Shown: one piece after another, positions 1 to 64,000 of the stretch
How the letters are laid out: each line of letters opens with the position of its first letter
Position numbering within the stretch: the stretch's first letter is position 1
NCBI GenBank assembly: GCA_965223415.1
Contig: OZ245002.1
Coordinates: forward strand, 4,256,001-4,320,000
Origin: Myxococcota bacterium
Lineage (GTDB): Bacteria > Myxococcota_A > UBA9160 > UBA6930
Direction: 5' to 3'
Length of the DNA stretch: 64,000 bases
Program-made: the position numbers and the translations under genes
Notes under the pieces: generated by a model
The model's input: only the letters and a program-made list of their open reading frames with translations
The model's database searches: none
Told to the model about the DNA's origin: nothing

Positions 1-2
1 AG

Positions 3-305
3 CGCTTCGTGGCGGTGGCGATGGGCCCGCCGGAGCCGGCGGTGGAGTGCGAGATCCTCGAGGGCGAGACCGGTGCCGAGCCTGCGATCGCGCGGCGGCT
101 GGTCGCCCTCGGCGCCAAGCTGCGGGAGGTGGAGCCCCTGGGCCTCGCCGAGCTGCCGTCCACCCGTCTCCTGGTGAGCGCGGCACGCCTGATTCAGGCC
201 GGCGTCCCCCCTCGCGCCGCCTGCAACGCGGCGGTCGTCGAGGCGCTCACCGACGACCCGGAGATCGCCGAGGGACTGCGCGACCTGGTCGCGCTGGCCT
301 TCTAG
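3..305 (+). CDS. norQ: CbbQ/NirQ/NorQ family AAA+ ATPase, C-terminal part (5' truncated by the window)
   Basis: The frame is open from the window edge (RFVAV...). PSTRLLV and EALTDD are typical of the CbbQ/NorQ C-terminal domain, and it lies directly upstream of a NorD-like VWA gene. Confidence 0.85.
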   Translation, partial: RFVAVAMGPPEPAVECEILEGETGAEPAIARRLVALGAKLREVEPLGLAELPSTRLLVSAARLIQAGVPPRAACNAAVVEALTDDPEIAEGLRDLVALAF

Positions 306-314
306 AGGCAGCGC

Positions 315-2189
315 GTGGACCTGGACTGGGAGGAGGGCGCCTTTCGCGGCCTGCTCTCGCTGCGCCGCCGTTTCGCGAGGCGCGGCGAGGCGGAGGACCC
401 GTCGGCGGCTCGCCTCGCGGAGCACGAGAACGCCCTCTCCACCCTGGCGCGGCTCGTCGCCGCGGAGCCGGTGCGCGTCCTCGCTGCGCGGGACGCCGGA
501 GGTGTGCGCGGCCCCGACCTGCTCCTGCCGCCGACGCTCTCGCTCGCGGCGAGCGCCGACGATAATCGGGCCCTCTACCGCCTGCGCACGGCCGTGTCCG
601 CCGCGATGCGTCGCCTGGCTCGGGACGCGCCGCCGGCTCCGCTTCCCGGCGCGGCGGAGCTGGTATCGCTGCGCCTCGCGCACCGGGCCGTCGCCTGGCT
701 GGAGGACGAGCTGCCGCGCTTCGGCGAGCTCTGGGAGGCGGCACGTCGTCTGGAGCTCGCGGCGCGGCCCGATCCGGCGACGCTGCGCGGCCGGGCACGG
801 CTTCTCGAAGAGGCGCGACGCGCGGCCCTGCAGGGCGGGCGGCCGTGGGAGGACCCCGCCCGGCTCCAGGCCCTGGGCCGGAGCCGGGTGCGGGGGGGGC
901 CGCCCAGCCCGGGCATCCAGCTGATCGGCGAGTGGATCCCCGAGCTGCGCCCGGCCGAGGGGGCCGGCGAAGCGCCCGACGGCACGCCGCCGGAGATCAC
1001 CAGTGAGGCGCCGGCGCCGGCGACCGAGGACCTGCGGCGTGTCGTGATCGATCGCCAGGAGCAGGAGGACGCCGTCCTGCTGCATACCTTCGAGAAGACC
1101 GAGACCCTCGACGAGTACCGCGGCGGCGCCCGGGACAGCGATGGCAGCGACAACCTGGACGAGCACCTGGAGGCCTTGAAGGAGGTCGACCTCGGCGCTC
1201 TCGTAAGGGACGGCACCGACACCCACGCGGCCCTGCGCGCCGACCTACCCCTCGAGCTCGACGTGCCGGACGCCGGGGAAGAGGCCCCGGGTGCCCGCGG
1301 CCTTCCCTACGACGAGTGGGACGTGCGGCGGCGCCGCTACCGGCGAGACTGGTGCACCGTCTATCCCGCGGCCGGCGACGCTCCGACGCCGGAGGGCGAG
1401 GCGTGGGCCCGGGCGGCGCTGCGCCGCCATCGTCGCCTGAAGAAGGAGCTGCTCCGGCGTCTCGAGCGCCACCGCGCCGGCCTGCGTCCCGCGCCGCGCC
1501 AGCAGGACGGCGACGACGTGGACGTGGAAGCGTTGGTGGACCACCTGGCGGCGACCCGCGCCGGACACGGCGACGACCCGCGCTTGTACGTGAAGTCGCG
1601 CCGCCGCCGCCGCGACTTCGCCACCACCGTGCTGCTCGACGTCTCCCTCTCCAGCGACTCCTGGTACGAGGGCCGTCGGGTGCTCGACGTCTCCCGCGAG
1701 GCGGTGCTCCTGCTCGGCGAGGTTGCGGACGAGCTCGGCGACCGCCTGCAGGTGCTGGCCTTTGCCTCGAAGACCCGGAACCGCTGTCACGTCTTCCACC
1801 TGAAGGGCTGGCGCGAAGCGTGGCCGCGGGCGCGCGCCCGCCTGGGCCGCCTCGAGCCCCAGGGCTACACCCGCATCGGCCCGGCCCTTCGCTATGCGAC
1901 GGACACCCTGGCTCGCGAGCCGGCGGAGCGGCGTCTTCTGCTCTTGATCAGCGACGGGAAGCCCACGGACTACGACCGCTACGAGGGCCGCTACGGCGTG
2001 GCCGACGTCCGCCAGGCCCTACGCGAGGCCGAGCGCCGCGAGGTCCATGCCCACGCCCTGGCGGTGGACGCGGTCGCCCGCGACACGCTCCCGCCGATGT
2101 TCGGCCCCGGCGCCTGGCACGTGCTCCCCCATCCCGACGCACTGCCCGAGGCGCTCACCTCCGTCTACGGGCGCCTCACCGGTCGCTGA
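315..2189 (+). CDS. norD: Nitric oxide reductase activation protein NorD (VWA domain)
   Basis: YDEWD...YRRDWC motif, MIDAS DVSLS, GYTRIGPALR and LLISDGKPTDYDRYEGRYG; follows norQ. Confidence 0.88.
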   Translation: MDLDWEEGAFRGLLSLRRRFARRGEAEDPSAARLAEHENALSTLARLVAAEPVRVLAARDAGGVRGPDLLLPPTLSLAASADDNRALYRLRTAVSAAMRRLARDAPPAPLPGAAELVSLRLAHRAVAWLEDELPRFGELWEAARRLELAARPDPATLRGRARLLEEARRAALQGGRPWEDPARLQALGRSRVRGGPPSPGIQLIGEWIPELRPAEGAGEAPDGTPPEITSEAPAPATEDLRRVVIDRQEQEDAVLLHTFEKTETLDEYRGGARDSDGSDNLDEHLEALKEVDLGALVRDGTDTHAALRADLPLELDVPDAGEEAPGARGLPYDEWDVRRRRYRRDWCTVYPAAGDAPTPEGEAWARAALRRHRRLKKELLRRLERHRAGLRPAPRQQDGDDVDVEALVDHLAATRAGHGDDPRLYVKSRRRRRDFATTVLLDVSLSSDSWYEGRRVLDVSREAVLLLGEVADELGDRLQVLAFASKTRNRCHVFHLKGWREAWPRARARLGRLEPQGYTRIGPALRYATDTLAREPAERRLLLLISDGKPTDYDRYEGRYGVADVRQALREAERREVHAHALAVDAVARDTLPPMFGPGAWHVLPHPDALPEALTSVYGRLTGR

Positions 2190-3162
2190 GCAGGATCCGC
2201 TGGACGAGCCGGGAGGGTGGCGTGTAGGCCTGCTCCCGCGCGTCCTTCGGCAGCTTCGGGAGGAGCTCCCGGCGCAGACGCGGCAGCCGATACCAGGGCA
2301 CCTTCGGCAGGAGGTGGTGCTCGAAGTGATAGGGCGTGATGCAGAAGGGGAAGAGCAGATTCATCCCCGGAAAGGTGAGACCGCGAGTGCGCAGACGCAC
2401 GTCGGCGATCTCGGTGTAGCCGCCTCCGTGCTCGAAGCTCGATTTCAGCACGTTCAGGGCCTGGGCGTACTTGAACGAGAGGAAGAGAGTCAGCAGCGTG
2501 AAGACCGGCGCCTCCTGCACCGGGAAGAACAGGATGGCCGCCCAGCCGAAGAGGAAGGCGGCCGCCCGCCAGCCCTCACGCGACGGCCCGATCCGCCCCG
2601 GCTTCGGGCAGCGGTCGTCCAGCTCGGGGAGCCAGAGTCGATAGAGCTCCAGCTCGTAGAAGGGGACCAGGAAGGTCTTGGCGAGCTTGCGCCGCAGGGC
2701 CCGACCCTCCAGCACGTACTTCGCGCAGTTCTGCGGGTCGTCGTCTTCCAGCGGTCGCTGGTGGTGGATCAGGTGGCCCGTCCGCCAGTGGAGGCCGTAG
2801 TCGCGGAGGAAGAGCAGGCACACCGCCCAGCCGGGAAGGTCGTTCAGGAGGTGGCGGAAGCGGGGCGAGCGGCAGAGCAGGAACTGCTGGTGCGAGGCCT
2901 CGTGCACGACCAGGGTGAAGAGCGCGAAGATCGCCGTCCCGAGGAGTGGCGCCGCCACCAGGGGCCCCAGCCAGAGGGGCAGGGCCCGGGCCGCGAGAAA
3001 GATCGGCGGCACCAGCGCCAGCACGAGGGCCAGGCTGCCGAGGTTGATCGCGTTGTGAAGCGCGTGGGACCGCGTGCAGGTGAGTGCCCGCCCGCGGCAG
3101 GTCGCCCGCCCCAAGACGTCGGGTTGCGTGAGGTTCAGCGTTCCGGCCGAGGACGCACTCAC
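2176..3162 (-). CDS. Membrane fatty acid desaturase family protein
   Basis: Three His boxes (HEASH, HLIHH, HFEHH) followed by PKVPWYRLP; hydrophobic segments. Confidence 0.85.
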   Translation of the reverse strand: MSASSAGTLNLTQPDVLGRATCRGRALTCTRSHALHNAINLGSLALVLALVPPIFLAARALPLWLGPLVAAPLLGTAIFALFTLVVHEASHQQFLLCRSPRFRHLLNDLPGWAVCLLFLRDYGLHWRTGHLIHHQRPLEDDDPQNCAKYVLEGRALRRKLAKTFLVPFYELELYRLWLPELDDRCPKPGRIGPSREGWRAAAFLFGWAAILFFPVQEAPVFTLLTLFLSFKYAQALNVLKSSFEHGGGYTEIADVRLRTRGLTFPGMNLLFPFCITPYHFEHHLLPKVPWYRLPRLRRELLPKLPKDAREQAYTPPSRLVQRILLSDR

Positions 3163-3215
3163 CGATCGGGAATCTAGCCTGGAGGGCGGGGCTCGTCCGC
3201 GGCTAGAGTGGCCGG

Positions 3216-4769
3216 ATGAAGAGCCGCACCCGCCGTGTTCTGGTCCTCACCTTGTTCGCGGCGTCCCATGCAGCCCCACTCTCCGCAGCCGAGGCGCCCT
3301 TCGAGCTGGTGATTCGCGGCGGTCGGGTCGTCGATCCGGAGTCCGGCCTGGACGCGGTGCGGGACGTCGGCATCCGGGACGGCCGCATCGCGGAGATCTC
3401 CGAGCACCGTCTCGACGCCGACCGGGTGGTCGACGCCACCGCCCACGTGGTCGCCCCGGGCTTCATCGATCTGCACAGTCACTCGCCGACGCCTCTCGGC
3501 CAGCACTACCAGGCCCTGGACGGCGTGACCACGGCCCTCGAGCTGGAGGCCGGCGCCTTCCCGGTCCCGGCCTTCGGCAGCCAGCTCCGGGAGGCGGCGC
3601 GCCTCCACTACGGCGCTTCGGTCGGCTACGGATCGATCCGACTCGAGGTGAAGCAGGGCGTGCGGCGGCCCCACCTGCTCAGCGGCGAGATGGAGCTGCG
3701 CGGCCTGCGCGGGCTCTGGACTGGCGTCCGGTCGCTCTTCGGCGAGCCCCGGGATGTGTTCGCCGAGCCCGCGTCGGCCCGGGAGCGACAGCGCCTGCGC
3801 GCGCTCCTCCACGAGGGCCTGGACCAGGGCGGCCTCGGGATCGGTCTTCCCCTCGACTACATCAGCGAAGCCGTCGACGCCGACGAGCTGCGGATGATCT
3901 TCGAGGTGGCCGCAGCGCGGCGCGTGCCCATCTTCGTTCACATCCGCCGCGGCGTGAACGGCGACCCGGCGGGCCTCCACGAGGTGATCGATCTGGCGCG
4001 CTCGACCGGCGCCGCCGTCCACGTCTGCCACGTGACCCACAACGCCATGCGCGCCATCGACGCGTTCCTCGCCGCGATTCGCGCCGCGCGGGCCGAGGGC
4101 CTCGACGTCACCACCGAGCTGCTGCCCTACGAGGCCGGCTCCGCCCTGATCTCCTCCGCGGTCTTCGGCCGCGACTGGCAGACCATCTTCGACATCACCT
4201 ACGAGGACGTCGAGTGGGCCGAGACCGGCCAGCGTTTCGACCGGGCCCTGTGGGAGGAATACCGTCGGGAGCGGCCCGAAGGGCAGGTGATCCATCACTA
4301 CCTGAAGGAGGAGTGGACCCGGCGGGCGCTTCGCGAGCCCGGTGTGATGGTCGTGAGCGATCTGCTGCCGATGGTCGACGAGGCGAGCAAGGTGGCGCCC
4401 CACAACGGGGCCTTCGCGAAGGTGCTCGGGCGCCATGCCCGCGAAGGCCGCGTGCTGACGATGCAGGACGCCCTGGCACGGATGACGCTCCTGCCCGCCC
4501 GCCGTCTCGAGGGCTTCGCGCCGGTCTTCGCCCGGAAGGGAAGGGTGCAGGTGGGCGCGGACGCGGATCTCACGGTGTTCGATCCGCAGACGGTCGCGGC
4601 CAGGGCGACCTACCGGGACCCGTTCCAGGGCTCGGCGGGGATCGCCTACGTGGTGGTGGCGGGTGAGGTGGTCGTGGCCCACGGGAACGTGGTGGACGGC
4701 GCATCGCCCGGCCGGCTGCTGCTCGCCCGGACGCCTCGCCGTGGGCTTCTGGCCACATCGCGGGAATGA
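3216..4769 (+). CDS. Amidohydrolase (N-acyl-D-amino-acid/D-glutamate deacylase-like) with signal peptide
   Basis: LVIRGGRVVDP, VAPGFIDLHSH and KGRVQVGADADLTVFDP; hydrophobic N-terminus. Confidence 0.85.
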   Translation: MKSRTRRVLVLTLFAASHAAPLSAAEAPFELVIRGGRVVDPESGLDAVRDVGIRDGRIAEISEHRLDADRVVDATAHVVAPGFIDLHSHSPTPLGQHYQALDGVTTALELEAGAFPVPAFGSQLREAARLHYGASVGYGSIRLEVKQGVRRPHLLSGEMELRGLRGLWTGVRSLFGEPRDVFAEPASARERQRLRALLHEGLDQGGLGIGLPLDYISEAVDADELRMIFEVAAARRVPIFVHIRRGVNGDPAGLHEVIDLARSTGAAVHVCHVTHNAMRAIDAFLAAIRAARAEGLDVTTELLPYEAGSALISSAVFGRDWQTIFDITYEDVEWAETGQRFDRALWEEYRRERPEGQVIHHYLKEEWTRRALREPGVMVVSDLLPMVDEASKVAPHNGAFAKVLGRHAREGRVLTMQDALARMTLLPARRLEGFAPVFARKGRVQVGADADLTVFDPQTVAARATYRDPFQGSAGIAYVVVAGEVVVAHGNVVDGASPGRLLLARTPRRGLLATSRE

Positions 4770-4835
4770 CGGCTCTTCAGGCCGACGGGATCCCGGCCGA
4801 TTCGGTAGGGGATCCCCACCCGTCAGGCCCCAAGC

Positions 4836-6689
4836 ATGCAACCCGAAGACAGCCCCGGACCTGCGGCCCCGCGGCTCCGCGGTGGTGCCCTCGACAGGTG
4901 GATCGCCGCTGGCCTGGTCCTGTTCTCCCTGCTCTTCTACGTGCGTGTCGTCGACTTCGACTTCGTCGACTTCGATGATCGGACCGTCCTGCTGGGCCAT
5001 CCCAACCTCTACGGGACGGAGGGCCCCTTCACCGACAACCTGCGCGAGATCTTCGTCGACTACTTCCCGCGCGAGGAGCCGCTGGTCGTCCGCGACGTCA
5101 GCTGGGCCGTCGACGCGCGCCTGTTCGGCTTCGAGGAGGCGCGGGGCTACCACCTCGGAAACGTCGTGCTCAACGCGCTTGCCGTGGGCCTCCTCTTCCT
5201 GTTCCTGCGTTCGGTCACCGATCGCGCCGTGGCCGGCTGGGCGGCGCTGGCGTTCGCAGTCGCACCGATCCACGTCGAGGCCGTCGCCTGGATCATGGGC
5301 CGCAAGGACATGCTCGCCGCCTGCTTCGGGCTGGCCGCCCTGGTCGCCCAGAGCAGGGAGCTGCGGACGGAGCGTCCGGGACGTCGCTGGGGCTGGTGGG
5401 CGCTGGGCTTCGTCTGCTGCGGGCTCGCCCTGGGCTCGAAGATCAGCGCCGTCGCCATCGTCCTCGCGTTGGCCCTGCACCGCCTGTTCCTCCAGTACCT
5501 GGAGAGGGGCGCGGATCCCACTGCATCCGTCGATGCGCGAGCCGCGCTGGGCAGGCTGCCGGCGCTCGTCCCCCACCTCGTGCTCACGATCCTGGTGTTC
5601 GCGTGGTACAGCCGAACGCTCTCCGAGTGGGGCGTCCTCCGCTCCCACGGCCCCGGGCCCCTCGACCCGGTCCACCTCGGGCACGTCGTTCGCTTCCTCC
5701 CCCTGATCGCGGGGGAGTACCTGACCCACCTCGCCTGGCCCGGCGAGCTCTCGATGTTCTACCGCTGGCCCCATGTGGAGGTCCCGCTCACGACCGCCGA
5801 GCTCCTCGCGTCGGCGGCCTGGGCCTTCGCCGGGTGCGCATTCCTCGGCGGCGTGCTCCGACGGCGTCGGGATCTGGCGTTCTTCGCGCTGCTCGCCCTG
5901 GCATGGATGGCCCCGTACACCGGTCTCTTCTACGTCGGCTTCTGGCATGCCGATCGCTATTTCTACGTGGCCTCGGCCGGAGTCCTGGTCATTGCCGCGA
6001 TCATCGTGCGCGACGTGGCCCGCAGCGTGCCTCGCGCGCGGCCGGCTCTCGCCGTCCTCGTGGCGGCGTTCCTGATCTCCAGTGCGGCCCAGGCCTGGCG
6101 CCAGCAGGAGGTCTGGCGGGACAACGAGAGCCTCTGGACCTACGAGGCGCACCGTGAGAACCCCTCCCTGCTCTCGATCCAGGCGCTCGCGAAGCACTAC
6201 GTCCGCCTCGCGGAGGCCGAGGCCGATCCGGTGCGCCGGGCCGCCCTGGTCGGGCAGGCGGAGGGCCTCGTCGAGCGGGGCATCGCCCACGAGGCGGCCA
6301 TGAGTCGGGTTCCCGGGCCCTACCACGTGGCCGAGCAGAAGCACCTCGCCCGTCTCCACGTCCTCCGCGGGCGGCTGGCGGCCCTCCGCGGGGCGCCTCC
6401 CCACGTCCAGGCCCGGCACTACCGCATCGCCTTCGACCTCGCGCCGGAGCGCCTCTCGGCGATCTTCCTGTCCCGGAGCCTGTTCCGATCCGCTGCCCAC
6501 GTCGCACCGGGGGAGCAAAGGCCGCTCGTCGAGGCTTCCTTCGACTACTTCGTGCACTACCTGGAGTATTCCGCCAACGACCCGCAGTGGCTCGAGCAGG
6601 GTCGGAGGCTGCTCGAGTTCAACTACGGCGAGCGCTTCCCCTACCTGCAGGCCCGGGTGGAACGGGTTCGGGAGACGATGTTCCCGTGA
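4836..6689 (+). CDS. Multi-pass GT-C fold glycosyltransferase (TMTC/PMT-like) with helical C-terminal domain
   Basis: DFVDFDD acidic loop after TM1, GYHLGNVVL, PIHVEAVAWIMGRKD, ADRYFY and VWRDNESLW are all TMTC-like signatures. Confidence 0.75.
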   Translation: MQPEDSPGPAAPRLRGGALDRWIAAGLVLFSLLFYVRVVDFDFVDFDDRTVLLGHPNLYGTEGPFTDNLREIFVDYFPREEPLVVRDVSWAVDARLFGFEEARGYHLGNVVLNALAVGLLFLFLRSVTDRAVAGWAALAFAVAPIHVEAVAWIMGRKDMLAACFGLAALVAQSRELRTERPGRRWGWWALGFVCCGLALGSKISAVAIVLALALHRLFLQYLERGADPTASVDARAALGRLPALVPHLVLTILVFAWYSRTLSEWGVLRSHGPGPLDPVHLGHVVRFLPLIAGEYLTHLAWPGELSMFYRWPHVEVPLTTAELLASAAWAFAGCAFLGGVLRRRRDLAFFALLALAWMAPYTGLFYVGFWHADRYFYVASAGVLVIAAIIVRDVARSVPRARPALAVLVAAFLISSAAQAWRQQEVWRDNESLWTYEAHRENPSLLSIQALAKHYVRLAEAEADPVRRAALVGQAEGLVERGIAHEAAMSRVPGPYHVAEQKHLARLHVLRGRLAALRGAPPHVQARHYRIAFDLAPERLSAIFLSRSLFRSAAHVAPGEQRPLVEASFDYFVHYLEYSANDPQWLEQGRRLLEFNYGERFPYLQARVERVRETMFP

Positions 6690-7318
6690 CTGCCCACGAC
6701 TACCGAGGTGCCTATCCGTTCCACGCCGCCCGGCGCACGGTGTGGCGGGAGATCGTCCGCTACGTGCGACGGCACGCCGGCGCGGTGGAGACGCTGGTCG
6801 AGCTGGGCTCCGGCTACTGCGACTTCGTGAACCAGTTCCCCGCCAAGCGGAAGCTGGCGTTCGATCTCAATCCGGAGATGGAGGCCCTCGCTGCCGACGA
6901 CGTGGACTGGAGGTGCGCGGACGCCCGGGAGATCGCGAAGCTGCCCCCGGCTTCCGTCGACCTGGTGTTCGCCAGCAACTTCCTCGAGCATCTCGAGGGC
7001 GACGCCGTCGACGAGCTGCTCGAGGGCGTTCACAGCGCCCTGCGACCCGGCGGCCGCCTGGTCCTCATCCAGCCGAACCACCGTCGCTGCGCGGAGCGCT
7101 ATTTCGACGATCCCACCCACGTCACGGTCTTCGACGACGCCAACATCGCGACGTGGCTCGAGCGAGCCGGCTTCCGCACCCTCCGGGTGGATCCGGGGCT
7201 GCTCCCCTTCTCGATGAAGAGCCGCGCACCGAAGTGGCCGTTCCTCGTGCGTCTCTACCTGAACGCGCCCCTTCGCCCGTTCGCCGCCCAGATGTACGTC
7301 GTCGCGGAGCGAGCCTGA
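6686..7318 (+). CDS. Class I SAM-dependent methyltransferase
   Basis: VELGSGYC, DLVFASNFLEHL and LRPGGRL; GTG start overlaps the upstream TGA (GTGA). Confidence 0.85.
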   Translation: MTAHDYRGAYPFHAARRTVWREIVRYVRRHAGAVETLVELGSGYCDFVNQFPAKRKLAFDLNPEMEALAADDVDWRCADAREIAKLPPASVDLVFASNFLEHLEGDAVDELLEGVHSALRPGGRLVLIQPNHRRCAERYFDDPTHVTVFDDANIATWLERAGFRTLRVDPGLLPFSMKSRAPKWPFLVRLYLNAPLRPFAAQMYVVAERA

Positions 7319-8133
7319 TGTGGCACGGCCAGACCGTCTCCGTCGTTCTGCCGACCTACAACGAGCGCGACTCGATCCGGGCCTCGATCCGCGAGCTCGA
7401 GGCGACCGGCGTCGTCGACGAGATCATCGTCGTCAACAACAACGCGGCGCCCGGGACGAGCGAAGAAGTGGAGCCGACCAGTGCCCGGGAGGTACTGGAG
7501 CCCGAGCAGGGCTACGGCGCCGCCATCCGGCGCGGCTTCCAAGAAGCCACCGGCGATCTCGTGATCGTCAGCGAGCCCGACGGGACCTTCCGCGGCCGCG
7601 ACGTCTTCAAGCTGCTCGCCTACGCCCAGGACTTCGATGTCGTCTACGGAAGCCGGACCGTGAAGGAGCTGATCTGGGAAGGCGCCAACATGGGCCTCTT
7701 CCTGAAGTGGGGCAACTGGGCCGTCGCCAAGCTCGTCGAGTTCCTGTTCAACACCACATCCCTGACCGACGTGGGCTGCACGATGCGCTGCATCCGCCGG
7801 GACGCCCTCCAGCGCGTCGAGCCCCACTTCACCGTCTCCGGCTCGTTCTTCGGCCCGGAGATGCTGGTCCTCACCATCCTCCATCACCTGCGCGTGATCC
7901 AGATCCCGGTGAACTACACGGAGCGCGTCGGCACCTCTTCGGTGACCGGCAACAAGTGGGTCGCGTTCGGCCTGGGGCTGCGGATGATCCGACTGGTGCT
8001 GTCGTATCGGGTTCGGAGCTGGCTGCGCCCCGGGTCTTTGGGGGTGGTGCCGGACGCGGACGCGCTGCCCTTGCCGCGGGTGGATCTGGTCCTGGAGGTC
8101 GAGGACGAGAAGGACGACACGCTCTCGAGCTGA
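7318..8133 (+). CDS. Glycosyltransferase family 2 (polyprenol-phosphate glycosyltransferase-like)
   Basis: VSVVLPTYNE, GYGAAIRRG, EPDGT and VVYGSR; TGATG coupling to the upstream gene. Confidence 0.88.
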   Translation: MWHGQTVSVVLPTYNERDSIRASIRELEATGVVDEIIVVNNNAAPGTSEEVEPTSAREVLEPEQGYGAAIRRGFQEATGDLVIVSEPDGTFRGRDVFKLLAYAQDFDVVYGSRTVKELIWEGANMGLFLKWGNWAVAKLVEFLFNTTSLTDVGCTMRCIRRDALQRVEPHFTVSGSFFGPEMLVLTILHHLRVIQIPVNYTERVGTSSVTGNKWVAFGLGLRMIRLVLSYRVRSWLRPGSLGVVPDADALPLPRVDLVLEVEDEKDDTLSS

Positions 8134-8187
8134 GGGGGCTGTGGGGCGCGCTCGAGAGCTCGCGAATCGAACCAAGAACCCGCCGGG

Positions 8188-9432
8188 CTACCCCTCGGGC
8201 AACATCCCCAACACCACCTGTCCGACGTACTCCCGTGCCTCCGTCGGCGAGTAGGGCTGCATGAAGGGCCCGGCCCGCACGTCGCGGTACAAGCGCGCGA
8301 GAGGGTGCGCGCTCATGTACGCGCCGCCGCCCGCAACGTCCATCGCACGGTCGACGACCTCGATCGCAGCCCGGTTGACGATCCACTTCGCCGCTTGATA
8401 ATCGGCCATCGCTGCGTGGGCGTCTTCGAGGGAGAGCGGGTCCGGGCCCGCGCGGGCGAGGCGCGCGTCGAGGGCGTGGCCGGCGGCGGCGAGGGCGGCG
8501 CGGCATCCTGCGAGGCTGATCTCCATCTCCCCCACGCGGTGCTGCACTCCCGGGAGGCGCGCGATGGGGCCGTCGACCTTGGTCTTGGTCTGGGTGCAGG
8601 CGGCCTCGCGGGCGGCTTCGGCGGAGGCTTCGGCGATGCCGAGGAAGGCGCCGAGCAGGGTCTGGTTCGCGAGGGTGCGGCCCATCAGGAGGCCGGGACT
8701 CCAGCGGCCCCACTCGCCCGCGATCTGCAGGGACGCGGCGGGGACGCGGCAGTCCCGCAGGCGGATCGACTGGCTGCCGGACGAGCGCATGCCGAGGGCG
8801 TCCCAGTCGTCCTGGGGCTCGAGGCCCGGGGTGCTCGCTGGGACGAAGGCGAAGCCGATCCGGTCCGGGCCGCCTTCCGGGTCGGGTACCCGCACGTTCA
8901 TGGCGAAGAGCTGGGCGGCCGGAGAGAGCGTGACGAAGATCTTGTGTCCGTCGATGCGGGCGACGTCGCCGTCCAGGGTCGCGGTGGTGTGCGGGCGCAG
9001 GAAGTCGGTGCCCGGCTCGGTCGCAGTCGCGCAGATGACGAGCTCGCCCGCGGCGATCGCCCGCAGCAGGCCTGCGGAGGAGGCTTCGCCTGCCGCGTCG
9101 CCCTCGCGCCGCGCCGCCTCCCAACGCTGGACCAGTGCCCGGCTGGTGCCCATGTGCATGTTGACGGCGATGGCCGTCGATCCCTCGCCGCGGCCCAGGC
9201 GCGAGAGACCCACGGCCCAGTCATGGATGGAGCTGACACCCAGGCCGCCCAGCGCTTCGGGAACCATTGCGCCGAGCAGACCCGCTTCGCGCAGAGCGCC
9301 GACGTTCTCCTGCGGGAAGCGGCCCTCGCGGTCGGCGTCGGCGGCCCGCTCGGCAAGCAGGGGGACGAGTGCTTCGGCGCGGCGGACGAACTCCGCGCCT
9401 TGGGGGGTCGAGGGCTCGAGTCGGAACGGCAT
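8188..9432 (-). CDS. Acyl-CoA dehydrogenase family flavoprotein
   Basis: ATEPG, GHKIFVT, WDALGMRSSGS and LARLYRDVRAG. Confidence 0.88.
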   Translation of the reverse strand: MPFRLEPSTPQGAEFVRRAEALVPLLAERAADADREGRFPQENVGALREAGLLGAMVPEALGGLGVSSIHDWAVGLSRLGRGEGSTAIAVNMHMGTSRALVQRWEAARREGDAAGEASSAGLLRAIAAGELVICATATEPGTDFLRPHTTATLDGDVARIDGHKIFVTLSPAAQLFAMNVRVPDPEGGPDRIGFAFVPASTPGLEPQDDWDALGMRSSGSQSIRLRDCRVPAASLQIAGEWGRWSPGLLMGRTLANQTLLGAFLGIAEASAEAAREAACTQTKTKVDGPIARLPGVQHRVGEMEISLAGCRAALAAAGHALDARLARAGPDPLSLEDAHAAMADYQAAKWIVNRAAIEVVDRAMDVAGGGAYMSAHPLARLYRDVRAGPFMQPYSPTEAREYVGQVVLGMLPEG

Positions 9433-9491
9433 GGCGCGAGCATACGCCAGCGATGCAGCTGGGCTGCCACCCTGCGCACGCCGACCCTGCC

Positions 9492-9608
9492 GTGAGCCAA
9501 CTGCTTCCCGACCCCAGCTCCCTGACGCCGCGCCAGCGCCAGATCCTGGAGCTGGCAGCGAAGGGGCTCACCAACCCGGAGATCGCGGCGTCCCGGGCGG
9601 AGAGGTGA
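9492..9608 (+). pseudogene. Truncated LuxR-type HTH regulator fragment
   Basis: SLTPRQRQILELAAKGLTNPEIA is the start of a LuxR HTH. The frame stops after about 38 aa, before the recognition helix. Confidence 0.6.
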
Positions 9609-9612
9609 GGCG

Positions 9613-10832
9613 TCAAGGGGACGTCGGGCGCAATCGGGCCAGCGGCAGCTTGCTGCGCATGGCCACGCGGCGGGTGGCCCAGAAGAAGGTCGCGGCCAGG
9701 AGCGGCCCCGACAGCCCCGCGAGCACCAGCAGCCATGCACCGACGCCTTCCGTGCGCGTGGCGTTCCAGGTGGCGAACTGCAGCAGGGTGAGCGCCGCGT
9801 CGAAGGTGGTGAGGCCCACCAGGAGGCTGGCGAGCCACGGCCGCCAGCGCTGCACTAGCGTGAAGAGCAGCACGATCAGCATGACGTCGAAGGCCGTCCA
9901 GGCCATCTGCACGGCCCGCGACGGAAACCAAACCCCCTCCGGCGCCAGGGCGATGGCGATCGTCCAGGGCACGAGCAGGGCCGCGAGCACGAAGGTCGCG
10001 AGACTGCGCTCGTGCACCAGCGTGCTGAGGCCGAAGCGCAGCAGTCCGCCGGGGGCGAAGGCGGTGAGCACGTCGCGGATGGCCCATAGGCCCAGGTGCT
10101 CGCGTGGGTACGCCAGGTAGACCGGCTCCCAGCGCTGGGGCCGGAGCTTCTCCTTGAACGCGCGCACACCCCCGAAGTTGTAGAGGGCGGCCGTGTAGTC
10201 GCGGGTGAGTCGCAGGGCCGTGTTCACCTCGCCGGCCAGGGGCGCGAGACCGAGGGTGGCGGTCCGGCTGCCCTCGGCCGCGAGGACGCGCATCATCGCG
10301 TCGACCAGGCTCTCGGCCGTGCCGTTCGGAGCCTCGGGATCGCGGATCACGTCCTCGACGAACCAGCCGCCGAGGCCGTAGATCGGCACCGCGGCGGCGA
10401 AGCCCAGCACCCGGCCCTCGCGCTCCGCCACCACGTAGCGCCGCTCTTCCGGATGGCCGAAGGGATGGACGAGCACGAGGAACTTCATCTCGCTCATGCT
10501 GTGGGAGGCGAGCCAGCGCGCGATCAGCGCCTCGATCCCCCGGCGGACGTCACTCCCGGTGTCGCCGATCTCGTCCGCCTCCACCGGGCGGAGGACGAGG
10601 CCCTTGGCGCGCCCGCGGCGACCCATGCTCGACCGGTATCGGCGTAGGCGACGCAAGCGTCGTCCCCGTCGAACCAGTAGCGGTAGCCGGGCTCCAGGAT
10701 CTGGAACGAGGTCGTGTGTCGGCTGTGGCGTTTCAGGAGTGCGAGGACCCGGTCCTCTGTCTCCGCCGACGCCGATGCCGGGCCCCGGGTCTCCACCTTC
10801 ACCGATGCGAGGACCTGGTCCCCGGTTTCCAC
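9613..10832 (-). pseudogene. Phosphatidylglycerol lysyltransferase C-terminal-like (DUF2156/MprF) protein, frameshifted with an apparent internal deletion
   Basis: The N-terminal part (TTSFQILEPGYRYWFDGDDACVAYADTGRAWVAAGAP) and the C-terminal part (RAKGLVLR...APNGTAESL...ATLGLAPL...LYNFGGVRAFKEK) are in different frames and join near 10610. The start is uncertain. Confidence 0.7.
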
Positions 10833-10834
10833 CT

Positions 10835-13800
10835 TCAGCCGTTCCGCACGCTCTCGAGCAGCTTCTTCACGTCGGCGGGGGCCAGGGGTACGTAGGCCTC
10901 CTCCTCCGGGGCCCACCACAGGGTCGTGCCGTCGGCATCGAGCCCGAGGCCCTGCTCGCGCAGCGGACGTTTGCGGACGCGCCGGCCGGCCGTCATGGGC
11001 AGCTCGTCCAGCACGCGCACGACCCAGGGCCGGTGCGGGGCCACGAGGCGCCCCTGCACCTTGCGGCGCAAGAGCCCCGGGTCGCACGCCGCGCCGTCGC
11101 GCAGGGTGAGCGCCGCTGCGGGGATCTCGTACTCGAGCTCCGGCAGCCGGATGCCGTAGACCGCCGCCAGGTCGACGAAGTCGAGCTCGGCGGTGAGGAC
11201 GTCCTCCACCGGGATCGTCGGCACCGCGCCGAAGCGCCCGTGGATCAGGTTCGCCACGCTGTCGACGAGCCAGAAGTCGCCGTCCTTGTCGACGCGGACC
11301 AGGTCGCCGGTGTCGAGCCAGGCGTCGTTCGCGTCGAAGACGCCGCGCAGCGGGCGGCCCACCACCTCACCGCGGCCGCGGTCGACCTTGGCGAGCAGAA
11401 GGCCGATCTCTCCCTTCGGCGCTTGGCGGGCGAAGCCGCTCGCCTCCTGGAGGAGCTCACCGGCCTCCAGCTCCCAGGACGCCACGGCGAGCTCGGCGCC
11501 CCCCGGCAGGGGCCGGCCGACCGAGCCGGACTTGCGACCCGTCAGGTTCACGAGCACCGCGTTGCCTTCACTGGAGGCGTAGAACTCGACGACCCGCGCC
11601 CGCGGGAAACGGGCCATGAGCCGCTTCCACAGCCCCTTCGGCATGCCGCTTCCCGCGAAGAGCTGGATCGGTGAGTGCCGCTCGGCCGGGTGCTCGGGGC
11701 CGGCCACCAGGGCGCGGAGCATCGCTCCGCTGTAGCCCACGACGTTCACGCCGTAGCGCCGCACGTCGTCCCAGAAGCGCTCCACGTCGAAGTCCTCTGC
11801 CCGGGAGGGCGTGGCCATGGCCAGGCGGGCTCCGCTGACGAGGGCCCCGCCCACGCACACCAGGATGCCGGTGGGGTGGTGGGTGGGAGAGATGCAGTAG
11901 ACCGTGTCCCCCGAGCCGAGGGTGCAGGCCGAGGCGGTGCCGTAGGCGGAGGTGGCCCAGCGTCGGTTGGACACACGGCTCGTGCCGACGCGCTCGGCGT
12001 CGCCGGTGACGAGCACCAGGGCCAGCTCGCCGGCCATCCCCGAGTCGGGCTCGTACCAGTCGGGCAGCACCACCCGATCCGGGTCGATGGCCTCCATGTC
12101 GACCAGGCCCGGTCCGAGGCTGCGGGGCTCGCCGCCGCCGCCCAGCACGAGTACCTCGCGGCCCGTCGCCTCGCGGGCGGCGGCCGCATGCTCTGGGTCG
12201 GCCAGCAGGTGATCGACCGGGGCGACCCCGAGCTGCGGGCCCGGCGGAAGGTCCGGGCGCAGGAGCACGGCCACGGCGCCGAGCCGGGAGAGGGCGACGG
12301 TGGCGGCGACGGCGCTCGGGCGCGTGGTCATCAGCACGCCCACGTGCTGCCCCTGACGCACGCCACACTCGAGGAAGCCGCGCACCACGTTGTCGATGCG
12401 GGTGTTCGCGTCCCGGAAGCTGTGGGCGCGTCCCTCGAACAGGAAGAAGGTGTCGTCCGGATTCTCGTCGGCGCGCTCGCTCAGGGCCCGCGCCATGCTC
12501 ACGGCGCTGTCGCGGCGCAGCTCGTCCAGCCGGCCGAGGCGCGGGATCTGCGGGAAGATCGCCTCCGTCGCCCGGCCGAGCAGACCGAAGCGGCTGCCGA
12601 GCAGCTCCGGCAGCTCGCCCAGCAGATCGCGGCCGAGGCTGAGGGCGAGGCCCACGCCATCGGTCACGTCGTCGAAGGCGCTGCGTCGGGGCTCCCGCTC
12701 GCGCGGCGACTCCATCGACTCCACGAGGTCCGGCCGCGGTCCGCGGCCCTCCTGCCACTCGAGCCAGGCGAGCACCACCGGCCAGGTGACCTCTACCGAG
12801 CGTGAGCCCACCACGAGGCCGAAGTGGCCCGCCTGCAGCTTGGTCTCGTAGACCTCAGCCCGGGGCGCGGCGGGGATGATCCCTCGCACCGTCCGCGCCG
12901 GTGCGAGGGAATCGGTGGCGCCGGTGAAGGCCAGGATCGGGCAGGCGAGGCGGGCGAGGGTGACTGTGCGCCCGTCGATCACGAAGCCTCCCTGCAGCAG
13001 GCGGTTGTGGGAGACGAGCTGCTGGATCACGTCCTGGAGCGCCGGGCCCGGGAAGGCGACCCAGCCTTCCCGATCGAGGAAGCGCCGCATGCCCTCGCGC
13101 TCGAGGAGTGCCTCGCGGTCCGCGAGCTGGCGGGCGAAGTCGATGCGCTGCTGGACGGTCTTTACCGGGTCCATCAGCTGGAAGCCCAGACGCGTCGCCC
13201 AGGAGGGGATGCCGTCCGGGAAGAGCGAGCTCTGGAGCCGGCCCACGCCTTCGATCAGGTCGGCCAGGAAGTCCGTCGGCAGGGCCGACGGAAGATTCTC
13301 GTGCAGGTCGACCGGGCTCCCGAAGGTGACGAGGGAGGCGATGCCCGGCTCGGCGTCGTCGGCCGCGCAGCGGTAGGCCGCCGCCTGGTAGCAGAACATC
13401 CCGCCCTGGGAGTAGCCCATCAGGTGGACGTCGCGGCCGGTCGCCGCCCGCACGGTGTCGACCGCGAGGCTCACCGCCACGACGTGGTCGGTGAGCGTGC
13501 GCTCGAGCCCGCCTTCCTCGGCCTCGGGAGAGCCGAAGTCCACGACCCACGGGTCCGCGCCCCCCTCGTGGAGCAGGCGAACCGCGCTCGATTCCGGGGC
13601 CACGTCCCAGACCTCGGCGCTGAGCATCAGCGGCGGGACCAGGAGCACCGCCGGGCCGGCGTCCGCCCGCGGATCCGGGAAGTAGTGACGCAGGCGGTGA
13701 TGGCGCTCCTCGGCCGCCACGTCGTAGGGCGCCGGGTCGGGCTCGCCCAGGCCGCCGAAGCGGGCGATCTCGATGCCGTTGCGGACGGCGGCCACCAGTT

Positions 13801-13855
13801 GGCCCAGCACGCCGCCGGCCTGGGCCTCGCGGCGCTCTCCCTTCGACTCCGCCAT
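10835..13855 (-). CDS. Bifunctional alpha/beta-hydrolase (PhaC-like) plus acyl-CoA synthetase-like protein
   Basis: LLVPPLM, GYSQGG nucleophile elbow and AGHFGLVVG, followed by an AMP-binding region (EFYASSEG, WLDTGDL). The architecture resembles mycobacterial Rv1683. Confidence 0.8.
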   Translation of the reverse strand: MAESKGERREAQAGGVLGQLVAAVRNGIEIARFGGLGEPDPAPYDVAAEERHHRLRHYFPDPRADAGPAVLLVPPLMLSAEVWDVAPESSAVRLLHEGGADPWVVDFGSPEAEEGGLERTLTDHVVAVSLAVDTVRAATGRDVHLMGYSQGGMFCYQAAAYRCAADDAEPGIASLVTFGSPVDLHENLPSALPTDFLADLIEGVGRLQSSLFPDGIPSWATRLGFQLMDPVKTVQQRIDFARQLADREALLEREGMRRFLDREGWVAFPGPALQDVIQQLVSHNRLLQGGFVIDGRTVTLARLACPILAFTGATDSLAPARTVRGIIPAAPRAEVYETKLQAGHFGLVVGSRSVEVTWPVVLAWLEWQEGRGPRPDLVESMESPREREPRRSAFDDVTDGVGLALSLGRDLLGELPELLGSRFGLLGRATEAIFPQIPRLGRLDELRRDSAVSMARALSERADENPDDTFFLFEGRAHSFRDANTRIDNVVRGFLECGVRQGQHVGVLMTTRPSAVAATVALSRLGAVAVLLRPDLPPGPQLGVAPVDHLLADPEHAAAAREATGREVLVLGGGGEPRSLGPGLVDMEAIDPDRVVLPDWYEPDSGMAGELALVLVTGDAERVGTSRVSNRRWATSAYGTASACTLGSGDTVYCISPTHHPTGILVCVGGALVSGARLAMATPSRAEDFDVERFWDDVRRYGVNVVGYSGAMLRALVAGPEHPAERHSPIQLFAGSGMPKGLWKRLMARFPRARVVEFYASSEGNAVLVNLTGRKSGSVGRPLPGGAELAVASWELEAGELLQEASGFARQAPKGEIGLLLAKVDRGRGEVVGRPLRGVFDANDAWLDTGDLVRVDKDGDFWLVDSVANLIHGRFGAVPTIPVEDVLTAELDFVDLAAVYGIRLPELEYEIPAAALTLRDGAACDPGLLRRKVQGRLVAPHRPWVVRVLDELPMTAGRRVRKRPLREQGLGLDADGTTLWWAPEEEAYVPLAPADVKKLLESVRNG

Positions 13856-13929
13856 GGCCGGGAACCTCCTCGAACCGGGATCGTCCGTCACCCGGGCGGA
13901 CGACGCCAGCGGGGGGCTACCCTGACCGG

Positions 13930-14817
13930 ATGGCAGACGTCCCGCAACGCCGGGAGGGGCCCGAGGGCGGCTCCGGCTGGCTCCCGAGCCCCTTTCGGGG
14001 CCTCGAACGGGAGATTGGCGACCGCCTTGCCAAGGCGCCGATCCAGCTGAACGAGTTCGGCTTCGACCGCTTCGGCTTCGAGCCGGAGACGGCGCGGCGG
14101 CTGCTGCTCCCGGGGGCGTTGCTCTTCCGGAACTACTTCCGGGTCGAGACCTTCGACATCGAGCGGGTCCCGACCGGCCGCGTCCTGCTGGTCGGCAACC
14201 ACTCGGGCCAGTTCGCCTACGACGGCATGATGCTGGCGACCGCCATGCTGCTCGAGGCCGAGCCCCCGCGTCTCGTGCGCGGGATGGGAGAGTACTTCCT
14301 GTTCCGCATGCCCTGGGTGGGTCAGACCGCCGCCCGAATGGGGCAGATGGTCGGCACGCCGGAGAACTGCGTGGCGATGCTCGAGCAGGACGAGTGCGTG
14401 ATGGTCTTCCCGGAGGGGGCGGACGGCGCGAACAAGCCCTTTCGCGAGCGCTACCAGCTGCAGCGCTTCGGCACGGGCTTCATGCGGCTGGCGCTCCAGA
14501 CCGGCACGCCGATCGTGCCCGTCGGCATCATCGGCGCCGAGGAGCAGCAGCCCGGCTTCGCCAACCTCCGGGACCTCGGCCGGCGCTTCGACCTGCCGTC
14601 GCTGCCCATCACCATCAGCCAGCCCTGGTTCGGCCCGCTGGGCTCGATGTTCGCCCTCCCGACCAAGTACCGAATGTATTTCGGCGAGCCGCTCCACTTC
14701 GAGGGCCGCCCCAACGAGGAGGACGAAGACGTCGACCGCCGCGTCGACGTGGTCAAGGACGCCATGGGCGTGCTCCTCGAACGCGGCCTCGAAGAGCGGA
14801 CCGGCATCTTCAGTTGA
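13930..14817 (+). CDS. Lysophospholipid acyltransferase family protein
   Basis: VGNHSGQFAYD, VFPEG and GFMRLALQTGTPIVPV. Confidence 0.88.
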   Translation: MADVPQRREGPEGGSGWLPSPFRGLEREIGDRLAKAPIQLNEFGFDRFGFEPETARRLLLPGALLFRNYFRVETFDIERVPTGRVLLVGNHSGQFAYDGMMLATAMLLEAEPPRLVRGMGEYFLFRMPWVGQTAARMGQMVGTPENCVAMLEQDECVMVFPEGADGANKPFRERYQLQRFGTGFMRLALQTGTPIVPVGIIGAEEQQPGFANLRDLGRRFDLPSLPITISQPWFGPLGSMFALPTKYRMYFGEPLHFEGRPNEEDEDVDRRVDVVKDAMGVLLERGLEERTGIFS

Positions 14818-14843
14818 GAAACGGGGCCGGAGGCCCCGTTTCT
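14817..14843. repeat. Short palindrome (REP-like or bidirectional terminator) between convergent genes
   Basis: AGAAACGGGGCC-GGA-GGCCCCGTTTCT; its 12-bp arms are identical to the outer arms of the element at 34579-34645. Confidence 0.75.
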
Positions 14844-15570
14844 AGATCGAGTCGAGGGCGGCCTGGACGCGGTCGGGCTGGGAGCGGACCTGGTAGTCGG
14901 CGCTCTGGTCGATCCAGCGGACCATTCCCTGGGCGTCGGTGAGGATCGTGGTCGGGACCGGCAGGCCATCGAGGCCCGGCGGCTTGACCATGCGGGCCGT
15001 GTTCTCGAGCCCGAGGAGCCGCGTCACCCGGAGGTCGCGGTCCGAGAGCATAATCGCCTGGGCGCCGTGCTTCCCCATGCCCTCGCGGATCTGCTCCGGC
15101 GTGTCCGTGCACAGGGTGACGATCTGCACGTCCCTCGCGTCGAGCTCGGGCCGGAGCTCCTCCCATCGCCGCAACTCGGCGACACAGTAGGGTCACCAGT
15201 GGCCGCGGAAGAGCTTCAGCAGGACCGGGCGGCCCGCCAGGCTCGCGAGCGAGAAGGGCTCGCCGCTCTCGTCCGGCGCCGTGAAGTCCGGAAGGGGCTC
15301 GCCGAGCGCCACCGCCGGCGCCTGCTTCGACTGGGGCGCCAGCAGGGCCAGGAAGAGGAAGCCGCTGCCGAGGACGGCCGTCAGACCCGCCACGACACCA
15401 CCGCCCCAGCCCGGTCCCTGGGCGAGGGAGGCCAGGGCCAGCAGCACTGCCGCCCCGATCAGCCCGAGGGGGATCCAGCGCCGCCCTTCGAGCGCGACCC
15501 GCTTCACGAGGGAGAACCAGAATACGAGGGCGGCGACGACGATCGCGGCCGCTACCAGGGCCATCCGCAT
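14842..15570 (-). CDS. Membrane-anchored peroxiredoxin-like (AhpC/TSA/redoxin) selenoprotein with UxxC motif
   Basis: ORF 15193-15570 and the downstream ORF share a frame and are separated only by TGA (15195-15193). Read-through gives PDFTAPD...LLKLFRGHW-U-PYCVAELRRW...LSDRDL...VPTTILTD, an intact redoxin fold behind about 3 TM helices. Confidence 0.85.
15162..15192 (-). promoter_or_regulatory. Putative bacterial SECIS hairpin
   Basis: Immediately 3' of the UGA the mRNA reads CCCUACUGUG-UCGCCG-AGUUG-CGGCGA-UGGG, giving a perfect 6-bp upper stem, a G-containing loop and CCC/GGG lower pairing. Confidence 0.65.
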
Positions 15571-15774
15571 GGGCAGAGGCTAGCGCGCGCCTGCGTGACG
15601 CGATCCGTAGCCAGGGTCCAGCTCCGGTTCGGCGGGGGAGGCCCGGAAGGTCCGGGTACATTGGGGCAACAAGCCCCTTTTCGTGGCGCCTCGGGTCGAT
15701 CGCGGGCTGGAGGCGTCGGGGCCTTCTGCGAGAATCGGCCCACCAGTTGCACCATAGTCCGAGCGGAGGCTCCC

Positions 15775-16248
15775 ATGCACGTATCCGACGTCATGCAGCG
15801 CGAGGTCCTGACGATCCGCGCCAACGACACCGTCCCCCGGCTCGACGAGCTGCTCTCCCGCCACCGAATCAGCGGCGTGCCGGTGGTGGCGGACGGGAAG
15901 GTGGTCGGGGTGGTGTCGCGGAGTGACGTGGTCCGGCAGCTCGAGGTCGAGCGCTCCCGCTTCGAGGGGCTCTCCTGGTACCTCGAGCCCTTCGACGCCG
16001 ACGAGCGGACCGGGGAGTACGACGCCCAGGTGTCCGTGGCGGTGGCCAACCGGCTGGGCAACCTGCAGGTGAACGAGCTGATGACGAAGGACGTGCTGCA
16101 CATCGCGCCGGACGCGAGCCTGGCGGCGGCGGCCCGTTGCATGGTCGAGCAGCGGGTCCACCGGCTGCTGGTGATGCGGGACGGCGAGCTCCTGGGGCTC
16201 GTGTCGAGCCTGGACCTGTTGCGGGGGCTCGCGGAGAGCGAGGGGTGA
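15775..16248 (+). CDS. CBS domain protein
   Basis: VSDVM, ISGVPVV, VGVVSRSD, VHRLLV and GLVSSLD form a CBS pair; GGAGG RBS. Confidence 0.9.
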   Translation: MHVSDVMQREVLTIRANDTVPRLDELLSRHRISGVPVVADGKVVGVVSRSDVVRQLEVERSRFEGLSWYLEPFDADERTGEYDAQVSVAVANRLGNLQVNELMTKDVLHIAPDASLAAAARCMVEQRVHRLLVMRDGELLGLVSSLDLLRGLAESEG

Positions 16249-17021
16249 CTCCCGGCCCCCCGGCGACCGACGGCGCCCCGCGAGCCGAGGGCTACGTCGC
16301 GTGGCGGGGGGCGCGAGCCTGGCGCTTCGTCTGGACCGTCGCGTCGGCCTTCGGGGTCCAGAGTCTGGTGCTCGGTCTGGCGGCGCTTCCGGCGGTGCTC
16401 TTCTGGCAGGTGCACGTGGCGGCGAGTGCGGCACTGCCCGCCGGCCCCCTGCGCATCGTGTTCCTGGCCATGGCCGCCGTACCCGCCTACCTGCTCTTCG
16501 CCTTCGCCCTGATGGCTCTCTCTGCCGGCGCCACGCGCCTGCTGGGCTGGCGCCCCCGGCCGAACACGGAGATGCGCATCTCGGCCCTCGAGCCGGCCCT
16601 GGCCGACTGGGCCCGCTACGGGATCCTCTCCCACGTGGTACGGGTGCTCGTGGGCCCCGTGCTGCGCAACACGCCCGTGTGGGTCTGGTACCTGCGCGCC
16701 AACGGTGCGCGCATCGGAAGGAGGGTCTGGATCAACAGCCTGGACGTCACGGACCACTGCCTGCTCGAGCTGGGCGACGACGTGGTGATCGGGGCCGGCG
16801 TGCATCTATCCGGCCACACGGTGGAGCGGGGCGTCGTGCGCACGGCGCCGATCAAGCTCGGCGCGGGCACGGTCGTGGGGGTGGGCTGCCACGTGGAGAT
16901 CGACGTGCAGACCGGCCCGGGCTGCCAGATCGGCTCGCTCTCCATGGTGCCGAAGGGGAGTCGGCTGGACGGTCAGCGCACCTACGTGGGCGTTCCCGTG
17001 CACCCCCTGGAGGCGTCGTGA
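16245..17021 (+). CDS. Membrane protein with left-handed beta-helix (hexapeptide) acyltransferase domain
   Basis: GARIGRRVWI, LGDDVVIGAG and YVGVP, preceded by two TM segments; GTGA overlap. Confidence 0.75.
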   Translation: MTPGPPATDGAPRAEGYVAWRGARAWRFVWTVASAFGVQSLVLGLAALPAVLFWQVHVAASAALPAGPLRIVFLAMAAVPAYLLFAFALMALSAGATRLLGWRPRPNTEMRISALEPALADWARYGILSHVVRVLVGPVLRNTPVWVWYLRANGARIGRRVWINSLDVTDHCLLELGDDVVIGAGVHLSGHTVERGVVRTAPIKLGAGTVVGVGCHVEIDVQTGPGCQIGSLSMVPKGSRLDGQRTYVGVPVHPLEAS

Positions 17022-17794
17022 CCGACGGCCACCTCCGGGACGTCGCCGGCACCGGCTCGGACACCCTCGTCATGGTGCCCGGTCTCGACGGCACGGCGCT
17101 GCTCTTCTACCGCCAGATCCCGCTCCTGGCCGAGCGTTTCCACGTGGTGGCCTTTCCGCTTCCGAACGAGTCGGATCGCACCATGGCCCGGCTCGTCTTG
17201 GAGCTGCGCCAGCTCGTCGACGAGGTGAGCGACGGCCGGGTGCTGCTCTGCGGCGAGTCTTTCGGCGGCGCCCTCAGCCTGAGCTTCGCCCTGGCCCATC
17301 CGGAGCGGACCCGCGGCCTCGTGATCCTGAACTCCTTCGCTCGCGTCCACCAACGGATCCGCCTGGGCCTGGCGCCGTTGGCCCTGAAGGCCGTGCCCTG
17401 GGGTGCCATGCCCCTCGTGCGGCGCTTCACCGAGCACCGCCTCCACAGCCCCCACGCCCTCCCGGAGGACCTGCGGGAGTTCCGCGAGCGCTCGAAAGCC
17501 ATCGGGCGAGAGGGCTACATCCGCCGCCTCCAGATCCTGCAGGACTACGACCTCCGCGATCGCCTCGGCGAGATTCAGGCCCCGGCGCTCTTCCTCGCCG
17601 GGGACCGGGACCGTCTGGTGCCCTCGGTGAGCGAGGCGCGCTTCATGAGCGAGCGAGTGCCCGGGGGCGAGATGATGGTGCTCGAGGGCTACGGCCACGT
17701 CTGCATGATCAACCACGACCTGAACCTGCTCGACTGCGTCGGGCCGTGGTGGGACCGGGTGCTCCTGGAGGAGAGGGCGCACGGGCGCGCCTAG
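17018..17794 (+). CDS. Alpha/beta fold hydrolase
   Basis: VPGLDG, GESFGG, GDRD and GHV. Confidence 0.88.
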   Translation: MTDGHLRDVAGTGSDTLVMVPGLDGTALLFYRQIPLLAERFHVVAFPLPNESDRTMARLVLELRQLVDEVSDGRVLLCGESFGGALSLSFALAHPERTRGLVILNSFARVHQRIRLGLAPLALKAVPWGAMPLVRRFTEHRLHSPHALPEDLREFRERSKAIGREGYIRRLQILQDYDLRDRLGEIQAPALFLAGDRDRLVPSVSEARFMSERVPGGEMMVLEGYGHVCMINHDLNLLDCVGPWWDRVLLEERAHGRA

Positions 17795-18119
17795 CAAAGG
17801 CTGGAGATCGAGTGCGAAGCGTCCCGAACGGCGCCGTCCCCCGGCACCGTGGAAGCGCCTCGTGCTCCCGGCTCGTCGGGCGTCTGCCCAGCCGAACGGT
17901 CTCGGGGAGTCGGTCATCGCGGAGCTGTCCTCGCACGAGGGGAGAGCAAGGGGCGCGCCGGCCGCGGGGCGAGGGGGTACCCGGGTGCCGCAGGCCTGTG
18001 TCGGTGGGCCTCGGCCCGGCGGCGTCCCACCACAGGGAATGCCCGAGCGGCTGGTGGGCCATCCCCCGGTGCGGCGCGAGGCCGGGGCCGCCGATGTCTC
18101 GGGGCGAGGAGGACGGGCC

Positions 18120-18521
18120 ATGCAGGAGCCGAGGGGCAGCTACGGGCGCTGCCTCGCGACCGGCGACTTCCTCGAGCGCTTCTACCAGATTCTGTTCGAG
18201 GCCGAGCCTTCGCTGGCAGCGGCGTTCTCCGGCGTGGACCTGGAGAAGCACACGGAGCTCCTGCGGGAGGGGCTCGCGATGGTGATCCTCCTCGGCACCG
18301 GAGGCGCCCCGGTCGCCCCGACCCTCTGGCGCATCGCCCGGACCCACGGTCCGGGGGGTCTCGACCTGCCTCCCGAGGCCTTCCAGGCCTGGCTCGACTG
18401 TCTGGTCGAGACCGTGCGGGAGAGCGATCCCCTGTTCGACGCCGAGATCGAGGCGGCGTGGCGAAGCGCGGTGCAGGTGGGCATCGACTTCATCGTCTCG
18501 AGCTTCGGGAGCGGCGCCTGA
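18120..18521 (+). CDS. Single-domain globin
   Basis: SYGRC...FLERFYQILF, IARTHG (proximal His) and W..CLVETVRESDP; GAGGAGG RBS. Confidence 0.82.
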   Translation: MQEPRGSYGRCLATGDFLERFYQILFEAEPSLAAAFSGVDLEKHTELLREGLAMVILLGTGGAPVAPTLWRIARTHGPGGLDLPPEAFQAWLDCLVETVRESDPLFDAEIEAAWRSAVQVGIDFIVSSFGSGA

Positions 18522-18535
18522 TCCGGGGCGCGGGG

Positions 18536-20317
18536 TCAGCGGCCGGTCGTCGCCGGGATCTCCCAGCGCTCTGCCGTCGCGTCGAGGTGGCTGCGCACCC
18601 GGGCCGGGTCCACGCCCTCGGCCGAGAGCTTCCGGGACGCATGGACCCGGATGCCGTGGTACACGACCGCCGAGAGCCCGAGCCCCGCACCGACGATCCA
18701 CAACACGGCGCCGATACCCGGCTCTTTCTGGAGGCCGCTCAGGGTGCGCAGCGCCATGATGGTCGCCAGCACGCAGAAGGCCAACGAGGCGAGGGCCGAG
18801 AGCAGGGCGCTCCGACGGACCGAGCCGGGCCCGTGGCTCGCCAGGCCGTCGAGCTCCCGCCGCGAGAAGTGGTCGAGGAACCAGCTCGCCTCGTCGTCGT
18901 CGTCCGAGCGCGGCGGCCCGATCGTTTGGCCGCCCAGCGGGTCGGTGGCGGAGAGCCCCTGCTCGTGACGGGCGATGCCGTCGCGGATGGCCCGGTGGAT
19001 CGCTTCGGAGAGCGGGTAGTGCCGCGCGATGGCGATCGTGGCGAGGCCGATCACCGCGGGAGCGATGCCGAGGATGCCGCGGATCGCGAGCTGGACGTTC
19101 TCGCCCTGGGCCACGTTCGGCGCGAAGCCGGCCGCCGCGAGGACGGCCAGCGGGATCGAGGCGCTGGGGATGACGGTGAACTTCTGGATGTAGGACCAGA
19201 AGGCGGTGTACTGGGCCTCGCGGCGGCGTCCGGTGTGGAGCTCGTCGTAATCGATCACGTCCGCCAGGATCGACTGCATGAGGAAGATGGTCGGGGCGAA
19301 GGCGGAGCCCGTGAAGGCGGCGAGGGCGATGGCCGGGACGATGTCCCCCGGGCCCAGCAGGAAGAAGCCGAGGGAGCCCACGATCCCCGGCACGATGCTG
19401 GCGATCCAGGCGAATCGCTTGCCACGGATCCGGGCGAGCCAGATCCAGAAGGGCAGGCCCACGAAGGCGGTGGTGAAGAAGGTGGCCAGGAAGGCTGCGA
19501 ACGCGGTCGAGTAGTCGTCCGGCTGGATGACGTACTTCAGGTAGTAGGGGGCCATCACCGGCGGGATGCCCGCCGTGATCGCATGCACGGTCTGCGCGAG
19601 GAGGACGACGCGGAAGACGGGATTGCGCAGCGAGCGCCGGATGCCGGGCACGAGGGGGTTGTGCTCGCGCGCCACGTAGCTCGGACGCTCCGGGACGACC
19701 CGCACCAGATTCCAGTAGAGCACCACGAGGAGCAGGGCGGTCACGATCGCGAAGCCGGCGAAGGAGGTGCGTGCGTCGCCGGTGGCGCTCTCGACGACCG
19801 AGGGCACGACGGCCGCGAGCAGGGTGCCGACGATCATGAAGCCCTCGCGCCAGCCGAAGATGCGCGTGCGCTCGTGGTGGTCGTCGGTCAGCTCGGCGCC
19901 CAGGCCGTAGTGGGGGATGATGTAGGCGGTGTGGCCGACGTAGAAGAGGGTGTAGGTGATCGCGAGCCACGAGACCGCCGCCACGCCCTCGAGGCTCGCC
20001 GGCGGCGTGAAGAGCGCCCAGAACGAGACCGCCGCGATGGGCGCGCCCACGAAGATCCAGGGCCGACGACGTCCCCAGCGGGTCCGGGTGCGGTCGCTGA
20101 GCCAGCCCATGGGCAGGTCCGTGAGCGCGTCCGATGCGCGCACGACGGCCTTCACCAGGGCGATCGCACCGAGGGGCACGAGCACCGTATCGCTGTAGAA
20201 GATGGGCAGGTGCACGCTCATCACGATGGCGATGGACATGCTGGCCAGGCTCGGCACCCCGTAGGCCACGACCAGCCCGAGGGGCAGGCGCGTGGGAGTG
20301 GGGGAGGGCGTGGCCAT
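18536..20317 (-). CDS. MFS transporter (GPH/MelB-like) with C-terminal extension
   Basis: DALTDLPMGWLSDRTRTRWGRRRPW and ADVIDYDELHTGRRRE. Confidence 0.9.
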   Translation of the reverse strand: MATPSPTPTRLPLGLVVAYGVPSLASMSIAIVMSVHLPIFYSDTVLVPLGAIALVKAVVRASDALTDLPMGWLSDRTRTRWGRRRPWIFVGAPIAAVSFWALFTPPASLEGVAAVSWLAITYTLFYVGHTAYIIPHYGLGAELTDDHHERTRIFGWREGFMIVGTLLAAVVPSVVESATGDARTSFAGFAIVTALLLVVLYWNLVRVVPERPSYVAREHNPLVPGIRRSLRNPVFRVVLLAQTVHAITAGIPPVMAPYYLKYVIQPDDYSTAFAAFLATFFTTAFVGLPFWIWLARIRGKRFAWIASIVPGIVGSLGFFLLGPGDIVPAIALAAFTGSAFAPTIFLMQSILADVIDYDELHTGRRREAQYTAFWSYIQKFTVIPSASIPLAVLAAAGFAPNVAQGENVQLAIRGILGIAPAVIGLATIAIARHYPLSEAIHRAIRDGIARHEQGLSATDPLGGQTIGPPRSDDDDEASWFLDHFSRRELDGLASHGPGSVRRSALLSALASLAFCVLATIMALRTLSGLQKEPGIGAVLWIVGAGLGLSAVVYHGIRVHASRKLSAEGVDPARVRSHLDATAERWEIPATTGR

Positions 20318-20393
20318 CGCGAGGCGACGCTACCTCAGGGCCCGGCAGCTCCGCCGGCCGATCGATAGACTCCCGCGCCCGAGAGGAGGAGCC

Positions 20394-21605
20394 ATGACCC
20401 GTCTCCACGGCACCCTGCATCCGGAGTTCGCCGGTGTCGCACGTTCGCTGCGTCGCATCGTGCCCCGCAAGGGGCCGGGGGGCGCTGCGGTCTGCGTCTA
20501 CCACCAGGGCGAGAAGGTCGTCGACATCTGGGGCGGCACGCGGGATGCGGCGGGAAGCCCCTGGGAGGAGGACACCCTCAGCATCTCCTTCTCCACGACC
20601 AAGGGTGTGGCCTCGACGCTGCTGCACCTGTTCGCCGACCGGGGGCTCGTCGACATCGACGCGCCGGTCACCCGCTACTGGCCCGAGTTCGCGGCGGCGG
20701 GGAAGGAGGCGACGACGGTCCGCCAGCTCCTCTGTCACGAGGCCGGGCTCTTCGCGATCGCGGACATGCTCGACCACGCCCGGGAGATGCTCGACTGGGA
20801 CACGATGATCGGGCGCCTGGCGGCGGCCACGCCCCGCCACGCGCCGGGGGAGGCCCACGGCTATCACGGGCTCACCTACGGCTGGCTCGTCGGAGAGGTG
20901 GTGCGGCGGGTCGCCGGCGGGAAGGCGTTCCCGGAGCTCCTCGCGGCCGAGATCGCCGGCCCCCTCGAGCTGGACGGGCTCTACTGTGGCGTTCCGGAGG
21001 AGCAGCAGGGCCGTTGCGCGGAGCTCATGGCGGCCGGTCTGGGCGGTCCGCCGGCGGAGGCCCGGCGCCGCACCGAGAAGATCCAGCGCGGCGCCGAGCG
21101 CTGGCGGGACCGCCTGCGCAAGCTCGGCTTCCGCTACGACCCGACCGAGACGCTGGCGGCCCTGGCGCCGCCCGGCATGGAGGAGCTCGACTGGAACGGG
21201 CCGGCCTTCCGTTCCGCGTCGATTCCGGCGGCGAACGGCATGTTCACCGCGCGCTCTCTCGCGCGCCTGTACGCCTGCCTCGCCGCCGGCGGCGAGCTGG
21301 ACGGTGTGCGCCTTCTTTCTGCCGAAGCGGTCCAGCGCATGGGCGAGCAGCAGAACCAGGGCGCCGGTCGCGTGATCCCCATCTCGATGCGCTGGCGGCT
21401 CGGCTACCACCGGGTCTTCGCCGTGGGCGCCAAGGTCCCCCGCGGCTTCGGCCACTTCGGCTTCGGCGGCTCCGGCGCCTGGGCCGACCCGGCCCGCCGG
21501 CTCGCCGTCGCCCTCACGGTCAACAGCGGCGTCGGCACCCCCTTCGGCGACACCCGCATCGCCCGCATCGGCGGCGCCGCCGCCCGCGCCGCCGACCGCC
21601 GCTGA
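20394..21605 (+). CDS. Serine hydrolase (beta-lactamase-like esterase)
   Basis: FSTTKG (SxxK), LLCHEAGL, GYHGLTYG and FGHFGFGGS; GAGGAG RBS. Confidence 0.9.
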   Translation: MTRLHGTLHPEFAGVARSLRRIVPRKGPGGAAVCVYHQGEKVVDIWGGTRDAAGSPWEEDTLSISFSTTKGVASTLLHLFADRGLVDIDAPVTRYWPEFAAAGKEATTVRQLLCHEAGLFAIADMLDHAREMLDWDTMIGRLAAATPRHAPGEAHGYHGLTYGWLVGEVVRRVAGGKAFPELLAAEIAGPLELDGLYCGVPEEQQGRCAELMAAGLGGPPAEARRRTEKIQRGAERWRDRLRKLGFRYDPTETLAALAPPGMEELDWNGPAFRSASIPAANGMFTARSLARLYACLAAGGELDGVRLLSAEAVQRMGEQQNQGAGRVIPISMRWRLGYHRVFAVGAKVPRGFGHFGFGGSGAWADPARRLAVALTVNSGVGTPFGDTRIARIGGAAARAADRR

Positions 21606-21606
21606 A

Positions 21607-21676
21607 CGCAAGAGGGGGGACGTTCCTTGCAACTTGCGCAATTGCGCAAGTTGCAAGGAACGTCCCCCCTCTTGCG
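21607..21676. repeat. 70-bp perfect palindrome between convergent genes
   Basis: CGCAAGAGGGGGGACGTTCCTTGCAACTTGCGCAA is followed directly by its reverse complement, with no loop. Confidence 0.9.
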
Positions 21677-21679
21677 CTT

Positions 21680-21961
21680 CTAGACTTCTTCCATCATGAC
21701 GATCTCGGGGGGGGCGGCCATCACGCCGGCGAACTCCTTGCCCACGGCCTTCAGGTTCTCGCCGTGGGTGGCGAAGGCCTTGCCGTCCGCGTACTTCTCG
21801 TAGAAGATGAAGGTGGTGGGCTCGTCGGCGCGCTGGTGGGGGATGTAGGCGAGGGTTCCGGGCTCGTTCTCGCTCACGCCGGCGGCCAGCTTGGCGAAGA
21901 GCTGCTTCGCCTCGTCGACCTTGTCTTCCTTCACCTTGATCGTCGCCATCACGCTCGGCAT
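21680..21961 (-). CDS. Antibiotic biosynthesis monooxygenase (ABM) / putative quinol monooxygenase
   Basis: NEPGTLAY, FIFYEKYAD and AFATH; GGAGG RBS. Confidence 0.85.
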   Translation of the reverse strand: MPSVMATIKVKEDKVDEAKQLFAKLAAGVSENEPGTLAYIPHQRADEPTTFIFYEKYADGKAFATHGENLKAVGKEFAGVMAAPPEIVMMEEV

Positions 21962-22064
21962 CGGGCCTCCTTTGGGTGGGCGCACAGTCTGCGCGGGAAC
22001 CGGGCCTCCTGCAAACCGGCCCGCGCTTCGTGGTAGGATCGGCGGCTTCCGGAGGAGGTCCGCC

Positions 22065-23993
22065 ATGAAGCTGCGAAGCGTGCTCCTGTCCGCGCTCACC
22101 CTCGTGCTGCTGGCCGGCTGCGCCCAGCTCGGCATGCACTGGATGGCCGAGGCCCGCCCGGCCCCGCGGATCGAGGCCCCGGCACCGCCCGGCGAGGCCA
22201 CGCCCTGGACCGGCCTGGCGGCCCTGGACGCCCCCGAGGACTTCCACTTTGCCGTCGTCTCGGACCGCACCGGCGAGCACCGCGCCGGCGTCTTCGCCGC
22301 CGCCATGCCCAAGCTCAACCTGCTCCAGCCGGCCTTCGTGGTGAGCGTCGGAGACCTGATCGAGGGCTACACGGACGACCGCGCACGCCTGGCCGAGGAG
22401 TGGGACGAGATCGAGGGCTTCGTCGACGGCCTGCGCATGCCCTTCTTCTACGCGGCCGGCAACCACGACATGAGCAACCAGGTGATGGCCGAGACCTGGC
22501 GCGACCGCTTCGGCCCTTCCTACTACCACTTCCGCTACAAGGGCGCGCTGTTCGTCGTGCTGAACAGCGAGCTGTTCGGGATGGTCCACGACCCCCGGAA
22601 GTCGGTGCCCGGCCCGTGGACCCAGGCCGAGCAGATGGCGTGGGTCGAACAGGTCCTCGCCGAGAACGCCGACGTCCGCTGGACCTTCGTCTTCGTCCAC
22701 CAGCCCCTCTGGGACGCGCCCCAGATCCACCCGGACTGGCTCAAGGTCGAGGAGCTCCTCGGCGAGCGGGGTTACACGGTCTTTGCCGGGCACTACCACC
22801 GCTACACCGAGCACGTCCGCTCGGGACGCCGCTTCATCACCCTGGCCACCACGGGAGGTGGCAGCCAGATGCGCGGCCTGCCGTGGGGCGAGTTCGACCA
22901 CGTCGCCTTCGTGCGCATGACCGAAGCCGACGGCGACGAACCGGTGGTCGCGAACGTGATGCTGGACGGCGTCCAGGGCGCCGACGTCCGCACCGCCGAC
23001 CTCCGCGCCCTGGTCGACACGATGGCCGGCGCCGTGGCCGTGCTACCCCTGCGCGGGGCCGGTCGCACCTTCCGCAGCGCCACCGCCCGCTTCGAGATCA
23101 CCAACGGGCTCGCGCAGCCCTTGGACGTGGAGGCGCACTTCGACGCGGGCCGCGACCTGGCGCCGGAGCTGGACCGGGCCACCCGCCGACTCGCTCCCGG
23201 CGCGGTCGAGGTGGTGGAGGTGCCGCTGCGCGCGCGCCAGCCGCTCCGCTACGAGGAGCTGGCACCGGCCCATGCCCACTTCACCCTGCGCGCGGCGGGG
23301 CCCGGCGGCGAGCCGGTCGAGATCGAGCAGCAGCGCGCTCTCGTCCCCGACGGTCCCTTCGCGATCACCCGCAGCGACGAGGCCGTGACCGTCGACGGGG
23401 ATCTCGCGGAATGGGATGGCCTGCGCTTCCGGGTCGACGCGCCCGCCCACGTGGAAGGCCACGGTCGCTACCACGGGGCCGAGGACGCGAGCTTCCGATT
23501 CGATCTGCGCCGGGACGCGAGCCATCTCTACGTGGCGGTCGAGGTGACGGACGATTCCATCGTCGCCTCCTCCCACGAGATCGCCCGGGAACAGGACGGT
23601 GTGCAGCTCTCCCTCGATCCGCGCCCGGCACCGGAGCGCAACCAGAACGGCAACCTCTTCGCGTTGATCCGCAGCGGTGCGCTGGCGAAGATGGTTACCG
23701 CGTTCCTCACCGTCGAAGAGCCGCGCCCGGATCCGATCCTGGCGCTGTTCGCCGGCGGCGCCGAGCCGGTCCACCTCCACGCGGCACGCCGGACGCCCGA
23801 CGGCTACGCCACCGAGGTGGCGATCCCGATCGCAGCGCTGGAAGAGCGGGCCGGCGGCGAGTGGGACGGCCTGCGCGTGAACGTCACCGTGTCCGACTTC
23901 GACGAAGGCGAGTCCGGCCACAACACGCTCTCGTGGCGGCCGAGCCGCTTCTCCCCCGGGACTGCCGAGGGCGCCGGCACCTTCGGGCTCTAG
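22065..23993 (+). CDS. Lipoprotein metallophosphoesterase with C-terminal DOMON/CBM9-like domain
   Basis: LAGC lipobox; SDRTG, VGDLIEG, GNHD, HQP and GHYH motifs; later VTVDGDLAEW and LYVAVEVTDD. Confidence 0.8.
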   Translation: MKLRSVLLSALTLVLLAGCAQLGMHWMAEARPAPRIEAPAPPGEATPWTGLAALDAPEDFHFAVVSDRTGEHRAGVFAAAMPKLNLLQPAFVVSVGDLIEGYTDDRARLAEEWDEIEGFVDGLRMPFFYAAGNHDMSNQVMAETWRDRFGPSYYHFRYKGALFVVLNSELFGMVHDPRKSVPGPWTQAEQMAWVEQVLAENADVRWTFVFVHQPLWDAPQIHPDWLKVEELLGERGYTVFAGHYHRYTEHVRSGRRFITLATTGGGSQMRGLPWGEFDHVAFVRMTEADGDEPVVANVMLDGVQGADVRTADLRALVDTMAGAVAVLPLRGAGRTFRSATARFEITNGLAQPLDVEAHFDAGRDLAPELDRATRRLAPGAVEVVEVPLRARQPLRYEELAPAHAHFTLRAAGPGGEPVEIEQQRALVPDGPFAITRSDEAVTVDGDLAEWDGLRFRVDAPAHVEGHGRYHGAEDASFRFDLRRDASHLYVAVEVTDDSIVASSHEIAREQDGVQLSLDPRPAPERNQNGNLFALIRSGALAKMVTAFLTVEEPRPDPILALFAGGAEPVHLHAARRTPDGYATEVAIPIAALEERAGGEWDGLRVNVTVSDFDEGESGHNTLSWRPSRFSPGTAEGAGTFGL

Positions 23994-25354
23994 TCGATGC
24001 CGAGGCGCTGCATCCACCGGTAGAGGGTGGTGCGGTCGACCTGGAGGCGCGCGGCGGCCTCCTGCCGGCTGCCGCCGCAGGCGGCGAGAGCGGAACGGAT
24101 GCGCTCGGCGGTGACGCGGTCGAGGGTCGCGCGCAGGCTCTCGTCCTCAGGCGCCGCCGTCGGCGGCTCCCCCGCCGCCGCTGTGCCGGCGCCGCCCGGG
24201 AGCAGGTCCTCGAGCTCGATCCGCGAGCCGCGGGCCAGCACCACGCCACGCTCGATGGCGTTCTCGAGCTCTCGCGCGTTGCCGGGCCACCCGTGGCTCC
24301 GCATCCACGCCTCGGCCTCGTCGCTCCAGCCGTCCAGGGGAGGCGTCCGGTCCCGCGCCGCGGAAGCGAAGAAGCGCCGGGCGAGGGGCAGGACGTCTTC
24401 CGGCCGCTCCCGGAGCGGCGGCAGGTGGATCGGGATCACCGCGAGCCGGAAGTAGAGGTCCTCCCGGAAGCGCCCCGCTTCGACCTCGGCGGGCAGGTCG
24501 CGGTTGGTGGCGGCGACGATGCGCGCGTCGACCTCGTGCTCGGTCTCGCCGCCCACCCGCACGAGCCGCTTCTCCTGGAGCACCCGCAGCAGCTTGGCCT
24601 GGAACTCCAGGGACACCTCGCCCATCTCGTCGAGGAAGAGGGTCCCGCCGTTCGCCCGCTCGAACAGGCCGGCTCGGGCGCGCTCCGCTCCCGTGAAGGC
24701 GCCACGCTCGTGGCCGAAGAGCTCGCTCTCCAGCACGCCCGGGGCCAGTGCCTTGCAGTTCACCGCGACGAAGGGGCCGCCGACCCGCTCCGAGAGCACG
24801 TGCACGGCGCGGGCGATGCGCTCCTTGCCCGTGCCGCTCTCGCCGGTGACGAGCACGGTGGCCTCGCTGCGTGCCGCCCGGCGGACGATGTCCATCACCT
24901 CGGCCATCATCGGGCTCTCGGCGACGATGGCCTCGCTGCCCTGCTCCCGGCCGAGCTCCGCGCGCAGGTGGCGGTTCTCGCGGCGCAGCCGGGTGTGTTC
25001 CAGGGCACGCTTCACGAGGGCGCGGAGGCCGTCGTTGTCGAAGGGCTTCTCGACGTAGTCGAAGGCGCCTAGCTGCACCGCGCGCACGGCGGTCTCGATG
25101 CTCGCGTGGGCGGTGAGGACGACGACCGGCAGGTCCGCGTCGATCTCCCGCAGCCGCTCGAGCACGGCGATGCCGTCCATGCCGGGCATGCGGAGGTCGG
25201 TCAGCAGCAGGTCGAAGCGCCCCTCCGTGAGGGCGGCGAGGGCCGCTTCCGGCGCGTCGAAGCCCACGGCTTCGTAGCCCTCGCGGCGCAGGAGCATCTC
25301 GAGGATGGCAACGAGCCGGGCCTCGTCGTCGAGGATGGCGATGCGGGGCTTCAA
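23990..25354 (-). CDS. Sigma54-dependent response regulator (NtrC/AtoC family bEBP)
   Basis: Receiver domain (LDDE, TDLRMP, EKPF), GESGTGKE, ELFGHERGAFTGA, WPGNARELEN and a Fis HTH; TTG start overlaps the kinase stop. Confidence 0.92.
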   Translation of the reverse strand: MKPRIAILDDEARLVAILEMLLRREGYEAVGFDAPEAALAALTEGRFDLLLTDLRMPGMDGIAVLERLREIDADLPVVVLTAHASIETAVRAVQLGAFDYVEKPFDNDGLRALVKRALEHTRLRRENRHLRAELGREQGSEAIVAESPMMAEVMDIVRRAARSEATVLVTGESGTGKERIARAVHVLSERVGGPFVAVNCKALAPGVLESELFGHERGAFTGAERARAGLFERANGGTLFLDEMGEVSLEFQAKLLRVLQEKRLVRVGGETEHEVDARIVAATNRDLPAEVEAGRFREDLYFRLAVIPIHLPPLRERPEDVLPLARRFFASAARDRTPPLDGWSDEAEAWMRSHGWPGNARELENAIERGVVLARGSRIELEDLLPGGAGTAAAGEPPTAAPEDESLRATLDRVTAERIRSALAACGGSRQEAAARLQVDRTTLYRWMQRLGID

Positions 25355-26316
25355 GCGGCCTCCTGCCGGCGCCACGGCAGGCTGAGCTCGAAGCAGGCGC
25401 CGCGGCCGCTCGGGCCCGCGCCGCCGCCGGGCACGAGCCGCAGGCTGCCGCCGTGGGCCCGGGCGATCTGCGCCGCCATGGCCAGGCCGAGGCCCGTGCC
25501 CTCCGCCTTGGTCGTGAAGAACGGCTCGAAGAGCTTGTCGCGGGCGTCCGGGGGAACGCCGGGGCCGTCGTCGGCCACCCGCAGGTGGAGGCCCCGCTCG
25601 TCGCGGGATCCCTCCAGGCGAACCCGTCCTTCGGGCGCGACCGCCTCCGCCGCATTCGTCAGCAGGCACAGGAGCACCTGGGAGACGAGACCCGGATCCA
25701 CGTCGATGCTCGTCCCCGCCAGGTCGTCCCTGCGGTCCGCGAACGCGACCCGGTGGGCCTCGAAGGGGGCCTGCGCCAGCTCGACGGCGCGCTCCACCAC
25801 CGCGTCGAGGGAGCTCGGCTGGGGCTCCAGCGTGGTGGGGCGGGCGAAGGCGAGCAGGGCGGTGATGAGGCCGTTCAGCCGGTCCGCCTCCTCCACCACG
25901 AAGGCGCAGGCGCGGTGGGCGTCGTCGCCGGAGTCGAACTGCTCCTGCACCATGGCCGCGGAGGCGCGCATCACGCCCAGGGGGTTGCGCACCTCGTGGG
26001 CGATGCCGGCGGCGAGCCGGCCGATCGCGGCCAGCTTCTCGTTCTCGAAGGCGCTGCGTTCGGAGGCCGCCAGGGCCTCTCCCTGGGCGCGGATCCGCTC
26101 CGCGTCCCGTCGCGCCCGCTCCCGGGCGCGATACAGGGCGCCGGCCAGGCCGCCCATCACGGTGAGGTTGAAGGTGAAGGTCGCGCCCACGAGCCAGGTC
26201 GCGTCGGCGCCGCCGAGCCGCATCTCCACGCCCGTCCAGGCCAGGGCCAGGGTGTCCACCAGCCCGAGGGCGGCTCCTGTCAGCGCGCCCCACAGGGCCC
26301 AGCGCCGTTCCGTCAC
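25351..26316 (-). CDS. Membrane sensor histidine kinase
   Basis: AHEVRNPL H-box, DDGPG and EPFFTTKAEGTGLGL; two TM helices. The start (GTG 26316 vs ATG 26355) is uncertain. Confidence 0.9.
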   Translation of the reverse strand: MTERRWALWGALTGAALGLVDTLALAWTGVEMRLGGADATWLVGATFTFNLTVMGGLAGALYRARERARRDAERIRAQGEALAASERSAFENEKLAAIGRLAAGIAHEVRNPLGVMRASAAMVQEQFDSGDDAHRACAFVVEEADRLNGLITALLAFARPTTLEPQPSSLDAVVERAVELAQAPFEAHRVAFADRRDDLAGTSIDVDPGLVSQVLLCLLTNAAEAVAPEGRVRLEGSRDERGLHLRVADDGPGVPPDARDKLFEPFFTTKAEGTGLGLAMAAQIARAHGGSLRLVPGGGAGPSGRGACFELSLPWRRQEAA

Positions 26317-26411
26317 GAGGTGACTCCTCTCGATCGAAGGGTAACGCCAGGGCATCCTCCGCAAGCCGCATGCCACGGCGCGGAGGCCCGCCGGGCCCGT
26401 CCGGGCGTGCC

Positions 26412-26452
26412 CCGTTGCAGCGCTGCCACGGCCCGTGTTGCAGGGCTGCAAC
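26412..26452. promoter_or_regulatory. Tandem inverted repeats, putative bEBP enhancer (UAS)
   Basis: GTTGCAG-CG-CTGCCAC and GTTGCAG-GG-CTGCAAC lie upstream of a -24/-12 promoter. Confidence 0.6.
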
Positions 26453-26491
26453 CCGCCCGGACCGGGAGCGGGCCGGGGAGCTCCCCGCGGC

Positions 26492-26507
26492 CGGCACGCC
26501 GCTTGCT
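26492..26507 (+). promoter_or_regulatory. Sigma54 (-24/-12) promoter
   Basis: CGGCACGCCGCTTGCT has GG-N10-GC spacing and matches YGGCACG-N4-TTGCW. Confidence 0.75.
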
Positions 26508-26543
26508 CTTCAACGCGGCACACGCCCACCCTTGGAGGAACCC

Positions 26544-26855
26544 ATGTCTCGCATCATCGCCCTCGGTCTCGTGCTCGCGGCCTTCCTGGTCATGACGGAT
26601 CTCGCGATCCTGGAGCACGGCTACGTCGGCTTCTTCGAGCTGATGTTCGCGAACTCCGCCACGCGTCTGGCCATGCTGGATCTCGGCATCGTGCTGGTCC
26701 TGTTCACGCTGTGGCAGTGGACCGACGCGAAGGACCGCGGCCTTCCGTTCTGGCCCTATGCCGCCGTCAGCCTGACCTTCGGCGCCGCCGGTCCGCTCGC
26801 CTACCTGATCCACCGCACGCTTCGCGAAGAGCGCCGGGTTCCTGCAGTCGCCTGA
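26544..26855 (+). CDS. Small membrane protein (DUF2834-like)
   Basis: Three TM segments, MLDL..WQWTDAK and FGAAGPLAYL; GGAGG RBS. Confidence 0.75.
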   Translation: MSRIIALGLVLAAFLVMTDLAILEHGYVGFFELMFANSATRLAMLDLGIVLVLFTLWQWTDAKDRGLPFWPYAAVSLTFGAAGPLAYLIHRTLREERRVPAVA

Positions 26856-26918
26856 CCCGGCCCGCCCCCTGGCCCTTCCGACCGATCTGCACTACCGGTC
26901 GGTCGGGGAGGCCTGCCG

Positions 26919-27380
26919 GTGGAGAAGGGCGACCTGGTCGAAATCGAAGCCATCAAGCAGCTCAAGGCCCGCTACTTCCGCCTCCTGGACCAGAAGCGCT
27001 GGGAGGAGTGGGGCCAGGTCTTCAGCGAGGACGCGGAGCTCGATACGACCCAGGAGGCGCCGAACGCCCGGGCTTCCGGCCGCGACGCCATCGTCGAGAT
27101 GGTGAGCACGGCGGTCGGCGCCGCGGTGACGGTCCACCACGGCCACATGCCGGAGATCGAGATCACCGGGCCGACCACGGCGAGCGGCACCTGGGCGATG
27201 GAGGACTACCTCGAGTTTCCGGGCGATCCGCCGCCGCTGGTGGTGCACGGCCGGGGCCACTACTTCGAGGAGTACGAGAAAGGCGGCGACGGCGCCTGGC
27301 GGATCAAGTCGCTCACCCTGCGTCGGCTCTGGCTCCAGCACAGCGGGAAGCGGACCTTCCCGCCTCAAGGCCTGCCCTGA
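26919..27380 (+). CDS. SnoaL/NTF2-like protein
   Basis: EAIKQLKARYFRLLD, TVHHGHMPEI, GTWAMED and GHYFEEY. Confidence 0.88.
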   Translation: MEKGDLVEIEAIKQLKARYFRLLDQKRWEEWGQVFSEDAELDTTQEAPNARASGRDAIVEMVSTAVGAAVTVHHGHMPEIEITGPTTASGTWAMEDYLEFPGDPPPLVVHGRGHYFEEYEKGGDGAWRIKSLTLRRLWLQHSGKRTFPPQGLP

Positions 27381-28297
27381 GCAGCCGGGCGGAGGGACGC
27401 TTCCTTCGCGAGGGCCTGGGCGCCGGCGACGCGGAACGCATCGGCGCCGGCGAGTGGTCGACGGCCTATGCCTTCGAGCGGGACGGCCGGCGCCTCGTCG
27501 CGCGCTTCGGACACCACCCCGAGGACTTCCGCAAGGACGCCCTGGCGGCGGAGCGCTTCTCCGGGCGTCTGCCCGTCCCGCGGGTGCTCGAAGTGGGGCC
27601 CGCGCACGGGGGCCTCTCGTACGCGGTGTCGGCCTGGGCGCCGGGAGAGCCCCTCGACGGGCTGTCCGAGCCGGGCCTGCGCGCAGCGCTGCCGAGCCTG
27701 CTCGACGCGATGGACGCGATTCGCGCGCTGCCGCCCCCGGGGCCGGAGGGCTTCGGCATGTGGCGCAGCGACGGCCGCACGCCGCACCGGAGCTGGCGGG
27801 CCGCGCTGCTCGCCCTCGTGGAGGAGGAGGAGCTTCCGCGCGCTGCCGGCTGGCGCGCCTTTCTGCGGGCGGAGCCCGAGTGGGCCGCTCGCTTCGACGC
27901 GTCCGCCGCGGCTCTCGCCGAGCTGGCCGGCGCGTGCCCGCCCGGGGTGCGCCACGTGGTCCACGCGGATCTCACCGCCGGCAACGTGCTCGTGGCCGAC
28001 GGCCGCGTGACGGCCGTTCTCGACTGGGGCAACTCGCTCGTGGGCGACTTCCTCTACGACGTCGCCTGGCTCGTCTTCCGGTCCCCCTGGCACCCGGGGC
28101 TCGACGCGGACCTCGTGCTGGCCGAGACCCGCCGGCGCTGCGCCGCCAGCGGCGACGACCTCTCCCACTTCGAGGAGCGCCTGCGCGCGTGCGGGCTCCA
28201 CATCGGCCTCGACTCGCTGGCCTACAACGCCTTCCGCCACGACGCCGTGAATCTGCGCGGGACGCTCGGGCGGATGCGGGAGCTCTTCTCCCTCTAG
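27377..28297 (+). CDS. Aminoglycoside phosphotransferase (APH)-family kinase
   Basis: LPVPRVL, VHADLTAGNVL and VLDWG...GDFLYD; the start is uncertain (CTG overlapping the upstream stop). Confidence 0.8.
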   Translation: MSSRAEGRFLREGLGAGDAERIGAGEWSTAYAFERDGRRLVARFGHHPEDFRKDALAAERFSGRLPVPRVLEVGPAHGGLSYAVSAWAPGEPLDGLSEPGLRAALPSLLDAMDAIRALPPPGPEGFGMWRSDGRTPHRSWRAALLALVEEEELPRAAGWRAFLRAEPEWAARFDASAAALAELAGACPPGVRHVVHADLTAGNVLVADGRVTAVLDWGNSLVGDFLYDVAWLVFRSPWHPGLDADLVLAETRRRCAASGDDLSHFEERLRACGLHIGLDSLAYNAFRHDAVNLRGTLGRMRELFSL

Positions 28298-28317
28298 CGC
28301 GGCGCCGTTCCCGAGAG

Positions 28318-28956
28318 CTAGGCGAGCTCCAGCAGGTTCCGGGCCAGGTCGACGCCGTCCTTCGCCTGGGCGCCCCAGCCGTCCGCGCCTTGGTCGTCGG
28401 CCCACTGCTGGGTCGTCACGCCTCCGCCGACGATCACCGGGTACTTGTCCCGGACCTTCATCTCCTGGAGCAGGTCGAGCAGCTCCGCGAACTTCTCGAG
28501 GGCCGGGGCGAAGACCACCGACACCGCGATCATGTCCGCGCCGCTCTTCTCCGCCGTCTCGTAGAAATCCCAGGGCGTGTTCTTCTCGCCCATGTCGATC
28601 ACGTCGAAGCCGCCGATCGAGAGCAGGGTTCCCACCAGGTTCTTGCCGATGTTGTGCTGGCTGAGGAGCGTGCCCAGCACGATCTTCCGATTGTTCTTCG
28701 GCGTCTCGCCCCGGGGAAGCGCCGCCTCGATCAACGGGATGCAGGTCTTGGCGGTCACGCCCGCGCGCACCAGGTCGAGCACGATGGCCTTGCGGGCGGC
28801 GAAGCGATCGCCCACGTCGCTCAGGCCCTGCATCACGCCTTCTTCGAGCAGCTGCATGGGGTCGAGGCCAGCGGCCAGGAGCTCGCGGGTCATCTCCGCG
28901 GCCGGCTCCGGCTGGGTCTCGCTCACCTTCCGTCGCAGGTCTCCGATCGTCGCCAT
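28318..28956 (-). CDS. Corrinoid (B12-binding) protein, MtmC/MtbC-like
   Basis: N-terminal cap (GLDPMQLLEEGVMQGLSDVGDRF), KIVLGT, HNIGKNLV, FDVIDMG, VIVGGGVTTQQWA and GADGWG. Confidence 0.88.
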   Translation of the reverse strand: MATIGDLRRKVSETQPEPAAEMTRELLAAGLDPMQLLEEGVMQGLSDVGDRFAARKAIVLDLVRAGVTAKTCIPLIEAALPRGETPKNNRKIVLGTLLSQHNIGKNLVGTLLSIGGFDVIDMGEKNTPWDFYETAEKSGADMIAVSVVFAPALEKFAELLDLLQEMKVRDKYPVIVGGGVTTQQWADDQGADGWGAQAKDGVDLARNLLELA

Positions 28957-28966
28957 TCATCCTCTC

Positions 28967-30325
28967 CTAGGCGTCGGTCCAGGTGGGGTAGTCCAGTCCG
29001 AGCTCCCGGAAGATCCGGGTGAACTTCCGGTACTGCAGGACGAGCTCCTCGCGGGGGCGGAGGGTCGTCAGGTCGTAGAGCTTGTCGAGCCCGACCGGGG
29101 GCGGAGTGGGCTCGCGCTCCGCCGCATTGATCTTTCGGATGATCTCCACGCCCTCTTGCGGAGTGAGGGTCGCGGCGGCCCGGGCGATCTCTCCCGCCCA
29201 GCGGCACTCGAGGCCCGTCGAGCCCCCTGCCAGCCACAGAGCCTCCATCCCGGAGATGCAGGCATTGATGCAGTGGGTGGCCGTGTCGTACCAGGCGTCG
29301 TCCGAGAAGGCGGCGCCGGGCTGGCCCGTACTGCCGAAGGAAACCCAGGGGAGCTTCAGGTTCCGCTCCGCCGCGAGCGCCGCCGCCGAGTTGCACCAGG
29401 TGATGTCGGCCCCGACGTAGCTGCCGTGGATCGACATCGACATGGCCTGGGTGAGTGCGCCGCCCGAGTAGCAGAGCATGCCCAGGGTGTGGGCGATGAT
29501 CTCGATGGCCGCCTGCTCCGGCCCGGTCACGTAGCCGTACATCGCCGGGGAGCTGCTCATCCATGGCTCGATGCCGTGTTGGTCGCCGAAGAAGGCCAGG
29601 TTGAAGCGGTCGTAGTTGATCCGCATGTCCTGGAGGGTCTGCACCGGCAGCGTGCAGTTCCGAGCGTTGTACATGCCGGGACCGAAGGTGCTCATCATCG
29701 CGAGCGGCGTCGTGGCGCTCATCGGGATGCCGAAGAAGAGGCCCGGCTTGCCTGCCCAGGCCGCCGCCTCGTTCATCGCGCGGGCCTCGGTCTGGCACAC
29801 GACGGTCTGGGCCGGCGTGTCGAGGATGTTCTTCAGCTCGCCCACGCCGAGCAACGGGATCGGGATCACGCCGTCGCAGGTCGGCTCCTGCATCGACGTC
29901 ATGGCGTAGAGCTTGTAGCGGTCGACGTTCTTGGTGAGCGCGCCCGCCGGGAACCAGGTGAAGGGATGCCGGGCGTCGCCCGGCGCCCGGGGCGAGAGGG
30001 TGATGGCCTCGCGCCCGGATCCCAGGGTGATCTCGTGGCGGGCGGCGGCGATGGCCTCGAGGACCTCCTCCTCGGTGAACTTGACGATCCGCCGGGTGTC
30101 CTTGCAGTAGAGGCCCACCTCGAGCAGCAGGTCGAGGCCCGCGCGGAAGATCGCGTCCGCCAGGTCGGGGTCGATCATCACCGGGTCTTCGCCGTTCCAT
30201 TCGATCCGGTGCCGGGCCTGCACCTCGGCCATGACGGTGGGGAAGAGCTCGGTCTCGAACTTCTCTTCGATCATGATCGGCCCGGTGCCCGAGCGCTCGA
30301 CCGCCTGCCAGAGGAGCTTGCCCAT
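28967..30325 (-). CDS. mtmB: Monomethylamine:corrinoid methyltransferase (MtmB) family protein lacking pyrrolysine
   Basis: GLYCKDTRRIVKFTEEEV (compare MtmB GIYCTDTHRIVKYTEDEI), AGKPGL, GPEQAAI, TGLECRWAGE and LYDLTTLRP; 452 aa with no in-frame amber codon. Confidence 0.8.
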   Translation of the reverse strand: MGKLLWQAVERSGTGPIMIEEKFETELFPTVMAEVQARHRIEWNGEDPVMIDPDLADAIFRAGLDLLLEVGLYCKDTRRIVKFTEEEVLEAIAAARHEITLGSGREAITLSPRAPGDARHPFTWFPAGALTKNVDRYKLYAMTSMQEPTCDGVIPIPLLGVGELKNILDTPAQTVVCQTEARAMNEAAAWAGKPGLFFGIPMSATTPLAMMSTFGPGMYNARNCTLPVQTLQDMRINYDRFNLAFFGDQHGIEPWMSSSPAMYGYVTGPEQAAIEIIAHTLGMLCYSGGALTQAMSMSIHGSYVGADITWCNSAAALAAERNLKLPWVSFGSTGQPGAAFSDDAWYDTATHCINACISGMEALWLAGGSTGLECRWAGEIARAAATLTPQEGVEIIRKINAAEREPTPPPVGLDKLYDLTTLRPREELVLQYRKFTRIFRELGLDYPTWTDA

Positions 30326-30336
30326 GGAGGTCTCCT

Positions 30337-31518
30337 TCAGCCCTGCAGGTAGCACTCGCCCTCGCGCATGCAGCGCATGAGGGCGGCGCATTCCTGGCCG
30401 ACGTAGCGGATGTGCTGGGGCAGCAGCCACGGCATCACGTCCACGATGTACCAGGAGAGATCCTCGGGGTCGCTGAAGGCGTCCTCCCACTGGATGTCGC
30501 TGGCATCGTGGTTGAGCAGCATCGCCCGGGCCTTGCCGCCGTCGTTGCCGAACAGGAAGACGCCGGAGGGATCGACGTGGAGGGGCAGGGGGCGCTTGAA
30601 CCAGTCTCCCAGCACACGCCAGGAGCGCGCGAAGTCCCGGGCCGGGAGCACGACCCGTTGGAGGAGGAAGGTGGCCGTACCCGCTTCGACCCCGAGACGC
30701 CGGGCCTCCTCCCGGTGTCGGCGCACGAGGGCCGTCGCTTCGAGGGGCCAGTCCGTGTAGACGTCGCAGCGCTGCAGCACGTAGGAGGCGAAGAGCTTGT
30801 CCTCGACGATCTCGAAGTCTGCCGACGCGAGGTTCGCGTCCCGCGCACCGGGGAGGAAGCACCGTTCGAAATCGTCGCGGGTGAAGTCCAGGAAGGCAGG
30901 GAACTCGTCCCTCGCCTCCTTCTCGCCATTCTCGAGGACCGGTGTCTCGACGGTCACCAGGGCGTTCAGCGCCACGGCGGCGCGCTCGCCGGGGGCGCTC
31001 TCCCGCTCGCTGCCGATCCGGAGCGCGAGGTTCAGGAGCTGGAGCCAGCCGTCGGCGACGCTGCTGGTGAAGATCGGGAAGCTCGTCTTGCGCGAGAGGA
31101 AGACCTTCCGCTCGGGGATTTCGGGCGCGGTCAGGCGGAGGCCCGTGCGCTCTCCGGACCGGAAGGGCAGGTCGCGGATCGACGCGGCCAGGTCGCCTTG
31201 AGGCTTCTCGCGCAGGTCCGATATCTGGACGTCCGACCGCAGGGCATCGACGGGGGTGGCGCCGAGCTCCGGCGAGAGCCGCCCACGAGGGCCCGCCAGC
31301 CGGCCGTCCTCGTCGAGGCCCTGCTTCCAGAGGACGACCAGGGCGTCGCCGGTGGCCTTCCGGTCGTCGCCCGCGAGCACCAGGTGGCGGACGTCCGGGT
31401 GCGCTGCCAGCTCTCGCAGCAGCTGCTCCAGCTCGGAGCGGGAGCCGAGCGGCGCCGAGAACGCGATGCGCTCTCCTTCGAGATGGGTGCCACAGACGAC
31501 GACGTCACGAGTGGGCAT
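30337..31518 (-). CDS. Fusion of MtrA-like, degenerate thymidylate synthase-like and DUF4346-like domains
   Basis: LAAHPDVRHLVLAGDD..TGDALVVLWKQGLDEDG (MtrA-like); SVADGWLQLL and LFASYVLQRCDVYTDWP (TS-like); DPSGVFL and HIRYVGQE (DUF4346-like). Confidence 0.6.
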   Translation of the reverse strand: MPTRDVVVCGTHLEGERIAFSAPLGSRSELEQLLRELAAHPDVRHLVLAGDDRKATGDALVVLWKQGLDEDGRLAGPRGRLSPELGATPVDALRSDVQISDLREKPQGDLAASIRDLPFRSGERTGLRLTAPEIPERKVFLSRKTSFPIFTSSVADGWLQLLNLALRIGSERESAPGERAAVALNALVTVETPVLENGEKEARDEFPAFLDFTRDDFERCFLPGARDANLASADFEIVEDKLFASYVLQRCDVYTDWPLEATALVRRHREEARRLGVEAGTATFLLQRVVLPARDFARSWRVLGDWFKRPLPLHVDPSGVFLFGNDGGKARAMLLNHDASDIQWEDAFSDPEDLSWYIVDVMPWLLPQHIRYVGQECAALMRCMREGECYLQG

Positions 31519-32179
31519 GACGATCCTCCTGGCCTCTGCGGGTGCAGAAGGCACGGATGAACTGGTCTTCCAGCCGTTCGAGCACGGCTTCGTGGGCCGC
31601 CTCCAGGCCCTGCTCGACCCAGTGGGTCAGCTCCACCTGCTTGAGGGCGAGCATCTTGCGGACCAGCAGGTCCGGGTCGTCCGGGACGTAGAGGCCCTCT
31701 GCGATGCCGCGTTCGAACAGCGCGCGCGGGATCGCGGCGCCCTCGTCCCAGATCGGCGACTCCCCGGCCGCGTTGGCGAGCCTCGACGCCCAGCCGTAGC
31801 CGTCGCGGCTGCACATTCGCAGGAAGTCCGGGCGCTCGAGGAAGTAGCGGGCGCCTTCCCGCAGCACCGCCAGGTGGGCGGGGAGGGTGTCCGCGTGCGC
31901 GTCGTGGGCGGCTCGTATGCAGGCGAGGAATTCGCGCATCCGCACCCGGTGGATCTCGCGGAAGAGCGAGTCCTTTCCGTCGATGACGCCGTAGAGGGTC
32001 CCGAGGGACACGCCGGCCTCGGCCGCGATGTCCCGCATGCGGGAGCCGTCGGCACCCTTGGCGCCGAACACGCGCTCGGCGGCGGCGGCGACCGCCTCGC
32101 GGTAGACCGATGCGCGCTCCTCGCGCATGCGCTGCTGGATCGGTGCGCTGCGGGTCTTCGCGGGGGCTCTCCGGGCCAT
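31505..32179 (-). CDS. TetR/AcrR family transcriptional regulator
   Basis: AAERVFGAKG...RMRDIAAEAGVSLGTLY...KDSL. Confidence 0.9.
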   Translation of the reverse strand: MARRAPAKTRSAPIQQRMREERASVYREAVAAAAERVFGAKGADGSRMRDIAAEAGVSLGTLYGVIDGKDSLFREIHRVRMREFLACIRAAHDAHADTLPAHLAVLREGARYFLERPDFLRMCSRDGYGWASRLANAAGESPIWDEGAAIPRALFERGIAEGLYVPDDPDLLVRKMLALKQVELTHWVEQGLEAAHEAVLERLEDQFIRAFCTRRGQEDRHAHS

Positions 32180-32187
32180 GAATCCGG

Positions 32188-32216
32188 ATTCTATTACATT
32201 AGAACCAGAATTTCAA
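32188..32216 (-). promoter_or_regulatory. Sigma70-type promoter of the tetR operon, overlapping an imperfect inverted repeat (probable operator)
   Basis: The minus strand reads TTGAAA-N17-TAGAAT-N8-ATG, with a TTCTA-N6-TAGAA dyad in an AT-rich patch. Confidence 0.75.
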
Positions 32217-32830
32217 TCGGCGACGGCGAACACCAGGAAGCTCTGCCGATCCAGGAAGGTGTGGTCGGCGTCGAGGCGGTAGCCCGCCTCGACGAGGGCG
32301 GAGACGATGGCGTCCTTGTCCGTGGCGTGGTTGCCGAGCAGCGACCAGCCGTCCCGGGGCGCGTACTCCACCACGGCGATCCGGGCTCCCGGCCGGAGGT
32401 GCGGCTTCAGGTTCGCGAAGTAGGCCGCCTGGTCCGGCAAGTGGTGGAAGGTGTTGCAGGTGAAGATCCAGTCGACGGGCTCCGGGAGCTTCGCGTCGTC
32501 CGGCGCGGCGAGGACTGCGCTCACGTTGGCAACGCCGTCCTCCTCGGCCTTGCCGGCGATGTAATCCGTCATGTCCGCGTCGATGTCCACCGCGTAGACG
32601 CGCCCCTCCGGCACCGCCGCGGCGAGGCGGAAGGTGAAGTAGCCGCCGCCCGCACCGAGATCCGCGATCAGGGCGTCCTCGGCGAAGCCGAGGCTCGCGA
32701 CCACCTGGGCCGGCTGCTGCCACTGGTCCCGGTCGCCCCCGGCGTACATGCGGCGCTTGAGCCAGCCGCAGCCGAGGCTTCCCGCGACCAGCGCGGTGAG
32801 CAGGGCGAGAGCGATCGCCCGTCGGGTCAT
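32213..32830 (-). CDS. Class I SAM-dependent methyltransferase, exported or lipoprotein
   Basis: RDQWQQP, IADLGAGGGYFT, VYAVDID and LRPGAR; LGC lipobox-like motif. Confidence 0.88.
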   Translation of the reverse strand: MTRRAIALALLTALVAGSLGCGWLKRRMYAGGDRDQWQQPAQVVASLGFAEDALIADLGAGGGYFTFRLAAAVPEGRVYAVDIDADMTDYIAGKAEEDGVANVSAVLAAPDDAKLPEPVDWIFTCNTFHHLPDQAAYFANLKPHLRPGARIAVVEYAPRDGWSLLGNHATDKDAIVSALVEAGYRLDADHTFLDRQSFLVFAVAD

Positions 32831-32840
32831 GTCCGTTCTC

Positions 32841-34025
32841 CTAGGCCGGGCGCAGGGTGTTCAGCTCGCGCGCGTTGTCGCGCAGGATCCTCTGGAGCGA
32901 GGCGGCATCGAAGCCCTCCAGCTCCTCCAGGTAGTCGAGAGGCTGGGGCATGCCCTCGATGTGGGGCCAGTCCGAGCCGAAGATCACGCGCTCGGGGCCC
33001 ATGATCTCCACGACCTCGTTCACGTCGTCTTCCCAGAACGGGTTGATCCAGACGTGCTCCTTGAAGAGCGCGCCCGGGTCCTCCTGGTAGTAGCCCGGGA
33101 TCTTGTCCGCGGACTGCTTCAGCTTGCGGAAGAGGTCCGGCAGGAACTCGGAGCCGTTCTCGACCGAGGCGATGCGCAGGTTCGGGAAGCGCTCGTACAT
33201 GCGGCCGTAGGACATGGTGATCAGCCAGTCGTAGGCGGCGCGCTCGATGTTGAAGGCCTTGATCGACGGGGTGTAGCCGCCGCCGTCGAAGCTCGCGCCG
33301 AAGCCGTCGCGGGTGTAGCCGTGGGTGGTGTAGCCGCTGTCGCCGGCGTGGACGACGGTGGTGATGCCCGCTTCGTTCACCCGCGCCCAGAAGGGATCGA
33401 AGCGCTCGTCGGCTGGGGAGAAGGTGCCATCGCGGGTCCAGACCGCCGCCGGCCGCATGGCGATGATCCGGGCGCCCCGGTCGAGGGCCCACTCCAGCTC
33501 GGAGACCGCGAAGTCCGTGTCGCAGAGGCTGATGTAGGGCGCGGCGAAGATGCGGTCCTTGTAGTGGCAGCCCCAGTCCTCGTCGATCCACCGGTTGAAG
33601 GCCCGGAACACCCACTCCACCGCCTGGGGGTCCTCCTTCAGGAGCTCCTCGTAGAGCACGCCCAGGGTGGGGAAGAGCCACATCGCCTCCAGGTCCTGCT
33701 CGTCCATCATCTGGATCCGGGCGTCGGCGTCCCGGTAGCAGGCGGGGATGGGCTCCCGCTCGCGCAGGTAGTGGACCGGGTGCTTCTTCTCCGGGTTGCC
33801 GCGGAAGAACTGGTGGAGGGCGCCGGGCTTCGCGATCGGGTCGAAGGTGGGGTTGACCACCGCGTGGCTCACCTTGCCGCCGACCACGTGGTACTGGCGC
33901 CCGTCGATTTCCGCCCACTGCACCGTGCGGGGCCCCGTCTTGGGGTCGAGATGGCGGGTGAAGGCGTCGAGAGCTTCGTAGTAGTGGTTGTCGGCGTCGA
34001 AGACCGGGTAGTCGACCGTGGGCAC
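32841..34025 (-). CDS. Amidohydrolase family 2 protein
   Basis: FDADNHYYE, LFPTLG, AFNRWIDEDW and IFGSDWPHIEG; GTG start with GAAGGAG RBS. Confidence 0.9.
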   Translation of the reverse strand: MPTVDYPVFDADNHYYEALDAFTRHLDPKTGPRTVQWAEIDGRQYHVVGGKVSHAVVNPTFDPIAKPGALHQFFRGNPEKKHPVHYLREREPIPACYRDADARIQMMDEQDLEAMWLFPTLGVLYEELLKEDPQAVEWVFRAFNRWIDEDWGCHYKDRIFAAPYISLCDTDFAVSELEWALDRGARIIAMRPAAVWTRDGTFSPADERFDPFWARVNEAGITTVVHAGDSGYTTHGYTRDGFGASFDGGGYTPSIKAFNIERAAYDWLITMSYGRMYERFPNLRIASVENGSEFLPDLFRKLKQSADKIPGYYQEDPGALFKEHVWINPFWEDDVNEVVEIMGPERVIFGSDWPHIEGMPQPLDYLEELEGFDAASLQRILRDNARELNTLRPA

Positions 34026-34064
34026 GGGGGGCTCTCCTTCGGGAGGCGAGGTTACCCTGGGGCC

Positions 34065-34598
34065 GTGCCTCGTGCCGACTGGAAGGTGTCCGCGCTGTGG
34101 AACGGCGCGCCCGCGGACCCGGAGGAGCACGCCGAGCTGCGGCTCGAGTGGGACGCCGAGGAGGCGGTGCTTCAGGTCGAGGCGCCCCTCCACGGCGACC
34201 CGGCACCGCCCGGCCCGCCGGGTCCGATGCCCGGCCTGTGGGAGTACGAGGTGGTAGAGCTGTTCCTGCTGGGGGAGGGTGAGCGCTACCTCGAGATCGA
34301 GGTCGGCCCCCACGGCCATCACTGGGTGCTGGAGCTGGAGGGCGCCCGGCAGGCCGTGCGGGAGGGCCTGCCCCTGCGCCTCGACGCCCGCATCGACGGT
34401 CCCCGCTGGCGAGCCGAGGCCCGCTTCCCCGCCGCCTGGCTCCCCCCCGGCCTCCACGCCGCCGCCGCCTACGCCATCCACGGCCGGGGCCGCGCCCGCC
34501 GCTACCTCTCCGCCTTCCCCCTCCCGGGCCGCGAGCCCGACTTCCACCAGCTCGCCGCCTTCCGCCCTCTCCGAATGAAGAAACGGGGCCAGAGTTAA
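34065..34598 (+). CDS. Hypothetical protein resembling UPF0462/C4orf33
   Basis: APLHGDPAPP, LWEYEVVELF, YLEIEVGPHGHH, YAIHG and PDFH. Confidence 0.7.
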   Translation: MPRADWKVSALWNGAPADPEEHAELRLEWDAEEAVLQVEAPLHGDPAPPGPPGPMPGLWEYEVVELFLLGEGERYLEIEVGPHGHHWVLELEGARQAVREGLPLRLDARIDGPRWRAEARFPAAWLPPGLHAAAAYAIHGRGRARRYLSAFPLPGREPDFHQLAAFRPLRMKKRGQS

Positions 34599-34645
34599 GA
34601 ATTCAGTTTCTTCGAAACTGAATTCTTAACTCTGGCCCCGTTTCT
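34579..34645. repeat. REPIN-like long inverted repeat (32-bp arms, 3-nt loop)
   Basis: AGAAACGGGGCCAGAGTTAAGAATTCAGTTTC-TTC-GAAACTGAATTCTTAACTCTGGCCCCGTTTCT. Confidence 0.88.
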
Positions 34646-34693
34646 GATCCCCGCGGGGTTTGACAGCGAGGTGGGGGTTCCGAGGCTTCGGGC

Positions 34694-34846
34694 ATGTTCA
34701 GTCCCAACGACGAGCCGACCGGAAGCCGCCCGGAGCCGGGAGCCGCCGAGCCGATGGACGCGGCGGTCCATACCTGGGACCCGACGCTCTGGGCCCTCTA
34801 CCTGACCGAGCTGGCCCAGCGTCAGAGCAGGGAGCGGATGAACTAG
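34694..34846 (+). CDS. Small hypothetical protein (50 aa), absent from the ORF track
   Basis: MFSPNDEPTGSRPEPGAAEPMDAAVHTWDPTLWALYLTELAQRQSRERMN*; strong G/C bias at third codon positions; TTGACA at 34660. Confidence 0.55.
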   Translation: MFSPNDEPTGSRPEPGAAEPMDAAVHTWDPTLWALYLTELAQRQSRERMN

Positions 34847-34868
34847 GCCCGAACTAGGCTCCGGGGCC

Positions 34869-35627
34869 ATGTCGCTGGAAGGACGCGTTGCGCTGGTAAC
34901 CGGAGGCGGCCGGGGCGCGGGCCGGGCCATCGCCCTGGGGCTGGCCGAAGACGGCGCCGACGTCGCGGTGAACTACCGCCGGGACGAGGGGGCCGCCCGC
35001 GAAGCCGTCGCGGCCATCCAGGCGTTGGGGCGCAAGGCCGCCGCCTACGCCGCCTCGGTGGACGACTACGACGCCGACGCCGCCATGGTCGACGGGGTGC
35101 TGAAGGACTTCGGCCACGTCGACATCCTGGTGAACAACGCGGGCATCGCGAGCCGCGGCCACAGCGTGCTGAAGACCGACCCCGCAGAGCTCGAACGGGT
35201 CGTCCGCACCCACGCCTTCGGCCCCCACCACCTGAGCCAGCTGGTGCTCCCCAGCATGCGTGAGCGCCCGAGGGGCGACATCGTGATGATCTCCAGCGTC
35301 GCCACCCTCCACCACGGCGCGGGCGGCGCGCCCTACAACATGGGCAAGGCCGCCATGGAGGCTCTGGCCTTCACCCTCGCGAAGGAAGAGAAGCGCCACG
35401 GCATCCACGTGAACATCGTCGCTCCGGGGCTGATCGAGACCGAGATGGGCCGCCGGCTGATGAAGGCCACGGCGGGCGTGGAAGATCTCCGCAGCCTCGA
35501 CGCCGGCATGCCCTTCGGCCACGTGTGCACGCCGGAGGAGGTCGCCGCGGTGGTGCGCTTCCTCGTCTCCGACGCGGCCAGCTACGTCACGGGCGAGAAG
35601 ATCAACGTGCACGGGGGAGGCTCCTAG
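34869..35627 (+). CDS. SDR family oxidoreductase
   Basis: TGGGRGAG, NNAG and YNMGK. Confidence 0.92.
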   Translation: MSLEGRVALVTGGGRGAGRAIALGLAEDGADVAVNYRRDEGAAREAVAAIQALGRKAAAYAASVDDYDADAAMVDGVLKDFGHVDILVNNAGIASRGHSVLKTDPAELERVVRTHAFGPHHLSQLVLPSMRERPRGDIVMISSVATLHHGAGGAPYNMGKAAMEALAFTLAKEEKRHGIHVNIVAPGLIETEMGRRLMKATAGVEDLRSLDAGMPFGHVCTPEEVAAVVRFLVSDAASYVTGEKINVHGGGS

Positions 35628-35630
35628 CCG

Positions 35631-36674
35631 GTGGAGCCCCGGCCTCTCGGCGTGATCGCGAACCCGATGTCCGGACGGGACGTGCGGCGCCTGGTGGGCC
35701 GCGCCCAGACCCACACGCCGGACGCCAAGCGCAACCAGCTCCAGCGCGCGGTGGTGGGGGCGGTGGCGGGCGGCGTGACCCGGGTGCTCCTCGTGCGCGA
35801 TCTCTTCCGCGTCTCCGAGCGCGCGGTCGACCTGCTGCGCATCGGCGCCGAGATGGAGTTCCTCGACATCGGCAAGCTCGACACGAAGCCCAGCGACACG
35901 CTTCGCGCCGTCGAGGCGATGCGCAAGGCGGGCTGCGGGGCGCTGCTGGTGCTGGGGGGCGACGGCACCCAGCGCCTGGTGGCGAAGGCCTGGCCCGACG
36001 CGCCACTGCTCCCGCTCTCGACCGGGACCAACAACGTCTTCCCGGAGACCGTGGAGGCGACCACCGCCGGCGCGGCCGCCGGCCTCGTCGCCAGCGGCCG
36101 CCTGCCGGTGGCGGAGGTGGCGACTCGCGCCAAGCTCCTCCGCGCCCGGTACGCCGACGGCGCCGAGAGCCTCGGGGTGATCGACGGCGTGCTCGTGGCG
36201 GACGACCACCCGGGCAGCTTCATGCCCTTCGACCCGGAGAAGATCCGCCAGGTCGTGCTCTCCCGCGCCGAGCCCGGAGCCGTCGGCATGTCGCCCATCG
36301 GCGGCTTGCTCGAGCCGGCGAGCGCCGCCGACGACTTCGGTGTGGCGGTCGAGTGCACCGCCCGCGGCGAGGGCCGTCCGCTGCTCGTTCCCGTCTCGCC
36401 GGGCCTCTACCGCACCGCCTGGGTACGGAGCGCGCGGCGCATCGCCCTGGGCGAAGAGGTCGTGCTGCGCGGGCCCGGCGTGGTCGAGTTCGACGGCGAT
36501 CGCGAGCGGCTGCTCGCGCCCGACGAGCCCATGCACCTGCGTGTCGTGCGCGAGGGGCCCTGGGTGATCGACACCGCCCGGGCCTTGCGCCTCGCCGCCG
36601 AGCGCGGCCTCTATCTCGACCGCCCCCACTGGCACGACGAGAGCGATAGCGGCACCGGCCCCGGCTGCTGCTGA
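35631..36674 (+). CDS. ATP-NAD kinase-like / AcoX-like protein
   Basis: IANPMSGRDVRRL, LGGDGT, STGTNNVFP and DGDRE. Confidence 0.85.
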   Translation: MEPRPLGVIANPMSGRDVRRLVGRAQTHTPDAKRNQLQRAVVGAVAGGVTRVLLVRDLFRVSERAVDLLRIGAEMEFLDIGKLDTKPSDTLRAVEAMRKAGCGALLVLGGDGTQRLVAKAWPDAPLLPLSTGTNNVFPETVEATTAGAAAGLVASGRLPVAEVATRAKLLRARYADGAESLGVIDGVLVADDHPGSFMPFDPEKIRQVVLSRAEPGAVGMSPIGGLLEPASAADDFGVAVECTARGEGRPLLVPVSPGLYRTAWVRSARRIALGEEVVLRGPGVVEFDGDRERLLAPDEPMHLRVVREGPWVIDTARALRLAAERGLYLDRPHWHDESDSGTGPGCC

Positions 36675-36683
36675 GCCGCCGGT

Positions 36684-37610
36684 GTGCGCATCGGCCTCTA
36701 CCTGGCGGGCACCGGCGAGCTCCCCCTGGCGGCGCTCGAAGCCCGGGCCCGGGAAGCCGACGCCGCCGGCTTCGACACCCTGTGGATCGGCCAGACCTTC
36801 GACCACGACGCCCTCGGCCTGGCCGGGCTACTGGGTCGAGCGACCCGGCGCATCGCCCTCGGCACCTGGGTGGTGCCCAGCCCCCTCCGGCATCCGATGG
36901 CGCTCGCCCAGGCCGCGCTGACGGCCCAGGCGGCCTGCGGCGGGCGCCTGCGCCTGGCGATCGGCGTGAGCCATGCGGCCGTGCTCGAAAGGCGGCTCGG
37001 CATCGACTTCCCTAGCCCTGTCGCACACATGCGGGCGACCCTCGAAGTGCTGGATCCACTTCTGCAGGGTGTCCCGGTCGAGCGCGACGGGCCGGTCTGG
37101 CGCGCGCGCGGGAGCCTGCAGGTTCCCGGGGCGCCGCCGCCGGAGCTGCTGCTCGCGGCGCTCCAGCCGCGCATGCTCGCCCTGGCCGGTGAGGCCAGCG
37201 ACGGCGCCGCGATCTGGCTCGGGGGGGCTCGCCATCTGCGCGAGAGTGCCATCCCGCTCCTCCGCGCCGCCGCCGCCCGCGCCGGGCGCGGCACGCCGCG
37301 GGTGGTGTGCGGCCTCCCCATCGCCCTTACCGGAGATCGGGAGGCGGCCCGCGCCGGTGTCGCCCGGTGGGTCGGCCCGAGCGCCCGGCTCCCCTCCTAC
37401 CGGGCCGTGCTGCGCGCGAGCGGTGCCTCCGGCCCCGAGGACGTCGCCCTGATCGGCGGAGCCGGCGAGCTCGCCGATCGCCTCGGCGAGCTCAGGGCCC
37501 TGGGCGTGACCGACTTCAACGCCCTGGCGGTCCCCGTGCACGGCGAGGTCGACGCCACGCTCGCCTTCCTGGCTGGACTATCCTCGTCCCCCCACAGGAG
37601 GAAGCCATGA
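36684..37610 (+). CDS. LLM class (probably F420-dependent) oxidoreductase
   Basis: GFDTLW, RHPMALAQ, GRLRLAIGVSH and LAALQPRML. Confidence 0.85.
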   Translation: MRIGLYLAGTGELPLAALEARAREADAAGFDTLWIGQTFDHDALGLAGLLGRATRRIALGTWVVPSPLRHPMALAQAALTAQAACGGRLRLAIGVSHAAVLERRLGIDFPSPVAHMRATLEVLDPLLQGVPVERDGPVWRARGSLQVPGAPPPELLLAALQPRMLALAGEASDGAAIWLGGARHLRESAIPLLRAAAARAGRGTPRVVCGLPIALTGDREAARAGVARWVGPSARLPSYRAVLRASGASGPEDVALIGGAGELADRLGELRALGVTDFNALAVPVHGEVDATLAFLAGLSSSPHRRKP

Positions 37611-38461
37611 AGCTCGGTCTCATGTTCGCCAACGTCGGTCCCTTCGGGCAGCCGGAGATGTTGACCCACCTGGCCCAGACCGCGGAAGAGGTCGGCATCG
37701 AGTCGCTCTGGACCGTCGAGCACGTGGTCGTGCCCAGGGGCTACCAGGCCGAGTATCCGTACTCGCAGGACGGCAAGATGCCGGGGCCCGAGGAGTCGCC
37801 GATTCCGGACCCCTTCGTCTGGCTCACCTACGCCGCCGCGGTGACCGAGAAGATCCGGCTCGGTACGGGCGTGCTGATCCTCCCCCAGCGTCACCCGTTC
37901 TACGTCGCGAAAGAGGTTGCGACCCTCGACCAGCTCTCCCAGGGCCGGGCGCTGCTCGGCGTGGGCATCGGCTGGCTCCAGGAGGAGTTCGACGCCCTCG
38001 GCATTCCCTTCGACGAGCGCGTCGACCGCACCGAGGAGGCGGTCCACGCGCTGCGCACGCTCTGGTCCGACGGGCCGTCGGAGTTCGCCGGCGCGCACTA
38101 CCGCTGGGCCCCCGTCGAGTCGAACCCGAAGCCCGTGCAGCGGCCGGGCGTGCCGGTGATCGTCGGTGGCCACGTGAAGGGCGCTGCGCGCCGGGCCGCC
38201 CGGCTTGGCGACGGCTTCTTCCCGGCGCAGGGGGACAACCTGCCGGCGCTGCTCGAAGCCCTGCGCGACGAGTGCGATCGGATCGGACGTGATCCCGGCG
38301 AGATCGAGATCTCCGCCGGTGGTGCGCCGACCCTCGACGCGGTGAAGGAGATGCAGGATCTCGGCGTGTCGCGGTACGTGCTGCCGCCGCCGGGATTCGA
38401 CGCCGAGGCCATCACCCGCGGGCTCCAGCACTACGCCGACCAGATCCTCGCCAAGCTCTGA
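37607..38461 (+). CDS. LLM class F420-dependent oxidoreductase
   Basis: LWTVEHVV, YPYS, LGTGVLILPQRHP and GVGIGWLQEEF. Confidence 0.9.
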   Translation: MKLGLMFANVGPFGQPEMLTHLAQTAEEVGIESLWTVEHVVVPRGYQAEYPYSQDGKMPGPEESPIPDPFVWLTYAAAVTEKIRLGTGVLILPQRHPFYVAKEVATLDQLSQGRALLGVGIGWLQEEFDALGIPFDERVDRTEEAVHALRTLWSDGPSEFAGAHYRWAPVESNPKPVQRPGVPVIVGGHVKGAARRAARLGDGFFPAQGDNLPALLEALRDECDRIGRDPGEIEISAGGAPTLDAVKEMQDLGVSRYVLPPPGFDAEAITRGLQHYADQILAKL

Positions 38462-39261
38462 TGAACCGGCTCCAGGGCAAGGTGGCGATCGTCACCGGGG
38501 CCGCCCGCGGCACCGGCGCCGAAACGGCCCGCTTGTTCGCCGAGCAGGGTGCCCGGGTGCTCCTGGCCGACGTCAACGACGAGGCCGGCCGCGCGGTGGC
38601 CGCGGAGCTGGGCGACGCCGGACGCTACCAGCACCTGGACGTCACGTCGGCGGAGGGCTGGGCCCTCGCGGTCGACGCGGCCGCGGCCTGGGGCGGCCTC
38701 CACGTCCTCGTGAACAACGCGGCCATCCTCGAGGTGGCGACCCTGGAGGACACCTCGCCGGAGGCGGCGCGGGCGGTCGTCGACGTCAACCTGATCGGCC
38801 CCCTGCTGGGCATCCGCGCCGCCATTCCCGAGCTGCGTCGGGCCGGCGGGGGCTCGATCGTGAACGTGGCGTCGATCGACGCCCTGGAGGGGGAGGTCGG
38901 GGTCGCCGCCTACGGCGCCAGCAAGTGGGGGCTTCGCGGTCTCACGAAGTGCGCGGCCCTCGAGCTCGGGGTGCACGGCATTCGCGTCAACACCGTCTGC
39001 CCGGCGGGAGGCAGCCGCGAGATGGCCGCCCCCTTCGTAGAGGCAGTGCAGGCGGCGCTCCGGGACGGCCAGCGCATCGACTTCAGCGGGACACCCCGCC
39101 AGCCCATGGGCCGGGGCTCGACGCTGCGCGAGATCGCCAACATGATCCTGTTCCTGGCCTCGGACGAGAGCTCCTTCTGCTCCGGCGGCGACTACGCCGT
39201 GGACGGGGCCTTCACCGCGGGCCACATCATCCCCGGCGCCCCGGGCACCTGGGAGGGCTGA
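38461..39261 (+). CDS. SDR family oxidoreductase (hydroxysteroid dehydrogenase-like)
   Basis: TGAARGTG, NNAA and YGASKWG. Confidence 0.9.
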   Translation: MNRLQGKVAIVTGAARGTGAETARLFAEQGARVLLADVNDEAGRAVAAELGDAGRYQHLDVTSAEGWALAVDAAAAWGGLHVLVNNAAILEVATLEDTSPEAARAVVDVNLIGPLLGIRAAIPELRRAGGGSIVNVASIDALEGEVGVAAYGASKWGLRGLTKCAALELGVHGIRVNTVCPAGGSREMAAPFVEAVQAALRDGQRIDFSGTPRQPMGRGSTLREIANMILFLASDESSFCSGGDYAVDGAFTAGHIIPGAPGTWEG

Positions 39262-39406
39262 CGGGCTTTCGATGTGAATGCACGGCTTCCAACCTGTAAG
39301 GGGGTGGAAGGCCCACAGCGGATGCGTGAGGCCGCAACGCGGTCCCCGCGCATCGTTGCGTGCAGGAGACCTGCTGGCTTTCCCGGAGTTTCCCCCTCCG
39401 CCGAAG

Positions 39407-39422
39407 CGGCACGACTCTTGCT
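39407..39422 (+). promoter_or_regulatory. Sigma54 (-24/-12) promoter of the chemotaxis cluster
   Basis: CGGCACGACTCTTGCT has GG-N10-GC spacing and ends about 40 nt before the MCP start. Confidence 0.72.
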
Positions 39423-39463
39423 CTCCCCGGTGCTCTGTTCGCGCACCGGCGGAGGGAATCGCG

Positions 39464-42034
39464 ATGTTCGGCACGAAGAAGATCCGCTTCAAGAGCCTGC
39501 AGACCGAGCTCCTGGCGTGGTTCCTGGTCCTGGGCGCGCTTCCTCTCGTGACGGTCGGCGTGATCGGTTACCAGCGCAGCGCGCAGGCTCAGCTCGACAG
39601 CCAGGGCGCCTTCTTGCAGAAGCAGGCCCAGGACGCCATCGACAAGATCGATCGCAACCTGTTCGAACGCTACGGCGACGTGCAGGCCTTCGCCTACAAC
39701 CCGAAGGCCCAGGGAGACCGCGAGGCGGTGACCGAGGCCGCGAACTTCTTCACGATCAACTACGGGATCTACGACCTGATGGTCATCGTGGACGCCGAGG
39801 GGAGCGTCGTCGGCGCCAACACCGTCGACTGGGAGGGCAATACACTCGATACGTCGGTCCTCGTCGGCAAATCCGCCGTCGGTCTGGACTGGTGGGACGC
39901 GATCGCTGCCGGAAAGGTGGGCAAAGGCGAGACCTTCTACACGGAGCTCGCGGAGCATGACTGGGTCGGTCGGGTCTACCGCAATCGCGGTCTGGGCCTG
40001 CTCTACGCGGCACCGATCTTCGACGAGGCGGGCACCGTTGCTGGGGCCTGGGCCAACTGGGCCTCCGCCGATCGGGTGGTCGCGGCGATCATGACCGAGA
40101 CCCGGGACAATCTGGCCAAGGTCGGCGTGACCACCGCGGAATCGCAGGTCCTCACGAAGAGCGGCCAGCTCGTGGATGCCCCGGACGTCGATTCGATCAT
40201 GAGCGACGTCAACCTGGTCGAGCTGGGCGTCGCCTCCGCGGAGAAGGCCGTCGGAGAGGAGACCGGCTACCTCCTCGAAGACCCCGAGCGCATCGGGAGC
40301 GAGGTGCTCACCGGCTACGCCCACTCCGAGGGGGCCCTCGGGTTCGCCGGATACGACTGGTCCGTGTTGATCCGCCAGGACGCTTCGGAGGCCGCCGCGG
40401 CAGCCACCGCTCTGCGCGACTTCACGATGATGCTCATCGCGGGGTCGCTCCTGGTGATCGGGTTGCTGGCGCTGCGCATTGCCCGCGGAATCGTCGGCCC
40501 CATCAATCACCTGAAGAACGGCACCGAAGCCGTGGCGTCCGGTGAGCTGGACGTCGAGCTCGACATCGACGTCGACAACGAGATCGGCGCCGTCGCCCGA
40601 TCGTTTCGTACCGCCGCCGCGGCAATGGCGGGTGCCCTCGGCTCAAGCTCCGTGGATTGGACGGAGATCGGCAAGAAGCAGCGGCAGGCGGCGAGGACCC
40701 ACTCGATGGTCCAGAACGTGCCGGTCAACATGGTTTTCGCCGATCAGGACTTCAACGTGCGCTACATGAACCCCGCTTCCTTCGAGTCGCTGAAGCAGGT
40801 TCGGGAACACCTGCCGGTGTCCGCCGACGAGATCATCGGAATCAACATCGACGTGTTCCACACCCAGCCTGAGAAGGTTCGCTCCATCCTCTCGGATCCC
40901 AATCGGCTTCCCCACTCGACCCAGATTCAGATCGGCCCGGAGATGGTGCAGCTCTCCGCATCGGCCATTCTCGACGATGACGGTGAGCTAGAGGGCTATC
41001 TGGCCTCGTGGTGGTTCATCACCGAGAAAGTGAAGAACGAGCGCGAGGTCCAGGAGGCCGCCGAGCGCGAGCAGCGGATGGCCGAGGACCTGCGGGCCCG
41101 GGTCGACAGGATGCTCCAGATCGTCAACGCCGCGAGCGCCGGCGATCTGACTCAGGACCTGAGCGTCGAGGGCGACGACGCGGTAGGGTGCATGGGCCAG
41201 GAGCTGGCGCGCTTCTTCGCCGACCTGCGCCAGAACATCGCCTCGATCGGCGAAAACGCCTCAGCCCTGGCCTCCGCCGCCGAGGAGCTCACGGCCACCA
41301 GCCAGGAGATGGGCGCCAACGCCGAACGGACCTCCCAGCAGGCCGGCGTGGTGTCCTCGGCGTCGGACCAGGTGAACGACAACGTGCAAGCCGTGGCGAC
41401 GAGTACGGAGCAGCTCTCGGCCAGCATTCGCGAGATCTCCCGCAATGCGTCGGAGGCGGCGCAGATCGCGACCCAGGCCGTCACCGTCGCGAGCAACACC
41501 AACGCATCTGTCGCGAAGCTGGGCGAAAGCAGTGTCGAGATCGGCAACGTCATCAAGGTGATCAACTCCATCGCGGAGCAGACCAACCTGCTGGCTCTGA
41601 ACGCCACCATCGAGGCCGCGCGGGCCGGCGAGGCGGGCAAGGGCTTCGCCGTCGTCGCCAACGAGGTGAAGGAGCTCGCCAAGCAGACCGCCGACGCGAC
41701 CGAGGACATCAGCCAGAAGATCGAAGCCATCCAGGGCGATACGGGCGAGGCCGTGCAGGCGATCGGGCAGATCAGCGACGTGATCAACCAGATCAACGAC
41801 ATCTCCAACACGATCGCCAGTGCCGTCGAGGAGCAGACCGCCACCACCGGTGAGATCACACGGAGCGTGCAGAACGCGGCGGAGAGCACCGAGGAGATCA
41901 GCCAGAACATCATGGAGGTCGCCCGGGGCGCCGACGGCACGAACGCGGGGGCAGGCGATACCCAGCGAGCGGCCCGGGAGTTGGCGAAGATGGCGGAGGA
42001 GCTGCAGACCCTGGTCGGGCGCTTCACGTACTAG
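39464..42034 (+). CDS. Methyl-accepting chemotaxis protein (Cache-HAMP-PAS-HAMP-MA)
   Basis: [17 protein letters not shown]ache domain, TM, HAMP, PAS (NIDVFH) and [30 protein letters not shown]. Confidence 0.95.
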
Positions 42035-42062
42035 GGGCGCCTGGTCCTCCGAGAGGCATCCG

Positions 42063-44390
42063 ATGTCTGACATGGCTGACGACGAGCTGATCCAGGAATT
42101 CCTGGTCGAGAGCTACGAAAACCTGGACGAGCTGGACGAGCGCTTCGTCGAGCTGGAGTCGGATCCGGGCAACGTGGAGACGCTCTCGGCGATCTTTCGC
42201 ACGATTCACACGATCAAGGGAACGAGCGGTTTCCTCGGGCTCGGCAAGCTCGAGCGGGTGACTCACGTCGGAGAGAGCCTGCTGAGCCGCCTGCGCGACG
42301 GCGCGCTAGTTCTCAGCGAGGACACGATCACGGCGCTCCTCAGCCTGGTCGACGAAGTGCGCCGAATTCTCGGGCAGGTCGAGACCGATGGCCGGGAGGG
42401 TGACGAAGACCACGCGGAGCTGATCGCGCAGCTCGAGGCGCTGCTCAGCGGTGAAGCGCCGGCGGCTGCAGAGCCGATGCCGCGGCAGAACGTCGGCGAT
42501 ATCCTCGTGCAAACGACGGGCGCCACTCCCGAGGACGTGGCCCAGGCCGCCGCCGAGCAGAGCGAGGGGGATCCGCGCCACCTGGGGGAAATCCTCGTCG
42601 CGAAGGGCAAGATCGAGCCGGATCAGGTACGCGACGCCCTCGAGGCCCAACAGGTCCAGGCGCGCACCACCAGCGGCCACTCCTCAGCGACCGAGAAATC
42701 GATCCGTATCGATGTCGGACTCCTCGACCAACTAATGAACCTGGTCGGCGAGCTGGTGCTGGCCCGCAACCAGATCCTCGAATACTCGGAGTCGAAGCTG
42801 GACGGTGCGTTCCTGAACACGAGCCAGCGGCTCAACCTGGTCACGACCGAGCTGCAGGAAGCCGCCATGAAGACCCGCATGCAGCCGATCGGCAACGTCT
42901 GGTCGAAGTTTCCGCGGGTCGTTCGGGACCTCTCGAAGGGCTGCGGGAAGGCCGTCGGCCTCGAAATGTCCGGCAAGGAAACGGAGCTCGATCGGACGAT
43001 CCTGGAGGCGATCAAGGACCCGCTGACCCACCTGATCCGCAATGCCGTGGACCACGGAATCGAGAGCGCCGAGGAGCGCGCCGCCCGGGGCAAGCCTGAA
43101 GAGGGACAGATCGTACTGCGCGCCTACCACGAAGGCGGTCAGGTCAACATCGACATCGAGGACGACGGGGGGGGTATCGATCCCGACGTGATGCGGGAGA
43201 AGGGCGTTCGCAAGGGCGTTGTCCCGGCGGATCACGCCGCCGCCATGAGCGAGCGCGAGGCAGTCAACCTGCTCTTCCTTCCCGGCTTCTCGACCGCCGA
43301 GAAGGTGACCAACGTGTCTGGCCGCGGTGTGGGCATGGACGTGGTCAAGTCGAACATCGAGCGCATCGGCGGGGTCGTTGACGTCGTCAGCCGAGTCGGT
43401 GCTGGAACGACGTTCAAGCTCAAGATCCCGCTCACGCTGGCGATCATCCCAGCCCTCGTGGTGACCTCTCTCGGCCAGCGCTTCTGCATCCCCCAGGTGA
43501 GCCTCGTCGAGCTTGTTCGGCTCGAAGGGCGCGAGGCGGAGCTGGGTGTCGAGATGGTCCACGGTGCTCCGGTCCACCGCCTGCGCGGAGACCTGCTCCC
43601 GCTGGTCTACCTGAACGACGTGCTCGGCCTGCCGTCGTCGCGGGAGGGGTCCGACGAGGAGCACCAGGGGAAACTCAACATCGCCGTATTGCAGGCCGAG
43701 GGTGGTCGCTTCGGCCTCGTTCTCGACGCGGTCAACGACACCCAGGAGATCGTGGTCAAACCCATCGGGAGCCAGCTGAAGGAAGTTCGGGAGTTCGCCG
43801 GCGCGACGATCATGGGGGACGGGCGCGTGGCTCTCATCCTCGACGTGGTCGGATTGGCCGAGCGGGCCCAGATGGCCTCAACGGCCCAGGGAGCGCAGGC
43901 CTCCGACGCGGCGGGTTCCGACCACGCCGAGGAGGGCGGTGGGCGCTCGCGATCACTGCTTCTGTTCAAGGCCGGCGACGACACGCGCATGGCGATTCCG
44001 CTCTCGACGGTCGCCCGGCTCGAGAGCTTCCCGCTGCAGCGGGTCGAGGCTCTCGGCGGGCAGGCCGTGATCCAATACCGCGAGCAGATCCTGCCGCTGG
44101 TCCGCGTCGAGGACTTGGTGGCGGGTCGCGTGTTCTCGGGTGACCTCGGGCATGCGGAGCCTGGGGAGGGCGCAACGATCTCGGCTGTCGTCTACTCGGC
44201 GGAAGGTGGGAGCCTCGGCGTCGTCGTGGAGGACATCCTGGACATTGTGGAGGAGCAGCCCCCTGCCGGAGGCAGCGACACCGAGGGCGCCGAGGGCCTG
44301 GTGATTCACGGCCGCGTTACCGAGCTCATCGATCTGGCCGACTCGATCGGTCGCGTCCTCCCGCAACTCTCAGCGGCGATCGAGGCCTGA
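42063..44390 (+). CDS. cheA: Chemotaxis histidine kinase CheA with two CheW-like domains
   Basis: HTIKG (P1), HLIRNAVDHGIE, GFSTAEKVTNVSGRGVGMDVV and PLTLAII. Confidence 0.95.
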   Translation: MSDMADDELIQEFLVESYENLDELDERFVELESDPGNVETLSAIFRTIHTIKGTSGFLGLGKLERVTHVGESLLSRLRDGALVLSEDTITALLSLVDEVRRILGQVETDGREGDEDHAELIAQLEALLSGEAPAAAEPMPRQNVGDILVQTTGATPEDVAQAAAEQSEGDPRHLGEILVAKGKIEPDQVRDALEAQQVQARTTSGHSSATEKSIRIDVGLLDQLMNLVGELVLARNQILEYSESKLDGAFLNTSQRLNLVTTELQEAAMKTRMQPIGNVWSKFPRVVRDLSKGCGKAVGLEMSGKETELDRTILEAIKDPLTHLIRNAVDHGIESAEERAARGKPEEGQIVLRAYHEGGQVNIDIEDDGGGIDPDVMREKGVRKGVVPADHAAAMSEREAVNLLFLPGFSTAEKVTNVSGRGVGMDVVKSNIERIGGVVDVVSRVGAGTTFKLKIPLTLAIIPALVVTSLGQRFCIPQVSLVELVRLEGREAELGVEMVHGAPVHRLRGDLLPLVYLNDVLGLPSSREGSDEEHQGKLNIAVLQAEGGRFGLVLDAVNDTQEIVVKPIGSQLKEVREFAGATIMGDGRVALILDVVGLAERAQMASTAQGAQASDAAGSDHAEEGGGRSRSLLLFKAGDDTRMAIPLSTVARLESFPLQRVEALGGQAVIQYREQILPLVRVEDLVAGRVFSGDLGHAEPGEGATISAVVYSAEGGSLGVVVEDILDIVEEQPPAGGSDTEGAEGLVIHGRVTELIDLADSIGRVLPQLSAAIEA

Positions 44391-44393
44391 CCT

Positions 44394-44846
44394 GTGGAAC
44401 CGCGTCGCTACTGCACCTTCTACCTGGCGGATCTTCTCTTCGGCTTGCCAGTCGAACGCGTGCAGGAGGTGATCCGCGCCCAGCCGATGACGGCCGTACC
44501 GCTGGCGCCGACAGCAATTCGGGGCCTGATGAACCTTCGCGGCCAGATCATCACGGTGCTGGAGTTGCGCCGGCGCCTGGAGTTGCCTGATCGCGATCCC
44601 GACCGGGAGCCGACCAACGTCGTGGTCCAGGCCGAGGAGGGAGCGATCAGCCTGCTCGTCGATCGCATCAGTGACGTGCTGGAAGTGGGGGACGAGGCCT
44701 TTGAGCCGCCGCCCCAGAACTTGCACGGCGAAGCTCGAGAGCTGATCCGAGGTGCCTACAAGCTGGAAGGCCGGCTCCTTCTGGTGCTCGACATCGAGAA
44801 GACCCTCGAGATCGGCAGGCGGCGCGCGGGCTCCCGAGCAGCCTGA
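44394..44846 (+). CDS. cheW: Chemotaxis protein CheW
   Basis: VQEVI, GLMNLRGQI and LLVDRISDV. Confidence 0.93.
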   Translation: MEPRRYCTFYLADLLFGLPVERVQEVIRAQPMTAVPLAPTAIRGLMNLRGQIITVLELRRRLELPDRDPDREPTNVVVQAEEGAISLLVDRISDVLEVGDEAFEPPPQNLHGEARELIRGAYKLEGRLLLVLDIEKTLEIGRRRAGSRAA

Positions 44847-45994
44847 TGGTGCTTCCCCGGGGCGAGCGCCCCCACGCGCGTGTTCGCAGAAAGATCGGAG
44901 TCCTGGTTGTCGACGACTCGGTCGTCGTCCGGCGGATCCTTCGCAACGCCATCGAATCCGATCCCGAGTTCGAAGTGGTCGGGACCGCGGCCAACGGCCG
45001 GGTCGCCGTCGCCCTCGTCCAGAGCCTCCGTCCGGACGCCATCACCCTCGACGTGGAGATGCCGGTGATGGGCGGCATCGAAACGTTGAAGGAGCTGCGC
45101 AGGCGGAGGCTCTCACTTCCGGTCGTGATGTTCTCGACGCTCACAGAGGCGGGCGCTCGAACGACCATCGAGGCGCTCTCGCTGGGTGCCAGCGATTATG
45201 CTCCCAAGCCCTCCCAGACGGACCCGGAAGCCTCCGCCGAGGAAGTGCGAAGGACACTTCTGCCCAAGCTGAAGGCCCTCTGTCGGCAAGTGCCCCCGCC
45301 CTGTCGGCGGCGGGCGCCCGCGCCCTCGTCGCCGCCTCCCAGCGATCGCGGTCGTTCGCCCATCGCGAGGTCGCCCGCCCTGGAGCTGGTCGCGGTGGGG
45401 GCCTCGACGGGCGGGCCCAACGCGCTCGCTCACCTGCTGCCGGCACTACCCGACCGCTTCCCCGTCCCGGTCGTAGTCGTGCAGCACATGCCTCCGGTGT
45501 TCACCCGTCTCCTCGCGGAGCGCCTGGACAGCAGGACCGCGCTCCGCGTCGTGGAGGGCTCCGCGGGAGCGCTCCTCGAGCCGCGTACGGTGTACGTGGC
45601 ACCCGGCGGCTTCCACATGACCGTCGCGCGCAAGGGGCCGCGACTCGCACTGGCTCTCGACCGGAAGCCCCCCGAACATGGCTGTCGGCCCGCGGCCGAT
45701 CCCCTGTTCCGATCCGCTTCAGCGACGCTAGGCGCCGGCGCGCTCGGCGTGGTGCTCACCGGCATGGGGCGCGACGGCTGCGACGGAGCGAGGGCGCTGG
45801 TGGAGGCCGGCGCGAAGGTCGTCGCGCAGGACGCAGAGAGCTCCGTCGTGTGGGGGATGGCCGGGAGTGTCGTCGAGGGAGGGCTGGCGGAAGCGGTCCT
45901 GCCGCTGTCCGAGCTGGCCGGCGAGATCGTCCGTCGCGTGGAGGCCGGCCGGCCCCAGCACCCTCGGGTGCGCCCGGAGGCAAAGGCGGGATGA
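44846..45994 (+). CDS. cheB: Chemotaxis methylesterase CheB
   Basis: Receiver domain followed by GASTGG, QHMP and LTGMGRDG. Confidence 0.95.
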   Translation: MVLPRGERPHARVRRKIGVLVVDDSVVVRRILRNAIESDPEFEVVGTAANGRVAVALVQSLRPDAITLDVEMPVMGGIETLKELRRRRLSLPVVMFSTLTEAGARTTIEALSLGASDYAPKPSQTDPEASAEEVRRTLLPKLKALCRQVPPPCRRRAPAPSSPPPSDRGRSPIARSPALELVAVGASTGGPNALAHLLPALPDRFPVPVVVVQHMPPVFTRLLAERLDSRTALRVVEGSAGALLEPRTVYVAPGGFHMTVARKGPRLALALDRKPPEHGCRPAADPLFRSASATLGAGALGVVLTGMGRDGCDGARALVEAGAKVVAQDAESSVVWGMAGSVVEGGLAEAVLPLSELAGEIVRRVEAGRPQHPRVRPEAKAG

Positions 45995-46818
45995 AGTCGG
46001 ACGAATTTCGTTTCCTCTCCGAGCTCGTCCATGATTTCTCCGGCATCGTTCTCGACGAAGGGAAGCGCTACCTGGTGGAGTCGCGCCTCGCTCCTTGCCT
46101 CCCGGAGCACGGAATTCGCAGCTTCGGAGAGCTCGTCGCCCGGCTCCAGGAGCCGGGCCGACAACTCCTCGCAGAGCTGGTGGTGGACGCGATGACTACC
46201 AACGAGACGCTCTTCTTCCGAGATCCCGCAATGTTCGACGCGCTCCGGAACCAGGTGCTGCCTCGTCTCGTCGTGGCCCGGGACTCGGCGAAACAGCTTC
46301 GGCTCTGGTGCGGAGCGTCGGCGACAGGTCAGGAGCCCTACAGCATTGCGGTCACGATCCGGGAGGCGTTTCCCGAGCTTGCGTCCTGGGACGTGACGCT
46401 CCTGGCGACGGACCTCTCCCGCAGCGCGCTCGCTCGAGCCGAGGAAGGGGTCTACTCCGATCTCGAGGTCCGGCGGGGCCTCGATGAGGAGCTGCGCGAC
46501 AGGTACTTCATCGCCAGGGACGGACGATGGGTCGCTCGCCAGGAGATCCGGCGTCTGGTGACCTTCCGCAACCTGAATCTCGTGCACCCGTGGCCGAACC
46601 TCGGCGACTTCGACGTCGTCTTCCTCCGCAACGTCCTGATCTACTTCGACGCCGAGACGAAGAAGGGCGTCATGCAGCGCGTGCGCAAGGTCGTGCGGCC
46701 GGACGGATATCTGTTCCTGGCCGCGACCGAGAACCCACCTGGCGCCCAGTGCGACTGGGTGCGAGAGCCGTGGCGCGGTGCGGGCTGTCTCTCTCCTCGA
46801 ACTCGCGGGGACAGGTAG
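45991..46818 (+). CDS. cheR: Chemotaxis methyltransferase CheR
   Basis: TTNETLFFRD, TGQEPYS and FLRNVLIYF. Confidence 0.95.
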   Translation: MKSDEFRFLSELVHDFSGIVLDEGKRYLVESRLAPCLPEHGIRSFGELVARLQEPGRQLLAELVVDAMTTNETLFFRDPAMFDALRNQVLPRLVVARDSAKQLRLWCGASATGQEPYSIAVTIREAFPELASWDVTLLATDLSRSALARAEEGVYSDLEVRRGLDEELRDRYFIARDGRWVARQEIRRLVTFRNLNLVHPWPNLGDFDVVFLRNVLIYFDAETKKGVMQRVRKVVRPDGYLFLAATENPPGAQCDWVREPWRGAGCLSPRTRGDR

Positions 46819-46973
46819 CTCGGGTGAAGGACTGGGGCGGCATGGGGGAGAGCCCCGGGGAACCCGTTTCGCGCAGGCGAGACCGACGGCGAACCAGCCG
46901 ATTCGCGTTCACGTTCACGCTTCGAGGGGCCGAAGACGGTGTTGACCGCTGCGACCTGGAGAGGAGAGAACGC

Positions 46974-47330
46974 ATGAAGGTCCTCTTGATCGACGACTCG
47001 GGCGTGATGCGCAAGATGATCACTCGCGCGCTCCGTCAGAGCGGGGTCGACGTGGAGAGCGTGAGCGAGGCTGGCAACGGCAAGGAGGGCCTGGAGGTCC
47101 TCGCCAAGGAGACGTTCGACTTCGTCATCTGCGACTGGAACATGCCGGTGATGAACGGCCTCGACTTCGTGAAGAAGGCTCGCGAGAGCGACGAGACGCC
47201 GATCATGATGCTCAGCACTGAGGGGACCGGGGACAAGGTCCAGGAGGCCATGGACGCCGGCGCGAACGGCTACCTCACCAAACCCTTCACTCCCGAGAAG
47301 CTCGAAGCGAAGATCAACTCGATCGTCTAG
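46974..47330 (+). CDS. cheY: CheY-like response regulator
   Basis: LIDDS, CDWNMP and YLTKPF; GAGGAG RBS. Confidence 0.88.
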   Translation: MKVLLIDDSGVMRKMITRALRQSGVDVESVSEAGNGKEGLEVLAKETFDFVICDWNMPVMNGLDFVKKARESDETPIMMLSTEGTGDKVQEAMDAGANGYLTKPFTPEKLEAKINSIV

Positions 47331-47340
47331 GGAACGGATC

Positions 47341-47925
47341 ATGCCGAAAGATCCTCACACCAATGTCGCCAGGCTCACCCACCGGATGCTCTCCGAAGTC
47401 GCTGACGACTGGCAGGAGATGCTCGGCATTCAGCTCGCGACGGAGCTGTTCGGAGTCTGCACCGGCTCCGGGGACGCAATGGCCAAGGCCGTGCCCGGAA
47501 GAGTCGTCGTGATCGAGACGCAGATCACCGGCGACGCCGAGGGCTCGGTGCATTTCGTCTTTACGGAGGTGTTCGCGGCGCGCGTGGTCGGGACGATGGT
47601 GATGCTCCCCGAAAGCACCATCAAGGAGAAGGAGGAGAATGGCCTCGAGGAGTCCGATCTCGAGGCCTTCCAGGAGATGGCGAACCTGCTCTGCGGCACC
47701 TGCAACAACCTCTTCCAGAAACTCGGGCGGAAGATCCGCGTGAGCCAGGCCGTGGAGGACCTGAAGGTCCACTGCCTCGAGCTGCCCGGCGACGGGCTCT
47801 TCCCCGTCGGCGACCTGGTGGGCGTGAGGGTGGAGTGCATTCTCGACGGGCGGACCTTTCCCGCGATGCAGGTCTTCGGGGCCGAGCTGGGCAGCGCGTT
47901 GAGCAAGCGCGTTCCGGTGAGCTAG
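47341..47925 (+). CDS. CheC/CheX-like phosphatase
   Basis: ITGDAEG and EAFQEMANLLCG (ExxN motif); lies in the che cluster. Confidence 0.65.
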   Translation: MPKDPHTNVARLTHRMLSEVADDWQEMLGIQLATELFGVCTGSGDAMAKAVPGRVVVIETQITGDAEGSVHFVFTEVFAARVVGTMVMLPESTIKEKEENGLEESDLEAFQEMANLLCGTCNNLFQKLGRKIRVSQAVEDLKVHCLELPGDGLFPVGDLVGVRVECILDGRTFPAMQVFGAELGSALSKRVPVS

Positions 47926-47927
47926 GC

Positions 47928-48719
47928 ATGCCCGTCGGCGAGGCCTTCGGCAGCCGCGGCGATCCGCGCATCGGCGCGGACCTGCCGGTGCGGCTGTACT
48001 CCAGCAGCTTCAGCGGGCCTCTCGCGGCTCGGACCCGGGACCTCTCGGTGGGTGGCGCCTGCCTCGCCACCGATTCGCCGGTCGCGCCCAAGTCCATCCA
48101 GCGCGTGGAGATCCAGCTCGACGGGGACTGGCTCGCCCTGGACGCCCAGGGCCGCTGGCAGAGCGTCGAGGCCGGGGACGACGTGGTGATGACGGGCGTC
48201 GAGTTCATGGAGCCGAGCGACGAGGCTGTCGACCGGCTGTGGGACGCGGTGCTCGAGGGGGGCAAGCGACTGGCGCGCTTCCTCTACGTCGGCTCGGACC
48301 TGCGGCCGCTCGGCGTCGACGGCGCCATGGGTCTCTCGCAGATCACGCGCGTGCGCAACCTCCCCGCAGGCCACACCCTCTACCGCCAGGACAAGGACCC
48401 GGAGAACTCCGAGTCGATCTTCGTGGTCGAGAAGGGGACGGTGATCCTCCAGGTGCGCGCTCGTGGTGTGCGGGAGGTGCCGATCGACAAGGTGGGCAGC
48501 GGCCAGGTCTTCGGCGGCCTCTCGATGCTGGCGGGTGTTCCGCCCAGCGAGTCCGCGATCACCGAGACCGACGCCGTGCTCCTCGAGTTCGACGCGCGGG
48601 GCTACCAGTACCTGGCGCGCAACAAGCCCTGGCTCGCCCAGGAGCTCGGCCAGATCGTCACGACCACCTACGTGCGGAGGCTGCACCGAGTGCTCGAACG
48701 GGTGCGCGACCAGCTCTAG
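47928..48719 (+). CDS. PilZ plus cyclic-nucleotide-binding domain protein
   Basis: RGDPR and DLSVGG (PilZ); LYRQ...IFVVEKGTV...GQVFGGLSML (CAP/cNMP). Confidence 0.82.
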   Translation: MPVGEAFGSRGDPRIGADLPVRLYSSSFSGPLAARTRDLSVGGACLATDSPVAPKSIQRVEIQLDGDWLALDAQGRWQSVEAGDDVVMTGVEFMEPSDEAVDRLWDAVLEGGKRLARFLYVGSDLRPLGVDGAMGLSQITRVRNLPAGHTLYRQDKDPENSESIFVVEKGTVILQVRARGVREVPIDKVGSGQVFGGLSMLAGVPPSESAITETDAVLLEFDARGYQYLARNKPWLAQELGQIVTTTYVRRLHRVLERVRDQL

Positions 48720-48748
48720 GCGGCCGCGAACCGCTAGGGTAGGAGGCC

Positions 48749-49594
48749 ATGCGCCCCGCCTCGCTCCTCGTCGGCCTCGCGATCCTGGCGACGGCGTCTC
48801 TCGCTGCGGAACCGCTCGCCGGGGAGGCGCGCCTCCGCTTCGTGCGCGACGGTGCCCTCGTGGCGGCGCCGGGCGTGGCGGCGCTTCGGGCCGCCTGCAG
48901 CGAGCGCACCCTCGAGGTTGGTACGGATCCGTACTACGGCGTGGCGAAGCGCTTCCGGGTGTGCCCGCTGCGCGAGGTGCTTGCCCTGGGCTTCGGCGAC
49001 GCGGAGGCCCTGGCGGAAGAAGGCTTCCTGCTGCGGGCCCTGGACGGCTACACGCGTTCGGCAGAGGGCAGCCAGCTGCTCGATCCAGGCGCCCACCTGG
49101 CCTTCGCCGACGCGGATCGGCTGGCCCGGGGCGAAGCGGGCTTCGACCCGATCGACCGCCGGCAGGTGGATCCGGCGCCCTTCTATCTGGTGTGGGAGCG
49201 GCCCGAGCAGTGGGACGCCCACGCCTGGCCCTGGCCCTACCAGCTGGCGACCATCGAGGTGGCGAGCTTCGCCGATCGCCACCCGCACACGGTGCCGAGC
49301 GGCGCCGAGCCCGGCTCCGCCGAGGCGCGGGGCTACGGGCTCTTCCAACGGGAGTGCGCCCACTGCCACGCGATCAACGGCGAGGGCGGCAAGGTCGGCC
49401 CGGAGCTGAATGTGCCCCGCAACATCCTCGAGTACCGGTCCGAGCCCCAGCTCCGGGCGTTCATCCGGGATCCCCAGAGCTTCCGCTACACGAGCATGCC
49501 CGCTCATGGGCACCTGTCCGAGGCGGACCTGGACGCGTTGCTCGCCTACCTGCGACAGATGGGCAGCCAAAAGCACGACCCGGGGACGCCGTGA
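48749..49594 (+). CDS. Exported c-type cytochrome with N-terminal Mo-oxidoreductase-like domain
   Basis: Signal peptide; ALDGY, PFYLVW and WPYQL; CAHCH, GPELN and distal Met in SMP. Confidence 0.8.
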
Positions 49595-50418
49595 CGACGG
49601 TCGGCCTCCTCCATCCCGGCGAGATGGGCGCGAGCCTCGCAGCGGCGGCGCGGAAGGCGGGCCACCGGGTCGTGGTGGCGCTCCGGGGCCGCAGTGCCGC
49701 TACCAAGGATCGCGCGGACGCCGCGGGTGTGGAGGATCTCGGCGAGCTCGCGCGGCTCGGCGCGGAGAGCGACGTGATCGCGAGCGTGTGTCCGCCCCAC
49801 GCGGCCGCCGACGTGCTGGAGGCGGCCCTGGCCGCGGGCTTCGGCGGGCTCTACCTCGACGCCAACGCCATCGCGCCAGCGACCGCTCGCGCCCTGGCCC
49901 GTCGTTGCCAAGGACGTGTGCGCTTCGTGGACGGCGGCATCATCGGTCCGCCGGCTACACCTCGTTTCCATCTCTCCGGGCCCGACGCCGAGGCGGTCGC
50001 AGGGTGCTTCGACGCCGAGCCGGTCCGCGTGCAGGTCGTCTCGGGGGAGGTCGGCGCGGCCTCCGCCCTGAAGATGGCCTTCGCGGCCTGGACGAAGGGC
50101 AGCGGCGCGCTCCTGGCGGCGACCTTCGCCCTGGCATCCGCCGAGGGCGTGGAGGACGCGTTGCGCGAGGAGTGGGAGGCCCTGGTGCCCGATCTGCCCG
50201 GGCGCCTCGAGCGGGGCGTCCCGGCCACCGCGCCGAAGGCCTGGCGCTTCGAGGGCGAGATGCGCGAGATCGCGTCCGCCTTCGCCGCGGTGGACCTGCC
50301 CCAGGGCTTTCACGAGGCGGCCGCCGAGGTCTACCGGCGCCTCGGCCCCTTCAAGGACGGCGCCGAGCCGCCGCCGCTCCCGCGCCTCGTCGCGGCCCTG
50401 CGCGACGGCGGGGAGTGA
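49591..50418 (+). CDS. NAD(P)-dependent oxidoreductase (6PGD-like, DUF1932)
   Basis: [28 protein letters not shown] and [12 protein letters not shown]. Confidence 0.85.
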
Positions 50419-50459
50419 TACCCTCTCCCCCCCGTTTCTCTGGTGAGGATCCCGGCCCG

Positions 50460-51149
50460 ATGATCGATCTCTACACCGCCCCGACCCCGAACGGCTGGAA
50501 GGTGTCGATCACCCTCGAGGAGCTGGCACTGCCCTACGCGGTGCACGGGATCGACCTGACCGCGAACCAGCAGAAGGAGCCCTGGTTCCTGGAGATCAAC
50601 CCGAACGGGCGCATCCCGGCGATCGTCGATCGGGATGCCGGCGACTTCCCGGTCTTCGAGTCCGGAGCCATCATGCTCTACCTGGCCGAGAAGGCCGCCG
50701 ACGGGCGTCTCCTGCCGACGGATCCGGCCGGCCGCTCCCGGGTGATGCAGTGGCTGATGTTCCAGATGGGCGGCGTCGGGCCGATGCAGGGCCAGGCCAA
50801 CGTCTTCTTCCGCTACTTCCCGGAGAAGCTGCCGGCGGCGATCGCCCGCTACCAGAACGAGACCCGGCGGCTCTACGGCGTGCTCGACGCCCAGCTCGCC
50901 CGGGGCGAGTGGCTGGCCGGCGAGTACAGCCTCGCCGACATCGCCAACTTCAGCTGGGTGCGCATTCGCGGCTGGTCCGGCATCGATTGCTCTGGCATGC
51001 CGAACCTCGAGCGTTGGATCCTGGCCATGGAGGAGCGTCCGGCGGTCCAGGCCGGCCTGGCCGTACCCCAGCCCCTCGAGTTCCCGACCGACGACGACGC
51101 GGCCCTGGAGCGCACCGCGGCGGGCGCCCGGAAGATCCTCCAGCAATGA
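50460..51149 (+). CDS. Glutathione S-transferase (YfcG/Nu-class-like)
   Basis: [24 protein letters not shown] and [16 protein letters not shown]. Confidence 0.92.
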
Positions 51150-51192
51150 CGTCCCGCGCGATGATCGCCGGCGGTCGGCCCGCCTGAGCGAC

Positions 51193-52053
51193 GTGCTGCG
51201 CCTGCTCGTGCTGGACGCCTACGCCCGGGAGGGCCGGGCGGACCTCACTTCCGCCGGGGCTAGCGAAGCCGGCGCCCTCTATGCCCGTCGCCTTCGCGAG
51301 CTGCGACCCGACGCGCAGGTCGACGTCGGCTTCCCCGCCGATCCGGACTGGGCTCCCCCCGACGCCCTGGCCGGCAACGACGGCATGCTCTGGACCGGCT
51401 CGAGCCTCACGATCCACGACGCGCGCGACGAGCGGGTGACCCGCCAGATCGAGCTCGCTCGCCGGGGCTTCGAGGCCGGCGTGCCGGCCCACGGGAGCTG
51501 CTTCGCGGCCCAGCTCTCGGTGGTGGCTGCGGGCGGGGCGTGTGCGCGCCATCCGGAGGGTCGCGAGTTCGGCGTGTCGCGGAAGATCGGCCTCACGGCA
51601 GCCGGTGCCGGTCACCCGATGTTCGTCGGCAAGCCCGCCGTGTTCGACGCCCTGACCAGTCACGAGGACGAGATCGTGACCCTGCCGCCCGGAGCCGTCA
51701 CCCTGGCGAGCAACCGCTGGAGCGCCGTGCAGGCGGTGGCCGTGGAGCACCGGGGCGGGCGCTTCTGGGCCGTCCAGTACCATCCGGAGTACGACCTGCA
51801 CGAGATCGCTCGTCAGGCCCGGCTACGAGCGCCCGGTCTGGTTGCCCAGGGGCGTTTCGCCAACGAGGCGGCCGCCCTCCGCTGGGGTGACGATCTCGAG
51901 ACGCTGCACGCCGATTCCTCGCGCCGTGACCTCGCATGGCGCCATGGCCTCGACGCCGACGTCCTCGACCCGGGCGTGCGTCTCCGGGAGCTGGCCAACT
52001 GGCTCGCGCGGGAAGTGGAGCCGCGGGCGCGCCGGCGCGTCGGGGGGTCGTGA
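51193..52053 (+). CDS. Type 1 glutamine amidotransferase
   Basis: WTGS, GSCFAAQ, SHEDE and VQYHPE. Confidence 0.88.
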   Translation: MLRLLVLDAYAREGRADLTSAGASEAGALYARRLRELRPDAQVDVGFPADPDWAPPDALAGNDGMLWTGSSLTIHDARDERVTRQIELARRGFEAGVPAHGSCFAAQLSVVAAGGACARHPEGREFGVSRKIGLTAAGAGHPMFVGKPAVFDALTSHEDEIVTLPPGAVTLASNRWSAVQAVAVEHRGGRFWAVQYHPEYDLHEIARQARLRAPGLVAQGRFANEAAALRWGDDLETLHADSSRRDLAWRHGLDADVLDPGVRLRELANWLAREVEPRARRRVGGS

Positions 52054-52066
52054 TAGGCTCCCGGCC

Positions 52067-52819
52067 ATGAGCGACCTCCACGTCGAGCTTCAAGACCGCC
52101 TCGCCGAAGTCGAGATCCGTCGCGGCCCGGCGAACTTCTTCGACACCGCACTGATCCGCGCGCTGGCCGACACCTTCCACGAGCTCGCAGCGGACGATCG
52201 CTGCCGCGCCATCGTGCTCTGCTCCGAGGGCAAGCACTTCTGCGCCGGCGCGGATTTCGGCGGCGGCGGACGGCGGGACGAGACCGGCGATCTCTATGCC
52301 GAAGCGGTGCGCCTCTTCGCGGCCCCGCTGCCCTTCCTCGCGGCCGTCCAGGGCGCCGCCGTCGGCGGAGGCCTGGGCCTCGCGCTGGCCGCAGACCTGC
52401 GGGTGGCGTGCCCCGAGGCGCGCTTCACGGCGAACTTCGCCCGGCTGGGCTTCCACCACGGCTTCGGTCTCAGCGTCACCCTACCGGCCTTGGTCGGGCA
52501 GGGTGCGGCGATGGAGCTCCTCTACACCGGCCGCCGCGTGAAGGGCGACGAAGCGCTCTCCCTCGGGCTCTGCGATCGCCTCGTTCCCCGGGAAGAGCTC
52601 CGCGGGGCCGCCCGCGCCCTCGCCCGGGAGATCGCGACCTCCGCGCCCCTGGCGGTTCGCTCGATCCGCGCCACCCTGCGCGGCGACCTTGCCGAGCGCA
52701 TCCGCAAGGCCACGGCCCACGAGCAGGCGGAGCAGGAGCGCTTGCGGCAGACCGCCGACTTCCGCGAAGGTGTGAAGGCGATGGGAGAGCGCCGGGAGCC
52801 TCGCTTCGAGGGGAAGTGA
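52067..52819 (+). CDS. Enoyl-CoA hydratase/isomerase family protein
   Basis: FCAGADF, AVGGGLGLALAADLR and DFREGV. Confidence 0.92.
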   Translation: MSDLHVELQDRLAEVEIRRGPANFFDTALIRALADTFHELAADDRCRAIVLCSEGKHFCAGADFGGGGRRDETGDLYAEAVRLFAAPLPFLAAVQGAAVGGGLGLALAADLRVACPEARFTANFARLGFHHGFGLSVTLPALVGQGAAMELLYTGRRVKGDEALSLGLCDRLVPREELRGAARALAREIATSAPLAVRSIRATLRGDLAERIRKATAHEQAEQERLRQTADFREGVKAMGERREPRFEGK

Positions 52820-52871
52820 CCCGGCCGCCTCCTTTCGCTGGGAGCGACATGACGTTCGGTGCACGACTCCG

Positions 52872-53441
52872 ATGACGCGGCTCACGGTGATGCTGGCGGC
52901 GTTCCTCGCCGCGCTGATCGGCGTCTTCTTCCTGGCGGCGGTCACTCACCGCGGCGGGCCGCCGCTGTTCATCATCCACCACGACGTGGAGATCGACGCC
53001 CCCGCCGATTCCGTGTGGGCGATCCTCAACGACGCGGCGGCCCATCCCACCTGGAATCCCTACGTGCTCGAGATCGACGGCGTGCTCCAGCCCGGCGAGA
53101 CCCTGCGCGTGCGGATCGCCCAGGACGACTGGTCCCAGCCCCGGGACGTGACGGCGCGGGTGATGCGCGCCGGCGACAGCGAGCTTCGCTGGCGGGGCAC
53201 GGTCGGCATCGAGGGCGTGTTCGATACCGAGCACTCGTTCCAAGTCGTCTCCCTGGAGGCTGGGCGATCGCGCTTCGTGCAGCGGGAGGAGTTCCGCGGC
53301 TGGCTGGCGGCGCTGCTCCGGGCGCGCAGGCCGGAGGAGGATCCGGTGCTTCCGGGAACGGCCCGGGCCTTCGAGGCCATGAACCTCGCCCTGAAGGAGC
53401 GCGCCGAGGTGCTCCGGGAGCAGGAGAAAGGAAGCCCATGA
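52872..53441 (+). CDS. SRPBCC domain protein
   Basis: IDAPADSVW, WNPY, FDTEHSF and FEAMNLALKERAE. Confidence 0.85.
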   Translation: MTRLTVMLAAFLAALIGVFFLAAVTHRGGPPLFIIHHDVEIDAPADSVWAILNDAAAHPTWNPYVLEIDGVLQPGETLRVRIAQDDWSQPRDVTARVMRAGDSELRWRGTVGIEGVFDTEHSFQVVSLEAGRSRFVQREEFRGWLAALLRARRPEEDPVLPGTARAFEAMNLALKERAEVLREQEKGSP

Positions 53442-53869
53442 GGACCGGAAGCTGCCTGTGCGGCGGCGTGCGTTTCGAGATCACCCGGGAGCTCACACCC
53501 ATCCAGGCCTGCCACGCCCGGCGCTGCCGCCGGGCCGGCGGAGGCGCCTTCGCCCCCGAGGCCGGCGTGGGAGAGGACGCCTTCCGCTGGCTCGCCGGCG
53601 AGGAGCTCGTCACGACCTACGAGGCGCCGATCCTCGAGTTGCCTCCGGCCTACCGGCGTGCCTTCTGTCGCGTCTGCGGCTCACCCGCGCCGCTCGTGTA
53701 CCCGGCGATCGGCGGGGTCGGAATCCCGCCGGGTGCCCTCGACGACGAGACGGGCCTCGCGATCTCCCACCACGCGTTCGTCGACCAGAAGGCGCCGTGG
53801 TTCTCCATCACCGACGGCCTGCCCCGGCACGGGATGCGGCCGCCGCGACCGGTGCACGAGCAGTCATAG
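53438..53869 (+). CDS. GFA (glutathione-dependent formaldehyde-activating) family protein
   Basis: GSCLCGGV, CHARRC, RAFCRVCGS and KAPW. Confidence 0.9.
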   Translation: MRTGSCLCGGVRFEITRELTPIQACHARRCRRAGGGAFAPEAGVGEDAFRWLAGEELVTTYEAPILELPPAYRRAFCRVCGSPAPLVYPAIGGVGIPPGALDDETGLAISHHAFVDQKAPWFSITDGLPRHGMRPPRPVHEQS

Positions 53870-54373
53870 AAGGGTGCGGTAGCGCACCTCGAAGACGCCG
53901 GGGCCGAGCCAGTCCGGCTTGTCCAGGCGGGCGCCGTCCGCGGCGAGGCCGTGTCGCTCATAGAAGCGGCGCGCTGGCGTGTTCGCTTCGAGCACCCAGA
54001 GGAGCAGGCCGCGGTAGGCCCGAGACCTCGCGAAGTCCAGGGCATCGGAGAAGAGGGCGTGCCCGAGGCCGGTGGCCGTCTCGTCGGGAGACACGTAGAG
54101 ATGGGTCACCTCGGCGAAGCCGGCTGGCGGGGCGGCGAGGTCGCGTGCGGGGGACAGACGGCAAGAGCCCCGCACGGCTCCCTTTTCGTGGGCGATCCGG
54201 ACGCGCACGCCTTCCCCTTGGATCCACTCCCGCCAGTGGGGCACCCGATCCTCGGCGCGGAGCGCGTCCAGGCGCGCGTCGTCGATGATGCCCCGGTAGG
54301 CCCGCTGCCAGCTCGCGACGTGCACGCGGGCGATGGCCGGGGCGTCGCCTTCGTCCGCTGCCCGGAGCTGCAT
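53864..54373 (-). CDS. GNAT family N-acetyltransferase
   Basis: IARVHVASWQRAY, LYVSP...GLG and LWVLEANTPARRFYERHG. Confidence 0.9.
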   Translation of the reverse strand: MQLRAADEGDAPAIARVHVASWQRAYRGIIDDARLDALRAEDRVPHWREWIQGEGVRVRIAHEKGAVRGSCRLSPARDLAAPPAGFAEVTHLYVSPDETATGLGHALFSDALDFARSRAYRGLLLWVLEANTPARRFYERHGLAADGARLDKPDWLGPGVFEVRYRTLL

Positions 54374-54375
54374 CG

Positions 54376-55455
54376 CTAGCCGAGGCGCAGGGCCAGGGCG
54401 TCCTCCCAGCCGAAGTCGAAGCGGCGCGTCTCGTGGAGGCCCGTGTCGTGGAACCAGCGCCAGGTGTGCTCGACGGCGGCGGGGAAGGGGATCTCGGGCT
54501 CCCAGCCCACGTCGCGCCGGAGCCGCTCGATGCCGAACAGCACGTTGCGGTTCCAGCGGTGGATGTTCGGGGCGATGTGCTGCACGAGGCACGAGAGCAT
54601 AAAGCGGTTGGTGAAGACGTGGTCGGCCGCCGGCGCCGTGCGCGTATCGACGTTCGCCTTCGGGAGGGCCGTCTGCATCGGGACACGCCCGTCGAAGAGG
54701 TCGTCCATCAGGGCCGCGGGAAGGAAGCGCTTGTCGGCCGGGGCGCCGAGGATCTCGGCGAAAAGGTCGACGTAGCCCTCGGAGGTGAAGGAGTCGCTGC
54801 CGGTCAGGTTGTAGCGCTTGCCGACGGTGATCGGCTGACCGAGCACGGCGTGGATGGCCCGGGCCTGGTCGTCCACGTGGCCCACCTGGGCGATCTTCGT
54901 GCCGTCGCCGGGGATCAGGACGGGCCGGCCCTGGAGGAGCCGCGCGAACATGCGCTGCTCTCGGTCGGGCAGGATGTTGTTCGGGCCGAAGACCATCGAG
55001 AGCGCCACCACGGTGGCGGGGAAGCCGTTCTCCCGCTGCTGGCGGAAGAGGAAGTCCTCGCAGGCGAGCTTCTGCAGGCCGTACTCGTTCTGCCGCTCGC
55101 TGCGGTCCACGGGGAAGCGCTCGGTGATCGGCAGCAGCTCCGAGGCGGCGTAGATGACCGTGGAGCTGATGAAGACGTAGTGGCCGGTGCGGCCGCGAAG
55201 CAGCTCGGCCATGCGCTGCACGTCTTCGAGCCGGTACGCGCTGACGTCCACCACCGCATCCCACTCCTCGCGGCCGAGGGCCTCGCCCAGGGCGGCGGCA
55301 TCCGTGCGATCCGCGAAGAGGCGGGCCACGCCGCGGGGCAGGTCGGCCTCGGTCTTCCCGCGATTGAGGACCGTGACCGCGTGGCCGTGCTTCGCGAGCT
55401 CGCGCACGACGGCGAGGCCGTTGAACATCGTCCCGCCCATTACGAGCACCTTCAT
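54376..55455 (-). CDS. NAD-dependent epimerase/dehydratase family protein
   Basis: MGGTMFNG, FISS, YGLQK and HVDD. Confidence 0.88.
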   Translation of the reverse strand: MKVLVMGGTMFNGLAVVRELAKHGHAVTVLNRGKTEADLPRGVARLFADRTDAAALGEALGREEWDAVVDVSAYRLEDVQRMAELLRGRTGHYVFISSTVIYAASELLPITERFPVDRSERQNEYGLQKLACEDFLFRQQRENGFPATVVALSMVFGPNNILPDREQRMFARLLQGRPVLIPGDGTKIAQVGHVDDQARAIHAVLGQPITVGKRYNLTGSDSFTSEGYVDLFAEILGAPADKRFLPAALMDDLFDGRVPMQTALPKANVDTRTAPAADHVFTNRFMLSCLVQHIAPNIHRWNRNVLFGIERLRRDVGWEPEIPFPAAVEHTWRWFHDTGLHETRRFDFGWEDALALRLG

Positions 55456-55973
55456 GCGTCGTCCCCTCGCGTCTCCAGGTGGTCGATCCGGCTGCCGAGC
55501 ACTCCGGGCATGTACTCGATCAGCTCGACGATCAGGCCGTCCGGATCCCGGCAGCACACCACCGCCTCAACGCCGGTGTGGGGCTCGGGGCCCCGGGGCT
55601 CCGTGAGGAAGGTGATGCCCTTCGCGCGCAGCTCTTCGTAGGCCCGGCGGACGCCGTGGGTGCGCAGGGCGATGATCCGCGGCACCCGGTCCTCGATCGG
55701 ACGCGCGCTCGGGGGCTCCGGCTCGGGCCGGAGCCACTCGATGAGATCGAGGCGGGTGTGCAGCTCGCCGTCGTCCACCGCCAGGAGCGCGCCCCGGCCC
55801 TGGGCCTCGCGCAGGCCGAACTGGGTGGCCACGTAGTCGGGCCACACCACGTCCCGGTTGTCGCGCAGGACCTTGAAGCCCAGCGCCTCGTAGAAGGCGA
55901 GGGAGCGCTCGAAGTTCGTCGCGCTCACCGTGAAGTGGAAGATGGACCGAAGCTCCCAGTCTCTCTCGCTCAA
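55452..55973 (-). CDS. VOC/glyoxalase family protein
   Basis: FHFTVSATNFERSLAFYEALG and RDPDGLIVELIE; the start is uncertain (TTG with GGAGG RBS). Confidence 0.85.
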   Translation of the reverse strand: MSERDWELRSIFHFTVSATNFERSLAFYEALGFKVLRDNRDVVWPDYVATQFGLREAQGRGALLAVDDGELHTRLDLIEWLRPEPEPPSARPIEDRVPRIIALRTHGVRRAYEELRAKGITFLTEPRGPEPHTGVEAVVCCRDPDGLIVELIEYMPGVLGSRIDHLETRGDDA

Positions 55974-56059
55974 CAGAAGCTCCCTCCGCTTGTGGTGGAC
56001 CCGAATCGCCGGCATGATGCCGCTTCCCGGGCGCGTCGCCCACCGCAGGAGGAGCCCCC

Positions 56060-56992
56060 ATGGACTGGCCCTCGGCCGACCAGATCGCCGCGATCTTCGA
56101 GAAAGTGAAGAACTGGGGGCGCTGGGGCGCCGACGACGAGGCCGGCGCCCTGAACCTGATCACCCCGGAGCGGCGTCGCGCGGCCGCCGCCTGTGCCGTC
56201 GCCGGCGAGACCGTCAGCTGCGCGAGGGAGCTGCCGGTGATCCCGTCGGTGGAGAACCCGAACCCGGCCCTCCACATGATGCTCGTGGCCGGCGACGACT
56301 GCGTGCTCCCCGGCATCGGGCTGGAGACCACGATGGACTTCGTTGGCGTCGCCTTCCACGGCATGGCCACGTCGCACATCGACGCGCTCTGCCACGTGTT
56401 CGTGAACGGCCAGATGTACAACGGCTTCGCCGCCGACGAGGTGAAGAGCACCGGCGCCCGGCGGGGCAGCATCATGTGCGCGAAAGAGGGTATCGTCGGC
56501 CGCGGCGTGCTGCTCGACATCCCGCGCCTGCGAGGCACGAGCTGGCTCGAGCCGAACGACTGGATCCCCGTGGAGGAGCTCGAGGCCGCCGAGGCCGCTC
56601 AGGGCGTGACGGTGGGGGAGGGCGACATCCTGCTGGTCGCGACCGGCCGGGACGCCCGCCGCGAGAGCCAGGGGCCCTGGAGCCCGATCGAGGAGGGGCT
56701 GGCCGGCCTCCATCCCGAGTGCATCCCGTGGCTTCACGAGCGCGGCGTGGCGGTGCTCGGCTCCGACGGCGTGTCGGATCCGCTGCCGGGCAGCCCCCAG
56801 CCCGGCTGGCCCATGCCGGTGCACCAGTGCACCCTGGTCGCCATGGGCGTGCACCTGCTCGACAACCTCCGACTCGACGGCCTCGCCGAGGCCTGCGCTC
56901 GCCACGAGCGATGGAGCTTCCTGCTGAACGTGGCGCCGCTGCGGATCGACGGCGGCACCGGCTCTCCCGTCAACCCGATCGCGGTGCTCTAG
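56060..56992 (+). CDS. Cyclase (kynurenine formamidase-like) family protein
   Basis: NWGRWGADDEAGALN, HG..SHIDALCH, GRGVLLD and GGTGSPVNP. Confidence 0.9.
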   Translation: MDWPSADQIAAIFEKVKNWGRWGADDEAGALNLITPERRRAAAACAVAGETVSCARELPVIPSVENPNPALHMMLVAGDDCVLPGIGLETTMDFVGVAFHGMATSHIDALCHVFVNGQMYNGFAADEVKSTGARRGSIMCAKEGIVGRGVLLDIPRLRGTSWLEPNDWIPVEELEAAEAAQGVTVGEGDILLVATGRDARRESQGPWSPIEEGLAGLHPECIPWLHERGVAVLGSDGVSDPLPGSPQPGWPMPVHQCTLVAMGVHLLDNLRLDGLAEACARHERWSFLLNVAPLRIDGGTGSPVNPIAVL

Positions 56993-56994
56993 CC

Positions 56995-57750
56995 GTGTTC
57001 GATCTCACGGGACGGGTGGCGGTGGTGACCGGCGGCAACGGAGGCATCGGTCTCGGGTTGGCCCGGGGGCTGGCGAAGGCCGGTGCGGACCTCTCGATCT
57101 GGGCCCGAAACGCGGAGAAGAGCGCGGCGGCGAAAGAGGAGCTCGAGGGTCTCGGGGCCCGGGTGCAGACGCTCTCTTGCGACGTGGCGAGCCCCGAGGA
57201 CATCGCCCGGGCCGTGGAAGAGACCGTCAGCGGCCTGGGGAAGATCGACGCCTGCTTCGCCAACGCCGGCTTCGGCCACATGGCCTCGTCGCTCAAGATC
57301 TCGCCGGAGGAGTGGCACCGGGTCACCTCCGTCGATCTCGACGGCGTGTTCTTCACCTTCCGCGAGGTCGCGAAGCACATGATCGAGCGGGGCGAGGGAG
57401 GCAAGCTCGTCGCAATCGGGTCGATCGGCGAGATCTATGGCATGGCCCGCCAGGTGCCGTACTCGGCGAGCAAGGCCGCCCTGGGCGGGATCGTTCGCTC
57501 GCTGGCGGTCGAGTGGGGCAAGCACGACATCCAGGTGAACCTGCTCGTTCCGGGCTGGATCGACACCGATGCGACCCGTCCCATGATCGAATGGGAGGCC
57601 CTCGACAAGACCATCCGCCACCGCACGCCGGCGAACCGATGGGGAACGCCGGAGGACTTCGAAGGCATCGCCGTCTACCTCGCCTCGGAGGCGTCCCGCT
57701 TCCACACGGCGGACACCATTCGCGTCGACGGCGGCTACTCCGTCTTCTGA
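56995..57750 (+). CDS. SDR family oxidoreductase (KduD-like)
   Basis: TGGNGGIG, ANAG, YSASK and RWGTPEDF. Confidence 0.9.
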   Translation: MFDLTGRVAVVTGGNGGIGLGLARGLAKAGADLSIWARNAEKSAAAKEELEGLGARVQTLSCDVASPEDIARAVEETVSGLGKIDACFANAGFGHMASSLKISPEEWHRVTSVDLDGVFFTFREVAKHMIERGEGGKLVAIGSIGEIYGMARQVPYSASKAALGGIVRSLAVEWGKHDIQVNLLVPGWIDTDATRPMIEWEALDKTIRHRTPANRWGTPEDFEGIAVYLASEASRFHTADTIRVDGGYSVF

Positions 57751-57757
57751 TCCGTCG

Positions 57758-57967
57758 TCAGACGACTCGCTCGCCGTCCCGCAGCACCTGGATGGCGAAG
57801 TGGGGGCAGGCGCGGGCGGCCTCGACGATCCGGGCATCCGGGTCGTCGCCCGCGCCGCGGACCACGGCCCGATCGGCGTCGTCGAGGGCGAAGCTCCCCG
57901 GCGCGCGGAAGACACACTCGCCGGCGCCCCGGCAGGCCTCGCGGTCGATGCGGATCTCGAGCGGCAT
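57758..57967 (-). CDS. Ferredoxin (single cluster, 3Fe-4S type likely)
   Basis: CRGAGEC...AP and AARACPHFAI. Confidence 0.88.
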   Translation of the reverse strand: MPLEIRIDREACRGAGECVFRAPGSFALDDADRAVVRGAGDDPDARIVEAARACPHFAIQVLRDGERVV

Positions 57968-57986
57968 CGCGCGTAGCATACCGGCC

Positions 57987-58586
57987 ATGGACGTGATCGA
58001 AGCGATGGAGACGTGCCGGGCGATCCGCTACCTGAAGCCGGATCCGGTGCCGGAGGCCCTGCTGCGCAAGCTCGTCTACGCGGCGACCCGCGCGTCGAAC
58101 CCGGGCAACAGTCAGGGCTGGGAGTTCGTCGTGCTCCGGGACCCGGCGAAGAAGCGGCGCATCCAGGAGGCCCTCGAGGGGACGATGGCGCCGGCCATCG
58201 AGAACCTCGGCGCCGACGAGACCGATCCGGTTCAGCGCCGCGTGCTGGCCGGCGCGGGTCACCTCATCCGCCACCTCGACCAGGTGCCGGTGCTCGTCTT
58301 CGTGTGCGGGCGCCTCGTCTACCCGCCCCAGGCGCCCAGCGAGCAGATGGTCTGGTCCGCGGTCTATCCGGCGGCCCAGAACCTGATCGTGGCCGCTCGC
58401 TCCCTCGGGCTCGGCTCCACCTTCACCACCTTCCACATGGCGGCAGAGGGGACCGTGCGGGAGGTGCTGGGCATTCCGGCCGAGGTTCGGATCGGGGTCA
58501 CCCTCGCCCTGGGCTATCCCGACCGTCCCTTCGGGCCGCTGGCGCGCAAGCCCGTCGACGACGTCCTGCACTGGGACGGTTGGTAG
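57987..58586 (+). CDS. Nitroreductase family protein
   Basis: RAIRYLKPDPV, PGNSQGWEF, PAAQNLIVAARSLGLG and ALGYP. Confidence 0.9.
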   Translation: MDVIEAMETCRAIRYLKPDPVPEALLRKLVYAATRASNPGNSQGWEFVVLRDPAKKRRIQEALEGTMAPAIENLGADETDPVQRRVLAGAGHLIRHLDQVPVLVFVCGRLVYPPQAPSEQMVWSAVYPAAQNLIVAARSLGLGSTFTTFHMAAEGTVREVLGIPAEVRIGVTLALGYPDRPFGPLARKPVDDVLHWDGW

Positions 58587-58595
58587 GCTCGGACC

Positions 58596-60110
58596 GTGAC
58601 CGATGCCCTCATCGAACGCATCCTGCGCGCGCGGGTCTACGACGTCGCCCGGGAGACCCCGCTCGAGGATGCGCCGCGGCTCTCGGCGCGCTTCGGCGAG
58701 CGGGTGCTGCTGAAGCGCGAGGATCTCCAGCCGATCTTCTCCTTCAAGCTGCGCGGCGCGTACCACAAGATCTCCCAGCTTCCGCCCGACGAGGCCCGAC
58801 GCGGGCTCGTGGCTTGCTCCGCCGGCAACCACGCCCAGGGGGTGGCCCTTGCGGCCGCGCGCCTGGGTTTCCCGGCCACGATCGTCATGCCCCGCACCAC
58901 GCCCTCGATCAAGGTGCAGGCGGTGGACGCCCTGGGCGCGAAGGTCGAGCTCTTCGGCGACACGGTGGCCGATGCCGGCGAGCGGGCGGACGCCCTGGCC
59001 GCCGAGCACGGCTACGCCTTCGTCCACCCCTTCGACGATCCGGACGTGATCGCGGGCCAGGGCACGATCGGCATGGAGATCCTGCGCCAGCACCCGGACC
59101 CCATCGACGCGATCTTCGTGCCGGTGGGCGGCGCGGGCCTGCTGGCCGGCGTGCTCGCCTACGTGAAGTTCCTGCGCCCGGAGACCCGCGTCTTCGGGGT
59201 CGAGGCGGAGGATGCGGCGAGCCTGGCGGCCGCCCTCGCGGCGGGCCGGCCGGTCGCGCTTCCTCGGGTCGGTCTGTTCGTCGACGGCGCCGCGGTGCGC
59301 CAGGTCGGCCGTCTCCCCTTCGACATCGTCCAGGGCCGGGTCGATGGCGTGCTGCGGGTCGGCGTCGACGAGGTGTGCGCCGCGATCCAGGACCTCTTCG
59401 AGGAGACCCGGGTGCTGGCCGAGCCGGCCGGGGCACTGGCACTGGCCGGCATGAAGCGCTGGCTCGAGGAGAAGGGCGGCGGCCAGGGCCGGGCGCTGGT
59501 CGCGATCCAGAGCGGTGCCAACATCAACTTCCACCGCCTCCGGCACATCTCCGAGCGCGCCGAGCTGGGCGAGCACCGGGAGGCGATCCTCGCCGTGACC
59601 ATTCCCGAGCGGCCCGGGAGCTTCCGCGAGCTGTGTGGCGCCTTGCGGGACGCCAACGTGACCGAGTTCAACTACCGCCACGCCGACAGCCCGGAGGCCC
59701 ACGTGTTCGTCGGCGTCGCGCTGGGCCAGGGCGTCGCGCGGGAGGAGCTCGTGGGCGGCCTCCAGCGGGCGGGCTACGGCGTCGTCGACATGACCGAGAA
59801 CGAGATGGCACTCCTCCACACCCGCTTCATGGTGGGCGGCCGGGCCCCGGAGCTGGCCGACGAGCGCCTGCTGCGCTTCGAGTTCCCGGAGCGCCCGGGA
59901 GCCCTGGCCCGTTTCCTGGAGCTGATGGATCCGCGCTGGAACCTCTCGCTCTTCCACTACCGCAACCACGGCTCGGCGGTGGGCCGGGTACTGGCGGGGA
60001 TCCAGGTGCCGGCGGGGGAGGACGGAGGCTTCCGGCGCTATCTGGACGAGCTCGGCTACCCCTGGAGCGAGGAGACAGAGAATCCGGCCTATCGCCTCTT
60101 TCTTCGCTGA
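58596..60110 (+). CDS. ilvA: Threonine ammonia-lyase, biosynthetic
   Basis: KREDLQPIFSFKLRGA, SAGNHAQG, SGANINF and two C-terminal regulatory repeats (PERPG). Confidence 0.95.
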   Translation: MTDALIERILRARVYDVARETPLEDAPRLSARFGERVLLKREDLQPIFSFKLRGAYHKISQLPPDEARRGLVACSAGNHAQGVALAAARLGFPATIVMPRTTPSIKVQAVDALGAKVELFGDTVADAGERADALAAEHGYAFVHPFDDPDVIAGQGTIGMEILRQHPDPIDAIFVPVGGAGLLAGVLAYVKFLRPETRVFGVEAEDAASLAAALAAGRPVALPRVGLFVDGAAVRQVGRLPFDIVQGRVDGVLRVGVDEVCAAIQDLFEETRVLAEPAGALALAGMKRWLEEKGGGQGRALVAIQSGANINFHRLRHISERAELGEHREAILAVTIPERPGSFRELCGALRDANVTEFNYRHADSPEAHVFVGVALGQGVAREELVGGLQRAGYGVVDMTENEMALLHTRFMVGGRAPELADERLLRFEFPERPGALARFLELMDPRWNLSLFHYRNHGSAVGRVLAGIQVPAGEDGGFRRYLDELGYPWSEETENPAYRLFLR

Positions 60111-60171
60111 ACTCTCGCGGCGTTTACGGAGTCTTTACGCGGGATGCGAGGACACCGGTTAGGCTCGGAAC

Positions 60172-61020
60172 ATGAGCGATCCGCGCGCCCTCCAGATCGC
60201 CGCCCTGGGCGGACTCGCCGTCTACGGGTCGGCGGCCCTCGATTTCGAGATCGAGGCCGGACGGGTCGCCTTGGTGGTAGCGGTGGCCTTGGCCACGGAG
60301 TGGATCGGGCGACGCCTCCGCGGCGAGCCCTTCGACCCGCGCAGCCCGCTGATCACGGCGCTCTCCCTGACGCTCCTGCTGCGCGCCGCGACGCCGGGCC
60401 TCGCCGCGGCCGGGGCGCTCCTCGCCGTCGGCAGCAAGCACCTGCTGCGGGCCCGTGGCGGCCACGTCTTCAACCCGGCCAACTTCGGCATCGTGGTGCT
60501 GCTGCTCGCCACGGACGGGGTATGGGTGTCCGCCGGCCAGTGGGGACACGCAGCACTCCTGGCCCTGGCCCTCGCGGGCGCGGGACAGCTCGTGATCCAT
60601 CGGTCCACGCGCAGCGACGTCACCTGGGCGTTCCTCGCGGCCTGGGGCGGCCTCACCTTCGGGCGCGCCGCCTGGCTCGGCGACCCCTGGGCGATTCCGC
60701 TGCACCAGCTCCAGAACGGCGCGTTGCTGATCTTCGCCTTCTTCATGATCTCGGATCCGCGCACCACGCCGCGCTCGCGGGCCGGCCGGGTGTTCTACGC
60801 GGCGGTGGTGGCCGGCGCCGGCTTCGCCCTGCGGTTCGGCGCCCACGAGCCGAACGGCCTGCTCCATGCCCTGTTCGCAGCGGCCCCCCTGGTGCCGCTG
60901 CTCGACCGTTGGCTTCCCGGCCCCACCTATCGGTGGGACCGGGCTCCGGAGGAACCCCGACATGCGTCCCCGTCTTCGCTCCCTGCTCCTCTCCTGCCTG
61001 TGCCTCGTGGGGCTCGCTGA
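60172..61020 (+). CDS. Stand-alone RnfD/NqrB-like membrane protein
   Basis: DPR, SPLIT, SKH...HVFNPANFG and FFMISDPRTTP. Confidence 0.82.
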   Translation: MSDPRALQIAALGGLAVYGSAALDFEIEAGRVALVVAVALATEWIGRRLRGEPFDPRSPLITALSLTLLLRAATPGLAAAGALLAVGSKHLLRARGGHVFNPANFGIVVLLLATDGVWVSAGQWGHAALLALALAGAGQLVIHRSTRSDVTWAFLAAWGGLTFGRAAWLGDPWAIPLHQLQNGALLIFAFFMISDPRTTPRSRAGRVFYAAVVAGAGFALRFGAHEPNGLLHALFAAAPLVPLLDRWLPGPTYRWDRAPEEPRHASPSSLPAPLLPVPRGAR

Positions 61021-62341
61021 GGGAGCCCGCGCCTTCTGTGGCTTCTACGTCGCGAAGGCCGACACGAAGCTCTGGAACCAGGCCTCCCAGGTCGTGCTGG
61101 TGCGCGACGGCGACCGCACCGTGCTCACCATGGCCAACGACTTCAAGGGCGACCCCAAGGAGTTCGCCGTCGTGATCCCGGTGCCGACCTTCCTCGAGCG
61201 CGAGCAGATCCACGTGGGGGACAAGGCGGTGATCGACCATCTCGACGCCTACACGGCGCCGCGGCTGGTCGAGTACTTCGACTCGGATCCGTGCATGCTC
61301 GCGAAGATGCGTCGTATGGAGGCCGCGCTCCCCCAAGCATCGGCCGCCGGCCGCGCGTCGGCCGACAACGCTCGCGCCCTCGGCGTCACGATCGAGGCCG
61401 CCTACACCGTCGGCGAGTACGACATCCTGATCCTCTCCGCCGAGGAGAGCTCGGGCCTCGAGACCTGGCTCACCGGGAACGGCTACCGGCTTCCCGAGGG
61501 CGCCGGCCCCGTGCTCGGCAGCTACCTGAAGCAGGGCATGCGCTTCTTCGTCGCCAAGGTGAACCTGGAGGAGCAGGCGAAGTCCGGCTACCAAACCCTG
61601 CGCCCGCTGCAGGTGGCCTACGAGTCGCCGAAGTTCATGCTGCCCATCCGCCTGGGCACGGTCAACGCGGAAGGGCCCCAGGAGCTCTTCGTCTACGCCC
61701 TCACCCGGACCGGCCGCGTGGAGACGACGAACTACCGCACCGTCAAGCTCCCCACCGGCATGGACATCCCGGTCGCCACCAAGGAGCGCTTCGGCGAGTT
61801 CTACCGGGCGATGTTCGGCGAGCAGACCCGCCGCGAGAACGCCGAGGTGGTCTTCCTCGAGTACGCCTGGGACATGAACTGGTGCGATCCCTGCGCGGCG
61901 GATCCGCTCTCCCGCGACGAGCTCCGGCAGCTCGGCGTCTTCTGGCTGGAGGACGGGCCCGTGCCGATGCCCGGCCAGCCGCGCATCATGCCCCCGCCGA
62001 CGCCGGCCCAGAACGTCTTCGCGACCCGCCTCCACCTGCGCTACGACCGGGAGCACTTCCCGGAGGACCTGCGCTTCCAGGAGACCGGCGATCGCACGAA
62101 CTTCCAGGGTCGCTACGTGCTGCGCCACGCCTGGACCGGCGACGCCCAGTGCGCCGCCGCCGAGAGCTATCGCGCGGCCCTCCCCCAGCGCCACGAGAAG
62201 GAGGTCCAGACCCTGGCCTCCCTGACCGGCTGGGACATCGGCGACATCCGGCGCTGGGCAGGGCTCCCCCCGACGCCCGCGAAGCCCACGGAGCCGCCGT
62301 CGCCCGATCCCTGGTGGAAGCGCCTCTGGCCGAGCGAGTAG
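60962..62341 (+). CDS. DUF2330 domain exported protein
   Basis: Signal peptide then AFCGFYVAK; TAPRLVEYFD, FMLPIRLG, EYAWD..WCDPC, TRLH and NFQGRY. Confidence 0.88.
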   Translation: MRPRLRSLLLSCLCLVGLAEGARAFCGFYVAKADTKLWNQASQVVLVRDGDRTVLTMANDFKGDPKEFAVVIPVPTFLEREQIHVGDKAVIDHLDAYTAPRLVEYFDSDPCMLAKMRRMEAALPQASAAGRASADNARALGVTIEAAYTVGEYDILILSAEESSGLETWLTGNGYRLPEGAGPVLGSYLKQGMRFFVAKVNLEEQAKSGYQTLRPLQVAYESPKFMLPIRLGTVNAEGPQELFVYALTRTGRVETTNYRTVKLPTGMDIPVATKERFGEFYRAMFGEQTRRENAEVVFLEYAWDMNWCDPCAADPLSRDELRQLGVFWLEDGPVPMPGQPRIMPPPTPAQNVFATRLHLRYDREHFPEDLRFQETGDRTNFQGRYVLRHAWTGDAQCAAAESYRAALPQRHEKEVQTLASLTGWDIGDIRRWAGLPPTPAKPTEPPSPDPWWKRLWPSE

Positions 62342-62478
62342 GAACAGCGTTTGATCGAAGTCCCGGCGGGTGACGATTCTCACCCCGAAGGGCGCCCGGG
62401 TCTGCCATCCTGCCTCCGGGAGGAACCGGGTCCGAGGTGAGGCATCTCAGGTCTGGACCTTTCGGAAGAGGAGACTTC

Positions 62479-62706
62479 ATGACCCGTATCCTGAACCTGC
62501 GGCGCCTCGGCCTGGCCGTGGCCGTGGCGGGGCTCCTGGCCCTGCCCCTCGTGGCCTTCGCCGAGCACCACGAGGCCGGCGAGAACCCGTGCAACCCGTG
62601 CGCGGAGAACCCGTGCGGCGACAATCCGTGCGGCGACAATCCGTGCGGCGACAACCCCTGCGGTGACAACCCGTGCGGCGACAACCCGTGTGGAGGCGGG
62701 GACTGA
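62479..62706 (+). CDS. Small secreted Cys-rich peptide with eight NPC repeats
   Basis: GAGGAG RBS; signal peptide ending AFA; mature EHHEAG-ENPC-NPC-AENPC-(GDNPC)x5-GGGD. Synonymous variation between repeats supports coding. Confidence 0.82.
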   Translation: MTRILNLRRLGLAVAVAGLLALPLVAFAEHHEAGENPCNPCAENPCGDNPCGDNPCGDNPCGDNPCGDNPCGGGD

Positions 62707-62745
62707 TCCCAGCTCCAGTCGAAGCCTGCGTGGCGGGGGCCTCCG

Positions 62746-62867
62746 GGCCTCCGCCGCGTTCGTTTCGGGGCGTGTCCGGGGCCTCTTGGCCTCCGCCGCG
62801 TTCGTTTCGGGGCGTGTCCGGGGCCTCTTGGCCTCCGCCGCGTTCGTTTCGGGGCGTGTCCGGGGCC
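62746..62867. repeat. 42-bp tandem repeat, about 3 copies
   Basis: GGCCTCCGCCGCGTTCGTTTCGGGGCGTGTCCGGGGCCTCTT starts at 62746, 62788 and 62830. Confidence 0.9.
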
Positions 62868-62870
62868 GGC

Positions 62871-63353
62871 TCAGCCGGCGGGATCGATCCGGAAGAACCA
62901 GCCGGCCTCGCCCGGCCCGCCCCCGTACTTGGCGTCGACCACGCGCTCGAGGGCCGCCGCCGTGGCCTCGTCGTCCACCTTCACGAGGGTGGCGCGATAG
63001 CGCCGGCCCTCGATGCGCAGGACGGCGCGGCCGTCCCGGCGGGCGTCCTCGTGCCAGGTCTTCCCGGGCGGGAAGCCGAGGCTGCAGGGGACGTAGGCCC
63101 GGCCGTCGTGAACGAGGATCCAGGTCGTGCGGGAGGTCTCCTGGGCCGCGAGCTGCAGCTCGATCTCCGGGACACCGGAGGCGAAGGACCAGTCGGTCAC
63201 CGGGCCTTCCACCCACTCTCCGCTCGTGAGGGCGCCGCCGGGGAAGAGCGCGATGGGCCCGTCCGAGCAGCGCGCGACAAGGGTCGTGAGCACGAGCAGG
63301 CTGCCGAGGAAGACCGTGCCGATACCCACCCAGCGCAGGACGAGCTTCGTCAC
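62871..63353 (-). CDS. Hypothetical membrane-anchored protein (split-barrel/DUF2255-like)
   Basis: N-terminal TM, DGPIALFPGGAL, SRTTWILVHDG and VLRIEGRRY; GTGA coupling to the upstream gene. Confidence 0.7.
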   Translation of the reverse strand: MTKLVLRWVGIGTVFLGSLLVLTTLVARCSDGPIALFPGGALTSGEWVEGPVTDWSFASGVPEIELQLAAQETSRTTWILVHDGRAYVPCSLGFPPGKTWHEDARRDGRAVLRIEGRRYRATLVKVDDEATAAALERVVDAKYGGGPGEAGWFFRIDPAG

Positions 63354-64000
63354 GCCCGCAGCTCCTCCAGGTAGGCGCTTCGCTCCTCCGGCTTCGCGAA
63401 GGGGAAGGTGCAGAAGACGCGATCCACCGCGCCGCCGAAGCGCTTCTTGAGCTCGGCGGCGACCCGGTGGGGCTCGGCCACGACGGCGAACTCCTCGAGG
63501 ATTTCGTCGGTGATGCGCGTCCCCATCTCCTCCCACTGCCCCTGCTTGGAGAGCGCGTTGAGCTCTCCCGAGAGCTCGCCCCAGCCGTGGAGATCGAGGA
63601 CGCCCTTGTAGGCGGGCGTCGAGCCGTAGAAGGCGACCTGCCGGGTGACCGCCGTGCGCGTCTGCTCCCACTCCTTCTCGTCCGACCCGGAGACGACGAA
63701 GGCCGGGTAGCAGACCTCGAAGTCAGCCCGTTTGCGCTCGCCGGCGGCGAGGCCGCGCTCGATCGCCGGCAGGGTCACCTCCGCCAGGTACCTGGGCGTG
63801 GTGAACGCGTGCACGAGCATGCCGTCCGCCGTCTCGCCGGCGACCTCCGTCATCTTCGGGCCCACGGCGGCCAGCACCACCCGGGGCGGCCCGAAGCGGT
63901 TGTTGGTCGGCGTGAACATCGGGGTCATCAGGGTGTGGGTGTAGTAGTCGCCGCGGAACGCCAGCTTCTCGCCCGAGTACCAGCAGTCCCAGATCGCCCG
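63350..64000 (-). CDS. LLM class F420-dependent oxidoreductase, C-terminal part (5' truncated by the window)
   Basis: YTHTLMTPMF, AAVGPKM, DGMLVH and AFYGSTPAYKGVL. Confidence 0.85.
   Translation of the reverse strand, partial: RAIWDCWYSGEKLAFRGDYYTHTLMTPMFTPTNNRFGPPRVVLAAVGPKMTEVAGETADGMLVHAFTTPRYLAEVTLPAIERGLAAGERKRADFEVCYPAFVVSGSDEKEWEQTRTAVTRQVAFYGSTPAYKGVLDLHGWGELSGELNALSKQGQWEEMGTRITDEILEEFAVVAEPHRVAAELKKRFGGAVDRVFCTFPFAKPEERSAYLEELRA

Follow-up and report, generated by a model that had tools for sequence, protein, structure and literature searches.

In the methanogenic archaeon Methanococcoides methylutens, the MtqB, MtqC, and MtqA proteins carry out tetramethylammonium/choline:CoM methyl transfer, and MtqB is the only non-pyrrolysine MtmB with a demonstrated function (PMC13044021). 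Compared by description, MtqB and the locus analyzed here have in common a pyrrolysine-free MtmB-family first methyltransferase encoded beside its cognate corrinoid protein, and by analogy the MtqB system would be the best functional model for the release of TetR and the passage of methyl groups from substrate to corrinoid proposed below. It differs in being archaeal, anaerobic, and methanogenic, with an MtbA-type CoM methylase encoded elsewhere as its second methyltransferase, whereas the operon here is bacterial, is found in apparently respiratory hosts, is associated with TetR regulation, and always has an adjacent gene for a thymidylate synthase-derived DUF4346 protein. The monomethylamine:CoM system of Methanosarcina (MtmB/MtmC/MtbA) shares the protein family, with a full-length alignment to the MtmB structure 1L2Q, and the two-step logic through a corrinoid protein; here, however, an invariant Gly replaces pyrrolysine 202, there is neither an amber codon nor an MtbA, and SQHNIG stands for DxHxxG in the corrinoid protein.

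Among bacteria, the MtgB/MtgC/MtgA glycine betaine system of Desulfitobacterium and the O-demethylases likewise encode the first methyltransferase, its corrinoid protein, and an acceptor-side component side by side in one cluster, tetrahydrofolate being the presumed destination of the methyl group. The second methyltransferase of the MtgA and O-demethylase systems is a DHPS-like TIM-barrel pterin-binding enzyme of the MtrH/MeTr type, and a RamA/RACo activator is often encoded nearby. At the locus described here, by contrast, a DUF4346 protein with a thymidylate synthase fold lies in this slot, and the hosts appear to be aerobic. We found no published description of such an operon. With a probability of roughly 0.55, the locus as a whole is best explained as an operon that TetR represses and the substrate induces, and that serves corrinoid (B12)-dependent methyl transfer, most likely catabolic demethylation; it points to an undescribed route for the removal of methyl groups.

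Organization, regulation, and conservation of the operon

On the minus strand of the window, by which we mean the whole 64,000-nucleotide stretch of DNA analyzed, positions 28318-32216 contain four closely spaced genes behind a sigma-70-like promoter. The initial annotation had described a TetR-linked corrinoid methyl-transfer operon, and all four genes were found in place, with Pfam confirming the family of each:

32188..32216, minus strand: sigma-70-like promoter, with -35 TTGAAA (32216-32211), a 17-nt spacer, and -10 TAGAAT (32193-32188); 10/12 matches
32180..32204, minus strand: putative TetR operator, three ATTCT/AGAAT-type half-sites over the -10 box and transcription start region
31505..32179, minus strand: TetR-family regulator, 224 aa, first gene (Pfam TetR_N, E 2.6e-10)
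30337..31518, minus strand: three-domain protein, 393 aa, proposed acceptor-side component (second methyltransferase), from Pfam, PDB profile, and fold match
28967..30325, minus strand: pyrrolysine-free MtmB-family protein, 452 aa, proposed substrate:corrinoid first methyltransferase (Pfam PF05369)
28318..28956, minus strand: corrinoid (B12-binding) protein, 212 aa, cap domain and Rossmann B12 domain (Pfam)

The four ORFs are each unbroken up to a single, terminal stop codon; the end of the TetR gene overlaps the next gene by 14 nt, the following gaps are 11 and 10 nt, and GGAG-type ribosome-binding sites precede the last three genes. The operon had been said to lie behind one clear promoter, and TTGAAA-17-TAGAAT is indeed the sole match in 27300-35000 (7.7 kb; 0.2 expected from shuffles). 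Its -35 box shares bases with the upstream gene's stop codon, and its -10 box ends just 8 nt before the TetR ATG, so that the mRNA would be leaderless or nearly so. The putative operator comprises TTCTA (32204-32200), N6, and TAGAA (32193-32189), overlapping a perfect 12-bp palindrome, GAATCC/GGATTC (32191-32180). Across 12 aligned TetR-upstream regions, AGA within TAGAAT never varies, the three remaining bases of this -10 box are each at least 90% conserved, and the flanking TTCT and GATT are likewise conserved. The TetR protein is probably autoregulated: without inducer, it would sit on the ATTCT/AGAAT half-site operator overlapping the -10 box of its own promoter, and a ligand, presumably the substrate itself or a related compound, would release it. 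Named TetR proteins gave only weak N-terminal matches, all far under their cut-offs.

With the 393-aa protein as bait, 24 related public loci were found, 3 of which end at the bait gene, leaving 21 judgeable. Co-conservation, on which the initial annotation had staked its proposal, is complete among these, with the MtmB-like and corrinoid genes adjoining the gene for the 393-aa protein in 21/21, and the recurrence of this arrangement in several phyla is far past chance. Gene order is as in the window in 19 loci and convergent in 2 (Dehalococcoidia), and the genes lie a median of 45 nt (18 loci) and 22 nt (16 loci) apart. In 15 of the 24 loci, the same genes are preceded by a TetR orthologue with 60-72% identity, and another TetR type (TetR_C_11) adjoins the operon in 3 more, giving an adjacent TetR-family gene in 18/24. 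The hosts belong to the Myxococcota/Deltaproteobacteria, Gammaproteobacteria, Binatia, and Dehalococcoidia, along with a Spirochaetaceae-labelled MAG, and appear to be aerobic or respiratory. The window itself encodes cytochrome c, acyl-CoA dehydrogenase, chemotaxis proteins, and sigma-54 regulators, in line with the non-methanogenic host that had been suggested.

The MtmB-like protein, its corrinoid partner, and the substrate

The 452-aa protein is a full-length MtmB-family member without an amber codon, as originally proposed. It matches PF05369 (MtmB) over residues 6-444 of 452 (E 3.9e-44; 151.6 bits against a cut-off of 25) and M. barkeri MtmB (1L2Q) over residues 11-444 versus 15-456 (E 6e-33), and across 19 loci there are 20 uninterrupted MtmB-like ORFs of 450-456 aa. 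Its homologues are 57-87% identical. When X is counted as position 202 of 1L2Q, the pyrrolysine aligns with a Gly that is invariant in 111/111 clade members:

29729..29731, minus strand: codon GGC of Gly199, in the motif GLFFGIPM, aligned with pyrrolysine X202 of 1L2Q

The 212-aa corrinoid protein matches B12-binding (E 7.4e-16) and B12-binding_2 (E 1.3e-7) in Pfam, while the MtgC, pyl_corrinoid, and MtbC models all scored under their cut-offs. Its SQHNIG motif, with His101 at 28654-28656, is kept in 21/21 cognate corrinoid copies. The pyrrolysine-free MtmB homologue would bind the methylated substrate and transfer one methyl group to Co(I) of this protein. By analogy with MtqB, the one characterized relative, the substrate is probably an N-methyl or quaternary amine, most likely one that needs no pyrrolysine for activation. 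Databases instead annotate such proteins as acting on monomethylamine, the source names of close homologues being 'monomethylamine:corrinoid methyltransferase' or 'methylamine--corrinoid protein Co-methyltransferase', and MtqB did show a small monomethylamine activity (PMC13044021). A monomethylamine:corrinoid methyltransferase working without pyrrolysine nevertheless seems very improbable, given that Gly is invariant at the pyrrolysine position, that NCBIfam models returned 0 families at E <= 0.01, and that the same study describes pyrrolysine as needed for monomethylamine and lists the other non-pyrrolysine MtmBs with function unknown (PMC13044021).

As a separate observation, P450 (4 loci) and luciferase-like monooxygenase genes (4 loci) occur as neighbors, which hints that the substrate is both larger and more hydrophobic than choline or tetramethylammonium.

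Domain composition and residue loss in the 393-aa protein

The MtrA/thymidylate synthase/DUF4346 make-up ascribed to the 393-aa protein was recovered by Pfam, PDB profile, and fold matches:

31144-31518, minus strand: MtrA-like Rossmann domain, approximately residues 1-125 (Pfam MtrA, sub-threshold at 22.1 bits against a cut-off of 25)
30589-31131, minus strand: degenerate thymidylate synthase-like domain, approximately residues 130-310 (family profile versus PDB, E 9.7e-9; fold)
30343-30573, minus strand: PF14251 DUF4346, residues 316-392 (Pfam, E 2.5e-9)
30763..30765, minus strand: Asp252 codon, the residue corresponding to Asp169 of thymidylate synthase (E. coli numbering; alignment to 1TYS)

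The thymidylate synthase-like middle is under the Pfam threshold in the window protein itself; the AF2 model (133 sequences) reached pLDDT 94 and pTM 0.91, and the top Foldseek matches of the protein are thymidylate synthases (E about 2e-7). ThyA shares with it the fold, the Asp169 equivalent, Pro175, and the C-terminal 'RPLP...' strand region, and Cys-bearing relatives (P0258-P0262 and P0267-P0269) have the same three-domain architecture with the ThyA catalytic residues kept. The window clade, in contrast, lies in a corrinoid operon and has lost the nucleophile Cys146, Asn177, and Arg127, each found in 0/125 close homologues but 8/8 distant ones. The Cys position is variable (G/D/N/A/S/E/H), and the window copy lacks the ~50-residue segment bearing Arg126/127, also absent in 13/125, with Arg166, Ser167, and Tyr209 replaced by Q, R, and P. 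The Asp169 equivalent, whose counterpart in thymidylate synthase binds the pterin ring of folate, is kept in 123/125 close and 8/8 distant homologues while the nucleotide-site residues are gone. Judged by these residues, the protein appears to be a catalytically dead relative of thymidylate synthase.

The N-terminal domain corresponds to the Rossmann domain of MtrA, the corrinoid subunit of the methanogen Mtr complex (family profile E 9e-8; 5LAA, 5L8X; PMC4915002), and the protein had been called methanogen-like on that account. This label was overstated, as the family profile has a gap where MtrA carries its cobalt ligand His84 (PMC4915002), the GAIPFxEN motif of MtrA is absent, and the domain is missing from 10/24 loci. 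Source names of homologues include 'thymidylate synthase' and 'tetrahydromethanopterin S-methyltransferase subunit A', and fold and profile matches to both families could suggest a working enzyme or corrinoid carrier of either type. The sequence already contradicts this, as the residues and motif are lost, and we attach almost no likelihood to it; both a thymidylate synthase (nucleophile Cys in 0/125) and an MtrA-type B12 binder were rejected.

Sequences of the DUF4346 C-terminus from Proteobacteria, Myxococcota, and Binatia share 78-95% identity, compared with 46-62% for the whole protein over the same loci, and such extreme conservation fits a constrained interaction or ligand site. The PDB holds no solved relative of DUF4346 (best sequence E 0.47), our search found no literature on it, and the Pfam name 'PterinBD-DUF4346' is no evidence of pterin binding. 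The nearest clusters in the ESM Atlas are commonest in Cyanobacteriota and Pseudomonadota, at a feature similarity of 0.89, under the 0.9 bar and thus a lead only.

The proposed acceptor side: second methyltransferase, folate, and activator

The placement of the 393-aa protein in the second-methyltransferase slot was an inference in the initial annotation and stays one here. The accompanying claim that a canonical second methyltransferase is lacking in the window stands, with no Pterin_bind/MtrH or URO-D-type protein among the ORFs scanned. Nor was one present at E <= 1e-8 among 111 flanking ORFs of related loci, which were picked by length with overlaps removed, such that in G+C-rich loci a longer spurious ORF could displace a real short gene. 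According to a study of bacterial systems, the H4folate methylase usually shares the cluster (PMC10418091). We infer that the 393-aa protein is, somewhat more probably than otherwise, an acceptor-side partner of the corrinoid protein in one form or another; the narrower assignment as a methyl-corrinoid:tetrahydrofolate methyltransferase is tentative, a little short of even odds. The protein would demethylate the methyl-Co(III) form of the corrinoid protein and pass the group to an acceptor, which is most likely tetrahydrofolate, for entry into C1 metabolism, for example via MTHFR. The folate link is thin, with MTHFR nearby in only 2/24 loci: in one (L008), MTHFR and MetK are directly upstream of the operon, and in the other (L007), an MTHFR homologue lies beside a formyl-transferase gene 3-4 kb upstream.

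Oxidized Co(II) would be reductively reactivated by a factor encoded elsewhere, RACo-type or other. The operon had been described as self-contained, for which we saw no support: none of the ORFs scanned in the window, 64 kb of a contig of roughly 5.8 Mb, matched a reductive activator of the RACo/RamA type, and a RACo gene lies within about 6 kb in only 2/24 loci (L015 and L021). An essential function is thus encoded outside the operon, and the second methyltransferase could be as well. This bears on a different account, in which the MtmB-like and corrinoid proteins act as proposed, the true second methyltransferase (MtrH/MeTr-like, MetH-like, or thiol-directed) is encoded elsewhere, and the 393-aa protein is a non-catalytic accessory pseudoenzyme, such as a scaffold, a chaperone that helps to load the cobamide, or a factor that protects the corrinoid protein, or serves as an adaptor for its reactivation, in an oxic cell. 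The variable former active-site positions, the part of the fold deleted in the window copy and 13/125 homologues, and a dispensable MtrA-like domain without its cobalt ligand are all compatible with it; the erosion of the thymidylate synthase-like domain in the window copy fits a scaffold as well as an enzyme, and the conservation of DUF4346 would suit a protein-protein interface equally with a catalytic site. We nonetheless consider this account unlikely, as the gene is strictly linked to the pair in every judgeable locus, including the rearranged Dehalococcoidia, every scanned flank is without a canonical second methyltransferase, and the pterin-side Asp is kept where nucleotide-side residues are lost. 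The L008 locus, moreover, combines a single copy of the gene with three MtmB-like genes and two corrinoid genes next to MTHFR, which is what one would expect of a shared second methyltransferase.

The preferred reading of catabolic demethylation also has to be weighed against the synthetic direction, in which methyl-tetrahydrofolate on the 393-aa protein would methylate the corrinoid protein and the MtmB-like protein would then methylate a small-molecule acceptor, a MetH-like logic spread over three proteins. Corrinoid methyl transfers are chemically reversible, and the SAM synthetase and MTHFR genes beside the operon in L008 would also suit a role in methyl supply. This direction is quite improbable, however: MtmB and MtqB, the family members with a stated function, are both demethylases (PMC13044021), and TetR-repressed operons beside P450, monooxygenase, hydrolase, and dehydrogenase genes look catabolic.

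Organization, conservation and control of the operon

An inducible corrinoid-dependent demethylase is the best-supported reading of the operon, which lies in DNA with a G+C content of ~71% over the window. The genes and the control elements upstream of them are as follows:

28318-28956, minus strand: corrinoid protein gene, uninterrupted ORF of 212 aa
28967-30325, minus strand: MtmB-like gene, uninterrupted ORF of 452 aa
30337-31518, minus strand: third-protein gene (MtrA-like, thymidylate synthase (TS)-like and DUF4346 parts), uninterrupted ORF of 393 aa
31505-32179, minus strand: TetR gene, uninterrupted ORF of 224 aa
32191-32180, minus strand: perfect palindrome GAATCC/GGATTC, putative TetR operator
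32204-32189, minus strand: half-sites TTCTA-N6-TAGAA, overlapping the palindrome at 32191-32180
32216-32188, minus strand: sigma-70-like promoter TTGAAA-17-TAGAAT, 10 of 12 consensus matches

The stop of the TetR gene and the start of gene 2, which encodes the third protein, overlap by 14 nt, the two junctions that follow measure 11 nt and 10 nt, and GGAG-type ribosome-binding sites are present 5' of genes 2-4.

A scan of species-representative genomes, with the third-protein alignment as bait, recovered 24 related loci (L001-L024), which by record title comprise nine from Deltaproteobacteria/Myxococcota, seven from Gammaproteobacteria (including Halieaceae and Steroidobacteraceae), four from Dehalococcoidia, one from Binatia, one labelled Spirochaetaceae, and two that are unclassified. 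The MtmB-like and corrinoid genes adjoin the third-protein gene in every locus that could be judged (21/21), the remaining three of the 24 ending at the bait gene. The initial annotation was open to refutation on two counts, failure of the 452-aa protein to match the MtmB family and lack of co-conservation of the genes; this adjacency and a full-length match of the protein to PF05369 (E 3.9e-44) were both found, and the proposal therefore stands on both counts. The gene order of the window is kept in 19 of the 21 loci, with median gaps of 45 nt and 22 nt in loci of this order, and the MtmB-like/corrinoid pair is convergent in two Dehalococcoidia loci. The regulator is more variable: a TetR of the window type lies 5' of the operon genes in 15 of the 24 loci, a different one (TetR_C_11) adjoins the operon in three (L008, L010, and L012), four show no TetR, and two have too little upstream DNA to judge. 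A protein search of a plasmid collection gave no match for the third protein or the MtmB-like protein. Two gene copies are broken: the MtmB-like gene of L010 (3257-4619) runs across two reading frames, and that for the corrinoid protein of L015 (12672-12899) ends after 76 codons; each may be an assembly error in a MAG or a decaying copy.

The promoter was the single match of a consensus scan over 27300-35000, where 0.2 were expected by chance; its -10 box is separated from the TetR ATG by 8 nt, and its -35 box overlaps the stop codon of an upstream gene for a SAM-dependent methyltransferase. Upstream of the TetR genes of related loci, a recurring layout is found that consists of TTGAAA, (G/A)TTCT(A/G), 6-8 bases, TAGAAT, 4 bases, and GATT, with no obvious match to it in L011. 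In an alignment of 12 upstream regions, the -10 box TAGAAT has an invariant AGA and at least 90% conservation at each of its remaining three bases, and the palindrome and half-sites, which sit over this box, are conserved as well. The product of gene 1 contains a TetR_N helix-turn-helix (Pfam), and the repeated ATTCT/AGAAT half-sites over the -10 box are the operator expected of an autoregulating TetR; we infer from the sequence that TetR would bind here. Terminator-like hairpins occur at chance level (2 found vs 2.0 expected), and Rfam searches found neither a riboswitch nor any other RNA family in the window, and two tRNAs and nothing else in eight loci without the usual TetR.

Directly upstream of the operon, also on the minus strand (32213-34547), are genes for a 205-aa SAM-dependent methyltransferase (32213-32830), the N-terminus of which by eye resembles a lipoprotein signal, and a 568-aa Amidohydro_2 protein (32841-34547). 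Both were set aside as operon members, as neither has a homologue in the 24 loci (E <= 1e-5) and the conserved promoter is downstream of both; lacking counterparts there, they are therefore probably outside the unit.

The MtmB-like protein and its corrinoid partner

PMC13044021 describes members of the MtmB family without pyrrolysine (non-Pyl MtmBs) as long recognised and elusive in role; a first function was reported in 2026, for MtqB of Methanococcoides methylutens, which acts on tetramethylammonium and choline and is the sole characterised non-Pyl MtmB. The MtqB branch is marked by conserved Met/Cys/aromatic pocket residues. The MtmB-like protein scores 151.6 bits against PF05369 (cut-off 25), with residues 6-444 on profile positions 4-450 of 450, and no NCBIfam model matches it. 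Its residues 11-444 also align with MtmB of M. barkeri (1L2Q, E 6e-33), and pyrrolysine X202 of that structure, by the position counted on the alignment, is matched by Gly199 in the motif GLFFGIPM. Gly199 is invariant in all 111 full-length members of the clade, and Phe/Trp197, Pro201, and Met202 are nearly so. A Pyl-dependent MtmB produced by read-through is ruled out by Gly199 at the X202 position together with the absence of any internal stop, and hence of an in-frame amber codon at the Pyl202 position, from the ORF. Homologues with 57-87% identity are numerous in Deltaproteobacteria, Myxococcota, Halieaceae, and Binatia MAGs (mtmB in MAGs receives a passing mention in PMC11264602), and 19 of the loci hold 20 uninterrupted ORFs of 450-456 aa, with one more frameshifted (L010) and one cut by a contig end. 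The sources name these homologues (mono)methylamine:corrinoid methyltransferases; true monomethylamine specificity is one of the less likely readings for a protein with Gly199 at the pyrrolysine position.

The corrinoid protein has both the cap and the Rossmann B12 domain (PF02607, B12-binding_2, E 1.3e-7; PF02310, B12-binding, E 7.4e-16). The nearest NCBIfam models are MtgC, pyl_corrinoid, and MtbC, and the protein is well below each cut-off (MtgC, 125 vs 310; TIGR02370, 115.5 vs 215.3; MtbC, 102.8 vs 350). The cobalt-ligand His and the Gly of DxHxxG are kept, and the Asp is replaced by Ser, giving SQHNIG:

28654-28662, minus strand: start of the SQHNIG motif, residues 99-101, cobalt-ligand His included

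This motif is found in 21 of 21 cognate copies (L001-L018, L021, L022, and L024), and two unrelated corrinoid paralogues within those loci keep the usual Asp. By this comparison, the Asp-to-Ser change in the His-Asp-Ser relay is confined to the carrier of this operon.

The third protein as a relative of thymidylate synthase

Homologues of the third protein (~48-62% identity, mostly ~460 aa) carry PF14251 and PF00303 and sometimes PF04208, and in the PDB the family profile matches TSs (E 9.7e-9) and MtrA structures (E 9e-8). The hallmarks of MtrA, as given in PMC4915002, are the cobalt ligand His84 and the motif GAIPF(Y/F)xEN. A working MtrA-type corrinoid domain is contradicted on each point: the score of the window protein for PF04208 is sub-threshold (22.1 bits vs a cut-off of 25), the family profile has a two-residue gap where His84 would align, and the motif is missing, the aligned region reading G-R-L-S..A-E-L. 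In 10 of the 24 loci, the MtrA-like N-terminal domain is itself missing, and the gene abutting that for TetR encodes a ~295-337-aa protein.

The DUF4346 part (PF14251, PterinBD-DUF4346; 38.2 bits vs a cut-off of 29.6, residues 316-392 on profile positions 2-85 of 86) is the best conserved, with 78-95% identity across Proteobacteria, Myxococcota, and Binatia and ~54% in Dehalococcoidia. Its start ('RPLPL..DPSG.FLF') aligns with the C-terminal strand region of TSs, so that DUF4346 at least partly continues the TS fold. The best match of the DUF4346 profile among PDB sequences had an E-value of only 0.47, and ESM Atlas gave no usable match for this part; the whole third protein yielded clusters there at 0.89 and 0.87, which, being under 0.9, are leads only, and which are commonest in Cyanobacteriota, Pseudomonadota, and Nanobdellota. 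For the central part, the window protein alone had no match to PF00303 at E <= 0.01, and the TS fold emerged from Foldseek (E ~2e-7, TM 0.4-0.5 normalised to the target). An AF2 model from 133 sequences is confident (pLDDT 94, pTM 0.91), an earlier one from 15 sequences having been poor in the C-terminal domain (pLDDT ~40-50). The best matches in a fold search of the 133-sequence model are TSs and related pyrimidine hydroxymethylases; the search returned TS-type matches alone, none of them informative on DUF4346.

In ThyA, Cys146 is catalytic, and Arg126, Arg127, and Asn177 are nucleotide-site residues. None of 125 close homologues of the third protein has Cys at the nucleophile position (G/D/N/A/S/E/H/Q/T are found instead), and Asn177 and Arg127 are likewise each absent from all 125. 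The window copy is also without a ~50-residue segment bearing Arg126/127, a loss that recurs in 13 of the 125, and has Q, R, and P at the positions of Arg166, Ser167, and Tyr209. It is clear from these losses that the third protein is not a working TS. In TS, Asp169 contacts the pterin ring of folate through a hydrogen bond; its equivalent in the third protein (Asp252) is kept in 123 of the 125 close homologues and in 8 of 8 distant relatives. These eight proteins, which were found with the DUF4346 profile among 1.84 billion representatives and have the same architecture, each retain Cys, Asn177, and Arg127. The picture suggested by the sequences is of a TS family with accessory domains, one branch of which would have lost its nucleotide chemistry and become fixed in a corrinoid operon. 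Proteins P0258-P0262 and P0267-P0269 form a sister family of 476-534 aa with MtrA-like, TS, and DUF4346 parts in which the TS Cys, Asn, and Arg are retained and the MtrA-like domain is also without a His at the ligand position; these may be working TSs with two extra domains.

Proposed methyl transfer and its genomic setting

For demethylation, TetR would be released by a ligand, the non-Pyl MtmB homologue would transfer the methyl group from the substrate to Co(I), and the TS-derived/DUF4346 protein would take it off the corrinoid protein, probably to tetrahydrofolate, the two enzymatic roles being suggested by homology and operon position. Operation in the synthetic (reverse) direction is less likely. 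No second methyltransferase of the Pterin_bind/MtrH or URO-D (MtaA-MtbA) type was detected among the scanned window ORFs, nor any canonical one among 111 ORFs in the flanks of the related loci (E <= 1e-8); this flanking set was selected on ORF length, without overlaps, and may therefore omit a genuine short gene. The Binatia locus L008 is also informative here:

6156-18312 of L008: expanded locus

On its 5' side, L008 has genes for an ArsR-SAM-methyltransferase fusion, MTHFR, and a SAM synthetase split into two ORFs (a possible frameshift), followed by the third-protein gene, and 3' of this are two tandem MtmB-like genes, a corrinoid gene, and the convergent TetR_C_11 regulator. Further on are a second corrinoid gene (with a normal DxHxxG) and an MtmB-like gene (29% identity), and then a luciferase-like monooxygenase gene. 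In L007, a gene for an MTHFR homologue lies beside a formyl-transferase gene 3-4 kb upstream.

An acceptor-side role for the third protein is proposed because its gene is strictly linked to the MtmB-like/corrinoid pair, no canonical second methyltransferase was found nearby, the folate-side Asp is selectively retained, MTHFR genes are neighbours in two loci, and in L008 one third-protein copy serves several MtmB-like/corrinoid genes. The main rival is that the third protein is a non-catalytic accessory and that the second methyltransferase is encoded elsewhere; the eroded active site, that of the window copy especially, favours this, and, weighed with the linkage and the retained Asp, we consider it rather unlikely. 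The boldest reading, to which we give a probability of about 0.4, would place the TS-derived/DUF4346 protein in a methyl-corrinoid:tetrahydrofolate methyltransferase class of new structure, as a former TS that lost its nucleotide site and kept its folate site; with a non-Pyl MtmB and a Ser-x-His corrinoid protein it may carry out B12-dependent demethylation of an unrecognised environmental methylated compound in aerobic heterotrophs of at least 4-5 bacterial lineages.

Methanogens and strict anaerobes are the main known sources of corrinoid-dependent substrate demethylases, the acceptor-side enzymes of which belong to two folds. Within the known three-component corrinoid methyltransferase type, we rate as new the unprecedented third component, the variant corrinoid motif, and the aerobic host range. 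In the open-access library searched, no paper was found on DUF4346 or PF14251, on a TS-like partner of corrinoid proteins, or on an MtrA/cobalamin/TS homologue; the mlp gene clusters (PMC10418091) are a different system, with no mention of MtmB, MtrA, or pterin. If the acceptor-side reading is true, a dead TS relative would represent a third acceptor-side solution, in apparently aerobic Myxococcota, marine and soil Gammaproteobacteria, Binatia, and Dehalococcoidia, DUF4346 would have its first function, and the operon would show clearly how an enzyme of central biosynthesis can be recruited for folate handling. A role would also follow for one large branch of the non-Pyl MtmBs, which, MtqB excepted, are described as elusive in function (PMC13044021), and the operon would point to a methylated compound, sensed by a conserved TetR, whose turnover in oxic soils and seawater is currently not credited to B12 enzymes. 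With three proteins and a repressor, the system is small enough for a direct test by reconstitution.

No reductive activator of corrinoid proteins (RamA/RACo) was found in the 64-kb window, and RACo lies within ~6 kb of the operon in only two of the 24 loci (L015 and L021). Cytochrome P450 genes are present within 2 kb in four loci, and luciferase-like monooxygenase genes within 2 kb in four, with two more of the latter ~5 kb off in the window. These oxygenase-rich neighbourhoods are compatible with, and leave room for, a methylated substrate bulkier than tetramethylammonium or choline. A SnoaL_4 gene is found just past the corrinoid gene both in the window (26919-27380) and in L012 (12988-13437), and the SnoaL_4, P450, and luciferase-like monooxygenase neighbours are possible hints to the substrate or downstream steps. 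The other window genes, including those for cytochrome c, an acyl-CoA dehydrogenase, a chemotaxis cluster, and sigma-54 regulators, fit a respiratory heterotroph. The chemotaxis cluster (39464-47925) encodes an 856-aa MCP, CheA-CheW, CheB, a response regulator, and a CheX-like protein, and 3' of it are genes for a PilZ/cNMP-binding protein (47928-48719) and then cytochrome c (48749-49594). A histidine kinase and an NtrC-type response regulator, encoded at 23990-26451 on the minus strand, form a sigma-54-dependent two-component pair, which along with the ~71% G+C is consistent with a Myxococcota-like host. Genes with a possible link to C1 handling lie ~20 kb from the operon, for a glutathione S-transferase (50460-51149) and a protein of the GFA family (53438-53869), the glutathione-dependent formaldehyde-activating enzyme family.

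Follow-up and report, generated by a model that had tools for sequence, protein, structure and literature searches.

A predicted inducible operon with a pyrrolysine-free MtmB-like methyltransferase and a three-domain partner protein in a Myxococcota bacterium

Gene organization of the locus

We analyzed a 64,000-nucleotide stretch of a Myxococcota genome (contig OZ245002.1; hereafter, the window), in which an MtmB-like gene lies on the minus strand together with three further genes and a promoter-like site. The features are listed below, with positions counted from the first nucleotide of the window.

28318..28956, minus strand: gene for P0002 (212 aa), a corrinoid protein comprising a B12-binding cap and a Rossmann domain (Pfam)
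28967..30325, minus strand: gene for the pyrrolysine-free MtmB-fold methyltransferase (P0001), 452 aa (Pfam, phmmer, AlphaFold2 model)
29729..29731, minus strand: codon of Gly199 (GGN), counterpart of pyrrolysine-202 of MtmB (phmmer alignment and MAFFT alignment)
30337..31518, minus strand: three-domain partner (P0123/P0003; start codon ATG at 31518, 393 aa) (Pfam, Foldseek, VIA-align)
31505..32179, minus strand: TetR-family regulator, encoded at the head of the operon, with a stop codon that overlaps the ATG at 31518 (Pfam TetR_N, E 2.6e-10)
32188..32216, minus strand: sigma-70-like promoter, TTGAAA-17-TAGAAT, immediately ahead of the TetR gene (10/12 consensus matches)

The genes follow one another in the order TetR, three-domain protein, MtmB-like protein and corrinoid protein, all on the minus strand, with gaps of 10–11 nt between operon genes and a ribosome-binding site ahead of each, and with the TetR stop codon overlapping the next start. 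The partner is preceded by GGAGG ahead of the ATG at 31518, the corrinoid protein by GAGAGG ahead of its ATG, and P0001 by AGGAGA, 5 nt ahead of the ATG at 30325. An alternative, longer reading of the P0001 frame to position 30862 runs into the upstream gene, and MGKLLW is the N-terminus in all orthologues. The promoter scan returned one promoter-like site against 0.2 expected, and an AT-rich palindrome, TTCTA-N6-TAGAA, overlaps the promoter at 32188..32216. TAGAAT was found upstream of the TetR gene in all six sequences compared (the window, L002, L003, L005, L006 and L007), the exact palindrome in three of them (the window, L003 and L005) and a near-exact copy in L006, while a TetR homologue occupies the same place in 7/7 loci from genome contigs. 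The palindrome is likely the operator of the TetR regulator. The genes for TetR, the three-domain (MtrA-TS-DUF4346) protein, the MtmB-like protein and the corrinoid protein are best explained as one ligand-inducible operon. On its flanks in the window lie Amidohydro_2, SnoaL, SDR and luciferase-like genes. A look-up of sequencing runs for positions 28318–32179 listed no RNA run; the DNA was contained in four runs of one study.

The MtmB-like protein and its pyrrolysine site

The initial annotation of this DNA had described an MtmB homologue with an uninterrupted reading frame, a neighboring corrinoid protein and ordinary residues in place of the pyrrolysine (Pyl) segment, and all of these statements were borne out. 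The frame of P0001 contains zero internal stops over its 452 aa, and the protein matches the Pfam MtmB profile PF05369 over its full length (E 3.9e-44; 151.6 bits, cut-off 25; residues 6–444 of the protein, positions 4–450 of 450 in the profile); the adjacent gene at 28318–28956 encodes a B12-binding protein. The Methanosarcina barkeri MtmB structures 1L2Q/1NTH were matched by phmmer (E 6e-33), and the AlphaFold2 model of P0001 (pLDDT 91.8) has the MtmB TIM-barrel fold, superposing on 1L2Q with a TM of 0.88 at 22% identity. P0001 is predicted to be a substrate:corrinoid methyltransferase (MT1). Automatic annotation gives it and genes like it the label 'monomethylamine:corrinoid methyltransferase', and among the NCBIfam equivalog models, 0 families match P0001.

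The segment that corresponds to the Pyl site, AGKPGLFFGIPMSATT, is encoded at positions 29708–29755 and reads AGKPGLFF-G-IPMSATT around Gly199. In the phmmer alignment with Methanosarcina MtmB (22% identity), Gly199 stands opposite X (pyrrolysine 202) of 1L2Q, and P0001 has a GGN codon (Gly199) and no in-frame UAG at this position. Independently of phmmer, two proteins in the library, 201 and 202 aa long and ending in AGRPGMAV and AGRPGMGF, stop one residue ahead of Gly199 in the MAFFT alignment; they represent Pyl-MtmB genes truncated at the UAG. All clade members in the alignment (47/47) share Gly199 and also G192, P194, G195, P201 and M202. Of the pyrrolysine-decoding machinery, PylS (TIGR02367) was searched for in the genome; its best match reached 23.4 bits, far below the cut-off of 178.

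We judged the pocket from the alignments and from the DSSP strand ends of the AlphaFold2 model. Met202, Pro227 and Ser257 of P0001 pair with Glu205, Glu229 and Glu259 of 1L2Q in the phmmer alignment, replacements that are only moderately reliable because the alignment identity is low (22%), and the three residues are invariant or nearly so among the 47 aligned clade members. We take Glu205, Glu229 and Glu259 of MtmB to be the acidic residues around the Pyl ring; a literature search for MtmB, pyrrolysine and Glu259 together found nothing. The clade further conserves a set of Cys, Met and Trp residues (C150, C224, C311, C356, M202, M295, W255, W327 and W364).

Pyl-free MtmB proteins are a common, large and already known family. 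The MtmB family comprises 606 representative clusters at E ≤ 1e-3, and, of its 150 best 50%-cluster representatives, 129 have at least 420 aa and no interruption, i.e. are Pyl-free full-length MtmB. For one Pyl-free MtmB, MtqB of Methanococcoides methylutens Q3c, demethylation of tetramethylammonium and choline has been demonstrated, along with a small residual monomethylamine activity (PMC13044021, 2026). In our tree, the P0001 clade lies within a well supported group that has 26 representatives and is separate from the Pyl-MtmB fragments (FastTree support 0.998); the nearest 50%-cluster representatives outside the clade have 43%, 38% and then at most 34% identity, and no methanogen-named protein is among the listed relatives of P0001 or of its 43% sister, P0244. 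The characterised members thus appear remote from the clade (22% identity to MtmB), the distance to MtqB being bounded indirectly by the identities above. The initial annotation had stated that no substrate is established for Pyl-free MtmB proteins, which holds for the P0001 clade but fails for Pyl-free MtmB overall, given MtqB. It had also read the replaced Pyl site as a sign of new specificity. Loss of Pyl alone is no proof of this, because Pyl-free MtmB is common and the function of MtqB has been shown; the part that survives is that a substrate other than monomethylamine is the likeliest reading for the P0001 clade, because the presumed acidic positions are Met, Pro and Ser and there is no close characterised relative. 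The label 'monomethylamine methyltransferase' is almost certainly wrong for this clade.

The corrinoid protein and the three-domain partner

P0002 matched the Pfam families B12-binding (E 7.4e-16) and B12-binding_2 (E 1.3e-7), and its scores against the NCBIfam corrinoid-protein models were all below the cut-offs. Its lower-ligand motif, at positions 28642–28662, is S-Q-H-N-I-G in place of D-x-H-x-x-G, with His101 kept. SQHNIG was found in 14/14 P0002 orthologues, and D-x-H-x-x-G in 3/3 corrinoid proteins beside distant MtmB paralogues. P0002 is predicted to be the cognate corrinoid protein of P0001.

The partner comprises an MtrA-like cobalamin fold (residues 1–125), a thymidylate-synthase (TS) fold (residues ~142–305) and DUF4346 (residues ~316–392). 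Pfam detected DUF4346 (E 2.6e-9) and, under the cut-off, MtrA (1.2e-4) in the window protein; among 35 family members, DUF4346 was detected in 35, Thymidylat_synt in 22 and MtrA in 20. The N-terminal domain, with weak sequence similarity to MtrA (E 2.4e-5), was matched to MtrA 5LAA_B by VIA-align with a Z of 15.0 (124 aligned, rmsd 2.2), the next Rossmann-type matches having Z below 7. The cobalt-ligating His of MtrA, which we take to be His84/85, sits in a two-residue insertion that is missing from the partner in the alignment with 9QTQ. Because the MtrA-like domain lacks this His and is missing from 5 of the 14 partner homologues of the order, the TS fold and DUF4346 appear to be the constant core of the partner.

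The TS domain was matched to 9IQC with a VIA-align Z of 15.3, within ThyA-fold matches at Z 11–15. Foldseek returned 366 matches at E ≤ 1e-3, with TS-fold enzymes throughout the matches listed except at rank 11; the match at that rank is a de novo designed serine hydrolase. The partner profile was aligned by hhalign with ThyA of Escherichia coli K-12 (94.9% probability); no ThyA was found in the host genome. In this alignment, the column of the catalytic Cys146 of ThyA is variable in the partner family and Asn in the window protein; that of Arg166, which binds the phosphate of dUMP, contains R, Q, E, G, P or C, and the Asn177 column is unconserved too. The counterpart of Asp169, a side chain that we assume to hydrogen-bond the folate pterin, is D252, invariant in 35/35 members. 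The partner is, judging by these columns, a TS fold without the catalytic Cys, i.e. an inactive look-alike.

DUF4346 is the best conserved part of the partner, though modelled at low confidence (pLDDT 44–58), with invariant His337, His369 and Cys377 and a nearly invariant Cys389. The DUF4346 region alone had 0 matches among PDB sequences at E ≤ 10, Pfam detected no ATPase or Fe-S cluster motif in the partner, and our literature search found no paper on DUF4346 and none joining MtrA, thymidylate synthase and corrinoid. DUF4346 also occurs in MtmB-free control genomes (Synechococcus elongatus, M. jannaschii and S. acidocaldarius), and ESM Atlas leads include MtrA+TS+DUF4346 proteins in cyanobacteria and others (scores 0.89), so that the family has MtmB-independent roles too. 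Complex predictions for P0002 with the partner gave 0.23 and 0.30, below the mark of 0.32, and count neither way.

Co-occurrence of the partner and genomic context

We compared the occurrence of the partner with that of P0001 orthologues in genomes and metagenomes. The partner adjoins the MtmB-like gene in 7/7 loci from genome contigs. Among 401 sampled genomes of the phylum, seven carry an orthologue (60–100% identity), and a partner homologue was found in these same seven and in no others; the two genomes that carry paralogues of 28–29% identity alone have no partner. Among 192 genomes of the order, an orthologue was found in 15 and the partner in 14, the odd one being a gene fragment at a contig end, and the partner was found in 0/4 paralogue-only genomes; this survey overlaps the genome-contig loci and the phylum sample, and the two are not independent because a MAG labelled Gammaproteobacteria (L004) belongs to the same order as the genome of the window. 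Among metagenome loci with enough flank, the partner was present in 10/11 at identities of at least 65% and in 7/8 at 54–65%, compared with 0/4 at 45–54% and 0/3 below 45%. In the 54–65% loci, the order is rearranged to MtmB, corrinoid protein and partner, partly on the other strand, with the linkage kept. Two orthologue loci, L012/L040 and L058, have no partner nearby. These observations support the conclusion that the partner belongs to the MtmB-like/corrinoid system.

No conserved transporter or catabolic gene is common to the window, the seven genome loci and the six rearranged metagenome loci. Since the flanks differ between loci and there is no conserved transporter, the context does not indicate the substrate. 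In 3 of the 6 loci of a 58%-identity subgroup, a FadH/OYE-type Fe-S flavoenzyme gene adjoins the MtmB-like gene; this protein scored below the cut-offs of BaiCD-, bilirubin-reductase- and mycofactocin-OYE-type models, and therefore gives no pointer to amines.

The host genome (5.83 Mb, single contig, 97%-complete) was searched for the components of known systems. RamA/RACo (PF14574) had 0 matches, with a positive M. acetivorans control, and no member of MttB (PF06253) was found. The search for a second methyltransferase covered the pterin-binding (MtrH/MetH-type) family PF00809, which had just two matches, one FolP-sized and one MetH-sized, both far from the operon. MetF and MetH are both encoded, as are three oxidase genes, and the host bacterium can, going by its genes, respire oxygen.

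Discussion

P0001 resembles Pyl-MtmB of M. barkeri (EC 2.1.1.248) in whole-length family and TIM-barrel fold, in the AG(K/R)PG motif before the Pyl site and in the adjacent gene for a cognate corrinoid protein. It differs in having Gly199 for Pyl202 and Met, Pro and Ser for Glu205, Glu229 and Glu259, and in its host, a bacterium with oxidase genes, no PylS or RamA, and no MtbA-type partner in the operon. The best functional analogy is MtqB, because no other Pyl-free MtmB is known to have had its substrate assayed; like P0001, it is related to MtmB, lacks Pyl and is paired with a corrinoid protein of its own, MtqC (PMC13044021). However, MtqB is a methanogen enzyme, from which the methyl group passes to coenzyme M through MtbA with RamA present, and it was placed near the Pyl-MtmB branch (PMC13044021), whereas the P0001 clade stands apart in our own tree, which lacks the MtqB sequence. 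In the non-Pyl MttB systems (MtgB/MtgC/MtgA for glycine betaine, MtcB for carnitine and MtpB for proline betaine), loss of Pyl likewise goes with a shift to quaternary amines, and three components transfer the methyl group to tetrahydrofolate in bacteria, as we propose for the P0001 operon. However, they belong to PF06253, without a member in this genome, and their second methyltransferase (MT2) is an MtrH/MetH-like pterin-binding TIM barrel, which is absent from the operon.

The partner shares the fold of residues ~142–305 and the Asp169 equivalent with ThyA and the ThyA-fold hydroxymethylases (MilA, 5JNH; phage dCMP hydroxylase, 9IQU/9IQC). Unlike ThyA, it has no conserved Cys146, Arg166 or Asn177, and its TS domain shares one polypeptide with an MtrA-like domain and DUF4346 and is encoded beside a corrinoid methyltransferase pair. 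Its N-terminal fold, with weak sequence similarity, is that of MtrA, a subunit of the methyl-H4MPT:CoM methyltransferase (5LAA, 9QTQ), but it lacks the presumed cobalt His and lies outside any Mtr membrane complex. The mlp gene clusters (PMC10418091) are a different system, because MtmB, MtrA and DUF4346 are absent from that paper. Compared with classical systems of MT1, corrinoid protein, MT2 and RamA, the genome of the operon lacks RamA and a dedicated PF00809-type MT2. The operon is best explained as a corrinoid-dependent methyl-transfer system of unusual make-up.

We therefore put forward, as a plausible though still tentative model, that the operon encodes a demethylase that is inducible and acts on a methylated amine, though not on monomethylamine, with the methyl group passing via cobalamin to tetrahydrofolate through the dead-TS protein. 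TetR would bind the AT-rich palindrome over the –10 box and would be released by the substrate or product. The MtmB-fold enzyme would bind the methylated compound, most likely a quaternary or tertiary methylammonium of the choline, tetramethylammonium or betaine kind, and, by homology with MtmB and MtqB, would methylate Co(I) of P0002. The three-domain partner, a candidate folate-side methyltransferase, might then demethylate the methyl-Co(III) protein, its dead TS domain and DUF4346 binding tetrahydrofolate in place of an MtrH/MetH-type methyltransferase II. The product, 5-methyl-tetrahydrofolate, would be oxidized by MetF or used by MetH, and Co(II) would be reactivated by a route other than RamA.

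The donor might instead be no amine, the same MT1 and corrinoid pair acting on a small neutral or S/O-linked methyl group, as in methanethiol, dimethylsulfide, DMSP, a methoxylated aromatic or a methyl halide. Met, Pro and Ser at the presumed acidic positions around Pyl and the several Cys, Met and Trp residues conserved in the clade are consistent with such a donor, as is the lack of a conserved amine or betaine transporter beside the operon; however, no Zn-type Cys/Glu site was apparent, and a pocket lined by aromatic residues or Met would also suit a quaternary ammonium group. A hydrophobic ligand would suit the TetR regulator, and the Amidohydro_2, SnoaL, SDR and luciferase-like neighbors in the window point the same way, although they are unconserved at other loci. 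Proteomics ties another Pyl-free MtmB to dichloromethane, on which it was the most induced protein in 'Ca. Formimonas warabiya' (PMC9768040), whereas MtqB, the one Pyl-free member whose substrate has been demonstrated, acts on quaternary amines (PMC13044021). On balance, we consider a non-amine donor unlikely.

The partner might also be a helper that handles the corrinoid protein (loading, protection or a reductive reactivation replacing RamA), the methyl group leaving via, e.g., MetH. This assignment would account for the MtrA cobalamin-binding fold of its N-terminal domain (Z 15.0) and, in a genome without RamA/RACo, would supply the missing reactivation route; His337, His369, Cys377 and Cys389 of DUF4346 could hold a metal, and MetH is encoded. 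However, the MtrA-like domain lacks the presumed cobalt-ligating His and is absent from 5/14 homologues, no ATPase or Fe-S cluster motif was detected in the partner, and the counterpart of Asp169 is retained, and a helper role seems improbable to a similar degree as a non-amine donor.

Corrinoid methyl transfers are in principle reversible, and the operon has no catabolic follow-up gene or conserved importer, so that methyl-tetrahydrofolate on the dead-TS protein could conceivably feed the corrinoid protein and then the MtmB-like enzyme, which would methylate an amine or another nucleophile. Such a reverse flow is very unlikely, since the characterised members of the MtmB and MttB superfamily are all known as demethylases, operons of this type under TetR control mostly serve catabolism or efflux, SAM is the normal methyl donor in oxygen-respiring bacteria, and the patchy distribution (15/192 genomes of the order) fits an accessory catabolic trait. 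That P0001 is an ordinary monomethylamine methyltransferase working without pyrrolysine, as its automatic annotation name and the small residual activity of MtqB might suggest, is scarcely credible in view of the Gly in place of Pyl, the replaced adjacent acidic positions, the 22% identity to MtmB, a PylS score under the cut-off in the genome and 0 matching NCBIfam equivalog families.

If the preferred demethylase model holds, P0001 would represent a second functional branch of the Pyl-free MtmB family, the partner would be a novel kind of protein for the folate-side half-reaction in corrinoid-dependent methyl transfer, and a chemistry best known from strict anaerobes would reach RamA-free bacteria with genes for oxygen respiration. 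The compact four-gene unit, with its own predicted promoter and repressor, is directly expressible and assayable. The label attached to its relatives matters as well, since surveys count 'monomethylamine methyltransferase' genes as potential methylamine use or methanogenesis. A more far-reaching claim, which we regard as possible but doubtful, is that the system is self-contained and RamA-free in bacteria capable of oxygen respiration, that the dead TS domain and DUF4346, often joined by an MtrA-like cobalamin domain, form a new methylcobamide:tetrahydrofolate methyltransferase, and that the Pyl-free MtmB acts on an unrecognised substrate. MAG surveys invoke an 'undescribed protein' in bacteria and archaea where MtxB/MtxC are present and the second methyltransferase is absent (PMC11264602); if the claim is true, the partner would be this 'undescribed protein', and DUF4346 would gain its first function.

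Organization of the operon and gene model

The MtmB-like gene belongs to a four-gene operon in which a ribosome-binding site precedes each gene and the gaps are 10–11 nt.

Features of the operon
28318–28956, minus: corrinoid protein P0002, 212 aa
28642–28662, minus: lower-ligand motif S-Q-H-N-I-G of P0002
28967–30325, minus: MtmB-like protein P0001, with ribosome-binding site AGGAGA
29708–29755: segment AGKPGLFFGIPMSATT, quoted in the initial annotation
30337–31518, minus: partner protein, 393 aa, three domains
30340–30570, minus: DUF4346 domain of the partner (residues ~316–392)
31505–32179, minus: TetR regulator, its stop overlapping the start of the partner gene
32170–32216, minus: promoter/operator island directly upstream of TetR, TTGAAA-17-TAGAAT with palindrome TTCTA-N6-TAGAA

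In a window with a GC content of 0.65–0.76, the 452-aa open reading frame of P0001 has zero internal stops. A longer reading reaches 30862; we placed the start at the ATG at 30325 because an AGGAGA site precedes it, the longer frame runs into the gene upstream, and MGKLLW is the N-terminus of all relatives. P0001 covers the whole Pfam MtmB profile (E = 3.9e-44), and the initial annotation of an unbroken MtmB homologue is upheld. The solved Methanosarcina barkeri MtmB matched at E = 6e-33 (phmmer), and none of the NCBIfam models matched. The AlphaFold2 model (47 relatives as input; pLDDT 91.8) superimposed on the M. barkeri structures 1L2Q/1NTH with a TM of 0.88 at 22% identity, and MttB and MtgB were the next folds (TM about 0.55).

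Directly upstream of TetR, one promoter-like site was found where 0.2 were expected. TAGAAT recurred in 6/6 orthologous regions ahead of TetR, 3/6 of which hold the exact palindrome; the island is AT-rich within a 70% GC genome. Directly upstream of the operon, also on the minus strand, are a SAM-dependent methyltransferase that carries a lipoprotein-like signal (…LVAGSLGCG; 32213–32830) and an Amidohydro_2 protein (32844–34100), neither of which is kept beside the operon in other loci.

The pyrrolysine site and the place of P0001 in the family

It had been noted earlier that ordinary residues replace pyrrolysine (Pyl), and this observation stands: in the phmmer alignment with Methanosarcina MtmB, pyrrolysine-202 pairs with Gly199 of P0001, which is kept in 47/47 clade members. 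Two library proteins, 201 and 202 aa long and ending in AGRPGMAV and AGRPGMGF, stop one column before Gly199; judged by these sequences, they look like products of Pyl genes truncated at UAG. In the phmmer alignment, Glu205, Glu229 and Glu259 of MtmB, which we take to be the acidic residues around Pyl, are opposite Met, Pro and Ser in P0001, and the C-terminal ends of the barrel strands carry clade-invariant Trp, Met and Gln (alignment and model).

Among 1.84 billion cluster representatives searched, 606 were MtmB family members at E ≤ 1e-3; of the best 150 of these, 129 were uninterrupted and at least 420 aa long. Among 135 aligned full-length sequences, the Pyl column contained G (28), L (18), I (14), V (14) and 15 other residues. 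Pyl-free MtmB proteins are not unusual, and 'MtmB without Pyl' is by itself an ordinary finding; one report describes them as long known (PMC13044021). The earlier statement that they have no established substrate is outdated, since the same text assigns a first function to MtqB of Methanococcoides methylutens Q3c, which demethylates tetramethylammonium and choline and has slight monomethylamine activity (PMC13044021). Genuine monomethylamine activity of P0001 is a rival reading, and a very unlikely one, to be set against the residues now facing its Pyl position.

The best 120 of 169 close relatives of P0001 (57–87% identical) come from uncultured bacteria labelled Myxococcota, Deltaproteobacteria, Halieaceae and Ca. 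Binatia. The nearest representatives outside the clade, P0244 and P0246, are 43% and 38% identical and others at most 34%. A FastTree phylogeny of 137 sequences, from which fragments <420 aa were excluded except two Pyl markers, joined the clade with P0244 and P0246 (support 0.998) and placed it within a group of 26 (support 0.998), apart from 106 that include the Pyl-MtmB fragments. A homologue search started with P0244 returned no methanogen-named relatives. The 3.05-Mb contig of P0244 encodes at least five subclade paralogues (P0244, P0398, P0399, P0401 and P0424; mutual identity 67–82%), and four metagenomic loci (L094, L096, L098 and L099) carry 3–5 tandem paralogues, 22–26% identical to P0001, that follow one or two genes for corrinoid proteins.

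Linkage between the partner and MtmB orthologues

Among 401 genomes of the phylum, an MtmB-like gene of any kind occurred in nine, all in the window's order, and the seven genomes with an orthologue were exactly the seven with a partner homologue. In 192 genomes of the order, a set that overlaps the former and contains non-independent kin, 15 had the orthologue and 14 the partner, the odd one being an incomplete gene where a contig breaks off; the partner was found in none of four order genomes with only 28–30% identical paralogues. The gene order TetR, partner, MtmB-like gene and corrinoid protein was identical in 7/7 species-genome loci, with varying flanks. We also surveyed 80 metagenomic loci; a locus entered the count if its flanks reached at least 1.5 kb upstream and 2.5 kb downstream.

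Presence of the partner by identity to P0001 in the metagenome survey
≥65%: 10/11 loci, gene order as in the window
54–65%: 7/8 loci, order MtmB–corrinoid protein–partner, often on the opposite strand
45–54%: 0/4 loci
<45%: 0/3 loci

Because the linkage survives rearrangement, there is good evidence that the partner and the MtmB-like gene share a function. The exceptions were L012/L040 and L058. L012 (G238:C28) and L040 hold a second, orphan MtmB-like copy (70% identity) beside short TetR-like remnants, with neither partner nor corrinoid protein within reach; the G238 genome also contains a complete module, L019, at another place. In the rearranged, 58%-identity subgroup, a 640-aa FadH/OYE-type Fe-S flavoenzyme (Oxidored_FMN + Pyr_redox_2) adjoins the MtmB-like gene in 3/6 loci (L053:3735–5660, L054:650–2572, L056:3735–5660); its best models were BaiCD, bilirubin reductase and mycofactocin OYE, every score being below the cut-off.

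Domains of the partner protein

In the partner family (n = 35), DUF4346 was detected in 35/35, Thymidylat_synt in 22/35 and MtrA in 20/35 members; the middle part is shortened in the window's copy. In its model (pLDDT 82), residues 1–125 resemble MtrA with cobalamin (5LAA_B; Z = 15.0) and residues 142–305 ThyA-fold enzymes (Z = 11–15). Foldseek returned 366 matches at E ≤ 1e-3, and among the matches listed all were of the thymidylate-synthase (TS) fold except the de novo designed serine hydrolase at rank 11. The alignment places the MtrA His, presumably the cobalt ligand, in an insertion that the N-terminal domain lacks. This domain is missing from 5/14 partner homologues; therefore, the constant core is the TS fold plus DUF4346.

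Aligned with E. coli ThyA (hhalign, 94.9%), the family has a variable Cys146 column and an unconserved Arg166 column, and Asp169, which we take to bind the folate pterin, is the invariant D252. The partner could, by a rival reading, be a helper and not a transferase; we favor a dead-TS/DUF4346 protein that would methylate tetrahydrofolate. Conservation is highest in DUF4346, which has long invariant runs, invariant His337, His369 and Cys377, and a nearly invariant Cys389. It also has the lowest model confidence (pLDDT 44–58), no solved relative was found, and in the profile alignment its beginning overlaps the ThyA C-terminal strands; it may need a ligand, metal or partner in order to fold. 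Both DUF4346 and the three-domain architecture are present in organisms without MtmB, and the partner family is therefore broader than the window's system.

Corrinoid protein, host genome and proposed function

P0002 retains His101, in the motif S-Q-H-N-I-G instead of D-x-H-x-x-G. The former occurs in 14/14 orthologues, in all of which Ser takes the place of Asp in the His-Asp-Ser relay, and the latter in 3/3 corrinoid proteins beside distant MtmB paralogues. From the motif, this replacement might alter His-on/His-off control or redox behavior, which matters because the genome lacks RamA. The host genome, a single 5.83-Mb contig (97% complete), has a single MtmB-like gene and a single DUF4346 gene; none of RamA/RACo, MttB, ThyA and PylS was found over the cut-off in it. 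PF00809 occurs in two places only, FolP-sized and MetH-sized, and the genome also has MetF and three genes for haem-copper oxidase subunit I. Because of this gene inventory, the host is predicted to respire oxygen, without pyrrolysine decoding and without a standard second methyltransferase or activase for the system.

Beyond the established folds, residue replacements, operon structure and co-occurrence, we infer that the MtmB-like enzyme would load the corrinoid protein with a methyl group taken from a methylated donor that is not monomethylamine, and that TetR would render the operon inducible. Because of the analogy with MtqB, the donor would most likely be a quaternary or tertiary methylamine. 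A donor that is not an amine is a rival, and in another report a Pyl-free MtmB was the protein most strongly induced on dichloromethane (PMC9768040); methyl flow in the reverse direction is a further, less likely one. As far as our literature searches reach, no published description of the clade or operon was found. With transfer from a methylated amine to folate as the favored reading, the operon offers a candidate folate-side methyltransferase of a new kind that can be tested.
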